Below are positions 1-64,000 of a stretch of 64,000 nt of DNA, piece after piece (position 1 is the first letter of the stretch; each line of letters starts with the position of its first letter). Under the pieces are notes generated by a model. The model was not told where the DNA came from and did no database searches. It saw only the letters and a list, made by a program, of their open reading frames with translations. The stretch is taken from contig NC_086376.1 in the NCBI RefSeq assembly GCF_036588685.1, positions 67,435,630 through 67,499,629 of the forward strand, read 5' to 3'. The position numbers were made by a program, and so were the translations under genes. The DNA is from Mytilus trossulus (Eukaryota).

Positions 1-96
1 TATGTTTGTTATATGATGTATGATCTGAAACATTACTCAGTATTACGTATAGTAAACAATTTTTTTCTAGCAACTAATAAATATCCTTTTTTTTAG

Positions 97-240
97 ACTA
101 CACAGCCATCATGTACAGGCCACTTCATAATCCACCCTGATTGGGTTTCGGAGCGATCTGGGAAACGAAAGCTTTTTGCTACAAAGAAGAATGGAAACTC
201 AAGAAATGGACTACGTTATGGAACTCCGCATGAAATCTAG
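97..240 (+). CDS. Probable terminal coding exon of a gene starting left of the window (uncharacterised; FIIHPDWVSE motif)
   Basis: Poly-T tract + AG at 95-96, then 47 open codons TTQPSCTGHFIIHPDWVSERSGKRKLFATKKNGNSRNGLRYGTPHEI and TAG at 238-240. GC is visibly higher than the flanks. Confidence 0.6.
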   Translation, partial: TTQPSCTGHFIIHPDWVSERSGKRKLFATKKNGNSRNGLRYGTPHEI

Positions 241-2023
241 AACGTTAATCAATAATTTATTGAAAAATCAAAAAAACACCGTTTTATCTGATTTTTAGTT
301 ATCATGCCTATTTAAATATTGTTGTACAACTACATTTGTGTAGAGCTAAGTACCAAAAGTTATCAAATTGTCATTTGCTTTAAGGGCATTAGCCAATGAG
401 TAAACATATTGTTTTCTTGGAAACACAAAATCTGTTGAAAAATCAGATATTTTAAAAATTTACATATATTTATATTAATCCCAAAATACAGAACAATTAT
501 AGTGAAATTAATACTGATAAATACATGAAACTATGCACATATAGTCTTATTTAAATAACGAACAATCATGTATGAAACTGCCATGTATGATGAGGCAAAA
601 AATTGCTCAATGCGTGTTTATAACTTATATATGTACAAAGAAGTACCAATATGGTGTTTCACCAAAAAAGTCTTTCAAATAATCCGTCCATTTTCTTCTA
701 GTTTATTGAACAGTATGTATGGAGAGTGTCAGTGATACGCATATATATTTAATTCTGTTTTGTAAAGTTCTAAAAATGATAAATGTTAATTTGTCTTCTA
801 AAAGGAAGATGGGACATGCAAATAAATGATTCGAAAACTACTTCCGAGTCTCCAATGTCTAGTATAGCATTGCATAATTTCGTTTTTCGATAACTCAGCT
901 TCAGAAGTTACCTCTATAAACAAATTTAATGTAGAGTAGTGTTTTCAAAAAGCTGAGTGCATAATGTTTTAGAGCAACACAAGCCTTTTTGATTTTAAAA
1001 ATTAAGAAAAGTATTTCATCATGCTTATCTGTAAGCTATGATACTAAAATGTTAGAATAGAATTTTTTTAATTCTTCTGCCTGTATGTTGAATAATTGTT
1101 GAAGCTTTTGCATGTTTTTTGTTCATTAGTTCTCATTGGTGCAATCATTAGACCATCCAAGATGGCTTTCTAAAACTTGTACTGTTAAGTTTCTATTTAC
1201 ACTTTGTGTCTAGTCTTATCTTAATCGTATGTGTAGTTATTTTTTTTTCAAGAATTTATTATTTATTAATTGTTGTATTTAATTTATAGCGTTGTAAATA
1301 ATTCACAATAGTTTAGGTTATGCATGCACATGAGTGGTATTAATACATCATTTTGAGTGTGTGTGACCAATCAAATTGAGTATGGATCGATTCTGCAGAG
1401 TTGCAGATTCACCATGCTTTTACCGGGAACAGTATTAAGATGTACAGAATGGTTTGGAGTGTGTTTTGCATAAATTATAATTATAGTATAATCATTGTAA
1501 ATAGTGTTATCATTTAGGATATTTATTTATTGCAAATAAAACAGCTTAATATATTAAATAGTTGTTGTCTGCTTACATGCGTGTTGTAAGGGAAATAATC
1601 CAGTTTATGCTGAATGTCTAGAAGAAGATCTACCGCAGACAAACCGTTGATGCAGTATCTACCCAATTGTATATAACCATTTATACGCTAACTTCATTTA
1701 CTCCTATTTATTGGACTGTTTCTATTGCTGTATGCCGCGCTTTATTTTTTTTGAGTGATATAGTTCGTGACTTAATATTAACATTTTGAAGACGTTCGTT
1801 TTCTGTTATGTTTTGTGTACTGTTTGTCTTTTCGTCGGTTTTCCTTTGTTTTTGCCATTTTATCGCCATTTTGTTTTCGACTGATGAGTTTACTTTCCTT
1901 TTTGTATCCTTCGCTTCTGTCTTTCTTGATTTGTTTCTTTAGTAATTAGTTCTTAGTATTATCTTTTGGTAAATATTCTTCAATTTCGTACTTAATTTGG
2001 GATTTTAAACTTTTTTTATTCAA

Positions 2024-2067
2024 GCGTCGCTGATGAGTCCTTTGTAGACGAAACGCTCGTCTGGCAT
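2024..2067 (+). ncRNA. Type I hammerhead ribozyme motif in a retrozyme-like repeat fragment
   Basis: gcgtcg-CTGATGA(2030-2036)-gtc..gac stem II-GAAA-cgctcg-TC-tggcat. Catalytic boxes intact; stem I partly paired. Confidence 0.75.
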
Positions 2068-3973
2068 ACAAAAAAGTTTGATCCTGGTATTTATTTACAG
2101 TGGTGTATGATTTGAAATGTAACAATTTAATCAACCTTTCTTTTCAAATATCAATCGCGGTCAATTTCGTTACAGGATTAGTCTTTCGAAAATCACTATA
2201 ATCACCATGTATAATTACAGTGTATTTGCAGAAGGCGTATTGTTATATTAGTCTGCTTGAATCAATACACCAAATTTTTTTGTCTTAATATTTATCCCTT
2301 CTTTGTGGTAAGCTTTGTTTTATAAAACGAGAATTCCTTTATCTTCCCTGCTCAAATGTACATTGTAGATTTTAAAAACTTTAATAGCAGTGATGTCAGA
2401 CAAGACCTAGGACAAGACTTGATATGAGAAACAAAGTATGTTATACGACACTGACTGTAACATTATGTTGTGGTACTTTTAATGACCGAACATTGATATT
2501 ACAATGGAAATATTATTCAAATGTAATGTATTCTAAAACTGAAGATAAAACTGCCGCAAGTATATACCTATTTTGGCAATTATGTTAACGTTTGGGTTTG
2601 AAGGTAACACACGTTTTGTGTTTTTGTCTTCATTAATCTCAGCGTACGTGATTTAAGTTATAAATAAAAAAAAATGTTACCTGTGCATTCGTGATAATGG
2701 TTAACACAGAAACACATGCAGTGCATTCTGTTCCGATAACACATTTATTTCGTGGTGCATATCTTTTAAACAATAAATGAAAATTAAAAAATATCCACCT
2801 GCGCTTTCTCAATTACAGTGTGTTATACTACTATTGGGAGAAATTACTAGTATATCAAAATCTATTAAATCTTCATCAGCTCTAACTAAAAAAAATAACA
2901 ATTTCATGTTAAGAAGGGTCATTAAATCTTTTGACAGCTTCCAAAATGACAACTTTTTACCTGTTCCACCAAATCACTACTTTACTTTGAAATTAATAAC
3001 CCAATCTTTTTTACAGTGTTATTACACTCCCCTACTTGCTATTTGAGACAATACATGAATAAATAAATTTAGAAGGGATATACAAAAGAAATTTGCAATT
3101 AACATACTTTCCACATTAGGGACTATATTCAGACAATTAAAATCAAAGGACGATAACTATGTTCCCGGATCAAATATTGATAAAGTTTCATACAGAAATA
3201 CATGTCGTGCATTTGTGATAATATACATAATCCGTGCACACTGAAGATAACGCATTCCCTCATATATATTTTATAGAAGGCAATGAGAGAAATTTGTCGT
3301 GCTGTTTTATTGTCCTATAATGTATCATGAATTTGTGTTGTAATCTGTGAAAATTCAGACACAATGCACTAAGGACGAACTAGATGAAATTGGAGGTCAA
3401 TGGTTTCAAATCAGAGATTAATATTATACTATTTATTTTGATAAAGCATCACTATATTAATAAAGTGAATCAATGTCTTGTATGAATTTTCATTTGTATA
3501 TCTGTTGCTTCATGTCTGCATTCCACAAGCGGTAGTAGTTTTTAGTCATGAGCTTGGATTTTCATTTGTTGTCGTTTGTTCATATATATCATGTATATAA
3601 TATTTTTGTCTTAGCTGAATCGTTTTAAATTCTGCCGTTAGTTTTCCAGTTTAATTGTTTAAATAAAATTTGGACCTTTTATAACCGACTTTACGGTTTG
3701 TATTTTTCTCAACATTGAATGTCTTACCGTTGAACATGTTTGTAAACGCTCAAGCCACACTAACCTGTGACATGACAATAGTGTCCACAGTACAACATTA
3801 GACCAACCTATAAAATGTGTTGCAATAAGCTCAAAGAAATAGATCGGTACGATTAAAAACTGCTAAAGGAATATATAACATTTTCGTAAATAATCATAAA
3901 TTTTCAGTTTGTAGAAGAGAATGTAGAATATGTCACAATTACGGAAATTTAAACATGTTTTATGTATAGAAAT

Positions 3974-4110
3974 AAACTCATTATAGATACCAGGATTAAT
4001 ATTTGTATTTACGCCGGACGCGCGTTTCGTCTACAAAAGACTCATAAGCGACACGTGAATCCAAAAAAATTAAAAAGGCCAAATAAAGTACGAAATTTAA
4101 GAGCATGGAA
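3974..4110 (-). mobile_element. Retrozyme-like repeat fragment with mutated hammerhead core
   Basis: Reverse strand reads cttatga-gtcttttgtagac-gaaacgcgcgtc (CTGATGA changed to CTTATGA), with the same flanks as the other copies. Confidence 0.7.
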
Positions 4111-4858
4111 GCATTTGAAAAACCAAAATTGTTTAGTGTCTATTTAATAGTTTACATTTATCTAGATTTTTCATGACAATCTATAAGTAACATCAAATAG
4201 AAATCTGATGTGCAGTATTTGTTGTCTGTTTATGTAATTCAAACGTGTTTCTCGTTTCTTGGTTTTATAAAGAGTAATGAGACCGTTCGTTTTCCTGTTT
4301 AAATGGTTTTACACTAGAAATATTTGGGGTCCTTTATAGCTTGCTGTTCGTTGTTAGTCAAGGCTCCGTGTTAAATACCGTACCTTGACCTGTAATGGTT
4401 TACTTTTATAAATTATTATTTGGATGGAGAGTTGTCTTATTGGCACTCATATGCCATCTTCCTACATCTATAATAATTAAAAATGTCTTGCAGATTTAAC
4501 GATCCATATAAAGTGAATGATGGTATTTCAGGTTAACGACTGATCGTAAGTCATAACTCGCAGGCCAGGCTCCTCATATCCTTTAGTTTTTGAATTGTTG
4601 GCGGTAAGAAAGGGGGAATCCATCCTTAGTATGCTTCTTAGTCTAGTCTAACTTAAAAGGAAATAGGATTTAGAACAAGTTCATTCAGTGTCTTTTTAAG
4701 TTCATAATAAATGATCACTGTGCTATATTATCATCAAAGTTGTGTAACCCCATGAATATTAAAGACGACAAAGGTCAGTTTAATGATGATAAGGTTTTGA
4801 TTATTATGCAATTTTGCTGTATATGATCTACTGTTTAGGCACACGCATAAGTGCAGCG

Positions 4859-7800
4859 ATGAGTGTATCCTCGAACCTACCATTATTTACATTGTATCTG
4901 TTGATTTGTATTTGTAAGTATGCTGTTTTTGATAGTTTAATTTTCATAACTATGAATTTTCATTACTCCATAAATCTATCATAAAAGCGCCACAAAAATG
5001 AGGAAATTTCATTCCTTATTTTATATTTCATCTTGTCCAAGGGCCCACTTTAGTTGTTGCCATCACTTCGTCATCCGTCATCGTTGTCGTTTGCGTCGTC
5101 GTATTTGCTTTCCAAAAGATATCCCCTATGAAAACTAACGAATCAATTTCAATCTAACTATGAATCTAACTATGAATAGGTTATCCTCTTTCAGTATAAA
5201 GTGTGTTGGTATATTTCTTTTATTCCAGACAACAAACATTGGCGCGAGGGATAATACTAAATGATCATGAGATAATGCTACTGGCGTTTTCCCCTTAATT
5301 CTTTGCTTATTTTATCGAAGACTTTAATGGAAAGAATAAAACTTCACACAGCAAAGTTGATAAAAAAATACAAGATGTACAAAAAAATAGAGATGATGAA
5401 AACCATTGAATGAGTTCGTAGATGATTTTTTGTCTTTAAATAAAAAAAAAATTATATCAGGTTTAGGCTATTATATGAACATTAGGATAGAAAGGTTAAA
5501 ACTAAAAATAAAATAAAATATGCAAGATCTACAAATATTTAAATATGACGAACAACATTGGTTGGCTCCTTCATTGAGGATTTTGAATTTTATGATATAT
5601 ATGCTTATGATATCGAAATCTATAACACAAAAGTAGAAACTTTGCCGTACGAAAACTAGTGCACAAACACAAAATATCATAAAAGCATATGATGACGGAT
5701 AACATTTTATGACTCGTCATTGGCACTATTGTCCTAAAATTATTTAAATTTTGATTAATTTTGAATTGTTCCTTTTACCTCGAAATCTACGATACATGAT
5801 TTTATCTTTTTTTTAATGCTATTAAAGATATGAAGAAAATTTTATTTGTATATTTGATCTGTAATACAATATCTACAAAAATGAAAATTGTAGACTCCTT
5901 AAAGCCATAGGGGTTGTTGCGTTAAAATAAAGATTTAGTCTAATTTTTGAGTTTTTGCCGATATAATCTTAAAAACTGTAATAGAAAGGCCGAAGCTAAA
6001 ATGATCAGATATGTAAATAAACTCATCATCGATACCAGGACTAGTATATATGCATACGCGCGTTTCGTCTACAAAAGACTCATCAGTGACGCTGGAATCC
6101 AAAATAGTTAAAAATGGCCAAATAAAGTTCGAAGTTAAGGAGAATTGAGGACATTTGAGACACAATTGAGACACATTTTTGTCTGCGGGGCAATTCTTGT
6201 TCTTAGGAGACTGTCTCCCCTTTTATTGTAACATCGGTCTTTGGCAATAGCCAGCATACAGTTAATTAATAGTAATGATCACACACACACTTACATACAT
6301 ATTCGGTGGAACTTAATGTACGTGTGCAAACATTCCTTGAGTATTCTGACAGCTTTGGCGGTTTTATGATTGCAGCTTGTGTTTTCTGTGCTACTGACTG
6401 TCCAGTTGGCTGGGTTGTAGGGTACGATGAATGCTACCTGTTTCACCAAAATCCTTTAACATGGCAAGATGCAATGGTACGGTACAACCAATATTATTGT
6501 GTGTTTATATATATATATAGGTATATCTTATCATCAATTACGTTGAAAATGAAAGTTTAAATAGCAGGTAACCAAGGCAAAAATTATAATGAATGCAACT
6601 AAATATTTAAGAATCATTGATTAGAAAATTGGAGAAGTCAACAATATGACAAATATGTCGTCCGTATTTTATTCAACCAGTCTTTTAAACCATCTATATA
6701 TGTCAACTAGCATTATAAGTGCAGCTTCCCGGCGAAAGTATATAGCTCATTATTGCTATATTTTATACACAAATAAAACAGAAAGAGATAAACTACCCAC
6801 TGAAATAAATTACTCCTTTTGTTAATGTAAGATAAATAAAAGATAAAACAAATAGTATTGAATGTTATTGCGCAAGAGCTTTCGAAAATACGCTGGGCGT
6901 AGGGCGAACAACAGCAATTCATATTAACCAATCAGTTGATTTTGTGTTTTCACTTTATCAAGTTTGTCTTAATTTTACAAATGTTTATCTGATAAAATTG
7001 AGAATGGAAATGGGGAATGTATCAAAGAGACAACAACCCGACCATAGAAAAAACACCAGCAGAAGGTCACCAACAGGTCTTCAATGTTACGAGAAATTCC
7101 CGCACACGGAGGCGTCCTTCAGCTTGCCCCTAAACAAATATATACTAGTTCAGTGATAATGAACGCCATTCTTATTTCCAAGAAACTAAATTAAAAAAAT
7201 ACAAGACTAACAAAGGCTAGAGGCTCATGACTTCGGACAGGCGCAAAAATGCGGCTGGGTTAAACATGTTTATGAGATCTCAACCTTCCCCTATACCGCT
7301 AGCCAATGTAGAAAAGTAAACGCATAACAATACGTACATTTAAAATTCAATTCAAGAGATGTCAGAATATGTAACCAAAGAAGATAAACAAAATGACAAT
7401 TATACATAAATAACAACAGACTACTAGCAGTTAACTGACATGCCAGCTCCAGACTTCAATTAAACTGATTGAAAGATTATGATTTCATCATATGAATATC
7501 AGGCACAATCCTTCTCGTTAGGGATTTAGTATCATCCCATCATAACATATTTGAGAAGAACATAACCCGTGTCATGCCAACAACTGGTTTTTGAATAAAT
7601 GTGTTTAGTTCCGATGCAATGACCCTATAAGTGAATCAATATTAACGCCAAAATATGCAATCATTAATGACCTGACAACAGTATGGTAACTATATCCCTT
7701 CTTAATAAGTGTATTCAAAGGTTTTGTTTGTTTCTGTGCTGAGTACTGACATTTTTGTGCATTATAAAGAATATTTCCATACAAAATTGGATGTGAAATA

Positions 7801-9261
7801 CCTAAACGTATAAGAAGTCTGCATGTTGAGCTATATTTACAAATGATGTCCTTATACCGATGATAAAATTTAGTAAATGTTTTGACTAGAATGTGATATC
7901 GAAAACACTGGTGTAATAATTTTTCAGTAATACATAAATTTCTCTCGTTAAGATCTAAAACATTGTTACATACACGAGCGAATCGTACAAGTTGAGATAT
8001 ATAAACACCGTAAGATGGTGACAAGGGAACGTCACCATCTAAAAATGGATAATTAACGAAAGGAAATGAAAAATCATCTCTTTTATCAAAACTACATTTG
8101 CTGATCGATTTACTTCATTAGGACTTCACTTACATTTTCCATTAAAATCTACATTGTTAATACATTATAAGTTTCTCGATGGTCTTTTACAATGACACAA
8201 CTACGCAGTTTTCTAAATCAATTAGATACACGTCGAATAAATAATAAATCATTATCCCCCAAGACAGACTTGTCAAATGAATAAATGTATGGAGGCGGCT
8301 GCTTTTTTATAACATTAAAATTACTTTTCAGGTTTATTGCCGATCTCGTAGAGCACATCTTGCAAAAATAGAAACAGAACAAGAAAGAAGTCTGATCCAG
8401 AATATAATTGAACAAGATTTGCCTGGTAATACAATTTACACTTTAGAATTTTGATATTAGACTTATCATGATCTGATTAGACATCATCGTTTGGTGCTAT
8501 CTAAATAGAATACACAATCATTTAAATTAATTTTCAACGACCATATGTCGGATCATTTGATCAGTGGATGATAAGCTTCTTTGTTTTGGTTTGTTTAACT
8601 CAAGGTCTTCACATACACATACTGATAAAGCACTTATTAATTACTAGATCCTTTTAGTTCTGAAGCACTGACTAAAGTGCGAATGTTACCCCTACAGAAA
8701 ATTATTAGTTTTGACCTGATGGGAATAAAAACTAATTGTTATTTATAAGATATTAATTTCATGAACAATATTTGCGTTACGTGGTGTTAATTCTGAGAGA
8801 AAAAAACCCGCTGTAGACGATTTGAAAACCCTTGAATAAAGTTGACCTTCAATTATTGATTATCATTTGAATTTCACTGACGATAATGTTAGCAGTGTAC
8901 AGTGTTCTGTATTTGACCATTACTTGATCAAAACATCTTTTTGGGTATATTTCTCTTGCATTTTTGTTTTTGGTTTGTTCTTTTGTTTGTTAGTTAGTAA
9001 ATGCACACATTAACTCTCATTTACATTTTTTTTATTTTATTTATAGGAATATACTGGCTTGGTGGGAAAGATGATGCTATTGAGGGGGATTGGAGATGGC
9101 AGCCATCCAATGAAGTTGTAAATGAAACATTTTGGAACCATGGTGAACCTGATCAGTTCACCGGAAATGAAGACTGTTTGACAACATCAGAAATGGAACA
9201 GGGGTTATGGAACGATCGAGCGTGTGGGAATTATTACGGGTTTATATGTGAACAATCTTAA
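4859..9261 (+). CDS. C-type lectin A, perlucin-like, secreted, intact, 154 aa
   Basis: Exons 4859-4913, 6376-6476, 8332-8425, 9047-9261; all introns GT-AG, phases 1/0/1; 465 nt, no internal stop. Hydrophobic leader MSVSSNLPLFTLYLLICISCVFC, then CPVGW..CYLF..LTWQDA..YC..AHLAKIE..YWLGG..WRW..EPD..EDC..WND..C..FICE. Confidence 0.92.
6015..6150 (-). ncRNA. Hammerhead/retrozyme fragment in lectin A intron 1, antisense to the gene
   Basis: Reverse complement of about 6051-6093 is gcgtca-CTGATGA-gtcttttgtagac-GAAA-cgcgcg-TA. Core intact; 3' strand of stem I degraded. Confidence 0.7.
6992..8090 (-). mobile_element. 5'-truncated Penelope-like retroelement, family 1, in lectin A intron 2
   Basis: DKRDDFSFPFVNYPFLDGDVPLSPSYGVYISQLVRFARVC is typical of the PLE RT thumb region (ORF 7605-8024). 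About 600 bp of 3' tail is shared with the copy at 49218-50394. Confidence 0.8.
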
Positions 9262-9654
9262 ACGATTACAATAAAACTAACTGAAAATGACTTTTTCTTC
9301 TATACGGTAGCGGTTTGTATATAATAAATATAGGAAGATGTGGTGTGAGTGCCAATGAATATGATTAGTCTATTTTATGGTTTCGTGGATTATTGAGATG
9401 AAACGCTATAATTGCAGAATCGAGTCTAAAAAAAAGACACCTTTTTGCGTTATTTCTATTAAAAATGTGTCCACTGTTGATGTGAATCAATACAGTTTAG
9501 TTTGTCTTTTTACTTTCACGCAGCTTCGATAAAAAAAAATGCGCTGATTTCATACCATATAGATCAATCAGATATAGGTTAGTAATCAAACACGCGTTTC
9601 ATCATCGCTGAATTCACAGAGGTCCTGGTGTCGGCAATTTAAAAAGACAACAAA

Positions 9655-10310
9655 AACCATTTACGACAAAAGACATGATTTCAGCTTTCCAATTGTGAAC
9701 ATTTCATTTCTTAGTAGCAACATTCCAGCAGCACCTGCATACGGGGTATATATATATCTCCAAATTAATACGAGATTCCTGTGCTTGCATTTCCTATCAT
9801 GATTTTATTGAGAGAGGGTTGCTGCTCACAAGGAAGATATTAAACCAAGAGTTACAAATGGTGTAGTTGAAATCATCCCTTCGTAAATTTTACGGACGCC
9901 ATCACGAATTGGTTGACCTTTATGGAATAACCGTTTCACAAATGATATGTTCCTTACTACAATCCTCTTCCATATCATAAATGTGACCCACCGAATTAAA
10001 TTATTTACCAAATTTGTTATAACATGAGCAACACGACGAGTGCAACATGTGGAGCAGGATCTGCTTACCCTTCCACTGGATATGAGATCACCCCAGTTTT
10101 TGGTAGGTTTCGTGTTGCTTATTCTTTAGTGTTCCATGTTTTGTCATGTGTACTAACTTAAACTGACAAGGCCATGGCTTATAATGAAACAAGACAAACA
10201 AACAATAGTACACTAGAGACAACTTAGAAAACTAAAGAATAAGCAACACGAACCCTACCAAAAACTGGGGTTGATCTCAGGTGATCGGGAAGGGTAAGCA
10301 GATCCTGCTC
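9655..10310 (+). mobile_element. Decayed Penelope-like fragment, family 2, followed by an inverted piece of its own tail
   Basis: YDKRHDFSFPIVN..FLSSNIPAAPAYGVYI..KFYGRHHELVD with frameshifts. Roughly 10205-10310 is the reverse complement of roughly 10050-10155. Confidence 0.75.
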
Positions 10311-11723
10311 TACAAGCTAGTTTACCGTTCCTTTCAGTCTACAAGGTATTGGAGAAGGATGGAAAAGAACCGGGGATGGTTTACTTGTATGTATTGTGAT
10401 ATTTCTGAAGAAAGAAGGCTGTTGTGCATAGATCTGTATCAATTAAGTATGACACGACAGGAATTGGACTTCAAAAACAGTAGAAAACAATCCCCTATCC
10501 CATACCAAGAGCCATGTTGTCTATGTGAAAGATGATATGCAGTAGTGAGATCACACAAAAAAAGTTGTTTTCATAGATGATGACAACATTTATTTGGTTT
10601 TGATTTGCTCTGGAATTTGTTAAAATTACAGGGTTCCTTTCGTTTGGGGTGAGGGGAATTTAAGTACGCAGTCACGATTAATTATTTAACCTTCGTCAAA
10701 ATTTATCAAACTGCTATGTATTTGGGATGTTTAAATACGCAACCTCTGTTTAAATTACTCTACCGTTATCAAATTTGAAATAGTATACCATCTGAGATCA
10801 TTCAGTGTTTTATATTGTTGTAACATCTTAACTGTCGTCACTTATGGAATTTTAGAATTGTGCCAGTTCAAATCGCAAATTACTATTTTTTTCTTTTGAA
10901 ACGTTAAATTGTGCATGATAAAATAAACAGTTGATAATTCAGCATCAAATGAACAATTAAAGTCAGTTTATTGCATTCGATTTTCGGAAGAAAAAACAGG
11001 ATTGGTTTTTAACATTTCAGTCTGTTATCTTAAAGATAGGTCCATTACAACATTTTCAAATATCTATTTAACACTTTGAGCAATACTTAAAATAATATGT
11101 GAAAAAGTCATTTTGTAAAATATAAGCAATCAATACTCGCCCATCACACATTGCTTGACTCTTAGCGAAGATTTCTGGAGATGAAGTTACACTCTGACCC
11201 GCCGATTATTCATGTCTGATATCCGTTTTGGAATTTTGAATAGCGGTATACTACTGTTGCTTAATTGGGTTGTTATCATGGGATTGTCACATTTCGTAAA
11301 GAAATCAATGTAATTCCTGAACATTTGGCTTCGGATTAAATTGGATTCTATATATGTATCCTATTCTACAAATGATTAGTGTGTTTGAAAAGGTTTACAG
11401 TGGGTCGTTTATTTTCCTCTTATCAATTGGTTTACTCCGGTTATTTTTGAGAATTTATCATAACTACATTTCAAATGAAATTTATGAGCTTCGTAAATTG
11501 TCACCTCATTTATGTAATTTTTTGTATATAGAAAACATGTAATGAAACAAGATTAAAAGATACAATGTAGTTTGTAAAATTTTGATTGTTGGAGATACTA
11601 AGTGTTTTTTAGTTAGAGATTTGGAAATTTGGGTCTATAATGCTAAATGCAAATTCTTACTTCATTTAAGCTTGTTAATCTATTCCATTGGCGCGTCACT
11701 GATGATCCTTTTTGCGTTTAGAT

Positions 11724-12430
11724 AGACAATAACTGTTCAGTATCTTTAAATATCAGCTGTATTTGTACGAGGCTAGGAAACAAGGTGTATGCGAGCTTTT
11801 CGCGAGCTACTGCACCTGTTTCGAGCCGAGTACAAATACAGCTGATATGTGAAGACACTAAACAGTTATTGTCTTTATCCTGCAATTAATTATGTATATT
11901 GTTTGTGTTTTAAAAGACACAAAAACTAACATATTTAGCATTTATTTTCGATTTTTAATCCCTTGAGGCCCGCGTAGTAATATCAAAATCACACATTACG
12001 CTGAAGACGGGTTTTCAAAAAAGAATCTTGAATGGTCAACAATAATACATCGCTCAAGGTGATTAATTATTTATTTTAACATAACAACTAATTTCAACAG
12101 TAAAAACAAATAACAAAACATTGTGAAATTTGAAACAGAAGTGTGCGAGATGTCCTACGCTTCAGACTTGACATTCACTAAACATGCATGCTGAAATTGA
12201 CATGGTTGATTTTGTAACACAATCATACACATTCAAGTTTTGAAATCGACAATTGTCATCGTCATTGGAATGCAACTGGAATACACATGCTGAGGTCACA
12301 CAGGTTCAAACTCAAACAATATTCAGTCCGGCAGTGGGCAGATCTTTAAAGCGATATCTGTATAGTATACAGATACGGCATGGCGATATCTGTAGGGCTG
12401 TATCTGTATAGCAGGACACCCAATTGCAGG
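11724..12430. mobile_element. Non-autonomous element with a terminal ~150 bp palindrome (Crypton-like layout, tentative), inserted into a retrozyme copy
   Basis: 11724-11874 folds back (agacaataactgtt...aacagttattgtct). An inverted pair tcctgcaatt / aattgcagga lies at about 11878 and 12422. Retrozyme sequence (gcgtcactgatga) stops before it and resumes after it (atcctggtatctatgatg). Confidence 0.55.
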
Positions 12431-13456
12431 ATAATATTTTTTATCCTGGTATCTATGATGTATCAATTAAATTATACATTCTAATGAAAGTTATTTACAA
12501 TAGTGTATTTATTATTAATTATATCACCATTTCATCATCCAATGGACAATCTTTCAGACTGATCAGTCTCTTTTCTATTGTATATCGGCATATGATTTCC
12601 TCATTTAGAAAGTGGTTTTAATCAAATCTTTTTTATGTTATAAAAAAATTTCAAAAGTACACTTATAAAGTTACCGGAACCAATTTTACTGTTACAGTTT
12701 TTTCGCGCTTTTCGCAAAATAAATTTGTCTCCACTGAGAAAGTTGAAGAGCTTGTAAATCCAAAATATCCTAAGAAAAACCAATCCCAGACCAAGAAAAA
12801 TATCTATGCAAAAGGAGGATACATTCATGAAATCAAAATTTCATAACACCAAATTAATAAGAAACGCTTTTCCAATTATTAATCCAAATAATTAAGTCTC
12901 TCGTTTCCTAACGTTTTCAAAATGCTTGCATGTAATACTGAAATTTTTACAAAATATCAGAAGACTTTTTATTACAAAGGCCACCTGACAGGAACCAGTC
13001 ACTGTTACCAATATGTTTTGATTTATAGTAATAGCCAAGATAACTCTCAATTCAGGTTCATGAGTAATTGGTTCAAACTAGCAAGTTAGACAAATCTGAT
13101 TTAAAAACCAGTCTGAAAACATGATACAAGTTGCTTTCTTAAATAACATGATAAAGAATCTTCCGCATGACCATTTTCTATGAGCACTATGAGCACTGTT
13201 CCCAATTGTATTTCTTATCAATTCTAGTTTAAATTTGTGCTTTTACATTTCACGCAGTTTATTGTTATTAAACATTTTGTACGCCAAATTCGAATACATA
13301 TTTATCTGATATATTTTTTAAACGCCTAGAACGTGTTTTGTCATTACCAGGTCTATCAGTAGTCCTGGTGCCGAAACGGTCCAAAGGCCGAATCATTGTG
13401 TAACTGTGGAGCACTGAATGGCAAAAGTTCAAGAAAATTATGCTTTTGTCTAAATA

Positions 13457-14840
13457 AGGGGACGACCATTTGATATTCAGGGGGGGGGGGTGGAGGGGAG
13501 GAGGATTTTAGATAATTAGATAACTCAGCCTTGATAATCACAAAAATAAATGGTTTGTTCTGTGGTAGTTTGAAAATAAATTACCTGACTTGCAATGTAT
13601 TACAAATAAATAACTCAGCAGGTCTAATCGAAAATATGAGATGGCACCAGATTTTTCATAAATTCATCTTTTTCCCGAAAAAAATAATCTCGAAAAACTT
13701 CCCAAATCTTTTAAAAATAAAAGAAGAAGACTATTTCAATATACTTGAAATGTCTGCAAATAAGTTTCATTTAACTTGAGGTATATTTTCTCAGGAACAC
13801 TTAACTCACTTTTATTACAGGGTCGTAACTACATTTCGGCAAATGACTCATGTAGGAAATAGCAATTTAGTTTCATTTAACTTGAGGTATATTTTTTCAG
13901 GAACACTTACCTCACAATTATTAAAAGGCCGTAACAACATTAAGGCAAATGCCTCATGTAGGAAATTTCAAAACCAAACGCTTGTCTACATATCGAATTG
14001 TGTTTACGGCAAGTTCTGTTCTCCCTAAGATGTAGCCCTTGATTTTTCGGGATCAATGTTTCTTATTTATTTGTCTTTTGTTCATTGACTGCACTTATGT
14101 ATTCTCTTAATGTTGCATTCCTTTCGTTATTTAGTAATGTTGTTATTAACTTGATCATGAGTTTAAAATAGAAGCCACAGCTTTAACTATGTGAATTACA
14201 GTTTTGCTTTATCATGCATATTGGTATTTTGAAGTTGCCCTAGAAACTAAAGTCTTACAGTGAATCTATACATTTTTCTTTGAGACCAAAATATTGTCGA
14301 AAAAATTACTTGCATTTTCAGATTAAGAAAGAGTATGGGGAACACCCAGAGAGCATGATATTGCATCATTTGTTCTATAGCTTCTTGAACCTTCAGTGGC
14401 TCCAAAACCCTCAAATTTTTGGGCCTTGCTCCACTCGGCGGAACATGTTTGCCAATACTTTAAAAAAAGGCTAGATACAACCCAACTGTGCTTCTGTTTA
14501 TGTATGAAATACATGTATATGCAGTTGGGATTAAAGAAGAATCATTTCTGCAGAGGAGGAGGATCAATTCTCTTAAATGGTACACAATGACTTGACTATA
14601 CATGTATTATTTATAATAAACAAATAATTTAAAAATTGTATGTTTTCGAATATTATAAACATAGTTGTGAAAATAAACAATCAGTCCCTTGCTTTAATGA
14701 AAATGAAAAATCTTGCTTCAATAGTGCAGAAAATAGATTGCCTGTCCTCCTAGTTTACAAAAATAAATAACCGATCCAAAACAAATCCTCCTGCCCCTCT
14801 ACCCCACCCCATCCCCAAGAATAACAAATGGTCGTCCCCT
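13457..14840. mobile_element. Non-autonomous DNA transposon/MITE
   Basis: Perfect 16-bp TIRs aggggacgaccatttg (13457-13472) and caaatggtcgtcccct (14825-14840), with G-run and C-run subterminal tracts. No transposase seen. Confidence 0.8.
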
Positions 14841-15009
14841 AAGCACATTTGTGTAGAAAAATATTGAGTGTATTGATTAATTCTTTACTTACAGAACATA
14901 ATCAAATAAACATTCAGAGGTTGAACATATAGGCATAAACGAAGTGTTAAAGACATTAGTTTGTCAATGATATTGACATGACCCTTAATTAGTGTATATT
15001 CCATTCATG

Positions 15010-15139
15010 TAGCCCTTTTCACAAAAAAAAATTATAAGTGTAAAATTAATCTTACAATAAAAATATTTAGTTTAACAGTTAAGGAATATTTAAGACTTAA
15101 GATAAATTTTACTCTTAAGATTTTTTGTGAAAAGGGCTA
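15010..15139. mobile_element. Small MITE
   Basis: TIRs tagcccttttcacaaaaaa / ttttttgtgaaaagggcta, with TA at both ends. Confidence 0.7.
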
Positions 15140-16120
15140 TTTTGGTCTTGTCGAAAATATTATCCAGTGTACAAAACTGTAATAAAACAATCTAATGGAT
15201 CAAAAGATAAAGTTGTGTCAGATGTGACTACGCTCATCTTTGATTGTGATAGAAACACCCGAATGTTTTGAATAATTCGAACGTTAAATTTACAGAATAT
15301 GAGCAAACTGTATAAACATACATTTACTGAAAATGCAAATAAATAAATAATAAAAAAAAAGAAAATGCAAATAAATGGCTAAACACAATAGATTTGATTG
15401 ATAATATAGATGTTCGATTTTGGAAATATAAAATACCGACAAGTGATTGGAATCCCAATGGGAACAAAACATGTCCCTTCTTGTACAGTGGTATTCACTC
15501 AACGGTATTGATCATAAATGTATAACTCAAATTCATAAGACCCTACGAAACACACCTTGATATATGCTTGAACAATAAATGCAGATACGTAGCTCATGCA
15601 TTGTCTGTAAACAATCCAGGTGTTTCAAATAAAACGAATAAATGTGAATATATATATGTATACCATATGTCACTTAAACAGTCAACAAAGACATTGATAA
15701 CTAAAAGGCATATAAAGTGCAATCGACATACATAAACAATAGATATATATAAAAAAAATAAGGTGATGTGATATGATTGCTAATTACTTTCCACAAATAT
15801 TCAAATGAAGTAAATGTTAGCAATTATAGCCAATTATAGCCAATCGTATGGCAATCAGTAAAAAAAACCCACCGTGCAGTCGGCTTCAAAATATGCCAAA
15901 CAATTTGAATCTAAAATCTAAAAACTTTTTCTTCTCTCTAACTCTGAATTGTACATAACTTATGTAATGAGAAAATAAAGATAAAAGATTGCTCAGAACA
16001 CACAATAATTCACTGCATGATTAAAAGTGAAGGTCACTGTCACAAGAATATTCAGTAAACAAATTCAAATCGAGACACTGTAAGACACGTTGATATAGCA
16101 AATGACCAAGCAAAATAATC

Positions 16121-19100
16121 ATGGCTTTGCAATCGCAATTTCTGTTTTTGTTTTTATCTGCTTGTAAGTATTGTTAAAAACTGTTAAGGCTTATCATTTA
16201 TAGATTGATTCTATATACTGATTTTATGAATAGGTTACGGTAAAGAAATAAAGAAGTTTAGGGGTGCACAACATCCTCTTTCCGTCGTTGAAAAAATATT
16301 TCATACTTGATCAAGTAAGTGTTTATTTTTTTTCAAGATAATTTTGGGTAATTTAAAAACTTTAACTTTAAAAACGATTCATCACTTTCACCAAAATGGT
16401 GAATTTTTGATTTTTTCCTTTCAAATGGTCACTAACTATGAAAAGTTCGAAGACAAATTTAATTATAATCATATATTTACAAATAGACTGTGTATTTTCG
16501 TCCTGTCCTCCTGGCTGGTTGGTTGGTTTCAATACATCGTGTTATATGTTCCATCAGCAATCGTTATCATGGCTGCAGGCATCGGTAAGTAAAGACAATA
16601 CTCACCATAACATTGTTTTTGCTCATGTGGCCCAAAGGTCCAAAAGAACTTTTCATTCGTCGTCGTCGTCGTTTCATTCGTAGTCATTCAAAAAACATTT
16701 TCTCTAGTTGGCCAAATTTAACATAAACTAGTCACAACCATCAATGGAGTATCTAGTTTAAGACATGTGTCTGATGCTCCTGATTGCCATCAAACATACA
16801 CAATATGAATAACAATAGAACATAGGGGTAAAGTTTATTTTTTGAAATACTAGCTTAAAGGCTTTTCTACCCCAGTAATAGATTACTTCAGCTGTATTTG
16901 GTAAACTTTTAGGAAATTGGTCATCAATGCTTTTCAACTTCGCACTTATTTGGCCTTGTAAACTTTTTTGTATTCGAGCCTCGGTGATGAGTCTTTTTAA
17001 GACGAAACGCGCGTCTCGCGTAAATACAAAATGTAATCCTGGTATCTATGATGAGTCTATCAACAACCACTGTGTCGATGCCAGTGCTGTTTGAGTTTTA
17101 ATTCCCCGAGGGTATCACCATCCCAGTAGTCAGCACTTTCTGTGCTGACATTAATTATCATTGATATGGTCATATTTATAAAGAAACTGTTTACAAATAA
17201 TTCAATTTTTGAAATACTAATGCTTTTCTACCACAGGAACAGATTACTTTATCTGTATTTGGTAAACTTTTAGGAATTTTTGTCATCAATGGTTTTCGAC
17301 TTCGTACTTTATTTGGCCTTTTTAACTTTTTTGGATTCGAGCGTCACTGATGAGTCTTTTGTAGACGAAATACGCGTCTTGCATAAATACAAAATTTAAT
17401 CCTGGTATCTATGATGAGTTATTCTATTAGTACAATGATCGGCTAGACGTGATCTACAAATGAGTCAACATAATCGAAATCGTTGGACGACTTAATTTTA
17501 AGTTATTGTCAATAAAAAAAGTTTTACTATTTTAACCATCTACTAGTATTTGCGTTTTGGTCAAAGATCTTAAAAATATATAACTTTAAAAGCAAAATAG
17601 TTAATAAGACAAGATCTGCAATTAAGACTAACAGCCAAACCCGACAATCGAATCCCTATTGTAATTTCTGTTTATGAAAACTTTTACGTTAATCACTATA
17701 AATAGCAAAACTAATAAGGAGAAAAACAAGATCTACACTTAAGTTAAATCCCAACATCAATGTTAAACTCCTTATAGAAGTAATTCCTCTTTTATGACGA
17801 TTGTTTTAGCTAAATTTTTGTAATTGCTTTAAGCCAAAACTGAAGGAGATAAAGAAATGATCAGCAATATAAAATCCACAAAACACAATTTAGTGTCTTA
17901 AATTCCATTCTAGTCCACAATGTTGGAGAGTGTACATTGTTGTAAATGCACATAGGCATCAGTTAGCTAGCTACATATGCTCTTTCTGGTTCTGTTTCTT
18001 TTCGTAATGACTTTAAAGATACCTTCAAAATAACACTTTAGTGAATCGGCATGAGCAATAGTCATAAAGATACATAGAGTACTCAGGATGAATCTTACAT
18101 TTTCAGTGTTATTAAAAAATCTCAAATTATTTTAACCGAGTTAATATACGTTAATTGCACTTTCTTTTAATTTGTCGAAAATAAGAAAATATGCGTCTTT
18201 AGTTTAATTAAAAATTTGAAAAAAACAATGATTAAGGATTAAGTCGTGTCTATATATGATTTGGCTGTAATTAATATTAATGGGCGATGATACTTTTCGT
18301 GCATTAACTATGTCAAACAGGTAGTTGCGCTTACTATGTGAAGACGTCTTCTGCTTTAAAGAAAATTAACACATGGTTTCAATTGTTAACAAAACATTTA
18401 CTGGAAATTATTTGTTACCTTGAGATTTTCTTCAAGGTTAACAGATAAGACCTTGAAGCTTATTCTGTATGAGTTAAATGAGAAGAAGGGCACATGGTTT
18501 CTTTAAACTTCGTGGTATTCTGCCATGTCTTTTTGAAAAGGTGAAACTTGACAATTGTTTTGGAAAACTTTTAACTAATGCAACAAATGTTAAATGGTGC
18601 AATTTCGATAATCATAAATAATCATATTTTCTAAGTTGTATAAAAATTATGTTCAACAAATCTAAGAGAAAATGTAATAATGCTTTTTATAATTACTTTG
18701 CAGCATTACTATCTGTCATTAGGTGGACATTAAGCTCGAATTGAAACTGAAGTAGAAAAAAATTTAATCCACGAAGAATTAAAGCATTTACCAGGTGAGC
18801 GACTTATGTTAATTAAATTGAGGGGACATACAGTACTTAATAACGATACAAGACGTATTTGGATACTCCTCATTCTATAATAGCTATAGAGTATTATAAA
18901 ACAAAACACTGAAGTAACGTTTGTGAGATAACTTCAAATGAAATTGTAAACCAACTAATTTTGTAAGCAATTCATTTACTCGACTTTCGCAAATACAAAA
19001 ATAACCAGAAAATGAATCATTGCAAATTTGAATTTTCTGTTACAAAAACATTGATCATCCCGTCTCGAGATGTCTGAACACATGTATATTAGAGATAATT

Positions 19101-19365
19101 TGGTTAATAGTCATTGATGTTATGTTTCTATATTAAAAAGGTCAGTATTGGCTAGATGGAATAGATGATGTTGTTGAATCCGAATGGCGCTGGGCATCAA
19201 CATATGGTAAAATAGAGCCAACATTTTGGTACCCTGGAGAACCAAACCAACTCACAACAGAGGAAGTTTTGTATGGAAATACAAAACGCATACCGAGGCC
19301 TTTGGAATGACTAGGGGTGTTCTAAACATGAATATAGTATTTGTGAAAAAGAATTTTCACGGTAA
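16121..19365 (+). pseudogene. C-type lectin B, full-length pseudogene (EPN/WND)
   Basis: Exons 16121-16163, 16487-16584, 18704-18794, 19141-19365 with intact splice sites. Lesions: Cys to Tyr and TAA (18731-18733) in exon 3; +1 frameshift near 19270 and TAG (19312-19314) in exon 4. Confidence 0.88.
16840..17421 (+). mobile_element. Tandem retrozyme-like repeat (about 1.6 units, 363-nt spacing) with two hammerhead motifs, in lectin B intron 2
   Basis: Cores at 16984 (gtgatga, C to G) and 17347 (ctgatga), each followed by gtc..gac-gaaa..cgcgtc. Flanking sequence is directly repeated. Confidence 0.8.
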
Positions 19366-19866
19366 TTAACAATACTATGCTGATGAAATAAAATATAGAA
19401 TTTCTAATTGAGTTCTGAGACTTTATTTATGAAACAGATAAAAAATAATTGTTTATAGGCTTATAACTAAGCTAGCTAGATATTTTATGTACACATAAAA
19501 AACATTTCATTGGTAATTATTTGGTCATACAGTACATACAAAAAGTGTGTTGTTTGTGGTCTTTTTGATATTTTGGATTGTTTCTTCATATTTGAATTAG
19601 GGCTTGAAACGTTAATTGCTTGAAGTGCAAAACTACAAGCAAAAAAATAACGCAAACACAGCTTTATTTCGTTATCATGTTATAAATTTGAACACGTGAG
19701 TCAAGACTTTTTCAAACGTTATATATTTCTACACGATGTATTTTAATAAAGATATAACTGCCTCTAATCCTTTTTAGATAAGGCTTGGCTTATATTTATC
19801 TTGTCCAAAAACTAAGAGAAAAACATATTATAGGGCATTCGTAAAACAAAAAGAAGATAGTTGTAA

Positions 19867-21231
19867 TTACAATAAACAGGCCGGACAGCTGCCACAACTA
19901 CTGGGAAAACATTTTCGATAGGAGTTGAATCCATTTGAGGTTGACAATTTAAAATCAAAACTAGACGAATTAAGTTCGCATTCTTTTGTGTTGGCGTTGT
20001 AGTTAAAACCAGTACATTCCACAAGGGTGCGACATTTGTCAGAGAATTGAAGTCTAGATCTAACGACTTGACAGTAGCCAAAAATATTGTTTCAACTGCC
20101 TTGATATCTTTTGTGCTACACGTGCTGAAATGAATAACAAAGGTGTCTGCAACTGAAAGAGAAGTATGGTTATTAGTCCAAATTTTAAGTTTAACGTATA
20201 TGTGTCAATATAAAAGCTTGACGTAGTTTCATCTGTAATTTCTATTTACAATTTGCTTTAGTGTGTATGTCAGAGGCCGAGTCTCTCTTATGGAGCTACA
20301 TATTTGATAAATGCAAATGCATAATTTTTTTACAAAAATCAGTTTAAACGTTGGCTAACTAGCCTCCTTTCAAAATCCTGTATCCGCATCTTTACGTAGC
20401 GAAAAATTATATTAATTGACATTTGAAAGCAAAAAATGAGAAAAACAATATTTGGCGACAGGTCTTTTCCTCCGCCGACATGACGCTGCCATTCACTGGT
20501 TGAAAAACATGTCCGTTTTCGCTGGCATTTTAATCAAGTGTCGTCTCTTTCCTTTCATCAGGGTTCACGAATCGATCATCATTTGATGGTTTTAGGTTTT
20601 TTTTATATTCTATTTGATGTTCTAAGTAATTGCTGTTATTTGTAGGTTATACTTTGGACAAATCTGTATATTTATTCTGTGGTTTTTTTTTGGCGTTTCT
20701 TTGTAGTGTCATTGACGTTTACCATAAATCTTAGTATAATTTACAATATGTAGACTTACCATCAAATATCTTCCAATCTCCATCAGATCCATGTTTAGTC
20801 ATTAAGCCAATAGCATTTACTGTGAATTGGCGCTGATCGATCCAGTCTGCTAATATATATTTGTCTAGATATATGCCTCCGCCTAGTTTCAAATGTCCGT
20901 TTTTCCAACTTATCCAGAACTGTCGATATTTTGAACAGTCCATGAGCTGTGAGTTCGTTTTATTAAAAAATACTTCACTCCTGGTTCTCCTTAGGGAAAC
21001 GCCATCATTGAGTAAGCCAATAACAACTTTGTAGTAGTTGTTTGGGGCATTAAAGGTTCGTGTTTCACTCAGTGCTACGTAAACATTACTACAAGCTTTT
21101 ATCATAAAATTCATAAATGATCGATTTGTAGTGTTTAATACATTGTCGGACAACTGTTTGTATAAAATCAAGAATTGATCTCTCATATCACCCTTGTTTT
21201 CTGTGTGGATGTAGTTTTGACACCAAAGCAA
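19867..21231 (-). pseudogene. Farnesoic acid O-methyltransferase-like (Methyltransf_FA) domain + PAN/Apple-like domain gene, frameshifted
   Basis: Exon about 21231-20760 encodes FMIKAC..VALS..YKVVIG..MDCSKYRQFWISWKNGHLKLG..WID..VNAIGLMTKHGSDGDWKI and ends at a GTAAG donor. Next exon starts at 20152 after tttcAG. After a shift near 20060 it reads SDKCRTLVECTGFNYNANTKECELN..CGSCPACLL* (stop 19867-19869). The true start is unresolved. Confidence 0.75.
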
Positions 21232-22179
21232 ATGAAAAGTTGTGTATTAAATGTTCGAAAAGCATGATTTGACAGTTGCAAAGCAGTAAAATTGCACGAA
21301 TTGGACATATCACCAGCTTAAACTATTTGATTCATGGGTTAAATTTTTTTTTTTTTTTTTTATTGTTGTAGATTTTTTTATGTATGAATACTCAGTTGAA
21401 AAAACAATATCAGAATGTAGTCTCGAATATTTCTAATCCAGTAAAAAATTGAAGTTTTTTTAAATCGTTCGATTTAAGGTAGATCATAAGTATATATTTT
21501 TTGAGACAGAATTCTCTTATAATTTGCCAAAATGAAGATTTTACTATGATTTTTTCAAAAATTTAATAAAAAGAAGTAAGAGTCACCGTGCTCTATTTCA
21601 AGCTATGAGTCGTTGAAAATTGCCAAAATTTGATTAGTTTGTTCATGAAAAGATAGAATTTCAAAACAAATTGTGATTGATATTTGTTAACATATTTTGT
21701 TTAATACGATTAATTAACAAGTTTTCTTTATATAAAAAAAACCAGTCTGACCATGAAATTGCAAATATGTCTCCAAATTTGCAGATTCAGTGGTTGTTTT
21801 TGGGGTTGCCTTCCATATTTGCTTTTTTTTTTTTTTTTGTACATAAATCAGCTATTGGCATTTTTCATTTACATTTTGCCATGTTGGGAACTTCATTGGG
21901 TTTTCTCTTGTTCAAGGACGTACAATGACCTATAGTTTATATCTGATGAATAGTTGTCTTTTAGCAATCATACCGCATCTTTTTATTTTTATTTTATGAT
22001 GAAAATACATTGAGGTCCCAACATGCTAAAAAGGCAAAAATTAGTTGTACCTGGAACAACTTTTCTAAAAGGGGGATCCACTTATTTTTAATAATATAAA
22101 AGATGATCGATTGAAGTCCATGAATATTCACAAATATATTAAAACATCAAAAACTGTCCAAGATCTTTCCCGAGGTACC

Positions 22180-22685
22180 TGTACTGGCTTTCCGCAGGCC
22201 CAAAAGCCTAATGGACTTGCTGGTGAGAGCTGATTTATCTCTTCAAGCAAGCTCTTCATAATTGGGCTCTTGTGAGGGTTGTGGAAACAAACGATGTCTG
22301 ACTTGCAAACAAATACTGATTACCCAGACTTTGAACTGTCTCTCCACTGGTACTAAATACACCATATTTTGCAATGTTAATTGCAATACTACAAATGTTG
22401 TGTATCTCCGTCAGTGTAAATGTGGTAAACAGTTTGTTGGCGAGTCAGAACAGCCGTTTCAGTAACGAATGAACGGTCATCGTAGCGACTACGAATGCAA
22501 ACCAGACCTCCCTCTTAGTCGACATTTGAAATCCTCTGGCCACACTAAGGCAGATGTCATGCAATCAACTGTCCATTACAATCATCGATCACAACACTGC
22601 TTGGTCTAGTGAGGATAGACTTACTTGGGAAAGATTTTGGATAAGAAATTAATAACTTTGGCGCCAAATGGGATAAATGAAAAGA
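22180..22685 (+). mobile_element. Penelope-like element GIY-YIG endonuclease fragment (Cys-rich linker, Neptune-like)
   Basis: FRRPKSLMDLLVRA..CGNKRCLTC..NCNTTNVVYLRQCKCGKQFVGES..RMNGHRS..ERFWIRKL.TLAPNGINE, with stops and frameshifts. Confidence 0.85.
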
Positions 22686-24979
22686 TGTTCGGTTTGAGTT
22701 TTTTATTTGTATTTTCGAGATTGTAACAGTTTAATCTAAGTAGACTGGTAAATGATTCATTCAACATCACACTCATATATACGGATGAAGGATATCTGTT
22801 ATCCGAAATATTTATAAATAAGTTAACACATAACTCTTTGTTGTAGAAGGGTATAAACAGCACAAACAACATTTTCCAAAAGACCAAAAAAGTTAAAAAG
22901 GATATTTAAACAAAACGCAATTGACTAACAGGTCGAACAACTGATGTTCTTTAACCCTGCTGACTGCCATTGACGATTGCCAAATAAAATTGATCACAAG
23001 ATGTTACAAAATGGATCTTAATATAAATTTAATACTAAACAGAAAACAAATATATATAAAATATATTTATACAAATCCGACATCAAATGTTTATTCTGTT
23101 TTGCTACCATGACTATAAGAAATCAAATTAGATGACAGTTAGTAAATTACACTTCAAAAACAATTTAAAATTATGCGTGCCTTTATGACGTCGTTTACCA
23201 GATAGAGGGGATCGCCTGTATACCTGTATTAGTAACCTTCGTCAAGCCTCTTAGTGTTCGTCATTGTGCAGGATCAACTAGAAATAATATTTGTTCCGTA
23301 GGAACATGTACCTCATCACAATTCCCTTATGATAGCAGTGCATGATATCAATTATAAATATTTAATTTGCAGAATAATTCGTTCAATATAGCATTATGAT
23401 TTCCCCATAAATCGCCAAACAAAGGAACGGAAGTGACGACGTCCATAAACGTACGAATGCTGTTCACTAAAAACAGTTTTTGACGGATTTCCAACGAACT
23501 CGAAAGTTGTCTATTGCAATGGGGAATGGAAAGTCAATTGAATATTTTCCCGCGTAAAAGTCATACATTAAACGTAATACACCATTTTTAGGGCTATACT
23601 GTCGTTAATAACTAAGTTATTTTGTCACAGTAAAAGATAGCATACAAATGTAATTTATATATAATTATAATGATTTTGAACTTAATCACTATATCTGAAA
23701 AAAATACTAATTCTCGCAAACAACGCTAAATAATATACATTTACTCGACTCGGAATCTAAAAACCCGTAAGATATAATAGTATGGAATTGAACCAATGTG
23801 GAATCAATAAAGATATCACGAATCGCCAAAAAAAATGCACAGTACTCAAAAGCATTCGGGTACCTAAAAATCAGCCCAATTACCAATTCGCTGGTCAGCT
23901 TTTCATATCCCCAAACAGCTGCAATGTAGCAACTTAAAATAAGTTAAGTATATCTGCGAGCACACTTATAAAACAGAAAAATACATCCAACAAGAGAAAA
24001 GATTGAAAAACTGTCAGTAAAAAGCATGAACATATATCTTTTTAAACACGTTGTACACAGTAGATTTGAAACTAAAAAGTGCTATAAAACAGTAAGACAA
24101 AAAAACAAACAAACAAAGAGTTTAACAGTCTAAATTCATTACAAAAGCACTATCTACTGCCTAAGCAGAACAATAACTTTTCGAACCATTCCAGAAGTGT
24201 TTCAGACATCTGTTCAATTGAGAAACGGTACTACTATTAAAAAAAATTGTTTACCATACCTTGTTGTGTATAATCTTGGCATGTTACTGAACCTGAAAGC
24301 ATACATGTATTTTGAATTGTTCGTAAAGATTAATGACAGGAAATCGACAAAATTTAACCATCGTACTTTTTCGTATTCCAACGTTTTCCCCCAAAAAATA
24401 TTGAACAGATATTTTATGTTCAGTAAGGACATTGGCAACATGAATATCAGTCGATAGAAAGTCATAACTCCCTGAGCCTCTAGTACTGCAAACCAACATA
24501 TTTTCGCGGATGCTTAATTTAACGTTTTACTCTTTCTAGCCCACAACGCGGCTATTTAATTTCGCGATTTTCTATTTAACTGTATGTATTTTAGTAATGA
24601 AAGATCCATGTTTTACATATTCTCGATAATCTATACTTGCGCTATTTTTCTGCTCGCGAAAGTCGCGACGATAAATTGCTCGTGAAAAAAAAATGGTTTA
24701 CAGTATTCATTATCAAATCTTGTTTTCAAATATTCTCCGCTAACATGTATTTTAAATTAAACCGATTATCAAAAGGGATCTTCATAAAATTCAATTTAAT
24801 TTCATTAAAGTGTTTTTCACTTTCAAGAAAAATGCTTTTAAATTACGCACATTGACGTATGCTCCGCCAATATTATAAAACGGAAAAGCGTGTTGGCAAA
24901 TATCAGGACCGAGTGGGGGTGGGGGAATAAATGTTTGTCTTTTTCCATACACCAAGACGAATGAATGTATTAATCAGAT

Positions 24980-26525
24980 CAAAGATATATATATAAAGTG
25001 AAGTCAGAAAGAAGCTTCGTAAATCGTTTTTGTGCGTTTATTGATTTTAAAAAGGCATATAATACCATCAATAGAATTATACTATGGTCCAAGTTTCCAA
25101 GTTAAACGTTATTGGTGTAGCTGTAAATTTTTGTGCTGCTATACAGTCTATTTATTCAAATGCATTTTGTTGAGTTCGATTAAACGGCAATTTATCAGAA
25201 TGGTTTAATGTCATCAGTGGCCTTAAACAAGGATGTCCATTATCACCTTTGTTAGTTAATCTCTGTATAAATGACCTAGATTCATTCTTGAAATCATATG
25301 AGTGTGGTATTGATATTGATGATGAAAAGGTGTGTATTTTGCTTTATGCTAATGATGTGGTTTTACTAGCAAATGATGAAAAAAGAATTACAAATTCTGT
25401 TAAATGCATTAGATACATGGTGTTGAGATAATTGTATGACTATTGATTCCAAAAAGTGTAATATTGTGAATTACAGACCACCTTCTGTTAATAAGTCACA
25501 TGTTGAATTTATATGTGGGAATGATATCATTGAATATTCTACTACTTATACATATTTAGGTTTAGTTTTAAGTGAATTTTTAGATTATAATGTAACTGCT
25601 GAAGCTGTTTCAGCATCTGCAAATAGAGCACTTGGCCTTGTTATAGCTAAGTGCAAAATCTTTGGTGGTGTTACTCATAATGTCTTTTCAAAATTATATG
25701 AGAGTTCGGTGCTTCCAATTGTTGAATATGGTGCTGGTATTTAAGGTTTCTTTTATAAATGCAATCCATACTAGAGCTTGCAGATTTGTTCTTGGAGTGG
25801 GTAATTATACTCCATATGCTACAGTTGCAGGGATATGGGGTGGATACCTATCTTTCAAAAATAATGGCAATGCTGAATTCGACTATGTTGCCGTTGGAAC
25901 AATATGAGTTCTGATCGTTTAAACAGAAAAAATAGTAAAAACCATAAGTGTATAAAAAAATTAGAATTTTTATGTAGAAAAACATTTTCTGAGTATAATG
26001 CAGAACATTTGTGTATCATTACAAAATATGTTGATAGTACTTCAGTTGTCAATACTGTTACGTCTAAAATGTTTAGTAAATATGTCGAACAGTGGCAATG
26101 CAATTTACAGTCAGAGAAAGCTTTATCTGGTAAAGGTGGTAACAAACTTCGTACATATAATCTATTTAAGAACAGTTTTGAAACGTAAACTTATTGTAAA
26201 TTATTGTAAGTTATTTTGCCAAATTTTGATGTGGTGTACCACTAAGAATAGAAACGGAGAGATTTGAAAATTATTTTAAAAAGATCGAGTCTGTGATAAT
26301 TGTATGAATATTTTAGAAGATGACGCCCATGTTATTTTATCGTGTCAATGACGATTTTAGAAAAAAAATATTTGATGAAGCAACACATTTTAATAGTGAT
26401 TTTATGTCTTTTGATGATACACAGAAATTAGTGTTTTTGTTTCTGATAATAATATGATTCGTAGCAGCGCCAAAGCCTGTAATCTTATTATAAATAGACG
26501 TAGAAATGTTTTATACTGTAAATAA
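24980..26525 (+). mobile_element. 5'-truncated decayed LINE reverse transcriptase (RTE-X-like)
   Basis: CAFIDFKKAY, GLKQGCPLSP, LLYANDVVL, YTYLG, NKLRTY and a C-terminal C-x2-C..ED..H..C motif. Many stops and frameshifts. Confidence 0.88.
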
Positions 26526-27629
26526 TGTTCTTGTCAATATGTTTTATTATAGACGAATTCTTTATAGATAAGTAGATGAAAATATCCTTAAGCTTTGAGT
26601 TAAGGTAAACATGCACTGCAGATAAAACAAGTACGATGATTAGAACTTGTATTTAGGAAACAAGTATGTAGAATAAATAGGCTAAATGAATCTATTCTCA
26701 GTAGTATATTGTATCTTAAGCGATCAAATACATGGTAGTCAGTGAATAAAGTATTTACTAGTACCAATGAGGTTATATTAGATAACCTACTTGCTAGTAC
26801 ATAAATGATGTTTCAATTAAAAATAATATGGAGCGAACAGCATATAAACAATTGAATAAAGTTAATGTATTAAAAATGTTATTTTACCAAGATAAAACAA
26901 ACTTACCAAGAACAAGAAAGGCTGTGAAACGTTTTAAAACCACATTCCTATTTCTTATTCATTTGATAAGCTAAAAAAGTCGTTAAAAAATGTCTTCATA
27001 TTCATTGTTTGCTTAAGAGAGCCAAATGTAAATGCTTTGTAGCAATTTAAAATAATAAATTTGAAGAATAAGGAAATGAACAGATTTACACAGTATTGTC
27101 AGCTATACAAGACTTAAAAGATTTAATATGCAGTAAACGATAGACGTGTTTTATTTTTGATGCAGTCATTGGGCAATTTTATTGTGATTAAAGCAATTAT
27201 CGATAAAATAAAAAACCCACTTCCTGATCATAAATGTAACGCCGGATTTTCTGTCAATATTCAATATTATATTTATATTGAATTAAATTAGCTTTCATCC
27301 TATAATCATTCTTGTTTGTTTTTGTTTTGACATATATCTTTACAAGTAAAATATATGAATTTAGACTGTAGCTGATAAGGTAAAAATAACAAAATCCATT
27401 TCATCTGACGTTTTAGATTGGTCTGTTATTGTGTAAACGGGGATGTTAAGAATTCAAAAACATAAATTCCCGCCATGTCTGGTTTCCTCCACTGATTGAA
27501 AAAAACCAACAGTTACACAAAAAACAACACCCTAAAAAGAATCACGAATAAATCATGGGAAATTTTTCTAGAAATAAGGATCTTCTCTTATATAGATTCA
27601 TCTACATTATTAAATGTTTAACTCTACAG

Positions 27630-28008
27630 GACGTTTCTGGCTAGATGGGATAGATGATGTGACTGAATCTGACATGCGATGGGCGTCAACTTATGGCAAA
27701 ATAGAGCCAATATTTTGGTACCCTGGTCAACCAAGCGATTCTTCAGCTAATGAAGATTGTATGGAAACTTAATAGATGATGTGACTGAATCTGACATGCG
27801 ATGGGCGTCAACTTATGGCAAAATAGAGCCAATATTTTGGTACCCTGGTCAACCAAGCGATTCTTCAGCTAATGAAGATTGTATGGAAACTTATCACATT
27901 ATTAGAGGCCTTTGGAATGACACAGATTGTACTTCACATATGTTTAGTATATGTGAAAAAAAGTTTTATAGAATGACTTTCGTTAAGAAAAGGATCATTT
28001 TGCAATAA
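27630..28008 (+). pseudogene. C-type lectin C: orphan last exon (QPS/WND) with an internal 122-bp tandem duplication
   Basis: Acceptor ctacAG at 27628-27629, then RFWLDGIDDVTES..QPS..EDCMET*. Units 27650-27771 and 27772-27893 look identical and create TAA at 27770-27772. I found no exons 1-3 upstream. Confidence 0.85.
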
Positions 28009-28600
28009 ATGATTTGAATAACCGTGCATGTATTGTATTAGTATTTGTTTTATGTGAAAACCATCTTATGTACTTAAATTACAAAGACTGTATTCAAAAA
28101 CGTCTAATGTGTCCTTCGTAAGTCTAATAACTTTCTCATGGGCCTTGATCTTTTAAAAAATAAAAACCAATACCTCTTATTTTATTGAGTGCGTCATTAA
28201 CGACTTGTTTTATTTTCGTAATAGTTATTTTGATCTTCCTCAGCTGAGTAGCCTTATAATACATTTTAAAATGTTTTATTGTTTTCTCATGCGACGCTTT
28301 GCCGGCGGGGGATACAAATACCGGGGCGTCTACTTTCCGGTCTTGTGTCCGCTTTCATGTATATAATACAATGACATACTTGCATCATAATTATTTTAAC
28401 TAAAAATAGAATAACATTCAACCTACCTCCACGATTTCTTCATACCTTAGTGGACTAACGTAACTTAAAAAAATGTATCAATTACAAGTTTTCTTTTGAT
28501 TACCCCTCCTTTCTTTCACTTCATATGCATATTTTTCATTATTTCATTTTAAACAGTAAATGTGGAATGAATCTCAGAAGCCAAAAACAACAAACACTAA

Positions 28601-31600
28601 ACACGGCTGGTAATCTACACACGCAGAAAAATTGATTCTGCAATGAAAACCGTGAGAGGATTTTCCGGTTGTGCTTGAGTGGAGTATTTTTCACCGCTTC
28701 AAAAGGTATGTACTTTCTCAATCGCAATTTTCTTATTCAACTGATCAACATATTGAAAATCGGAGAATGCTATGATGTGGTGAATATATAAACGAAGAGG
28801 TACATGTATCATTTACTGTTGTACATGGAGTTGAACTCCTACAAAATCAGCTGCCCACGAGAAATTGGCCAAAAAAGTGACATTTAAATTTTGAAATGGT
28901 TCTATTAACAGACCTACACGTTCAAATTTACTTTTTATTTGGTCAATGGGTGTGATTTTCGTTTTAGGCGGCGTGTTCGCTGTCCGGTGTTGATAAACAC
29001 CTTAATCAATTGAAAAACCTCATATTTTCATTATGTCATGCGTGAGGGGATCGGTTCTAATTGCGGACATCGTAAATGTGATATCATGTCTTTATATACA
29101 AGCTTCTTTTTTTTTAGGAAATTCTAATTAGATGTCACTTTGTGCGTAGATGTGTTTGGCTTACTCGGCTGTGAATTTTATGTGCTTGTTTAGGTTGTTT
29201 TATGTTTCCGTTTTTACTCTGTAGTTAGTCACCACTTCGATTGTATCATGTTATCATATATTCATTTTATAAAAAAAATACTGGTTGCAAATATGAGTTA
29301 TTCTAAATATTAAGGATGTTCTCATCCCATGAAGAAAACCCGAGCCGTAATTAGGCACAATGTTTTTGAACTTTTGGTCCTAAATGTACTTGTTTTGGCT
29401 TTCGAACTCTTTTCATCTGAGCTTCACTGGTTAGTTTTGCGTGAAAGAAACGCGAGTCTGGCGTATATTTGTTTTTAAACCTGGTACTTTTTGTTAGCTA
29501 TTACAAGTGTGTTTCTCTGTCCTATATATTCTCCCATTTATATTTATTGTAGTCCTATCATGTAATGTTGTCATTTAAATGTTATATAACATTGCCATAA
29601 AAGCAGAAGGTTTGGCATGCAACAAAACAAGGCTCGTTCCACCGTTTTTCAGTCAGGGAAATGGCCATTGGTATATTATAATTCGTTAATTTCTGTGTGT
29701 GTTACATTTTAATGTTTTGTTTCTGTTGTGTCGTAGTTCTCTTCTTATATTTGATGTGTTTTCCTCAGTTTTACACCCCAGCTCTATTGTTATACTTAAT
29801 AGTTTCTATTTTTGAAACACGTGTAAATTGAATAGATCTATTGTTACGAATAACAATGGATTTTGACCACAGGCTGTGACAAGCGGGGTTTCTGGAAACC
29901 CCTGCTTCTACATCCCGCAAACAAAGTCCATTGTTATTCGTAACAATAGAAATTTTGATTATTATTTAAAAAGCATGAACACAAGAAACAACTAACAGTG
30001 TTCACTACAAATTGTTTCAAAATATTAAAAAAAACCATTTAAGGAAATTCCAATAGCGAAAAAAAAATTAAGCATTTATTTTAAATTAAAAAAAATCCTT
30101 CAATTACTCCTTTGCTGAAAGTAATATTTTTTTATCCTAGTCATATATTTCTATTATAAAAAAGCGGGATTCTAACTCTCGACTCCCCCCACCCCCGTTA
30201 TCCAGTGGCCGATTCGTGGTAGGGGTTCCGCGGGGACCAGATTTAAAAGATCAATGTATTTGACTTTTTGAACCCCGGTCCCTTTCTTTTGAGTTGGGAA
30301 CCCCAGCTGGATCAGCCCCTCTTCCACAAAAGAGAGAGTTACGAAATATTAAATTTGTATCTTTGTATGCTGAGCGTGCCTGGAAGTCGGGTTTCTATTG
30401 TAGACACACTTATTCCTTTGTAGGTCCGAATATGAATGTTTATTCATTCTCGAGAAGAAAGGGAGGGGGGGCTTTTTTCCCCATAAAACCGTAAGATAGA
30501 AAATATAGTTATGATTACCTTTATTAAACTGATACAGGTAAGTACTTTGGGTAATAATTGCCTTTATCTTTTTAATTAGTCTCATCTACCAAATCCAACG
30601 CTTGCTAAGAAATGTCGTCCGTCTCATACCCTTCCATATTGACAACTGCATACACGGAGCATGACGTATTTTTTTGTTTTTAATATGAATACACGATACA
30701 GTCAACCTTGACCTGCTGATCCATATCAACCCAAGGATTTATTTGGAATATGCAGAACAACCTTGACTTTGGTAAAACATACTCACTTGTCAAAGTGTGA
30801 ACGAAGATAACCAAAAAAGGTTACTAGTGGGTTTTCATGTAATAACAAAGAAATCTTATAAATAAGGGTTTGATATGGTCAATAAAATAGATGCTATCGT
30901 TATTTTTTTATTTGATAATCATTGTTAACAAAATAGAGTTTAGAATGGGGTGTAAGTTAGTTATACACCTCGGGATAAGGCATGCCTGGATAAGAAACCC
31001 CTACGGCCTCCGGCCGACGGGGTTTCTTATCCAGACATACCTTTCCCTTGGTGTATAACTATTACTTAATTTGTAACCCGGATTGTTTTTTTCTCAATCG
31101 ATTTGTGAATTTCGAACACTGTTTTTCTACTGTTGCCTTTATTGGAGACATATTTGCAATTTATTTGTTAGAATGTTCAAGCATGTACAGAAAACTTGGT
31201 TATTATTGTTTAAATTAAAATATTTAAACAAATTTAAAAATTTGTGTTTTCACAATCATTTGTTTTTAAATAAGCAATTCAAGATGATATAACTCTTTTC
31301 GCAAAAAATATTTATACTGGGCAGAGACGATTTTTTAAAAACTTTTATTTGTAGCAAGAAACAAAATCGAAGACACATTTTTTTCTTTTTATTTTCATAA
31401 AAAATACTATGAAAACTATCTTCCCATAACTTATTTCAAAAATCTATCTCGTAATTTTTGTTTATGTACACGACTATGATTTTTCATGGACAATCTAACA
31501 ACATTTAGGTAACTTTCAGCAACTCATAGCTTGGATATAAAGATATGATTTCACGTCCTCTCACGCATTCACGATGTCCGCAATAAGAACCGATCCCCTC

Positions 31601-32045
31601 ACGCATGACATAATGAAAATATGAGGTTTTTAGATTAATTAAGATGTTTATCAACACCGGACAGCGTACACGCCGTCAAAAACGACATTCATACCCATTG
31701 ACCGAATTATAGGTACATTTGAACTTGTAGGTCTGTAAATAGAACCATTTAAAAATTTAAATGTAAATTTTTTAGGCAATTTTTCATTGGGCAACTGATT
31801 TTTTAGAAGTTCAATTTCACGTACAACAATAAATGATACATGTACCTCTTCGTTTATATATTCACCACAGCATATCATTCTCAGATTTTCAATAAGTTGA
31901 TCAGTTGAATAAGAAAATTGCGATTAAGAAATGTATATACCTCTTGAAGCGGTGACAATTACTCCACTCAAGCACAACCGGAAAATCCTCTCACGGTTTT
32001 CATTGCAGAACCAAATGTTCTGCATGCGTAGATTACCAGCCGTGT
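28601..32045. repeat. Pair of ~480-bp imperfect inverted repeats (28601-29081 and 31565-32045)
   Basis: acacggctggtaatctac at 28601 mirrors gtagattaccagccgtgt ending at 32045. Inner ends ttgcggacatcgt / acgatgtccgcaa. Confidence 0.8.
29774..31069. mobile_element. Non-autonomous element with a long hairpin near each end (Crypton-like layout, tentative)
   Basis: Palindromes at about 29838-29950 and 30954-31067 (centre cggcctccggccg). It interrupts a repeat whose uninterrupted form is at about 33250-33290. Confidence 0.55.
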
Positions 32046-32442
32046 AAAACTAAAACTAATTAACTGCAATGCAAGTGTCATTGCAAGAGTTTTGATATTT
32101 AAAACTTACTCAAAGGGTACTCAAAAGACACCTATGTAGCCAAACAAATTAGCGTTTTTGCAAAGTTGTTAGATTGGAAAATATTACTTATTTATGCAAA
32201 CGTACTGATATCTTTTTAAATTTAACAATCGTGTTAATTTTAAGGCGGTTTTTGTTCAAATATTTTGAGGGTGAATACGGATACGGCCACTTCCATTTCC
32301 GTCTGAAAAGTGAGATTTAACAGATGTTTGTTTCTGATCTAAGCTTGAAATTGAGCGTTTTTAACGAACAAATCAGTCAAAATCTTTTACAATAACCAAT
32401 TGAATCGAATGACGTAGACATTTAAGTGTTTTAAAAATGAAA

Positions 32443-32613
32443 ACGTCAACTTTTGGTAAATTAGAGCATATATTTTGGTACCTTGGTGAACTAAACCGGA
32501 GCTAATCAGATAAAGATTGCACGCCAACTTATGCCAACAACAGAGGCCTATGGAATGATGATGATTGTTTTAAACATCAGTTTAGCATGTGCGGATAATA
32601 ATTTACAGAGTGG
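32443..32613 (+). pseudogene. 5'-truncated C-type lectin last-exon relic
   Basis: STFGKLEHIFWYLGELNRS*SDKDCTPTYANNRGLWNDDDCFKHQFSMCG** aligns with exon 4 of lectin D. Confidence 0.85.
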
Positions 32614-33652
32614 CTTTCGTTCAAAACAGTTGCTAAGTAATGTACTTTGCATGTACTCAAAATGCCAGTACCGTTTCAAATTGGTAAAATGTTTCCTTCT
32701 TTCGTCCGGACCGTTTTCAGGGCCCTGATTTTTTTTAATGAATGAATTACAAAAACCGGATGTCCTTCCTTTAGTCTGAGTGTCCGTTTGTACGTATGTC
32801 CATTCTTGTAATCACTCTCATTTTTACATGATAGAGAAAATAACCTTAAAAGTTGGCTTTATTATACTTTTTAACTGGTTGTGATTTGTAACTGTTTATC
32901 CAAAAAAGTATTATTGTTGCTTTTCCTTTGTATATCTGCTTTCATGACAAATTAATATACATACGCAGAAAAACAGTAAATATTTCTTTAGGCAGAAAAC
33001 CTTAGCCGTATGAGCCAACCTTTTAGAGCTTTTAGTCCTCAATGCACTTCGACTTTGTACTTATTTTGGTTTCGAACTTTTTTGATCTGAGGGTCACTGG
33101 GTAGTCTTATGTTTTTTTTCTCTTAAAATGACCATTACCAAATCAGGAAAATGGTCATTGTTATACATATAATAGTTCGTTTCTATGTGTGTTACATTTT
33201 AATGTTGTGTTTCTGTTGTTTGGTAATTCTCCTCTTCTATTTGATGTGTTTCCCTCAATTTTAGAGTGTGATCCGGATTTGTTTTTTTCTCAGTCGATTT
33301 ATGAATTTCGAACAGCGGTATACTACTTTAGCCTTAACCCGAATAATTCAGTCGTTATATTCCGCTGATCTACGAAGGCTACATTAACCTCATGTGGGAG
33401 AAAATTGGACACGGAAAGGGCTTGAATGATTCGAGTTACGTTTGCCTTTATTTCGTCCAATCAAATATATCCTTCAACAAAATAAGGTTATCTAAGTCTC
33501 AAATTGCAGGTCAATGTGATATCAAAGTTCTTGACAAGGTAACATTGAAATTTACAGAACAGGAGAAAATCAAGATACCATAGTATTTTAGTAAAGACAT
33601 AATAACTAGTGAAAGAGTCGAAAACTATATATTTTAGTACTATATTATTTGA

Positions 33653-36368
33653 ATGTTAATGACTATGACGATGTTTGTTCCCTTGTTCTTGTTATCAGCA
33701 AGTAAGTACTTGTTTCAACATAATTAGGTTTACTTATTTATAGATTTGTTCATGTCGTCTTGAACGGATTCACCCGTAGGGTTGAAAGCATAAAAATAGT
33801 CTTTGTCATTGCACCAACACGATCAACCATACTGTGCATATGATATACCACTGTTGTAAGGTACGCTTTATAGATGGCGCTGTGGTACAAAAACCGTATA
33901 GGCCCTTGTTATATCAAAATTGAGTGCTTCTTTTTTGTAATTAATTGGGGGAGTGAAAGTATTGAGCGAATCTCACTCTCAAAGAACGTGGGAACTGTTT
34001 TGTCTTTAATGACAAAAGACCTTCCATTCATTTATTACATGATTCTGAAAAATTCAACGAAGCTTATTTTAGAAATAAGCTAATTTTTTTAGCTCATTCA
34101 TTGTGCTCAATATACACGACACCAATAATATTGTCGTTTTACAAAGAAAATCAGTATTTATCTTCTGTTTAAAAATTGTACAACACAAAATTATTATTTT
34201 GCTTAAAACTTCGAATAGCGACTAAAGTTTATATACTATAATTGATTAATCATTTGCTAATTATCTGCACATAGGCTGTGTTTTATCTGCTTGTCCACCT
34301 GGTTGGTTTGTCGGTTATAATTCATCATGTTATCTTTTTCATCAACGATCGTTATCATGGGTAAAAGCATCGGTAAGTACAATGTATAAAAAAGTAGCCA
34401 TATTTGGCATGATACGGCGCCATCTAAGATCACATTCATTGTTATTATCGGTCGGTCCGTGGCTACGCATATGATATGATTTATCAATTTTTAAGGTTTA
34501 TCAAACTGAAAGGCATTATTTCGCACATGGATAAGGAGTATAATGTGTGGTGTTGTCGTGTTGATAATCCCTTTTTTAATTACTTAAAACTTGCATTAAA
34601 TACTCAAAGTATGGATTCTTCTCATTGTCGAAGGCCTTTAAAAATTACTTTGAATGATAATTTACATATCGCACACTAAACAATTAAGGAGATTCAGACA
34701 ATAGTAAATCCAATTCAAGATAATATATTATGATATATTTGGATGTCCTTCAACTTAAAACTGACAAAAGCATCCTTCTACAGCTTTAAAAACAATTTCA
34801 ACACTGACATTAATTGACGTTAAGATTGAGCATTTAAAATTGTTGTTGACTGCTTTGCTCTATGTTAATTTAAGGTTATTTGGTATTGGAAATGTGGTAT
34901 TTTTATGATTGATTGATATAAAATAGATTTATTTTAAGGGTCTGCGTTAAACACCTATGCTTTGAAAACACTTATGTCCCCTTTACTTGTTGAAAATTGA
35001 ATCATTCACAAATGAATACGATTCTGGAGGTGTGCTGAGATTATAAAATATAGATAATGCATTTAGTAACACTGTTCTGCATAACAAATCTAGCTTTTGC
35101 AGATTAACAAAGCAAATACACACGTATCAATAATTGAAATTGCATTATTTAATTACAGTGTGCAATAAATGAACATGAATTATTGACAGTTAATGGAACT
35201 GAAATAGACAGTTAATTTAAATGATTGTCAATGAGACGACTCTTCCTGTTTTTGTGATCCCTTTGGTTTCAACTTAAGATGGAGAACTTAATCTCTACAG
35301 TCGGTTGGCACGTTATTTTGGTAAAAATATGGCACATTGATTTACATGTGGTACACATTGATGTACATGTGGTACACATTGATGTACACGTGGTACACAT
35401 TGCTGATATACATCTTCATTTTATCTTTGATGGATAGTTGGCGCATCGGAAATCAAATCACATCTCATTATCTTTAAATATAGTGAAAAGTCAAACAAAT
35501 ATGATAGGGAACGGGAGAAACGGGTGAACACTGGTGCCCGTCTTCGCGCAACTATGTATAATCGTCTTTGATTTACTTAATTAAGTATTATAAATGATAA
35601 AATATTGAGAATTATGATATCCTGGAATAGAACAAGCCTCTATGCGACAGAGTTAGAAAGATAGTTAGCATAAATATGCAGAAAATGATCTAATTTATTG
35701 AATATTTTTTACAGCATTACTGTCTTTCATTGGGCGGGCATTTAGCTAGAATTGAATCTGAAACAGAGAAAAATTTAATTCGTGACGAATTAAAGCATTT
35801 GTCTGGTAAGCTATCTTTCTACATGGTAAAATATTTCTTGGACAGAAAGAACAAAGAGAGATAGAAATATTTTGATTAAACTCCATATAACTAAACTGGT
35901 ATACAATGATACTTATATCATGAAATACAGTTTTCAGCTGTGTGTGTTTTGATAATTTATAATTTGGTGAACAAAAAAAAATGTTATGAGCATTACATTT
36001 CTGCATCTTTCGTGATATTACTAAAAAGAAGAAAAAAGATCAACACAAACAACAAAAAACTGAAGAGTTTTAAAATGGCTGAATAATAAAGAGTTCCAAT
36101 GAAAAAGTACAACGTACTTTCATATAATATTTTTTTCTTTGCAGGAGAATATTGGATAGATGGGATAGATGATGTGACTGAATCTGACTGGCGCTGGGCG
36201 TCAACTTATGGCAAAATAGAGCCAACATTTTGGTTACCTGGTGAACCAAATAATGGTTATGGAAATGAAGATTGTATGGAAACTTATAACATCATCAGAG
36301 GTCTTTGGAATGATGAGGATTGTTCTGATCATCAGTTTAGCATTTGCGAAAAAGAATTTGCAGAGTGA
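33653..36368 (+). CDS. C-type lectin D, perlucin-like, secreted, intact, 153 aa (EPN/WND)
   Basis: Exons 33653-33701, 34275-34372, 35715-35805, 36145-36368; GT-AG, phases 1/0/1; 462 nt open. Leader MLMTMTMFVPLFLLSASCVLS (several possible Met starts), six CTLD cysteines, WIDG, EPN, WND. Confidence 0.93.
35330..35403. repeat. Minisatellite, 22-bp unit x about 3
   Basis: tggtacacattgatgtacatg-like unit repeated in lectin D intron 2. Confidence 0.7.
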
Positions 36369-37298
36369 CTTTCATTTAGTACCGTCTCCTATTGAAATAC
36401 ATGCTTTAATTAACCAAACACTTTATAAGAATATGTTTTATCAGAAAACACATTATGAATCTTAAATACACTTTTCACAGATGTGTTCTTCGTCCGTTCA
36501 ATACCCTTTTTGGGGCATCTTGATTTAATTTTAAAAAAAAGGAAAAGAAAAAAAGCAAGGAACAAAAAACTTCTGATTAAATTTTGTGCGTTCGAAGAGC
36601 TTTTTTTTTAATGTTTCCTTCGTGAGAGTTATCATAATGACTCTTCTAGTTTTCATCATAGTTATTGTAAAACAACGTGCTGATAAGGGGCTTTGAAATA
36701 CAAGGCGTCTGTCTGCTGTTGTTGTTCTAGATTATTTGTACGTAGTTGTCTCATTGGCAATCATACCACATTTGCGTATTCTTATCTAGATTTAGTAATC
36801 ATTGATCAGAAATTACAATAACATTATTTTGTTTTGTATATATTTATTAAGTCGGTAATTGCATTTTTTGTGTAATGCTATTAAATTATAATACTTCTTC
36901 ACATTTAAAAATATTTTACATCTTGTAGCTAATTTATATGTCACATGGTCTCTGGGGGAGAGTTGTCTCATTGGCAATCATACACATATTATTCTTGTGT
37001 AGACTGGTCATCATTTATAAGAACTTACAATAAAATTATAATTTTGTTTTGTTCATATTTATTCAGTCGACAATTGCGGTTTTTTTTAATTTCAAATTAC
37101 AAAATTTATTTTTTTCAAATCATTCCAGCACATAATCAAATATTTACTCATTGCCTTATGTATCAGAAAGTCTCAAGTTTATATTTTTTGCCATAGAATA
37201 ACTAGAAATTTACACAGATTTGAATAGTTTACATCTTGTTGCAAGTAAGCACGATATCATCTTGATTAAAAAAGATCGAATTTATGAAAAACAAATCC

Positions 37299-40200
37299 TC
37301 ATGAACGATGTTTATCTATATGTTTCACTAAGTTATCGAAATTGACTGCTTGGTCCAAAGTACCATGAGTATCAACTGATTCTGTACGATTCGTTCGAAT
37401 TTCAGTAGAGTTCCAAGGAATGGGGAATCGATCCGTAATTTTAGGCGCAGGTGAATCTCGAATAATGTCCCGAGCAATCTGCTCGAGATCGGCTTTTGAA
37501 TAGTGAGTATGAACGGATTTTGATTTATGTTTCACTGATCTTTTTGCACGATTCTTAATCAAACCCTACAATAAAAATTATAAACAGATTAGTACATTTT
37601 GATAAACATGCTATATCTATATTAACAATGTGAAACGTATAATAATACATTTGTGACCATTTATACTTTTGCTTTCATTTTAAGAAAAGGATAAAAATTG
37701 TCTTATATTTATTCAAACTGCTGTATTTTTGTAACTAAGACTTTGAATAGTGATACTGATTGATTAAGTGACAGTTGCGTATTGCTGTAATGCCGCCTTT
37801 GTGCAAAAGAATGTATCACTTCAATCTTCAAAATATAAATCAAATATAAAATTAGTTTCAATAATCCTTCACACTTTGTTATGTAAAATAAGATCAACTA
37901 GAAGAATGTTCATAATTGTTTAAAGGGCGATATTGAATGGTGTAATACTGTTATCTAATGGCTGTGGCAATCACAATGGTAAGCATAGCATCAATAGAAA
38001 TGTTATTCAGAGTCGGAAGATTTAAGCCTCTAAAGAGTTGGTCCATATTTAGGATGCAATCAACAGTTTTTTTCTATGACGTCACATTTTGAGGGACCAT
38101 GCATAAGTGACCCTTAGTGGTGGACTGATTAATAAAGATACTTGTATAAAACTAGATATCACTGGAATCAGAATGTTCTCTAGTATAAAGTGAAATAAAA
38201 ATAATGTGTACTTTTAATATATTAAAAACAATCCATCCAATGAACATGGGGAAAAAGGTATAATTTTAACAGAAAAAACTTGAAACCAGGTCATGTGCAC
38301 AGCCATGAAGACATGATCCATGCACAGTTTTCATTATCAAAACTGTATGAAATTTGTAGGTTTTTACCTGGCCTTTCAAAAAAATCTTGTTTCAAGGTAC
38401 GGTTTCCTGCTCCGAAAAGAGCTACAGTGGCTGCAAATAAGTTCTCAATTTTCACTGCCAAAAACAAAAGGATGTTTACACTGTTGTCTCCCCTCAAAAC
38501 ATGTAAAGTTAATATAATTTTTAAATTTATTTCAATCATTCAACCGGTTTTAATTGAAAGCTAATTAACTAATTTTTTCAATCAAACACAAAAAACATGA
38601 TACTTTTGCACCAATTGAGTAAATAAACAGGGGTTTCCCTCCATGGTTATTTTTAGTCGGGGAATAACCCCTAGTTTTTTTTATACGAAACTGTTTATAG
38701 CACCCATAACAGTCATATATTTTTCATTCTGACTGTAGAATGTTACTCTATTCATTACTTAAGCTTAAGATCGAACTTTCTATTTTAAACCATTACATTT
38801 TTGTCGAGCCTTCGACTTTAGTCGAAAAAGCGAGACTAAGCGATCCTACTTTCCGTCGGCGTCGTCGTCGGCGGCGTCCACAAATATTCACTCTGTGGTT
38901 AAAGTTTTTGAAATTTTAATAACTTTCTTAAACTATCCTTGGTTTGAACCAAATTTTGACAGAAGCTTGTTTATGATCATAAGATAGTATCCAGAAGTAA
39001 ATTTTGTAAAAAAATAAATCCATTTTTTCCGTATTTTACTTTTAAATGGACTTAGTTTTTCTGCGGGGAAACATTACATTCACTCTGTGGTTAAAGTTTT
39101 TAAAATTTTAATAACTTTCTTAAACTATCCTGGGTTTGTACCAAACTTGGACAGAAGCTTATTTATGACCATAAGATAGTATCCAGAAGTAAATATTGTA
39201 AAACGATAACTCCATTTTTTCTGTATTTTACTTTTAAATGGACTTAGATTTTCTTCCAGTTAACATTACATACAGTCGGCAGTTTAAGTTTTCAAAACAT
39301 TAATTAGATTCATTAACTATCCTAGATTTTTACCAAACTTGGACAGAAGCTTCTTACAATCAAAAGATAGTATCAAGAGGAATTTTTTTATTGATTTTTT
39401 TCCTCATTTTATGTTGAGCCTGCGATTTACAGCAAAAGTAGGCAAGACACTGGGTTCCGCGGAACCCTTACAAATTTTTCATGAGTTAATGTGATTCAAC
39501 GAGTCAGCGAAAAACTTGCCGTTGTTAAGTCCTGTTGATTTCTCTTGCCACAGTAACCCTATACACAAATTGAGATAGAGAAATATAATTGGAAGTCTAA
39601 AGTTTATCATAAGATTCAGATTTTGTGATGTTTCAACTTAGTTTTGTTAAGCGATTAATTAGTAGTTGTAAATATAAAGGTGACTGTGACAGAACGACAA
39701 ACGAAAGGAAATATAGAGAAACAGACGAACAGACGATAAGGCTGAGAAACGAACGAACAAACGAGATTTCCTTTTTTCACATTGCATTTAGAAAGCGATT
39801 TTACATGTATAATAATGCGTGTATTACAAGTAAGTGGTAAACGAATGCCTAAAAAACTGCAAACAATTTGTAAAAGATGTTTTGTCCTTACCGTTAGTTG
39901 TTTGAAAGTTTGTGGACGAAGATCATAGATTTTACTTCCAATTTTCGGTAAGCTGTCCAACACTTGTATCCCGCCATTCCGTAAATACGTTAAGCTGATA
40001 GGGATTCGAAGTAAATGATTCAGTTTATGTTGTTTGATTCCATTATTAGAGGTTAACATATACTGCTGCAAACATCTGATCTGTTTCAAGGTTCCCATGG
40101 TAAGGAAATTGTCCATGTTTTTGTACGAATAGCAATCCTTTAAAACAACAGGATCATACTCATTCTGAACACGCAAAGCCACTAACAATGGAAAAATGGT

Positions 40201-40793
40201 ACATATATAGAGGACACTTCCCAACAGCATCTAAAGAAACAAATATGAACTATTGAGAGACATAATATAGACAATTACTGTTTAGTGTCTTAAATATCAG
40301 CTGTATTTGTACGAGACTAAGAAACAGGTGTAACGAAGCTTATTATTATTTTTTTCAGAAATCAACACGTCTTAAACGCGGACCGCAATGAGGAGGTCAA
40401 ATTGAATTGTGACGTAAACAAACAGTAATTTGACATAACCGTTTGCTCGCAAAAGAAGCCGGATACCAGGAAAAGATATACTTTAGTAAACGTATATCAC
40501 TTTCTGTTATACTTATAAGTATAATAGAAAAGTCGATTACAGGATTACGTTTGTGAAGTATAAGTCAACGCGCGTCTAGCGTATATATAAAATTTAGTCC
40601 TGGTATCTGTAATGAGTTTATTATCAATAATACACAAAAAGAAATATTAAGATTCGCCAACAAAATACAACACAACGCAAAGACTACCCAGAAAAATCTG
40701 TCATAAAAAAGCAATGACAACAAACACATACAAACACATAATCCAGATAGCCTGATACTATATTTATCCAATACTCACTTTCGATGAACCCAT
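37299..40793 (-). CDS. G1: uncharacterised secreted precursor, 206 aa (signal peptide, two conserved Cys, RAKR site)
   Basis: Exons 40793-40779 (MGSSK, GTGAGT donor), 40230-39892 (GTAAGG donor), 37565-37299 (tgtAG acceptor); all phase 0 and open. The same exon borders are conserved in paralogue G2. Confidence 0.85.
38797..39479 (+). mobile_element. Helentron-type non-autonomous element with internal ~192-bp tandem repeats, in G1 intron 2
   Basis: T-run insertion site, 5' hairpin ttcgac..gtcgaa, cgtcgg microsatellite, repeat units starting 38887 and 39079 plus a degraded third, 3' hairpin gggttccgcggaaccc. Confidence 0.7.
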
Positions 40794-41023
40794 CACAAGT
40801 TATATTTACAACTTTCCACAGGATTTATAGAAAAACGGTTCACCTCGTAATAGTTGGATCCTAGATGTAAATATTTAAATATAAAATCGAATGAAAATGT
40901 TTAAATAACATAATTTAAAAAGAAGAAATTAAAAAAAAAAACTGAAGCAGCTACAAATAATACTACCTTTTTCGATGACCGTACCTTTCTAGTCCTATAA
41001 GATTGTTTGTATCACAGATTGCA

Positions 41024-41036
41024 GGATATATATAGG
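41024..41036 (-). promoter_or_regulatory. Candidate TATA box of G1
   Basis: A (TA)n box is conserved at the equivalent position upstream of G2 (about 54183-54192), inside a ~600-bp conserved upstream block. Confidence 0.35.
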
Positions 41037-42399
41037 GATATAGAACCAAAAACAACTTATTACATCACATGATACTATTATAAGTTAATGCATTGTGTAA
41101 CCTTTTAATGCATAGAGACAAGTTGGACTTTTAAAATTCTATTTTGGACGGCAATTTCCTTGACTCCTCGGGATAAGGTCAAGAATATGCGTTTATATGT
41201 AATCCGGTTGTAAAATTAATGTTGTTTTTTACATGTAAAATTATAAGGAAACATTTAATGTTGTTCCGTGAAAAATCATTTTAACCGTTTGTTTCCTATT
41301 GTATGCTTATGTTTAATCCTGAAAAAATATAACATTATTCTATTTTTGACTACACCTGCTGTCCAACAAGAGTATGGGGAACCCATTACATTTCCCTACA
41401 AACCCTATCTTATTATTAATAACGTTAATAAATTTAAAACTAACTTTTATTCTTTATTGGTCAAAAAGATATTGGACGTGTTATTGTGTTCTCTGGGGAA
41501 GTATGGTTAGCATACACCTCCCGATATTCAAGTAGAGGAAACTACAATTGTTATTGTGTTAATTGTTGTTTTTGGTAGTCCTCAATTTTTCAATATTTCT
41601 TGAAAGTTTCCACGAACTTTCAATTATTCAATTTTATCATGATTTTCCATCATTGCCATTCGTTGATTGTATCTGAATTTTCATCATAATTGGTTTTCAC
41701 ATAATAAGTACAATTAGGACGCACATTGCTTTTTATTGAAATACTTAATTTAAACGATTTACCCTGAAGAGTCACAATTCTTAATGCATATTAGTAATTT
41801 GAGAATCAGAAAAATATTTGGTTGTATTACAAACCCAGGACTTCGCGGGTTCGTGACTGTATCAACTTCGCCTTATTTTTAATATTCGAATTGTTACTTG
41901 AAAAAGTCATACTGATTATAAGGTGCTCAGTTTTAAGTGCTTTCAAAATCTTTCTTTTTGAATCCATCCTGGCTTTCATATTACTACCGGAAACAACTTG
42001 AAGATATTTTTTTTTTTGGTCAATGATTTCATTTAGAAGTGTCAATCCTTGTATAATGGCGATGTTCAGGTGTGAGTATAACCCATGTATCTAACTTATC
42101 AAAAATACACCGTTTGAATGTGCACCTAACAGTCGATTGTGCTGAGAGTATAGATTACTGACCCGAAACTAGTTAGTTAAAATTAATAAAAGATGAAAAT
42201 TACACTTATGGCTTCAAAATCATCTGCAATTCAATTGTTGACGGTCAAGGTAATAAGAAGTTATAATAATAATGTTATAATGTTTTGGAAGAGTCGTCAA
42301 TCTTAAGTTATATTTAGCTGGCAACATAATTTTTTTTTGCCTGGAAGATTCTATTAGGGCTCAACACTAGGTCATATCATCTTCAAAAAAATGAAAAAA

Positions 42400-42735
42400 A
42401 CACGTTTAATAGTTTTAAACGTCCGACGCGCTTTTCTAGAAATTACCTTTATCTGGAACGCTCAAAGCCAAACATTTGAAATCCGAAGATGTATAAGTAC
42501 CGAAACGTTTAAGAGCTATATGATAAAAATACCTAAAATAAATAGTCAAATTCATCTAAAGTCAACTTTGCCTGAGGGAGTTGAAACCTTAATTTCTTAA
42601 TAATTTCATAATTCATAAACGGAAATTTTTGAGAAATGTTTGTTAAATCATGCCAGTACCGAAATACAACTACTGAGCTAACGATACCCTCGGGGACTGA
42701 TAGTCCACCAGCAGAGGTATCGATCCAGTGATGTA
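42400..42735 (-). mobile_element. Decayed retrozyme-like repeat of a related subfamily
   Basis: Shares gataccctcgggga..ccaccagcag..tcga.ccagtg with the copy at 52.3-52.4 kb. Hammerhead boxes are degenerate (cagataa..gaaa). Confidence 0.55.
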
Positions 42736-42923
42736 AGAAATTGAAAACAACGAAGTACTGACTACTGATCTTATTTAATATACTTCATTAACTATTTAAA
42801 AAATATAATTAGAGAATAATCAAATTATGTAATATTACAACCTAAGCCTCTTTGTGACCGAATTTAGGAAATAAGTTTCAAAATAAACGAATAATGGATT
42901 AATTTATTACATGTGTTTAACAT

Positions 42924-45900
42924 CATTACTGTTTTTTATTGGGTGGACATTGAGCTAGAATTGAATCCAAGACAGAGAAAATTTTACTTCGTGTCGAATT
43001 AAAGTACCTGCGAGGTAACTTTATTTTCTGTAGGACTAAATAAAAAGGCAAATAAGGCCTTTGGAAATTAAAAAGAGATTTACTTTCACTACAACCACCA
43101 CTTTCAACGTCGTTTCATGTATTTGACTATATTATTAAACCCATTTTGTTATATTGCTCTGAAATATAGGTAAGTTATATTAAGGTTAAATCAGATGTCT
43201 AACTTGTGTTACTTTGTTAAATAAGCAAGTGTTTTTTTCTCCATTGAACCAACATGTTTTAAACCATATTCTAGAGGTACAAATTCTATTGTTACCGTAA
43301 TGAGCGATCTAGGACGCTACTTTTTAGCTATATATGGATAGATTAAAAAATATAATTAAATATTGGGTTCGAAAAGAAAGGTCTCCGAACTTGTTATTGC
43401 GAAATGCTTATAAATAAAATAAAATTTGCACTATTTATGGACAAATACTTTCTTCACATATTTTCTACATGTGTCAAATATTGTAAATATTATTATTTCG
43501 AAATAATAGATACAAGCCCAACACGTATGAATAAGAATGAAGCTCAACAAGATGGACATTTCTGTTTTTGTCAGATAGATGTATATACAACTTAAGTAGA
43601 ACTTGTGCATTTCACCTGCCAATGAAACGTCAATGTTTTGCTACATAGACTAGACAAGTAAACATACATCCCACACTATCGAAATATATGCCTAGATACA
43701 AAAACGGTCCTCGTATGACATGATACAGTTCCACAGACACTGCTAGAGAACTATGTCGTCTATTAACTTAAGATTTATGTACCCTTCTGTAGCCATTTTT
43801 GTACGAAATTTTCAAACCTCAATTGTATCAAAACTACAGATATAATGAATAATAGAGATAGAACATTTAGTACGTATTCCAAGGGGAAACTTGATGCAAG
43901 GCATTATTTTTTACTGTTTCATTGCATTTGATAGAAAAAGAAGACTTTGTGGAAAATAAATCAACTCGAAAACAACGACCAAGACAGCTTTGAGGCATAC
44001 ATTATTGGTATCGCACAAACATAGAATTGAAACTGACAGAAATGGATAAAAAATCAAACCTAAAGAATTAAAACTTAAATATATTCGAGACATGATTAAT
44101 AAGAATATATATCCAAAATGTCAACTTTTATTATTGATTACGGTAATCCAAAGTTTAAAGATGCACTTGATTATGTTATAATGTGATATGAATCTGGTTT
44201 ATAGGTGCACTCGTTTATGTTATAATGTTATATTATTTATCACTAGTATTACATTCAAGAAAGATATTCCTTTTTTTCACTCATTGCCATATAAAAGAAT
44301 ATAAGTATTATTACATGTATACTATTTTTTTTCTGATAATATAGTGCACTTTTTCAGCATCCAGCTTGCTTTCCGGACATTTGGTTTAAACGTAAACGGG
44401 AATCCACAGTTTGCATCCTGGGCAAATGAGGAAATTGTAAACAGGAAATATTAAGAATAAACAGGTATCAATTTTCAAACAAAATGGTATCGTACATTAT
44501 ATTGGATTAGATTTCAACGTAATTGCTAACGGTACAGACACAAGTGTCTATCCAACTAGAACAAAACACGTTATTGTGTCATTTGAAGAGAAAAATCAAC
44601 ACTTTGACGTTGTAAAAAAAACACACCAAAAAACCGGATTATAATAATTACAATTATATTTTATTCAATAAATGTCAAGCATATGAGTTTAACATTACAC
44701 AATATACAATACATAAAGACAATACTAACAAGTACTTTGTAAAACATAATGGCATTTTATGAGTTTAGCATACTAAGTGTATTATAATAGAAAAATTTGC
44801 TGATATTTGTCAGGAATAACCCATTAAAGCTCTAAAAGAGAGACGGAAGATACCAGAGGGACAGCCAAACTCATTAATCGAAAATAAACTGACAACGCCA
44901 AAGCTAAAAATTAACAAGACAAATAGACAAACAATAGTACACATGGCACAAAATAAAAAATCAATTTGAAAGAATAAACAGCACGAAACCCACCAAAAAC
45001 TAGGGGTGATCTCAGGTGCTACGGAAGGGTAAGCAGATCCTGATTCACATGTGGCACTCTTCGTGTCGCTTATAAGATAAAAGATCCGGTAAAAAGTCTA
45101 ATTCGGTAGGTCACATTCATAAAAGGGAAGGGGATTGTAGTTACTGCGTAAGGGGCATGTCCGATATCATTTGTGAAACGGTTATTCCATAACGGTCAAC
45201 CAACTCGTGATGACGTCCGTTAAATTTACGAAGTGATGATTTCAACTTCAACATTTGGAACTCTTGATTTAATAGCTTTCTTGTGACCAACAACTCTCTA
45301 TCAAGAAAATCATGATAGGAAATGCAAGCACGGGAATATCGTATCAATTGGGAGATATATACAACTATGCAGGTGCTGCTGGAATGTTGCTACTTAGAAA
45401 TGGAGATTTCACAATTGGAAAAGTGAAATCATCTTTTATGTAGTAAAGTTTTGTTTTCAATCGACTCTCATTGTCAATCTCTAGATGCAAGTCAAGATAT
45501 CACACCGACTTAACTGTATTTGTTGTATCCTTTATCTCTAGTTCAATGGGATAGATGCGTTCAACATAGTCACCATTTTGAATTATTTAGTGAAAGAACA
45601 TCATCTATATAGCGAAAAGTAGAGGTAAAGGATATTGCTAACTTCTCATCTGTCTTCCAAGAAGTTCCTGTATGAAGTCAGCCTCATTATAATTAAGAAA
45701 CAAGTCGGCAAGAAGAGGGGCACATCCTCCAATCTAATATGTTTTCAATCAAGAAATCAAGCATCTTGATAATGTCAGTTTCAGAGAATTTTTTGTTTCA
45801 ATCAGAATGATCCTTTACAAAGAAGGACCTTTCCAATGGGGTCTATTCATGTAAACGGCTTACATTTTCGACATACAAAAAAAACCAACACACATATTAA

Positions 45901-47573
45901 TATGACAAATTGCTTCATATTGAAAATAATAAAATAATAAGTGTAAAAATATAAAAAGAAGTCTGATGATGACGCACTATAACTTTTGGTAAAGTACTCT
46001 TTGAGGGTAGTTTTAAATTCCTTAATTATCATTTTTAACACTATTTGGCAACATTAGAAAATGCCTCTACCAAGTCAGGAATATGACAGTTGTCCATTCG
46101 TTTGATGTGTTTTATCTTTTAATTTTGTAATTTGACTTTCCGTATCCTCGGAGTTCAGTATTTTTGTGAATCTACTTTTTGTAATAGTATATAACAAACT
46201 GTTACAAGAGTTGCTATTTATTCACCCAGTAAACATTGATGAACTATCACCTAGCAAAACTATCGCAGTAATGCTCCAACATATGACCTGAATATGTATA
46301 CTGTTTATTCTGTATATTGGAAATATCTACATTGTTACATGTTATAATTCTGACCTCACTTTCTTACATCTGTTTTATTTAAAGTGACATGATAGTGCAT
46401 CATAAGCCTATTTTTCTAGATGAATAATGATATTAATTCTCAATGCGCATTATGTTGTATATATTCCGGATTCAATCTAACAAACTATGTATTCATTCTT
46501 ATAGGAGAGCTATCCTAATTCAAAGATTAAATCAAATTTCCGTGAGCAAGTATTAGGTAGATTGTTAAGGGTCTCTACTGCGTTAGGAAAACATAAAAAA
46601 ATCAATCCTTTTATAGAGATTGGACTGTAACCTATAATCTTAAGTTCGTGTGAACCTTCATTTGCACCAAAGGTCAAAAGTCAATGAGTGCAAAAAAAAA
46701 AAATACACCGCAATTTCAAGCTTACAATCGATAAGAGTTTGCTGGATATAACTGTGTATAACATGTTCCTTTCAAGGAGCTCAACATTATATACACGAAG
46801 CTAAAAAAATGTCCGACCGTCTATGCAAAAGTTACAACGAGATTGTTCTTGAAAGTATTAAGCTTGTGTGAAATCTTTTAAAAGATAACATATATCAACC
46901 TACTATGAATGAAAAAAAATATCAGTATTTTAATACCTTCAATTTGAAAATCTTTAAAGCGTACATTTCAAATTTATGGCCCCCGAAAATGGGTTTGGTG
47001 AGGTCATAAAGTAGAAAAAATATAATGTCTAATAAGATAAGGTTGTCGTCTATCAAATGAAAGGTCATGATGTGTACATTTCAAATATCAAATTCTTCTC
47101 CTCTAAAAAAAAAAAAAAGAGTTAAACGGGGTTAATTAGTGCAAAAAATCCTGAATATGGCGTTGTCGCATATCAAATAATCGGTCATCAAATCTACATT
47201 ACACATATCATACCTCCGATCTCAAAAAAATAGGTGGATGTGTTCATTTTAAAAGTGTAAAAACTGAACATTTTCAGTAAATCAAATGAAAGGTTATATA
47301 GAGTGTATAACAAAAACATCACTTTTACAAACAATTGAGTTATTAGTTTTCGTAATTTTCCTTTGTCATGAGATTATAAATAGAATGGTTAATCAGACTG
47401 AATCTGAAAGGCGATGGACGTCAAACTATGGGAATGAAGAGCCAACACTTTTGTTTCCTAGTGAATCATATAATAATTTAGGAATTTTATATCATCATTA
47501 TAGGCCTTTGCAATAATGAAGATTATTCTAAACATCAGATTAGAATATGCAAAAAAGAATTATTACGGAGTGA
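42924..47573 (+). pseudogene. C-type lectin E, partial decayed pseudogene (exons 3 and 4 only)
   Basis: Exon 3 at 42924-43014 reads HYCFLLGGH*ARIESKTEKILLRVELKYLR, with the acceptor mutated (AG to AT) and TGA at 42951-42953. Exon 4 relic at about 47370-47573 (TESERRWTSNYG..EPTL) is frameshifted. Confidence 0.8.
44832..45835 (-). mobile_element. Penelope-like fragment, family 2
   Basis: RT motifs CAPLLADLFL, FRYIDDVLSLN, IRYSRACISYHDF..GRHHELVDRY on the - strand, plus the family tail. Confidence 0.82.
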
Positions 47574-47861
47574 CTTTCGTTAAGAAGCAGATCATGTTAA
47601 AAAAAATACTGCTTTAAAAAACATAGTGTATTGGTATTTGTTTTATTATCAGAAAACAATCTCATGTACTCATTAAGGTCTAATGTGTTAGTTGCTAGTC
47701 CGCTGCTTTCATTTTGTTTTAAAGCAATGGATGAACATACCTTTATTATGTTTTATGTTTCCGAGGAGCTTTTCTGTATTTTCTTTCATAAGAATTTTTA
47801 TCAAGGTTGTTTTGATTCTCGTCTATTTCAGTCTTCTTAAATTATTTGTAAATATAAAAAA

Positions 47862-48133
47862 AAAAGAAGATGTGGTATGATTGCCAATGAGACAGCTATC
47901 CACAAAAGACCAAAATGACACAAACATTAACAACTATAGGTCACCATACGGCCTTCAACAATGAGCAAATCCCAGCCATAAAAGGATCCGATAAGACAAC
48001 GTAAAACAATTCAAACGAGAAAACTAAAGGCCTTATTTATATAAAAAAAAATGAACGAAAAACAAATATGTAACACATAAACAAACGACAACCCCTGAAT
48101 AACAGGCTCCTGACTTGGGACAGGCACATACAT
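47862..48133 (+). repeat. Abundant dispersed repeat (gatgtggtatgattgccaatgagaca family)
   Basis: Related copies at about 4220-4470 (-), 51180-51410 (+), 62195-62460 (-), plus several fragments. Confidence 0.7.
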
Positions 48134-49217
48134 GTTTTGTTGTTTCCAAATGGGACGCATTGCGGGGGTATTGAAAATCGGTTGTTCGTCTTTTCGTCTG
48201 TGCGTCTCTGTGTTCTTCTGTCCTGTCTTGTAAGTGCTCTTATTTGTATAATTCTTGTCAGATTTTTATTTTAAATAAATTTAAAATTACAACATAGCTC
48301 CACAACAGTTCTTTCAGAATTTCTAATTCTCCAAAACTTATTGGTCTATAAGAAATAAAAGAAAAAGTGTCAAAAACTTGTTTAATTTTTCATATATGAA
48401 AGTTTTCTAATGAATCCAATTGCATGATTTCATTTTTAACAGTACATGTATAATGGGAATAAAACTTGCGAAACCAAATAAACATTAAATTGCAATTCGA
48501 GTGTCGATACTAATGTTTTTCTTTGAGAGTTTGATAAAAAAAAAATTATCTTGCTCAGATTTCAAAAGATGTGATTAACTTCATTTGACCTTGATGTCAT
48601 TGGCCTTTTGGAGACTAGGAATTGTTTTTCCATATAACACAGTCAAATTGAATCATCAAATACAGCATATTTCAGCAACTTTATCATTGCAATTTCCCAG
48701 CGTTTCTTCTAAGCGTGATTCTGAATAACAATTGATTAGTAGCTTACCAAAAGTATGTAATCTACTATATGGATATGACATTTACATATATGCCTATACT
48801 ATTAGTCTATTTCGTTGGATTCATTTTCCTATATAGTGAAGTGTTTGCATTGGTTTAACAAAATGTTCTTAAATCGACGAGGTACGTTTTGATGTGGTTA
48901 GTACATGTATCAAAAAAGAGTAATTTAACAATGCAACTTTTCAAAAAGGTTCATGTGGAGTATATACTTCCCCGCGACAGCAACCCGATGACAACAACTA
49001 CCAAATCACATTTACACCTTACAGTCTTCTTATGTTCTTTTACTAGGACTCATTTAATATAAAGAGAATAGTGCATAGCCTTTTCTGTCATCGTTGTCAT
49101 AGTTTTAAAAAGCAAATAAAAGTATACATTAATAAATAAACATATAAACTTATAAAAAGGTTGATGTGGAGTATATACTTCCCCGCGACAGCAACCCGAT
49201 GACAATAACTATCAAAT

Positions 49218-50394
49218 GAAATTGAGAAAGGAAATGGTGAATATGTCAAAGCGACAACCATCCGACCATAGAGCAGACAACAGCCGAAGGCAACCAATGG
49301 GTCTTCAATGTAGCGAGAAATTCCCTCACCCGTAGGTGTCCTTCAGCTGGCCCCTAAAAATATGCATATAAATAGTACAGTGATAATGGACGTCATACTA
49401 AACTCCGAATTATACACAAGAAACTAAAATTTAAAATCATACAAGACTAACAAAGGCCAGAGGCTCCTGACTTGGGACAGGCGCAAAATTGCGGCGGGGT
49501 TAAACATGTTTATGAGATCTCAACCCTCCCCCTATACCTCTAGCCAATGTAGAAAAGTAAAAGAATAACAATACGCACATTAAAATTCAGTTCAAGAGAA
49601 GTACGAGTCCGATGTCAAAAGATGTAACAAAAGAAAATAAATAAAAAGACAATAATACATAAATAACAACAGACTACTAGCAGTTAACTGACATGCCAGC
49701 TCCAGACCTCAATTAAACTGATTGAAAGATTATGTGTTAATGATATGAATATCAGGCATAATCCCTCCCTTTAGGGGTTTAGTATCATACTATCATAAAA
49801 TATATGAGAAGAACATAACCCGTGTCATGCCAACAACTGTTTTTTTTTAGAAATAAATGTGTTTAGTTCCGATGCAAAGACCCTATCAGTGAATCAATAT
49901 TAAAGCCAAAATATGCAATCTTTAATGACCTGACAACAGTATCGTAACTATATCCCCTTCTAATAAGTCTATTTAAAGGTTTTTTCTTAGTTTCTGAGGA
50001 GAATACTGACATTTTTGTGCTTTATAAAGAATATTTCCATAAAAAATTGGATGTGAAATACCTGAACGTATAAGATGTCTGCATGTTGAGTTATATTTTC
50101 GAATTATTTCCTTATACCGGTGATAAAATTTAGTAAATGTTTTGACCAGTTTGTGATATCGAAAACCCTGGTGTAATAATTTTTCAGTAATACATAAATA
50201 AAATCTAATACGTTGTTACATACACGAGCGAATCGTACAAGTTGAGATATATAAACACCATAAGATGGTGACAAGGGAACGTCACCATCTAAAAATGGAT
50301 AATTAACAATAGGAAATGAAAAATCATCTCTTTTATCATAAATTTTTGTATTTAGCTTCCCGTTTATGATATAGATATCAAGATCGAGGATCAA
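49218..50394 (-). mobile_element. 5'-truncated Penelope-like element, family 1
   Basis: LDLDIYIINGKLNTKIYDKRDDFSFPIVNYPFLDGDVPLSPSYGVYISQLVRFARVC; closely similar to 6992-8090. Confidence 0.82.
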
Positions 50395-50870
50395 AGCTTA
50401 TTTAACCCTTACAGTCTTCAACATATTGTGTTCGTTTTCCTAGGACTCATTTAATATGAAGAGATGAAGAGATGAAGAGAATAGTGCATAGCCTTTTCTG
50501 TCATTGTTGTCATAGTTTAATTAGCAAATAAAAGTATACATTAATAAATGACAATTTTTTTCTGTAATTTTATCTCATAATACTCTTCTTTTTAAAATCA
50601 TCCAGGTAGTAAAATAGTAACTACATAATTAGCCATTGCCTTAAGCATGATAATATATTAAAATAATGGTATCTGTCTCAGCACATTTAGAAATATACAC
50701 GGATATAAATGTTTACATCTTGTCGCAAGTAATCACAATATCAACTTGACGATCGGATAATTGAAATCCTCACGAGGGATGTTTATTTATATGTGACAGT
50801 TGTCAGTTTGGTCCAAAGAACTAGAGGTTCATGTATTATCCGAGGCGTTACGAATCGTTCTTGTGTCATA

Positions 50871-53800
50871 TTAGTTCTTCCAATGAGTCGGAAATAGTTG
50901 ACCAAGAATAGGCGAATGTGAAATTTCCGGAACACTGTCAGATAGTGGATTTCGTGTTTGACCGGATTTCAATGTATGTCTCTTTGACCTTTTGACGCGA
51001 TTCTTTATTAAACCCTACAATAAAAAAATATAAACAGATTAATAAATTTTCAAATGAAGTCCGGTATCAACAATCTGAAACATATAGTTGTATATTCATG
51101 ATCATCAATATTTTTTTCATTTTGGGTTTAAGGGGTGTCAACTACAAGATTTGAAAAAATATTATTATATAAGAAATGGAACATGTGGTATGATTGCCAA
51201 TGAGACAATTTTCCACAAGAGACCAACAAGAAACATAGATAAACAACTTTAGGTCCCCGTACGGCCGTCATTAACGAGCCAAGTCCATATCGCATGGTCA
51301 GCTATAAAAGGCCCTTAAATGACAATGTAAAACAATTCAAACGAGAAAACTAACGGCCTTATTTATGTACAAAAATGAACAAAAAACAAATATGTAACAC
51401 AATAACAATCATGAAAGAAAGTAAAGTAGTAGAGTAGTGAAACGATAATTCGACGTTAATTATAATAGTAGTCATGTGACATTCAATTTACCACCTTAGC
51501 TAATTTAAGAGATTGGTTACGCATGAATCAGTCGTGTTCAGTTATCAAAAGGAAAACAATGTTACATTTTTGAAGAACACATAGACTCCTCTCAAAATGG
51601 CTGGATCCGCCCCTGGACTTGGCAACAACGGTTATTGTAAATTGGGTGTAACATTGAAAATGAAACAAGGGTAAACCATCTGATTGACTTATTCGATCCA
51701 TAAAAACTCATTCTTATATAATAGATAAGAACAATAAGTAACATATATTTTTAACCTATTATATGAAATAAAACAGACCTAGAAAAATCCAACCGCACGA
51801 ATTAATTATCTATTTGTATCTACAGGTATATGCAAGTTTATATCGGGCTATATGACTGTCGATAGTCTTTGGAGGTCACCTAGATGGTTAAATAGATTGA
51901 GACTTGACAAAATCCATTGGTGGCTTTCGGCTGTTCTCCGTTCTTTGGTCGGGTTGTTGTCTCTTTGACACATACACAATTTCAATACTCAATTTTATAA
52001 AATACACAGGAAATGCTAAAATTTAACATATTATCGATTAACTCATCATAGATACAAGGATTAAATTTTATACTAATTATACCAGACGCGCGTTTCGTCT
52101 ACAAAAGACTCATCAGTGACGTTCGGGTCCTTTTATTAAACGTTAAAAAAAAAGGACAAATAAAGCATGAAGTTGAAGAGCACGGAGGACCATAATACCT
52201 AAAAGTTTTGTTAAATACATCCAAGGTAATCTATTCCTGAGGTAGAAAAGCCGTAGTATTCCAAAAATTCAAAATTTCGTAAACAGGTAATTTATAAATA
52301 TAACCATTTCAATGATAATTCATGTCAGCACAGAAGTGCTGACTAATGGGCTGGTGATACCCTCGGGGAATTAAAACTCTACCAGCAGTGGCATCGACCC
52401 AGTGTTTGTAAATTAATTCATCATAGATACCAGGATTAAATTTTGTATTTATGCCAGACGCGCACATCTATTGTAACTTGTAACGTTTATTCTAACCTCT
52501 TTATGTTTGGATATACGTTTTAGTATTTTGGTGAAATCGGTGAACATGGGACTGACAGATTACAGTACTTTATTAGTGATCAAAATTGACTTTTCATGAT
52601 GATCCAATTCTCTGCAATTGACATTGTAGATAAATAAAAACAACTTATAGGACGATTTTGAAAGCGTACTGAAATTATTTAATGACTGAGGTAATCGCAA
52701 TTGTCAACACATATCGGCAGCAAAAGTCTTCCGCGTCAGAAGATGTTCACTTCTAAAGAGTTGTTCCAGAATATATATAGTGATATTATTTTTGCATTTT
52801 GACTGTAGAATGTCAAAGTATACTAAGTTAATCATGTGAAATTCCCAATAAGTTTAGTGTTTAATAAGAAGTAGCGAATATAAAGATGTGACAGAACGAC
52901 AAACGAACAGAAAGACGGTGAAAACAGAACAACAGACGGCCATACAGGATTTCTCATTCTGTCTGTGTCACTGCATTGACAAAGAGGTGGAACATGTATA
53001 CTAGTAATGTATAATGATGCGTGTAATACAATTAAGTGGAAAGCGAATGCCGTAATGCCTTAGTCAGTTGAAACACATTTTTAAAAGATATTTTTGCCTT
53101 ACCGTTAGGTGTTTGAACGTTTCTGGACGAAAGTTATAGATTTTCCTTTCACTCATTGGTAAGATGTCCAACATCTGTTTCCTGCCATTTTGTGAATACG
53201 TCATGCTGACAGGGATTCGAAGTAAATCATTCAGTTTATGTTGGATGATACCATTTTTTGAGGTTAACATATACTGCTGCAAACATCTGATCTGTTCCAA
53301 TGTTCCAATGGTTAGGAAATTGTCCATATTTTCGTACGAATAGCAATCTTTTAGAACAACAGGAACGAACTCATTCTGGGCATGCACAATCACCAACAAT
53401 ATCAGATTGATACATACACAGATAGTTCTCATCATAATCTAAAAAAATCAAATAAGAAACCATTGAGAGGTATAGATATGTCAGTACTACATTAAATAGG
53501 GATATTAGGACTTGCTAACAAACAATGCAACATACCATATCGGCCACCAACACTAAGACTCCAAATAAAAAGTAATACAATGCATTGATTGATTGATTGA
53601 TTACTGGTGTTTAAACGCCACTTTAAAGCACCGCATTTAGGCTATTTCGTGGCGGTCAGTTTTTATTTATGGAGAAAGCCGGAGTGCACGGAGAAAACCA
53701 CCAACCTTCGAAAGGAAAACTGACAATCCTAGTCAATTGAGATTTGAGTCACGTCCACCCGCAGGAGCGGGGTTCGAAATCACAACCTCAGTGTTGACTG

Positions 53801-53960
53801 GCTAGTGATTACAGTAGTAACTACTTAGACCACTCGGCCACCGAGGCCTCCTTACAATGCAATGACAAACAACACATACAAACACATAACATTGTTACAA
53901 ACACATGGTCTATACTACCTGACTGTATATAAATTCAATACTCACTTTCGATGTTCCCAT
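50871..53960 (-). CDS. G2: paralogue of G1, 164 aa, C-terminally shortened (possibly a pseudogene)
   Basis: Exons 53960-53946 (MGTSK), 53438-53103, 51014-50871 (GLIKNRVKRSKRHTLKS..FPTHWKN*). Homology to the G1 tail continues past the TAA to about 50770, with another stop and a frameshift. Confidence 0.75.
52039..52463 (-). mobile_element. Retrozyme-like monomer (372-nt spacing) with an intact hammerhead core, in G2 intron 2, sense to G2
   Basis: Reverse complement of 52079-52122 is acgtca-CTGATGA-gtcttttgtagac-GAAA-cgcgcg-TC-tggtat. A partial second motif (ccagacgcgc) is at 52454. Confidence 0.82.
53585..53852 (-). mobile_element. tRNA-derived SINE (V-SINE-like core) in G2 intron 1
   Basis: A box tggccgagtgg, B-box-like tttcgaaccc, core ggttttctccgtgcactccggctttctcc, (TCAA)n tail, 9-bp TSD tacaatgca at 53576 and 53853. 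Confidence 0.85.
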
Positions 53961-54819
53961 CGCAAGTTATATTTACAAACCTTTCCACAAGGTTTACAGA
54001 AAAACGAATAATCAATTGAAATAAATGAACATGTTAGAACTACACAATTTGAAAAAAGTACATTAAAAATAACTGAAATATACAACCTGTAACAGCTGAA
54101 AAAAATACTACCTTTGACGATGACTGTACCTTTCTAATATCAGAAGTATTAAGATATTTATTGTTTATATCACAGATTGCAGTATATATATGGGGATAGT
54201 AGAACCATAAACAACTTAATTACGTCACATGATACAACTATAAGTTAATGTATGGTGTAACCTTTTAATGCATAGAGACAGATTACACTTTTAAAATTCT
54301 ATTTAGGACGGCAATTTCCTTGATTCCTCAGGATAAGGTCAAGAATATGCGTTTATATCAAAATACGGTAGTAAAATTAATGGTGTCCTTCCATGTCAAA
54401 ATGTAAGGAAATATTTGTTTCGTATTTTTTGTTTAAGAAATATAACATTATTCTATTTGACTACACCTGTCCAACCAGTTTAAACTACATTCCTACAAAT
54501 CATACAACGTAATAAATTTGAAACTCACTTTTTGTTATTTATTGTTCAATCAGATATTGTACGTGTTGTCGTGCTAAGCATACACCTCTCGTTATTCAAA
54601 GTAAAGGACACTTTGACAAATTCGAAAAATACTCGCATATTCTAATTCATCACTGCCAAGTTTCTGACGTGGTTTTTAAGCAGCTATATGTTACTATATT
54701 ACGACCTTCAACAATAAAATATACCAAGCTTATAATTTAATACGCCAGACGCGCGATTCGTCTACATAAGACTCACTAGTGAAGCTCAGATCGAAATAGT
54801 CAAAGCCAAACAAGTACAA

Positions 54820-55285
54820 AAGAGGGACGAAAGATACCAGAGGGACAGTCAGGCAAACTCATCAATCGAAAAAAAAACTGACAAAGGCCATGGCTAAAAA
54901 TGAAAAAGACAAACAGTCAAACAATAGTATGTACATGACAAAACACAGAAAACTAAAGAATAAGCAACACGGACCCCACCAAAAACTGGGGTGATCTCAG
55001 CTGCTCCGGAAGGGTAAGCAAATGTTTTCCACATGTGGCACCCGTCGTGTTGCTCATCTTATAACAAACCCCGTCAATAGTCTAATTCGGTAGTCCACAT
55101 TCATTAAAAGGGAAGGAAATTGTTATTTCGGCGTGAGGAACATATCTGATATCATCTGTGAAACGGTTATTCCATAACAGTCAACCAACTCGTGATAGCG
55201 TCCGTGAAATTAACGAAGGGATGATTCCAACTTCAACATTTCGAACTCTTGGTTTAATAGCTTCCTTGTGAGCAACAACCCTCTA
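54820..55285 (-). mobile_element. Penelope-like family 2 3' fragment
   Basis: Colinear with about 44832-45300. Confidence 0.7.
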
Positions 55286-56068
55286 CCTCTTCTACAAAGT
55301 TGAGGAGCATTGATGTCCATAGTAACATTCATACATACACCATGAAATCAGTTATAGTGACTCCAACAAGTGGCTTCAGAATTTTGCACAGGTACATAAC
55401 AACATATAAATGAATATTTTTTTCCTAGACTAAATTATCAATCAGTACATTCTAATAAAGACATGACATTGTCATAAAAGGTAGGAAAAGGGATGTTAAG
55501 CCATACGTTTTCATATCTATATTAGTTATCAAAATAAGGTTTGAATCCTTTCATGCGTTTTAAAATATTCCTTTTAGGTCCCCTTAAGTACCAAAGCTTT
55601 TAACATATATGAGTGTTTCTACATCTTTTACTTTCATACTGTGGCGTTTGAGCTTCCCTATGGAGGTTTACCCAAAAAAACGAATTTTAGTTTTTTGTCG
55701 GCAGTTCTAATATTACTTAACTATATGCAATAAATGTCTCTTCAATGTTGCTCGTTGCCAAACTATTTCAAAAAGAAATGTATTCATACATTAGACAAGC
55801 CTATCAAACAAGCAAAAAACAACTATTTAAGGAAACCTTTTATAATTAGGACAATCAAGACTGTACAAAGTCAGGAATGTGACAGTTCTTGTCCATTCGT
55901 TTTTGATGCGTTTTGTTATTTGATTTTGCCACGTGATTATGGACTTTCCGATTTGATTTTCCTCTAAGTGCAGTATTTTTGTGATTTTACTTTTTAATAA
56001 ATTAAGTATTTCCGTAACAAATTATTTTCTTCTACAAATTTCTTGTTTGCAATGACCAAAAATTATTA

Positions 56069-57847
56069 AAACTAGAGGCTCTAAAGAGCCTGTGTCGCTC
56101 ACCTTGGTCTATGTGCATATTAAACAAAGGACACAAATGGATTCATGACAAAATTGTATTTTGGTGATGGTGATGTGTTTGAAGTTCTTACTTTACTGAA
56201 CGATTTTGCTTCTTACAATTATATCTATCATGAACTTTGCCCATTAGTAACAGAGAACTATATTTGGTAAAAATTTACATAAATTTACCAAATTAATGAA
56301 AATTGTTAAAAATTGACTATAAAAGGCAATAACTCCTTAAGGGGTCAATTGACCATTTAGGTCATGTTGACTTATTTGTAGATCTTACTTTTCTGAACAT
56401 TATTGCTGTTTACAGTTTATCGCTATCTATAATAGTATTCAAGATAACCAAAAACGGCAAAATTTCTTTAAAAATTACCAATTGGAGGGCAGCAACCCAA
56501 CAACCAGTTGTCCAATTCATCTGAAAAATTCAGGGCAGATAGATATTGACCTGAATAACAATTTAACTTCTTGTCAGATTTGCTCTAGATGCTTTGGTTT
56601 CATAGTTATAAGCAAAAAACTGCATTTTACCCCTATGTTCTATTTTTAGCCGTGGCGGCCATCTTGGTTGAATGGCCAGGTCATCGGACACATTTTTCAA
56701 ACTAGATACCCCAAAGATGATTGTGGCCTAGTAGTTTCAGTGGAGATTTTGTAAAAGATTACTTAGATTTATGAAAAATGGTTAAAAATTGACTATAAAG
56801 GGCAATAACTCCTAAAGGGGTCAACTGACCATTTTGGTCATGTTGACTTATTTGTAGATCTTACTTTGCTGAACATTATTGCTGTTTACAATTTATCTCT
56901 ATCTATAATAATATTCAAGATAATAACCAAAAACAGCAAAATTTCCTCAAAATTACCAATTCAGGGGCAGCAACCCAACAACCGATTGACCAATTCATCT
57001 GAAAATTTCAGGGCAGATAGTTCTTGACCTGATAAACATTTTTATCCCATGTCAGATTTCCTCAAAATGCTTTGGTTTTTGAGTTATAAGCCAAAAACTG
57101 CATTTTACCCCTATGTTCTATTTTTAGCGGTGGCGGCCATCTTGGTTGGTTGACCAGGTCACGCCACACATTTTTTAAACTAAATACCCCAAAGATGATT
57201 GTGGCCAAGTTTGGATTAATTTGGCCAAGTGGTTTCAGAGGAGAAGATTTTTGTAAAAGATTACTTTAATTAACGAAAAATGGTTAAAAATTGACTATAA
57301 AGGGTAATAACTCCTAAACGGGTCAACTGACCATTTTGGTCATGTTGACTTATTTGTAGATCTTACTTTGCTGAACATTATTGCTGTTTACAGTTTATCT
57401 CTAACTATAATAATATTCAAGATAATAACCAAAAACAGCAAAATTTCTTCAAAATTACCAATTCAGGGGCAGCAACCCAACAACCGATTGACCGATTCAT
57501 CTGAAAATTTCAGGGCAGATAGATCTTGACCTGATAAACATTTTTACCCGATGTCAGATTTGCTCTAAATGCTTTGGTTTTTGAGTTATAAGCCAAAAAC
57601 TGCATTTTACCCCTATGTTCTATTTTTAGCCGTGGCGGCCATCTTGGTTGGTTGACCGGGTCACGCCACACATTTTTTAAACTAGATACCCTAATGATGA
57701 TTGTGGCCAAGTTTGGTTTGATTTGGCCCAGTAGTTTCAGAGGAGAAGATTTTTGTAAAAGTTAACGACGACGGACGACGACGGACGACGGACGCCAAGT
57801 GATGAGAAAAGCTCACTTGGCCCTTCGGGCCAGGTGAGCTAAAAAAA
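56069..57847 (-). mobile_element. Helentron-type non-autonomous element with three ~480-500-bp internal tandem repeats
   Basis: Units start at 56313, 56789 and 57291. gacg microsatellite at about 57766-57795. Terminal hairpins ggctctaaagagcc and gctcacttggcccttcgggccaggtgagc; A-run flanks. Confidence 0.78.
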
Positions 57848-58510
57848 CAAACGACGAAACACCGTGACCAAAAATTAAAAAAAGACAAATAACATTTACA
57901 AAACACAGAAATCTAAAGATTGGACAACATGAACTTAAACAAAAATCCGGGTGAACTCAGGTACTCCGAAAGGCGTTCCTGCTTCGTATGCAACAAAAAT
58001 TAGAACTACACCTACCTCTTTTTTCCAACTTGTAAATAGAGAAGGTATGATCAGGCCACATCGTCACTGGAATAAAAAAAAAGAAGCTAATCCGTAAATT
58101 TCTTCCAAAAACGTTGTTCTATAACATGCCAGTATTTGTGTTTATAAATTTGAATTATTAGTATAGAAACATAAAGGCATATGTAGTATAACGAAATCAG
58201 AGATCTATCATATGCCAAATATCTTAATTAGATTGGAAACATGTGATTTCAAAGGACATTTAAATATTTTTTGGGAGAGAAAAAAAATCACTTAAAGTTT
58301 CGACCAAAACACAGAATTCGTGTAAATATTGCCTTTAGTACATTTGTATCACTGATTTTCAAATTTTGAAAAGCCTAAATTTTACTTCGATGTAAATAAT
58401 GGTGTGTAAGGGGTTAATGTACTAAGAGATAAGAACACGGATTTTGTTATTATGTAACATATAAGTCCTGTTATAAGACTCTTTATCTATCTAGTCACAC
58501 ATAAGCATAT

Positions 58511-59929
58511 ATGAGAAGAACAAAGATGCCAGTAGAATCAATTTCTAAGACTCCGGTTCATGTATCTTTTTTGTTTTTGTCATTATTTTCCCGTAAGTAT
58601 ATGATTTTGTTTACGATAACTGTATTATTTTCAACAACAAACAAGAACATTTTTCAAAATACTGATAATCAAATGTACTTACATAGTATTTTCGTATTGT
58701 TTATATAGATCATGATTCCGATCATAGAGTAGATGTTTTATATATGCGTCATTAAGACAGCAACCTGTCATAATGCTGATTTTTATTTTTATTTTTAATA
58801 TTGATATATTGTAAGAATAAGTGTGGACACAGATCAGTGTGGATATCAATATGTTAGAATCCTTGACAGTTTTTGTTAAATTGGGGAAATAGAATTGAGA
58901 AAGGAAATGGGGAATGGGTCAAAGCGATAACAACCCGACCATGCATTGAGCAGACAACAGCTAAGAATGATTACCAATCAGATAACTATCTAATAGAGTG
59001 AAAATTTATCGGATGTAAGCACCTTGTAATTTTCCGTTGTTTCGGAGTTTTGACCAATTTTGATTTTGAAAGAATAGAAAACTTACAATTTCAGTTTCAG
59101 AGCGTAACAGTGTATATCATGTCTCCTGCTTTTTCGCTTTAAGGGTTTTCTTCTTTTTTATTTTTGTAGTTACTGTGTCCTCTGCACATACTTGTGATGT
59201 TCGGTGGATTGTTGGCTACAGCAAATGTTATACGGTTCATCAAAAACTGTTAACATGGAATGAAGCTATGGTATATTTAAAGAAGTATTGATGAATTATT
59301 TGTTATGTCTAGCTCGTATTTGAGACACTTGTTATACCTTTATGTTTTGTAATATAAATGCATAATTCAAAACTAATTGGCATTTTTAATCACCTGTTTT
59401 ATGCGAGCGTTAAGTGCAACAGTTTGAGGACCGTTTGTAAAAATTTAAAAGGTGACAGTGACCACTACGGATAATTACTTTAAAGTATGTAGCTTATCGA
59501 AAAGCAACGAAACATTGATATAAAAAAGGGCAGGAAAATCATGACATTTATAGATTCTATACATTTATTATACCAATATAAGGACCGGAAAAGTGCATGA
59601 TGTTTTACATTGTTTTTTTTTTTATTTCACCAAATTATAAAAAAAACTCAGACATATTCAAATTCAAAAAGTTTAATGTCATATTTTTTGACATGAAGGT
59701 TTTTTCTCAAGAAAATTTTAAGTGTATCTAGTTGACGTATATTTCATGTTTTTAAAAGTCGGTTTGTTGTTTCTTCATTTTTTTCCTTCAAAATTTAGAT
59801 AAAAAATAAATGGTTGCGTTTATAACATTTTACAGCTTTATTGCCAGTCTCGTGGAGGACATCTTGCAAACATTGAAACAGAACAGGAAAGAGGTTTGAT
59901 CCAATCAATAATGGAAACATTTAATCCTG
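58511..59929 (+). CDS. C-type lectin F (A-type), exons 1-3 open; last exon not found in the window
   Basis: Exons 58511-58592 (alternative start 58526), 59170-59270, 59836-59929. CDVRWIVGYSKCYTVHQKLLTWNEAM-LYCQSRGGHLANIETEQERGLI. Exon 2 and 3 sizes (101, 94 nt) match lectin A. Confidence 0.8.
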
Positions 59930-60026
59930 GTAATAATTAATTATTAATCTTTCTCTCTCTCTCTCTGAAAATTTTAGAACTTAGCACATTTTTTGAGAGG
60001 AGTCTATGTGTTCTTCTAAAAGCGAT

Positions 60027-60473
60027 TAGAATCATATGCAAAACAGTGTGGCTGTGGCCATTGATTGACGTCCTAAATTATCCCATTGACTGGGACAGAT
60101 TATGTGAACTTTTGTCTGTAACGACCACTGCTCACTATGTACTTGTTAAAGACACTTAAACTGCGGGGTTACCAAAGGTTCTCAATACCTAAATAAAGTA
60201 ATTCGAAAAATTAATCATGAATAACACGATGTTATATGATTTATATCAAGAATATAAATCAAAACATAAAGGTTATTCCTGATTAATTTTTCGAATTATT
60301 TCATTATTAAGGCGTTAAGAACCTTTGGTGACCCTACAGTTTAAATTCTTTGATAAGTAAGTATACTGAGCAGTGTCGTTACAGACAAACGTTCACATAA
60401 TCTTTCCCAGTCATTGGATGAATTAAGGACGTCAATCAATGGCCACAAACACACTGTTTTGAATATGATTCTA
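60027..60473. mobile_element. Fold-back MITE (~447 bp, arms of about 200 bp)
   Basis: tagaatcatatgcaaaacagtgtg..gtggccattgattgacgtcct is mirrored by aggacgtcaatcaatggccac..cacactgttttgaatatgattcta; TA at both ends. Confidence 0.8.
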
Positions 60474-62049
60474 TTTGTTTGGCTACAATACAGGTCAAGA
60501 AAAAGATTATAGAAAATTGAATCCGCAATGGTCAAGTCTATGTCCCCCTTCCTTCCCCGAGTGCATTCAAAATAAAAACTGTTAAAATTGAAAAGACAAA
60601 ATGAAATTGAATCAATTTGGTTTCTATAATTTTTAGAATCATCGAAGATTTTAAAAAAAATAAAAGGTCATCGATTTGTCTTGAAAAAGGTTATTCTATT
60701 TTATTCCAAAAAATGCTTACTGTTCATAAAAGCAAGCCCTTAGTATTTAATTTCTGAAGAAATCGCGCCATAATAACTCTTTTTTTTTGGCATTTGAGAT
60801 CTTTAAACAGCTTAATATGTATGATTGTGAACCTTTTACGGTTCATAGTTAGTTGTTATATAGAACAACTTTCACTGTATTCTGTAAGAAGAAATGTGGT
60901 TCATGGTTTTCTAAAAAATCGTTGAATTGTACGCAGATTTAAATTCGGTATTTCCACATTTATCTAGGCTGAGCGAATAATTGCTTGACTAACGCAAAAC
61001 TAAATGCAAACGTGTATTGCACTTTCTGAGAGTACAGCATGTAGAATGTTGTGCAGATTAGCTGGGCGTAGGTGAACGTCACAATGGAAGACACAGTCAA
61101 CTGAAGAGACGTTGTCAATGTGACGGCACCTCCCCCTCACTACAGAATTCCATCTGTACCGAAACCGTTTGATGTTATTTTACAAGAAGCCAACATAATC
61201 GAAATATTTCAGTCAGTGTATAGAAGAATTACAGAAGAAAAAAATGAAGAAGAATCGGTATGCTTAATTTAAGTTAATATTCCTTTTTTATAACTCCTTA
61301 CAGCATCAATTGTGCTTATTATTGACGACTAAACTGGATGTCCGAAATGCGGATTCAAGTAACATGTGTATCTTTATATTAGTACACCTATTATAGTTTA
61401 TATAATTGACAGTCAAAAGATTGTGCACGCAAAAGTATAAAACAAAGACAACTACTCCAAAAATTTCCCTCATAATGATATTTAATTGTATTCTTGAGAT
61501 AGAACGAAAAAGTTAGAAATAGAAGGTGACGCATTAAATAAATGATGGTTTATCCTTAGCTTAAAAGTGTGTTCAATTTATCAGATAAACTATTATAGTC
61601 GTAGGTTTTTTTTTTCCTAAATAATACTTATATTATTATACACTGCATATTCCGCACAACAGTACTACGCAAAATAATAAAAATAGTTTTTTTAAGGATA
61701 GATCTCCATCTGTAGACTAAAAGATCGTGGTCGAAACTTGGTTTGACTTAAACTTTTCTTGTAATACTTCGATATTTATATGCTAACATATCTTTCGATC
61801 CAAAAAAAAAACCACATTATATGTTACACTTAGTCTAGTAAGATAAACTACGTCCTATTAATGACTGACAGCACTGCAGATTTAGTAGGTACATGCAACA
61901 CGAATTAAATATGTTGTACACAATTGTCTTAATCCATTGTATTATAATGGCAGTAGACAAAATTCAGCTGTACGAGATAGCAAAAACTATTTTGCGGGTG
62001 GTAATCGGGTGTTGGTGTGCCTACAAAATAGTCAAATTCTGTATTTGTC

Positions 62050-62192
62050 CAGGGGCGGTTCAAGCCATTTTAAAAAGGGGGTTCCAAACCCAGAGTAAAG
62101 GGGGGGGCAACTATTTGCTCCCATTCAAATGCATTGATCGTCCGAAAAAAGGGGGGTTCCACAAACCGATCCCCCACCTGGATCCGCCACTG
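62050..62192. mobile_element. Short GC-rich MITE (hAT-like CAG termini)
   Basis: caggggcgg..ccgccactg imperfect TIRs. A similar element lies at about 30203-30320. Confidence 0.55.
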
Positions 62193-62602
62193 TAGTCTGT
62201 CCTTATTTAGGAGTTTGTAAATCAGTGGTTGTCGTCCGTTGCTGTATATGATATTTGTTTTTCGATTATTATTCTGTATATAAATCAAACCGTTAGTTTT
62301 CTCGTTTACATATTTTATATTTGTTATTTCGGGGCCTTTCATAGCTGACTATACGATATGGGTTTTACTCATTGTTAAAGACCATACGTTGACCTATATA
62401 TGTTACTTTCTGTGTCTTTTTGTTTCCTATGGAGGGCTTTCTCACTGGCAATCCTATCTCATATTCTTATATGTATCCGTACATGAGATATACATCCATG
62501 TTTATATGACTGTAATAAACCATTACTCTAGGCAGTATAATCTGACTAAACCTGAAGTATTTCAGTCAATTTTGAAAATACTCACTGTTTTTCTTTTTTT
62601 AG

Positions 62603-64000
62603 TGATCCTGGTCTGGAAGAAAATACTACTCCAAAAGTTCAACTTTGGATAAACACGACACCAGAAAGAAGTAAGTTAAAAACGTGTTTCATGTTTATTC
62701 TTAGATATTTTGAGTCATACATACATATACATATAACAGGGAGGTTTGTTTTTAAAAAAAAAGGTCTTATGTATATTTTCACTTCACTTGTTCATGTTAC
62801 TTAAAGTTTGTTCGGAAATTTAATGCTTTTATATCAACTGCTTTTTATAGTATATTCTATACATTTTTATTGATGCATTGTTCATACTGCATTCTTTTCT
62901 GAAACAAATACACGTATTTTTGTAGGCACGTCAAGGAGCAGGAACCCCATGATAGATTGCGATACATTTGATAGGGTATTGAAGACAGGAAAAGAGTAAG
63001 TTTTATTTAGTGTATAAGAGAGACTATGAGACAATATCACAATATTTAAAGATAAAATAAAATCTAAATTATAAAGTGCTGCAAAATACAGCTTCGCATT
63101 TATTGTCAAAAGTCAGAAATTATATATTGTACTCGTTTTTGGGTCGTTAGTTAATATTCTTATGTATTTGTACTTATAGCCACCGAATGCCGTTTTGTCA
63201 TAATATTTTATCAACACGTTTCAAAAAATACATGTAATCCATAAAGAAATATTCCAATTCTTAGAAGTCCACATTTTATGTCAAAAACTATTCATTGGGT
63301 TATAATTACGATGAATAACAAAATATTGTTTCAGGTTGCTTGCCAACTGGAAGTTTTTAGTTGAAGAAAATGGACACGCCATCGGAACAGCCATTAACAA
63401 ACTACAGAATATGCAACCAAGCGAACTATCGGACAACAGAACTAGGAAAGAGATCGAACAACATATCGATTTCCATCATGCTGACAGACATGTAATGCAG
63501 AGATGCATGAACCATTTACAGTGGTCAATGCAAGACCGGCTGAATTTCCTGAGAGATCAGCAAAAATTTCTTCTGGATTATCAGAATAAACTGGAACATA
63601 TTTTTAACTCATTTGAAGAATGTAAACAATCAAGAGTTCAAGATCCATTTTCAAAATTCGTTACTGATGTCAAACTCAATCATTTTCACATGTTCAACGA
63701 AGAACTACTTATTTCTTCAAAAGAACGCGATAAAAAGAATGCCAGACATCTGATAGAGCCCAATACTATCAGTTTTGGAAATACCAATTTATACATGGGA
63801 AGACTTGGCAGGGCAAATATCATGACACCAATTTATGAAAATATATTTGAATTGGATGATTGCTGTACCGGGAAGTGTTTCGACCATCATTGTACTTGCT
63901 ATAGGTCTGACTCCGTTCTTAGTTTTGAAAACCACGAACTTAATATAGAATGTCAGCAGTATGAATTTGAAGAAAATAACAAACGAAATGAAAATGATTT
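62603..64000 (+). CDS. Uncharacterised multi-exon gene, runs off the right edge
   Basis: Phase-compatible GT-AG exons 62603-62670, 62926-62995 and 63335 to the end (about 220 open codons, absent from the ORF track because no stop is reached). Possible start ATG at 61244 in an exon ending 61257 (MKKNR|DPGLEENTTPKVQLW..). Confidence 0.75.

Follow-up and report, generated by a model that had tools for sequence, protein, structure and literature searches.

What kind of protein do two unnamed genes encode that sit among C-type lectin genes in the mussel Mytilus trossulus, and where did the parts of that protein come from? The genes, G1 and G2, lie on the minus strand of the 64,000-nucleotide stretch of contig NC_086376.1 that was analysed as a whole (the window). 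A preliminary description had proposed that they form a two-member family of secreted, convertase-processed precursors belonging to no recognised family, with a fast-diverging tail and, judging by their position among lectins, an immune, mucus or shell-matrix role. Below we describe the genes and their relatives, the precursor they are predicted to encode and its likeness to the leaders of mussel tyrosinases.

Two paralogous genes and their relatives in Mytilus

Both minus-strand paralogues were found where the preliminary description had located them, each with three coding exons; both introns of both genes have a GT donor and an AG acceptor and are in phase 0, as had been claimed, and every motif quoted for the pair was found at its position. 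G1 encodes 206 aa (exons 40793-40779, 40230-39892 and 37565-37299) and G2 encodes 164 aa (exons 53960-53946, 53438-53103 and 51014-50871). The features of the locus are as follows.

34262..36362, plus strand: C-type lectin gene that converges on G1, of which the first and the last exon were seen
37063..37110, minus strand: hexamers resembling poly(A) signals in the G1 3' UTR (sequence match only)
37299..37565, minus strand: G1 exon 3, with the end of the pro-region, RAKR and the 79-aa long tail; putative cut before 37538
39892..40230, minus strand: G1 exon 2, encoding the signal peptide and the greater part of the pro-region; Cys motif starting at 40152, second Cys at 40074
40779..40793, minus strand: optional 15-nt coding exon of G1 (MGSSK); the start of M. 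edulis isoform X3 is MGTSK
40967..41034, minus strand: G1 upstream region, with a TATA-like run (41034-41028) and an alternative first-exon end; matches the N-termini of isoforms X1/X2
47356..47658, plus strand: copy of the last lectin exon with a frameshift, duplicated together with G2
50625..50870, minus strand: G2 3' UTR, alignable with the end of the G1 coding tail and the G1 3' UTR
50871..51014, minus strand: G2 exon 3, with RVKR and RSKR sites and a 38-aa short tail without helix; early stop
53103..53438, minus strand: G2 exon 2, encoding signal peptide plus pro-region; Cys motif starting at 53363, second Cys at 53285; identical to XP_063431443
53946..53960, minus strand: G2 15-nt coding exon (MGTSK), optional
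54130..54190, minus strand: G2 upstream region, with a TATA-like run and an alternative first-exon donor

From residue 7 onward, G2 is identical to the M. trossulus RefSeq protein XP_063431443. The best protein match to G1 exon 2 had 85% identity and no identical protein was among those returned, so G1 may be unannotated so far. The MGTSK start of M. edulis RefSeq isoform X3 is an independent model of the 15-nt exon, which is optional: isoforms X1 and X2 start from an upstream exon instead. The corresponding donor region is present in both G1 and G2 and is conserved between them; in G1, the alternative first exon has two donors (after 40985 and after 40967). This exon is probably untranslated, because the reading frame that it offers in G1 is not opened by an in-frame ATG. 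Exon 2 of both genes opens with its own Met and a complete hydrophobic leader, and the secreted product would therefore be the same with either first exon.

The family proved larger than the two members first proposed: M. galloprovincialis and M. coruscus each have what looks like a tandem pair, and there is a further M. trossulus paralogue, P0009, a protein of 261 aa that is 45% identical and is encoded on another contig. Its known entries (XP_063431443, XP_071168421-3, VDI51343/4, CAC5426344/5, CAG2195210, OPL32777, VDI01257 and XP_063443347) are automatic gene models without name or function. Relatives occur in four Mytilus species, with RefSeq models in two, one of which has three isoforms. 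Because the family pairs of M. galloprovincialis and of M. coruscus carry consecutive accessions and lie on contigs of equal length, the tandem pair is suggested to be common to these Mytilus species. Protein searches with exon 2 returned two relatives among 83 candidates and, in a second search, six among eight; phmmer with exon 2 over 1.84 billion representatives gave four matches at E <=0.001, none of them a tyrosinase. In the protein collections searched, to which the restriction to Mytilus applies, all relatives came from this genus. A match to a catfish repeat protein, P0010 (E 1.6e-5), was rejected, as it covers 29 residues within repeats, and P0010 was excluded from all alignments. Pfam and NCBIfam matches below cut-off were disregarded, as was T6SS_VasJ on P0010.

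That the genes belong to no recognised family was borne out: Pfam, NCBIfam, PDB sequences (no match at E 10) and the Atlas (no usable match for exon 2 or P0009) offered nothing usable for the family, and none of the 230, 75 and 146 pattern matches in metagenome, viral and prokaryote contigs, respectively, was confirmed as a relative. Searches of the literature by accession, motif and keyword found the family undescribed, with the proviso that proteome tables in subscription journals may contain its proteins. Its motifs were also looked for in supplements of seven papers on byssus, shell or tyrosinases (PMC11667028, PMC6508894, PMC13022425, PMC4517812, PMC5911496, PMC7971044 and PMC9168380) and occurred in none. 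Overall, this is a real precursor family of Mytilus that appears to be undescribed.

The plus strand of the window carries ten C-type lectin exon pieces, several of them broken. Comparison of the window with itself revealed that a block at ∼35.6-41.5 kb, which includes the last lectin exon, is repeated at 42.8-54.6 kb, where the lectin exon is frameshifted. Therefore, G1 and G2 arose by tandem duplication along with a piece of a lectin gene. Position among lectins, which had been taken as a clue to function, is thus a weak one, because the neighbourhood partly reflects co-duplication in one block. No Lectin_C domain (PF00059) was found in the G1/G2 exons or in the relatives, whereas the neighbours match.

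A conserved pro-region followed by two classes of tail

The predicted protein begins with a hydrophobic leader, as had been claimed, with a Kyte-Doolittle peak over 11 residues of 2.67 in G1 and 3.32 in G2. The pro-region that follows is 101 aa long and contains exactly two Cys, 20 apart (C38 and C58 in G1); its length (100-103 aa) and both Cys are kept in all 10 aligned rows with a full N-terminus. Between G1 and G2, 76 of 101 residues are identical and dN/dS is 0.28 (binomial p 0.0003), and the pro-region is under purifying selection. It ends in R-x-K-R, the furin-type convertase consensus. This site stands at the aligned position in 10 of 12 rows, and all 12 keep one: the M. galloprovincialis short forms P0004 and P0012 have PVKR at the aligned position and RSKR three residues on. 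As R-x-K-R occurs 27 times in the 127,996 six-frame residues of the window, only ∼0.04 would be expected in a 206-aa protein. Hydropathy and the conserved motif support the view of a family of secreted prepro-proteins that retain a convertase site, and the products are, to judge from their sequences, very probably genuine convertase-cut secreted precursors. AlphaFold2 with 10-row alignments reached a pLDDT of only 35.9 (205 aa) and 44.5 (113 aa).

The tail after the cut site had been called Cys-free and fast-diverging. It has no Cys in any of the 12 rows, and G1 and G2 are identical at only 11 of 38 tail positions; across species, however, tails are conserved within classes. The long class (79 aa) comprises G1, P0011, P0007 and P0002, plus the cut forms P0003 and P0008, and its four full tails show 65-96% pairwise identity; long tails from M. 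edulis and M. coruscus share 63, 61 and 51 of 79 positions with that of G1. These tails begin with a His-rich stretch and contain an amphipathic helix (moment 0.89) with acidic residues, a DSPAP...W block and N-x-S/T sites, of which G1 has two. The short class (36-38 aa) comprises G2, P0004, P0012 and P0006; it is without the helix and its stop follows closely on the Trp. The G2 tail is identical to M. galloprovincialis short tails at 32 and 31 of 37 positions. The idea that the G2 tail is a dead exon was rejected, as M. galloprovincialis has the short class at 84-86% identity and M. coruscus has a similar form.

Conservation of the long tails extends to the distant paralogue P0009, whose tail is 141 aa long and basic and carries the helix-DSPAP unit twice, with 18 Arg, 13 Lys and 12 Tyr. 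A composition of this kind (Arg, Lys and Tyr) is known from mussel matrix proteins. In 11 of 12 rows the tail carries a net charge between 0 and +3; the P0003 tail ends in unrelated residues. The comparison of dN/dS before and after the RxKR that had been proposed gave 0.28 for the pro-region and 1.4 for the G1-G2 tail (29 codons; Fisher p 0.048). This faster change is a difference between the classes and not hypervariability: the tail falls into two conserved classes and is not a hypervariable peptide.

Pro-region and tail do not always share a history. In trees of 11 rows (P0005 was left out as identical to G2), the pro-region of P0011 grouped with those of P0004 and P0012 (95/92), whereas in the tail tree G2, P0004 and P0012 formed a clade (100/99) with P0011 outside. 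The P0011 pro-region is identical to that of P0004 at 95 of 101 positions and its tail to that of P0007 at 76 of 79, and diagnostic sites split P0011 in the same way. Recombination within the second intron could account for this mosaic, and so could splicing by read-through or a gene model that is itself chimeric; such mosaics of pro-region and tail exons among paralogues point to exon exchange as a way of varying the cargo.

Likeness to the leaders of mussel tyrosinases

At the N-terminus of mollusc tyrosinases lie a signal, a leader that contains Cys, and RxKR. In excerpts of PMC11667028 (Medu-TYR set), which were picked by terms including KRQ and KRS and from which 3 of its 17 mussel tyrosinases were compared, the three full M. 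edulis N-termini open with a signal, followed by P-x-x-L-x-x-C and, 19-21 residues further on, C-[IV]-x-x-Y-[LM]; R-x-K-R then precedes the catalytic domain. Counted by eye, the two Cys have 21, 21 and 19 residues between them, and R-x-K-R follows 46, 41 and 44 residues later. In excerpts of PMC6508894, two Perna viridis unigene fragments fit as far as they extend: both likewise carry RxKR, and one has C-V-x-x-Y-L. The family shares this layout: a signal, P-x-x-L-x-x-C, a second Cys followed by a hydrophobic residue, two others and Y-[LM], and a closing R-x-K-R, with P-V-V-L-K-D-C, 19 residues and C-L-Q-Q-Y-M in both G1 and G2.

The core pattern P-x-x-L-x-x-C-x19-21-C-[ILV]-x-x-Y-[LM], which was drawn up post hoc with knowledge of both sets and relaxed from [IV] to [ILV] (0 of 12 rows contain the stricter version), occurs in 7 of 12 rows, including G1 and G2. 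Two of the five rows failing it are models without an N-terminus; P0009, the most distant paralogue, fails both halves. Four sets of 200,000 shuffles each did not contain the pattern once, and in the six frames of the window it occurred only at its G1 and G2 places. The two kinds of leader also differ. From the second Cys to the cut there are 68-71 residues in the family and 41-46 (46, 41, 44 and 45 by eye) in the tyrosinases, making the former ∼25 longer; the three tyrosinase leaders have extra Cys, whereas the family pro-region has only two; and a tail of 36-141 aa stands where the tyrosinases have their enzyme part.

The tyrosinase domain PF00264 was present in none of 10 relatives, none of 124 scanned minus-strand frames of the window and none of the G1/G2 exons. 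The copper-binding sets, CuA H-x8-H-x8-H and CuB H-x3-H-x21-H (as given in an excerpt of PMC7045039), are absent: some rows have isolated H-x3-H or H-x8-H pairs only, and the tails are too short. Splicing of exon 2 to downstream tyrosinase exons was rejected for the window, as its minus-strand frames of at least 52 aa contain no tyrosinase domain. A search with the family profile of 8,000 candidates of 476-2000 aa found nothing. The N-terminal leader of molluscan tyrosinases itself had no Pfam match here. The tyrosinase papers covered give no demonstration that this leader is cleaved, the string "cleav" occurring 0 times in the text examined, and do not deal with what it does. Seen by eye only, the helix of the tail may be an echo of the tyrosinase domain's first helix; this likeness plays no part in the argument.

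Two known precursor families of Mytilus also bear comparison. As described in PMC4558851, MgCRP-I is likewise restricted to Mytilus, with a conserved pre-pro region, a dibasic site where the last exon begins and duplicated genes, but has a ∼15-aa pro-region, a mature peptide with six Cys and introns of phases 1 and 2; the 101-aa pro-region, Cys-free tail and phase 0 introns of G1 and G2 lie outside its definition. The myticalins (PMC5577615) are secreted, convertase-cut and Cys-free, with a mostly untranslated first exon, but place a cationic Pro/Arg-rich mature peptide before KR and an anionic extension after it and have a second intron in phase 1; the order and charge of the parts and the phase 0 of the second intron set the G1/G2 family apart from what defines them. 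Going by the defining features of each group, the family falls outside the tyrosinases, MgCRP-I, the myticalins and the lectins.

The shared Cys motif and layout suggest that the signal-plus-pro part probably descends from a tyrosinase leader. The claim that the family is undescribed stands in that no description or named family was found; its pro-region is probably not wholly new, because it has the Cys motif and layout in common with mussel tyrosinase N-termini.

Competing explanations and meaning for mussel biology

The reading that we put forward, tentatively and with somewhat less than even confidence as a whole, is that of a tyrosinase-type propeptide that would deliver a non-enzyme peptide after convertase cleavage. 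The ancestral tyrosinase leader would have been kept while the copper-enzyme domain was lost and a short peptide took its place. The precursor would enter the secretory pathway, where the pro-region would close one disulphide and escort the cargo as it might an enzyme; a furin-type convertase would then cut after RxKR, and the released peptide, which contains His, Lys and Arg, would act within the matrix secreted by a tanning tissue, be it the byssus, the periostracum or the edge of the shell. Least secure in this explanation are the tissue in which the peptide acts and what it does there, and a matrix role of the tail is possible rather than probable.

The same genes could instead encode an independent orphan precursor of an immune or mucosal effector peptide, whose likeness to tyrosinase would come from convergent acquisition of a signal, a Cys pair and a furin site. 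No search links the family to tyrosinase, the genes lie among C-type lectin genes, the long tail has an amphipathic helix, and both the layout of a conserved pre-pro part with a variable mature part, as in MgCRP-I, and the elevated dN/dS of the G1-G2 tail would fit such a peptide. Yet the tails are nearly neutral in almost all rows and their helix holds acidic residues, each class is conserved across species, the lectin beside G2 is a decayed co-duplicate, and the family falls outside both MgCRP-I and the myticalins; we consider this explanation unlikely. A little less likely again is that the pro-region is itself the product, a free-standing tyrosinase-type propeptide that would bind, escort or silence true tyrosinases in trans, with the tail as a dispensable spacer. 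The constant length and Cys of the pro-region beside tails of 36-141 aa would suit this idea, as would the loss of the helix and early stop of G2-type tails and the unrelated end of the P0003 tail. Against it, long tails are as conserved as the pro-region (for G1 and P0011, 63/79 against 79/101), and the doubled helix-DSPAP unit of P0009 suggests a use for the tail unit. That G1 and G2 are young or decaying duplicates, barely expressed or functionless, is very improbable: no returned protein contains G1 exon 2 and the lectin copies nearby are broken, but frames and splice sites are intact, the dN/dS of the pro-region is low and the family has RefSeq models in two species and relatives in four.

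Returning to the tyrosinase-type propeptide, a broader and more doubtful extension of it sees in the tyrosinase leader a portable module for secretion and folding, which in Mytilus would have become detached and, through exchange of a phase-0 last exon, would supply tanned secretions with non-enzyme peptides of at least three classes, or else serve as a free regulator of tyrosinases. Unnamed secreted families are common in mussels, and the family alone is therefore of modest interest. If the link to tyrosinase is true, however, it would provide a traceable origin for a lineage-restricted secreted protein and a natural enzyme-free leader with which to ask what this leader does in the tanning of byssus and shell, and it may offer a view of how mussels build new secreted proteins from the leader of an enzyme.

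Damaged lectin copies and a probable opposite-strand gene

The C-type lectin array around G1 and G2, the paralogous secreted-precursor genes, contains the following broken last-exon copies:

19140-19359, + strand: copy with stops or frameshifts
32443-32592, + strand: copy with stops or frameshifts
47397-47562, + strand: copy with stops or frameshifts
27650-27893: 122-bp tandem duplication within a last exon, copies 100% matching

The copies bearing stops or frameshifts represent turnover within the array. The exact duplication shifts the reading frame of its exon and is either recent or an assembly artefact. Also within the array, on the strand opposite to the lectins, a Methyltransf_FA exon (20734-21246, - strand; Pfam E 2.9e-16) is followed by a PAN_1 exon (19870-20091, - strand; Pfam E 1.8e-4), and the two probably belong to one PAN plus FAMeT-domain gene.

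Repeats and a terminal open frame

Self-comparison and frame searches of the window gave:

60027-60473: imperfect palindrome, ~450 bp, 82% self-match (self-comparison)
10048-10314, 11724-11874, 15010-15139, 29837-29950 and 30953-31068: smaller imperfect palindromes
56291-57761: ~475-bp unit, about three head-to-tail copies, 88-90% identity
6986-8091 and 49210-50341: 1.1-kb dispersed repeat, two copies 86% alike
63315-63998, + strand: open frame of 228 codons reaching the window end

The palindromes are possibly non-autonomous transposons. Frames in the dispersed repeat resemble the ends of retroelement reverse transcriptases, and the terminal frame appears helical, with a Cys cluster; Pfam scans of both returned zero matches passing the cut-off.

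The G1 locus and a distant paralogue

The second intron of G1 carries 2.6 copies of a 192-bp unit (38886-39378). The end of G1's alternative upstream exon (40984-40960, - strand) resembles the optional 15-nt first coding exon plus donor (40793-40770, - strand), as if one donor region had been duplicated. In P0009 (XP_063443347), a paralogue on another contig, the tail unit is present in duplicate, the ends are rich in Arg/Gly/Tyr and the net charge is +15. We infer that P0009 would be the strongest candidate for a matrix peptide that bears DOPA.
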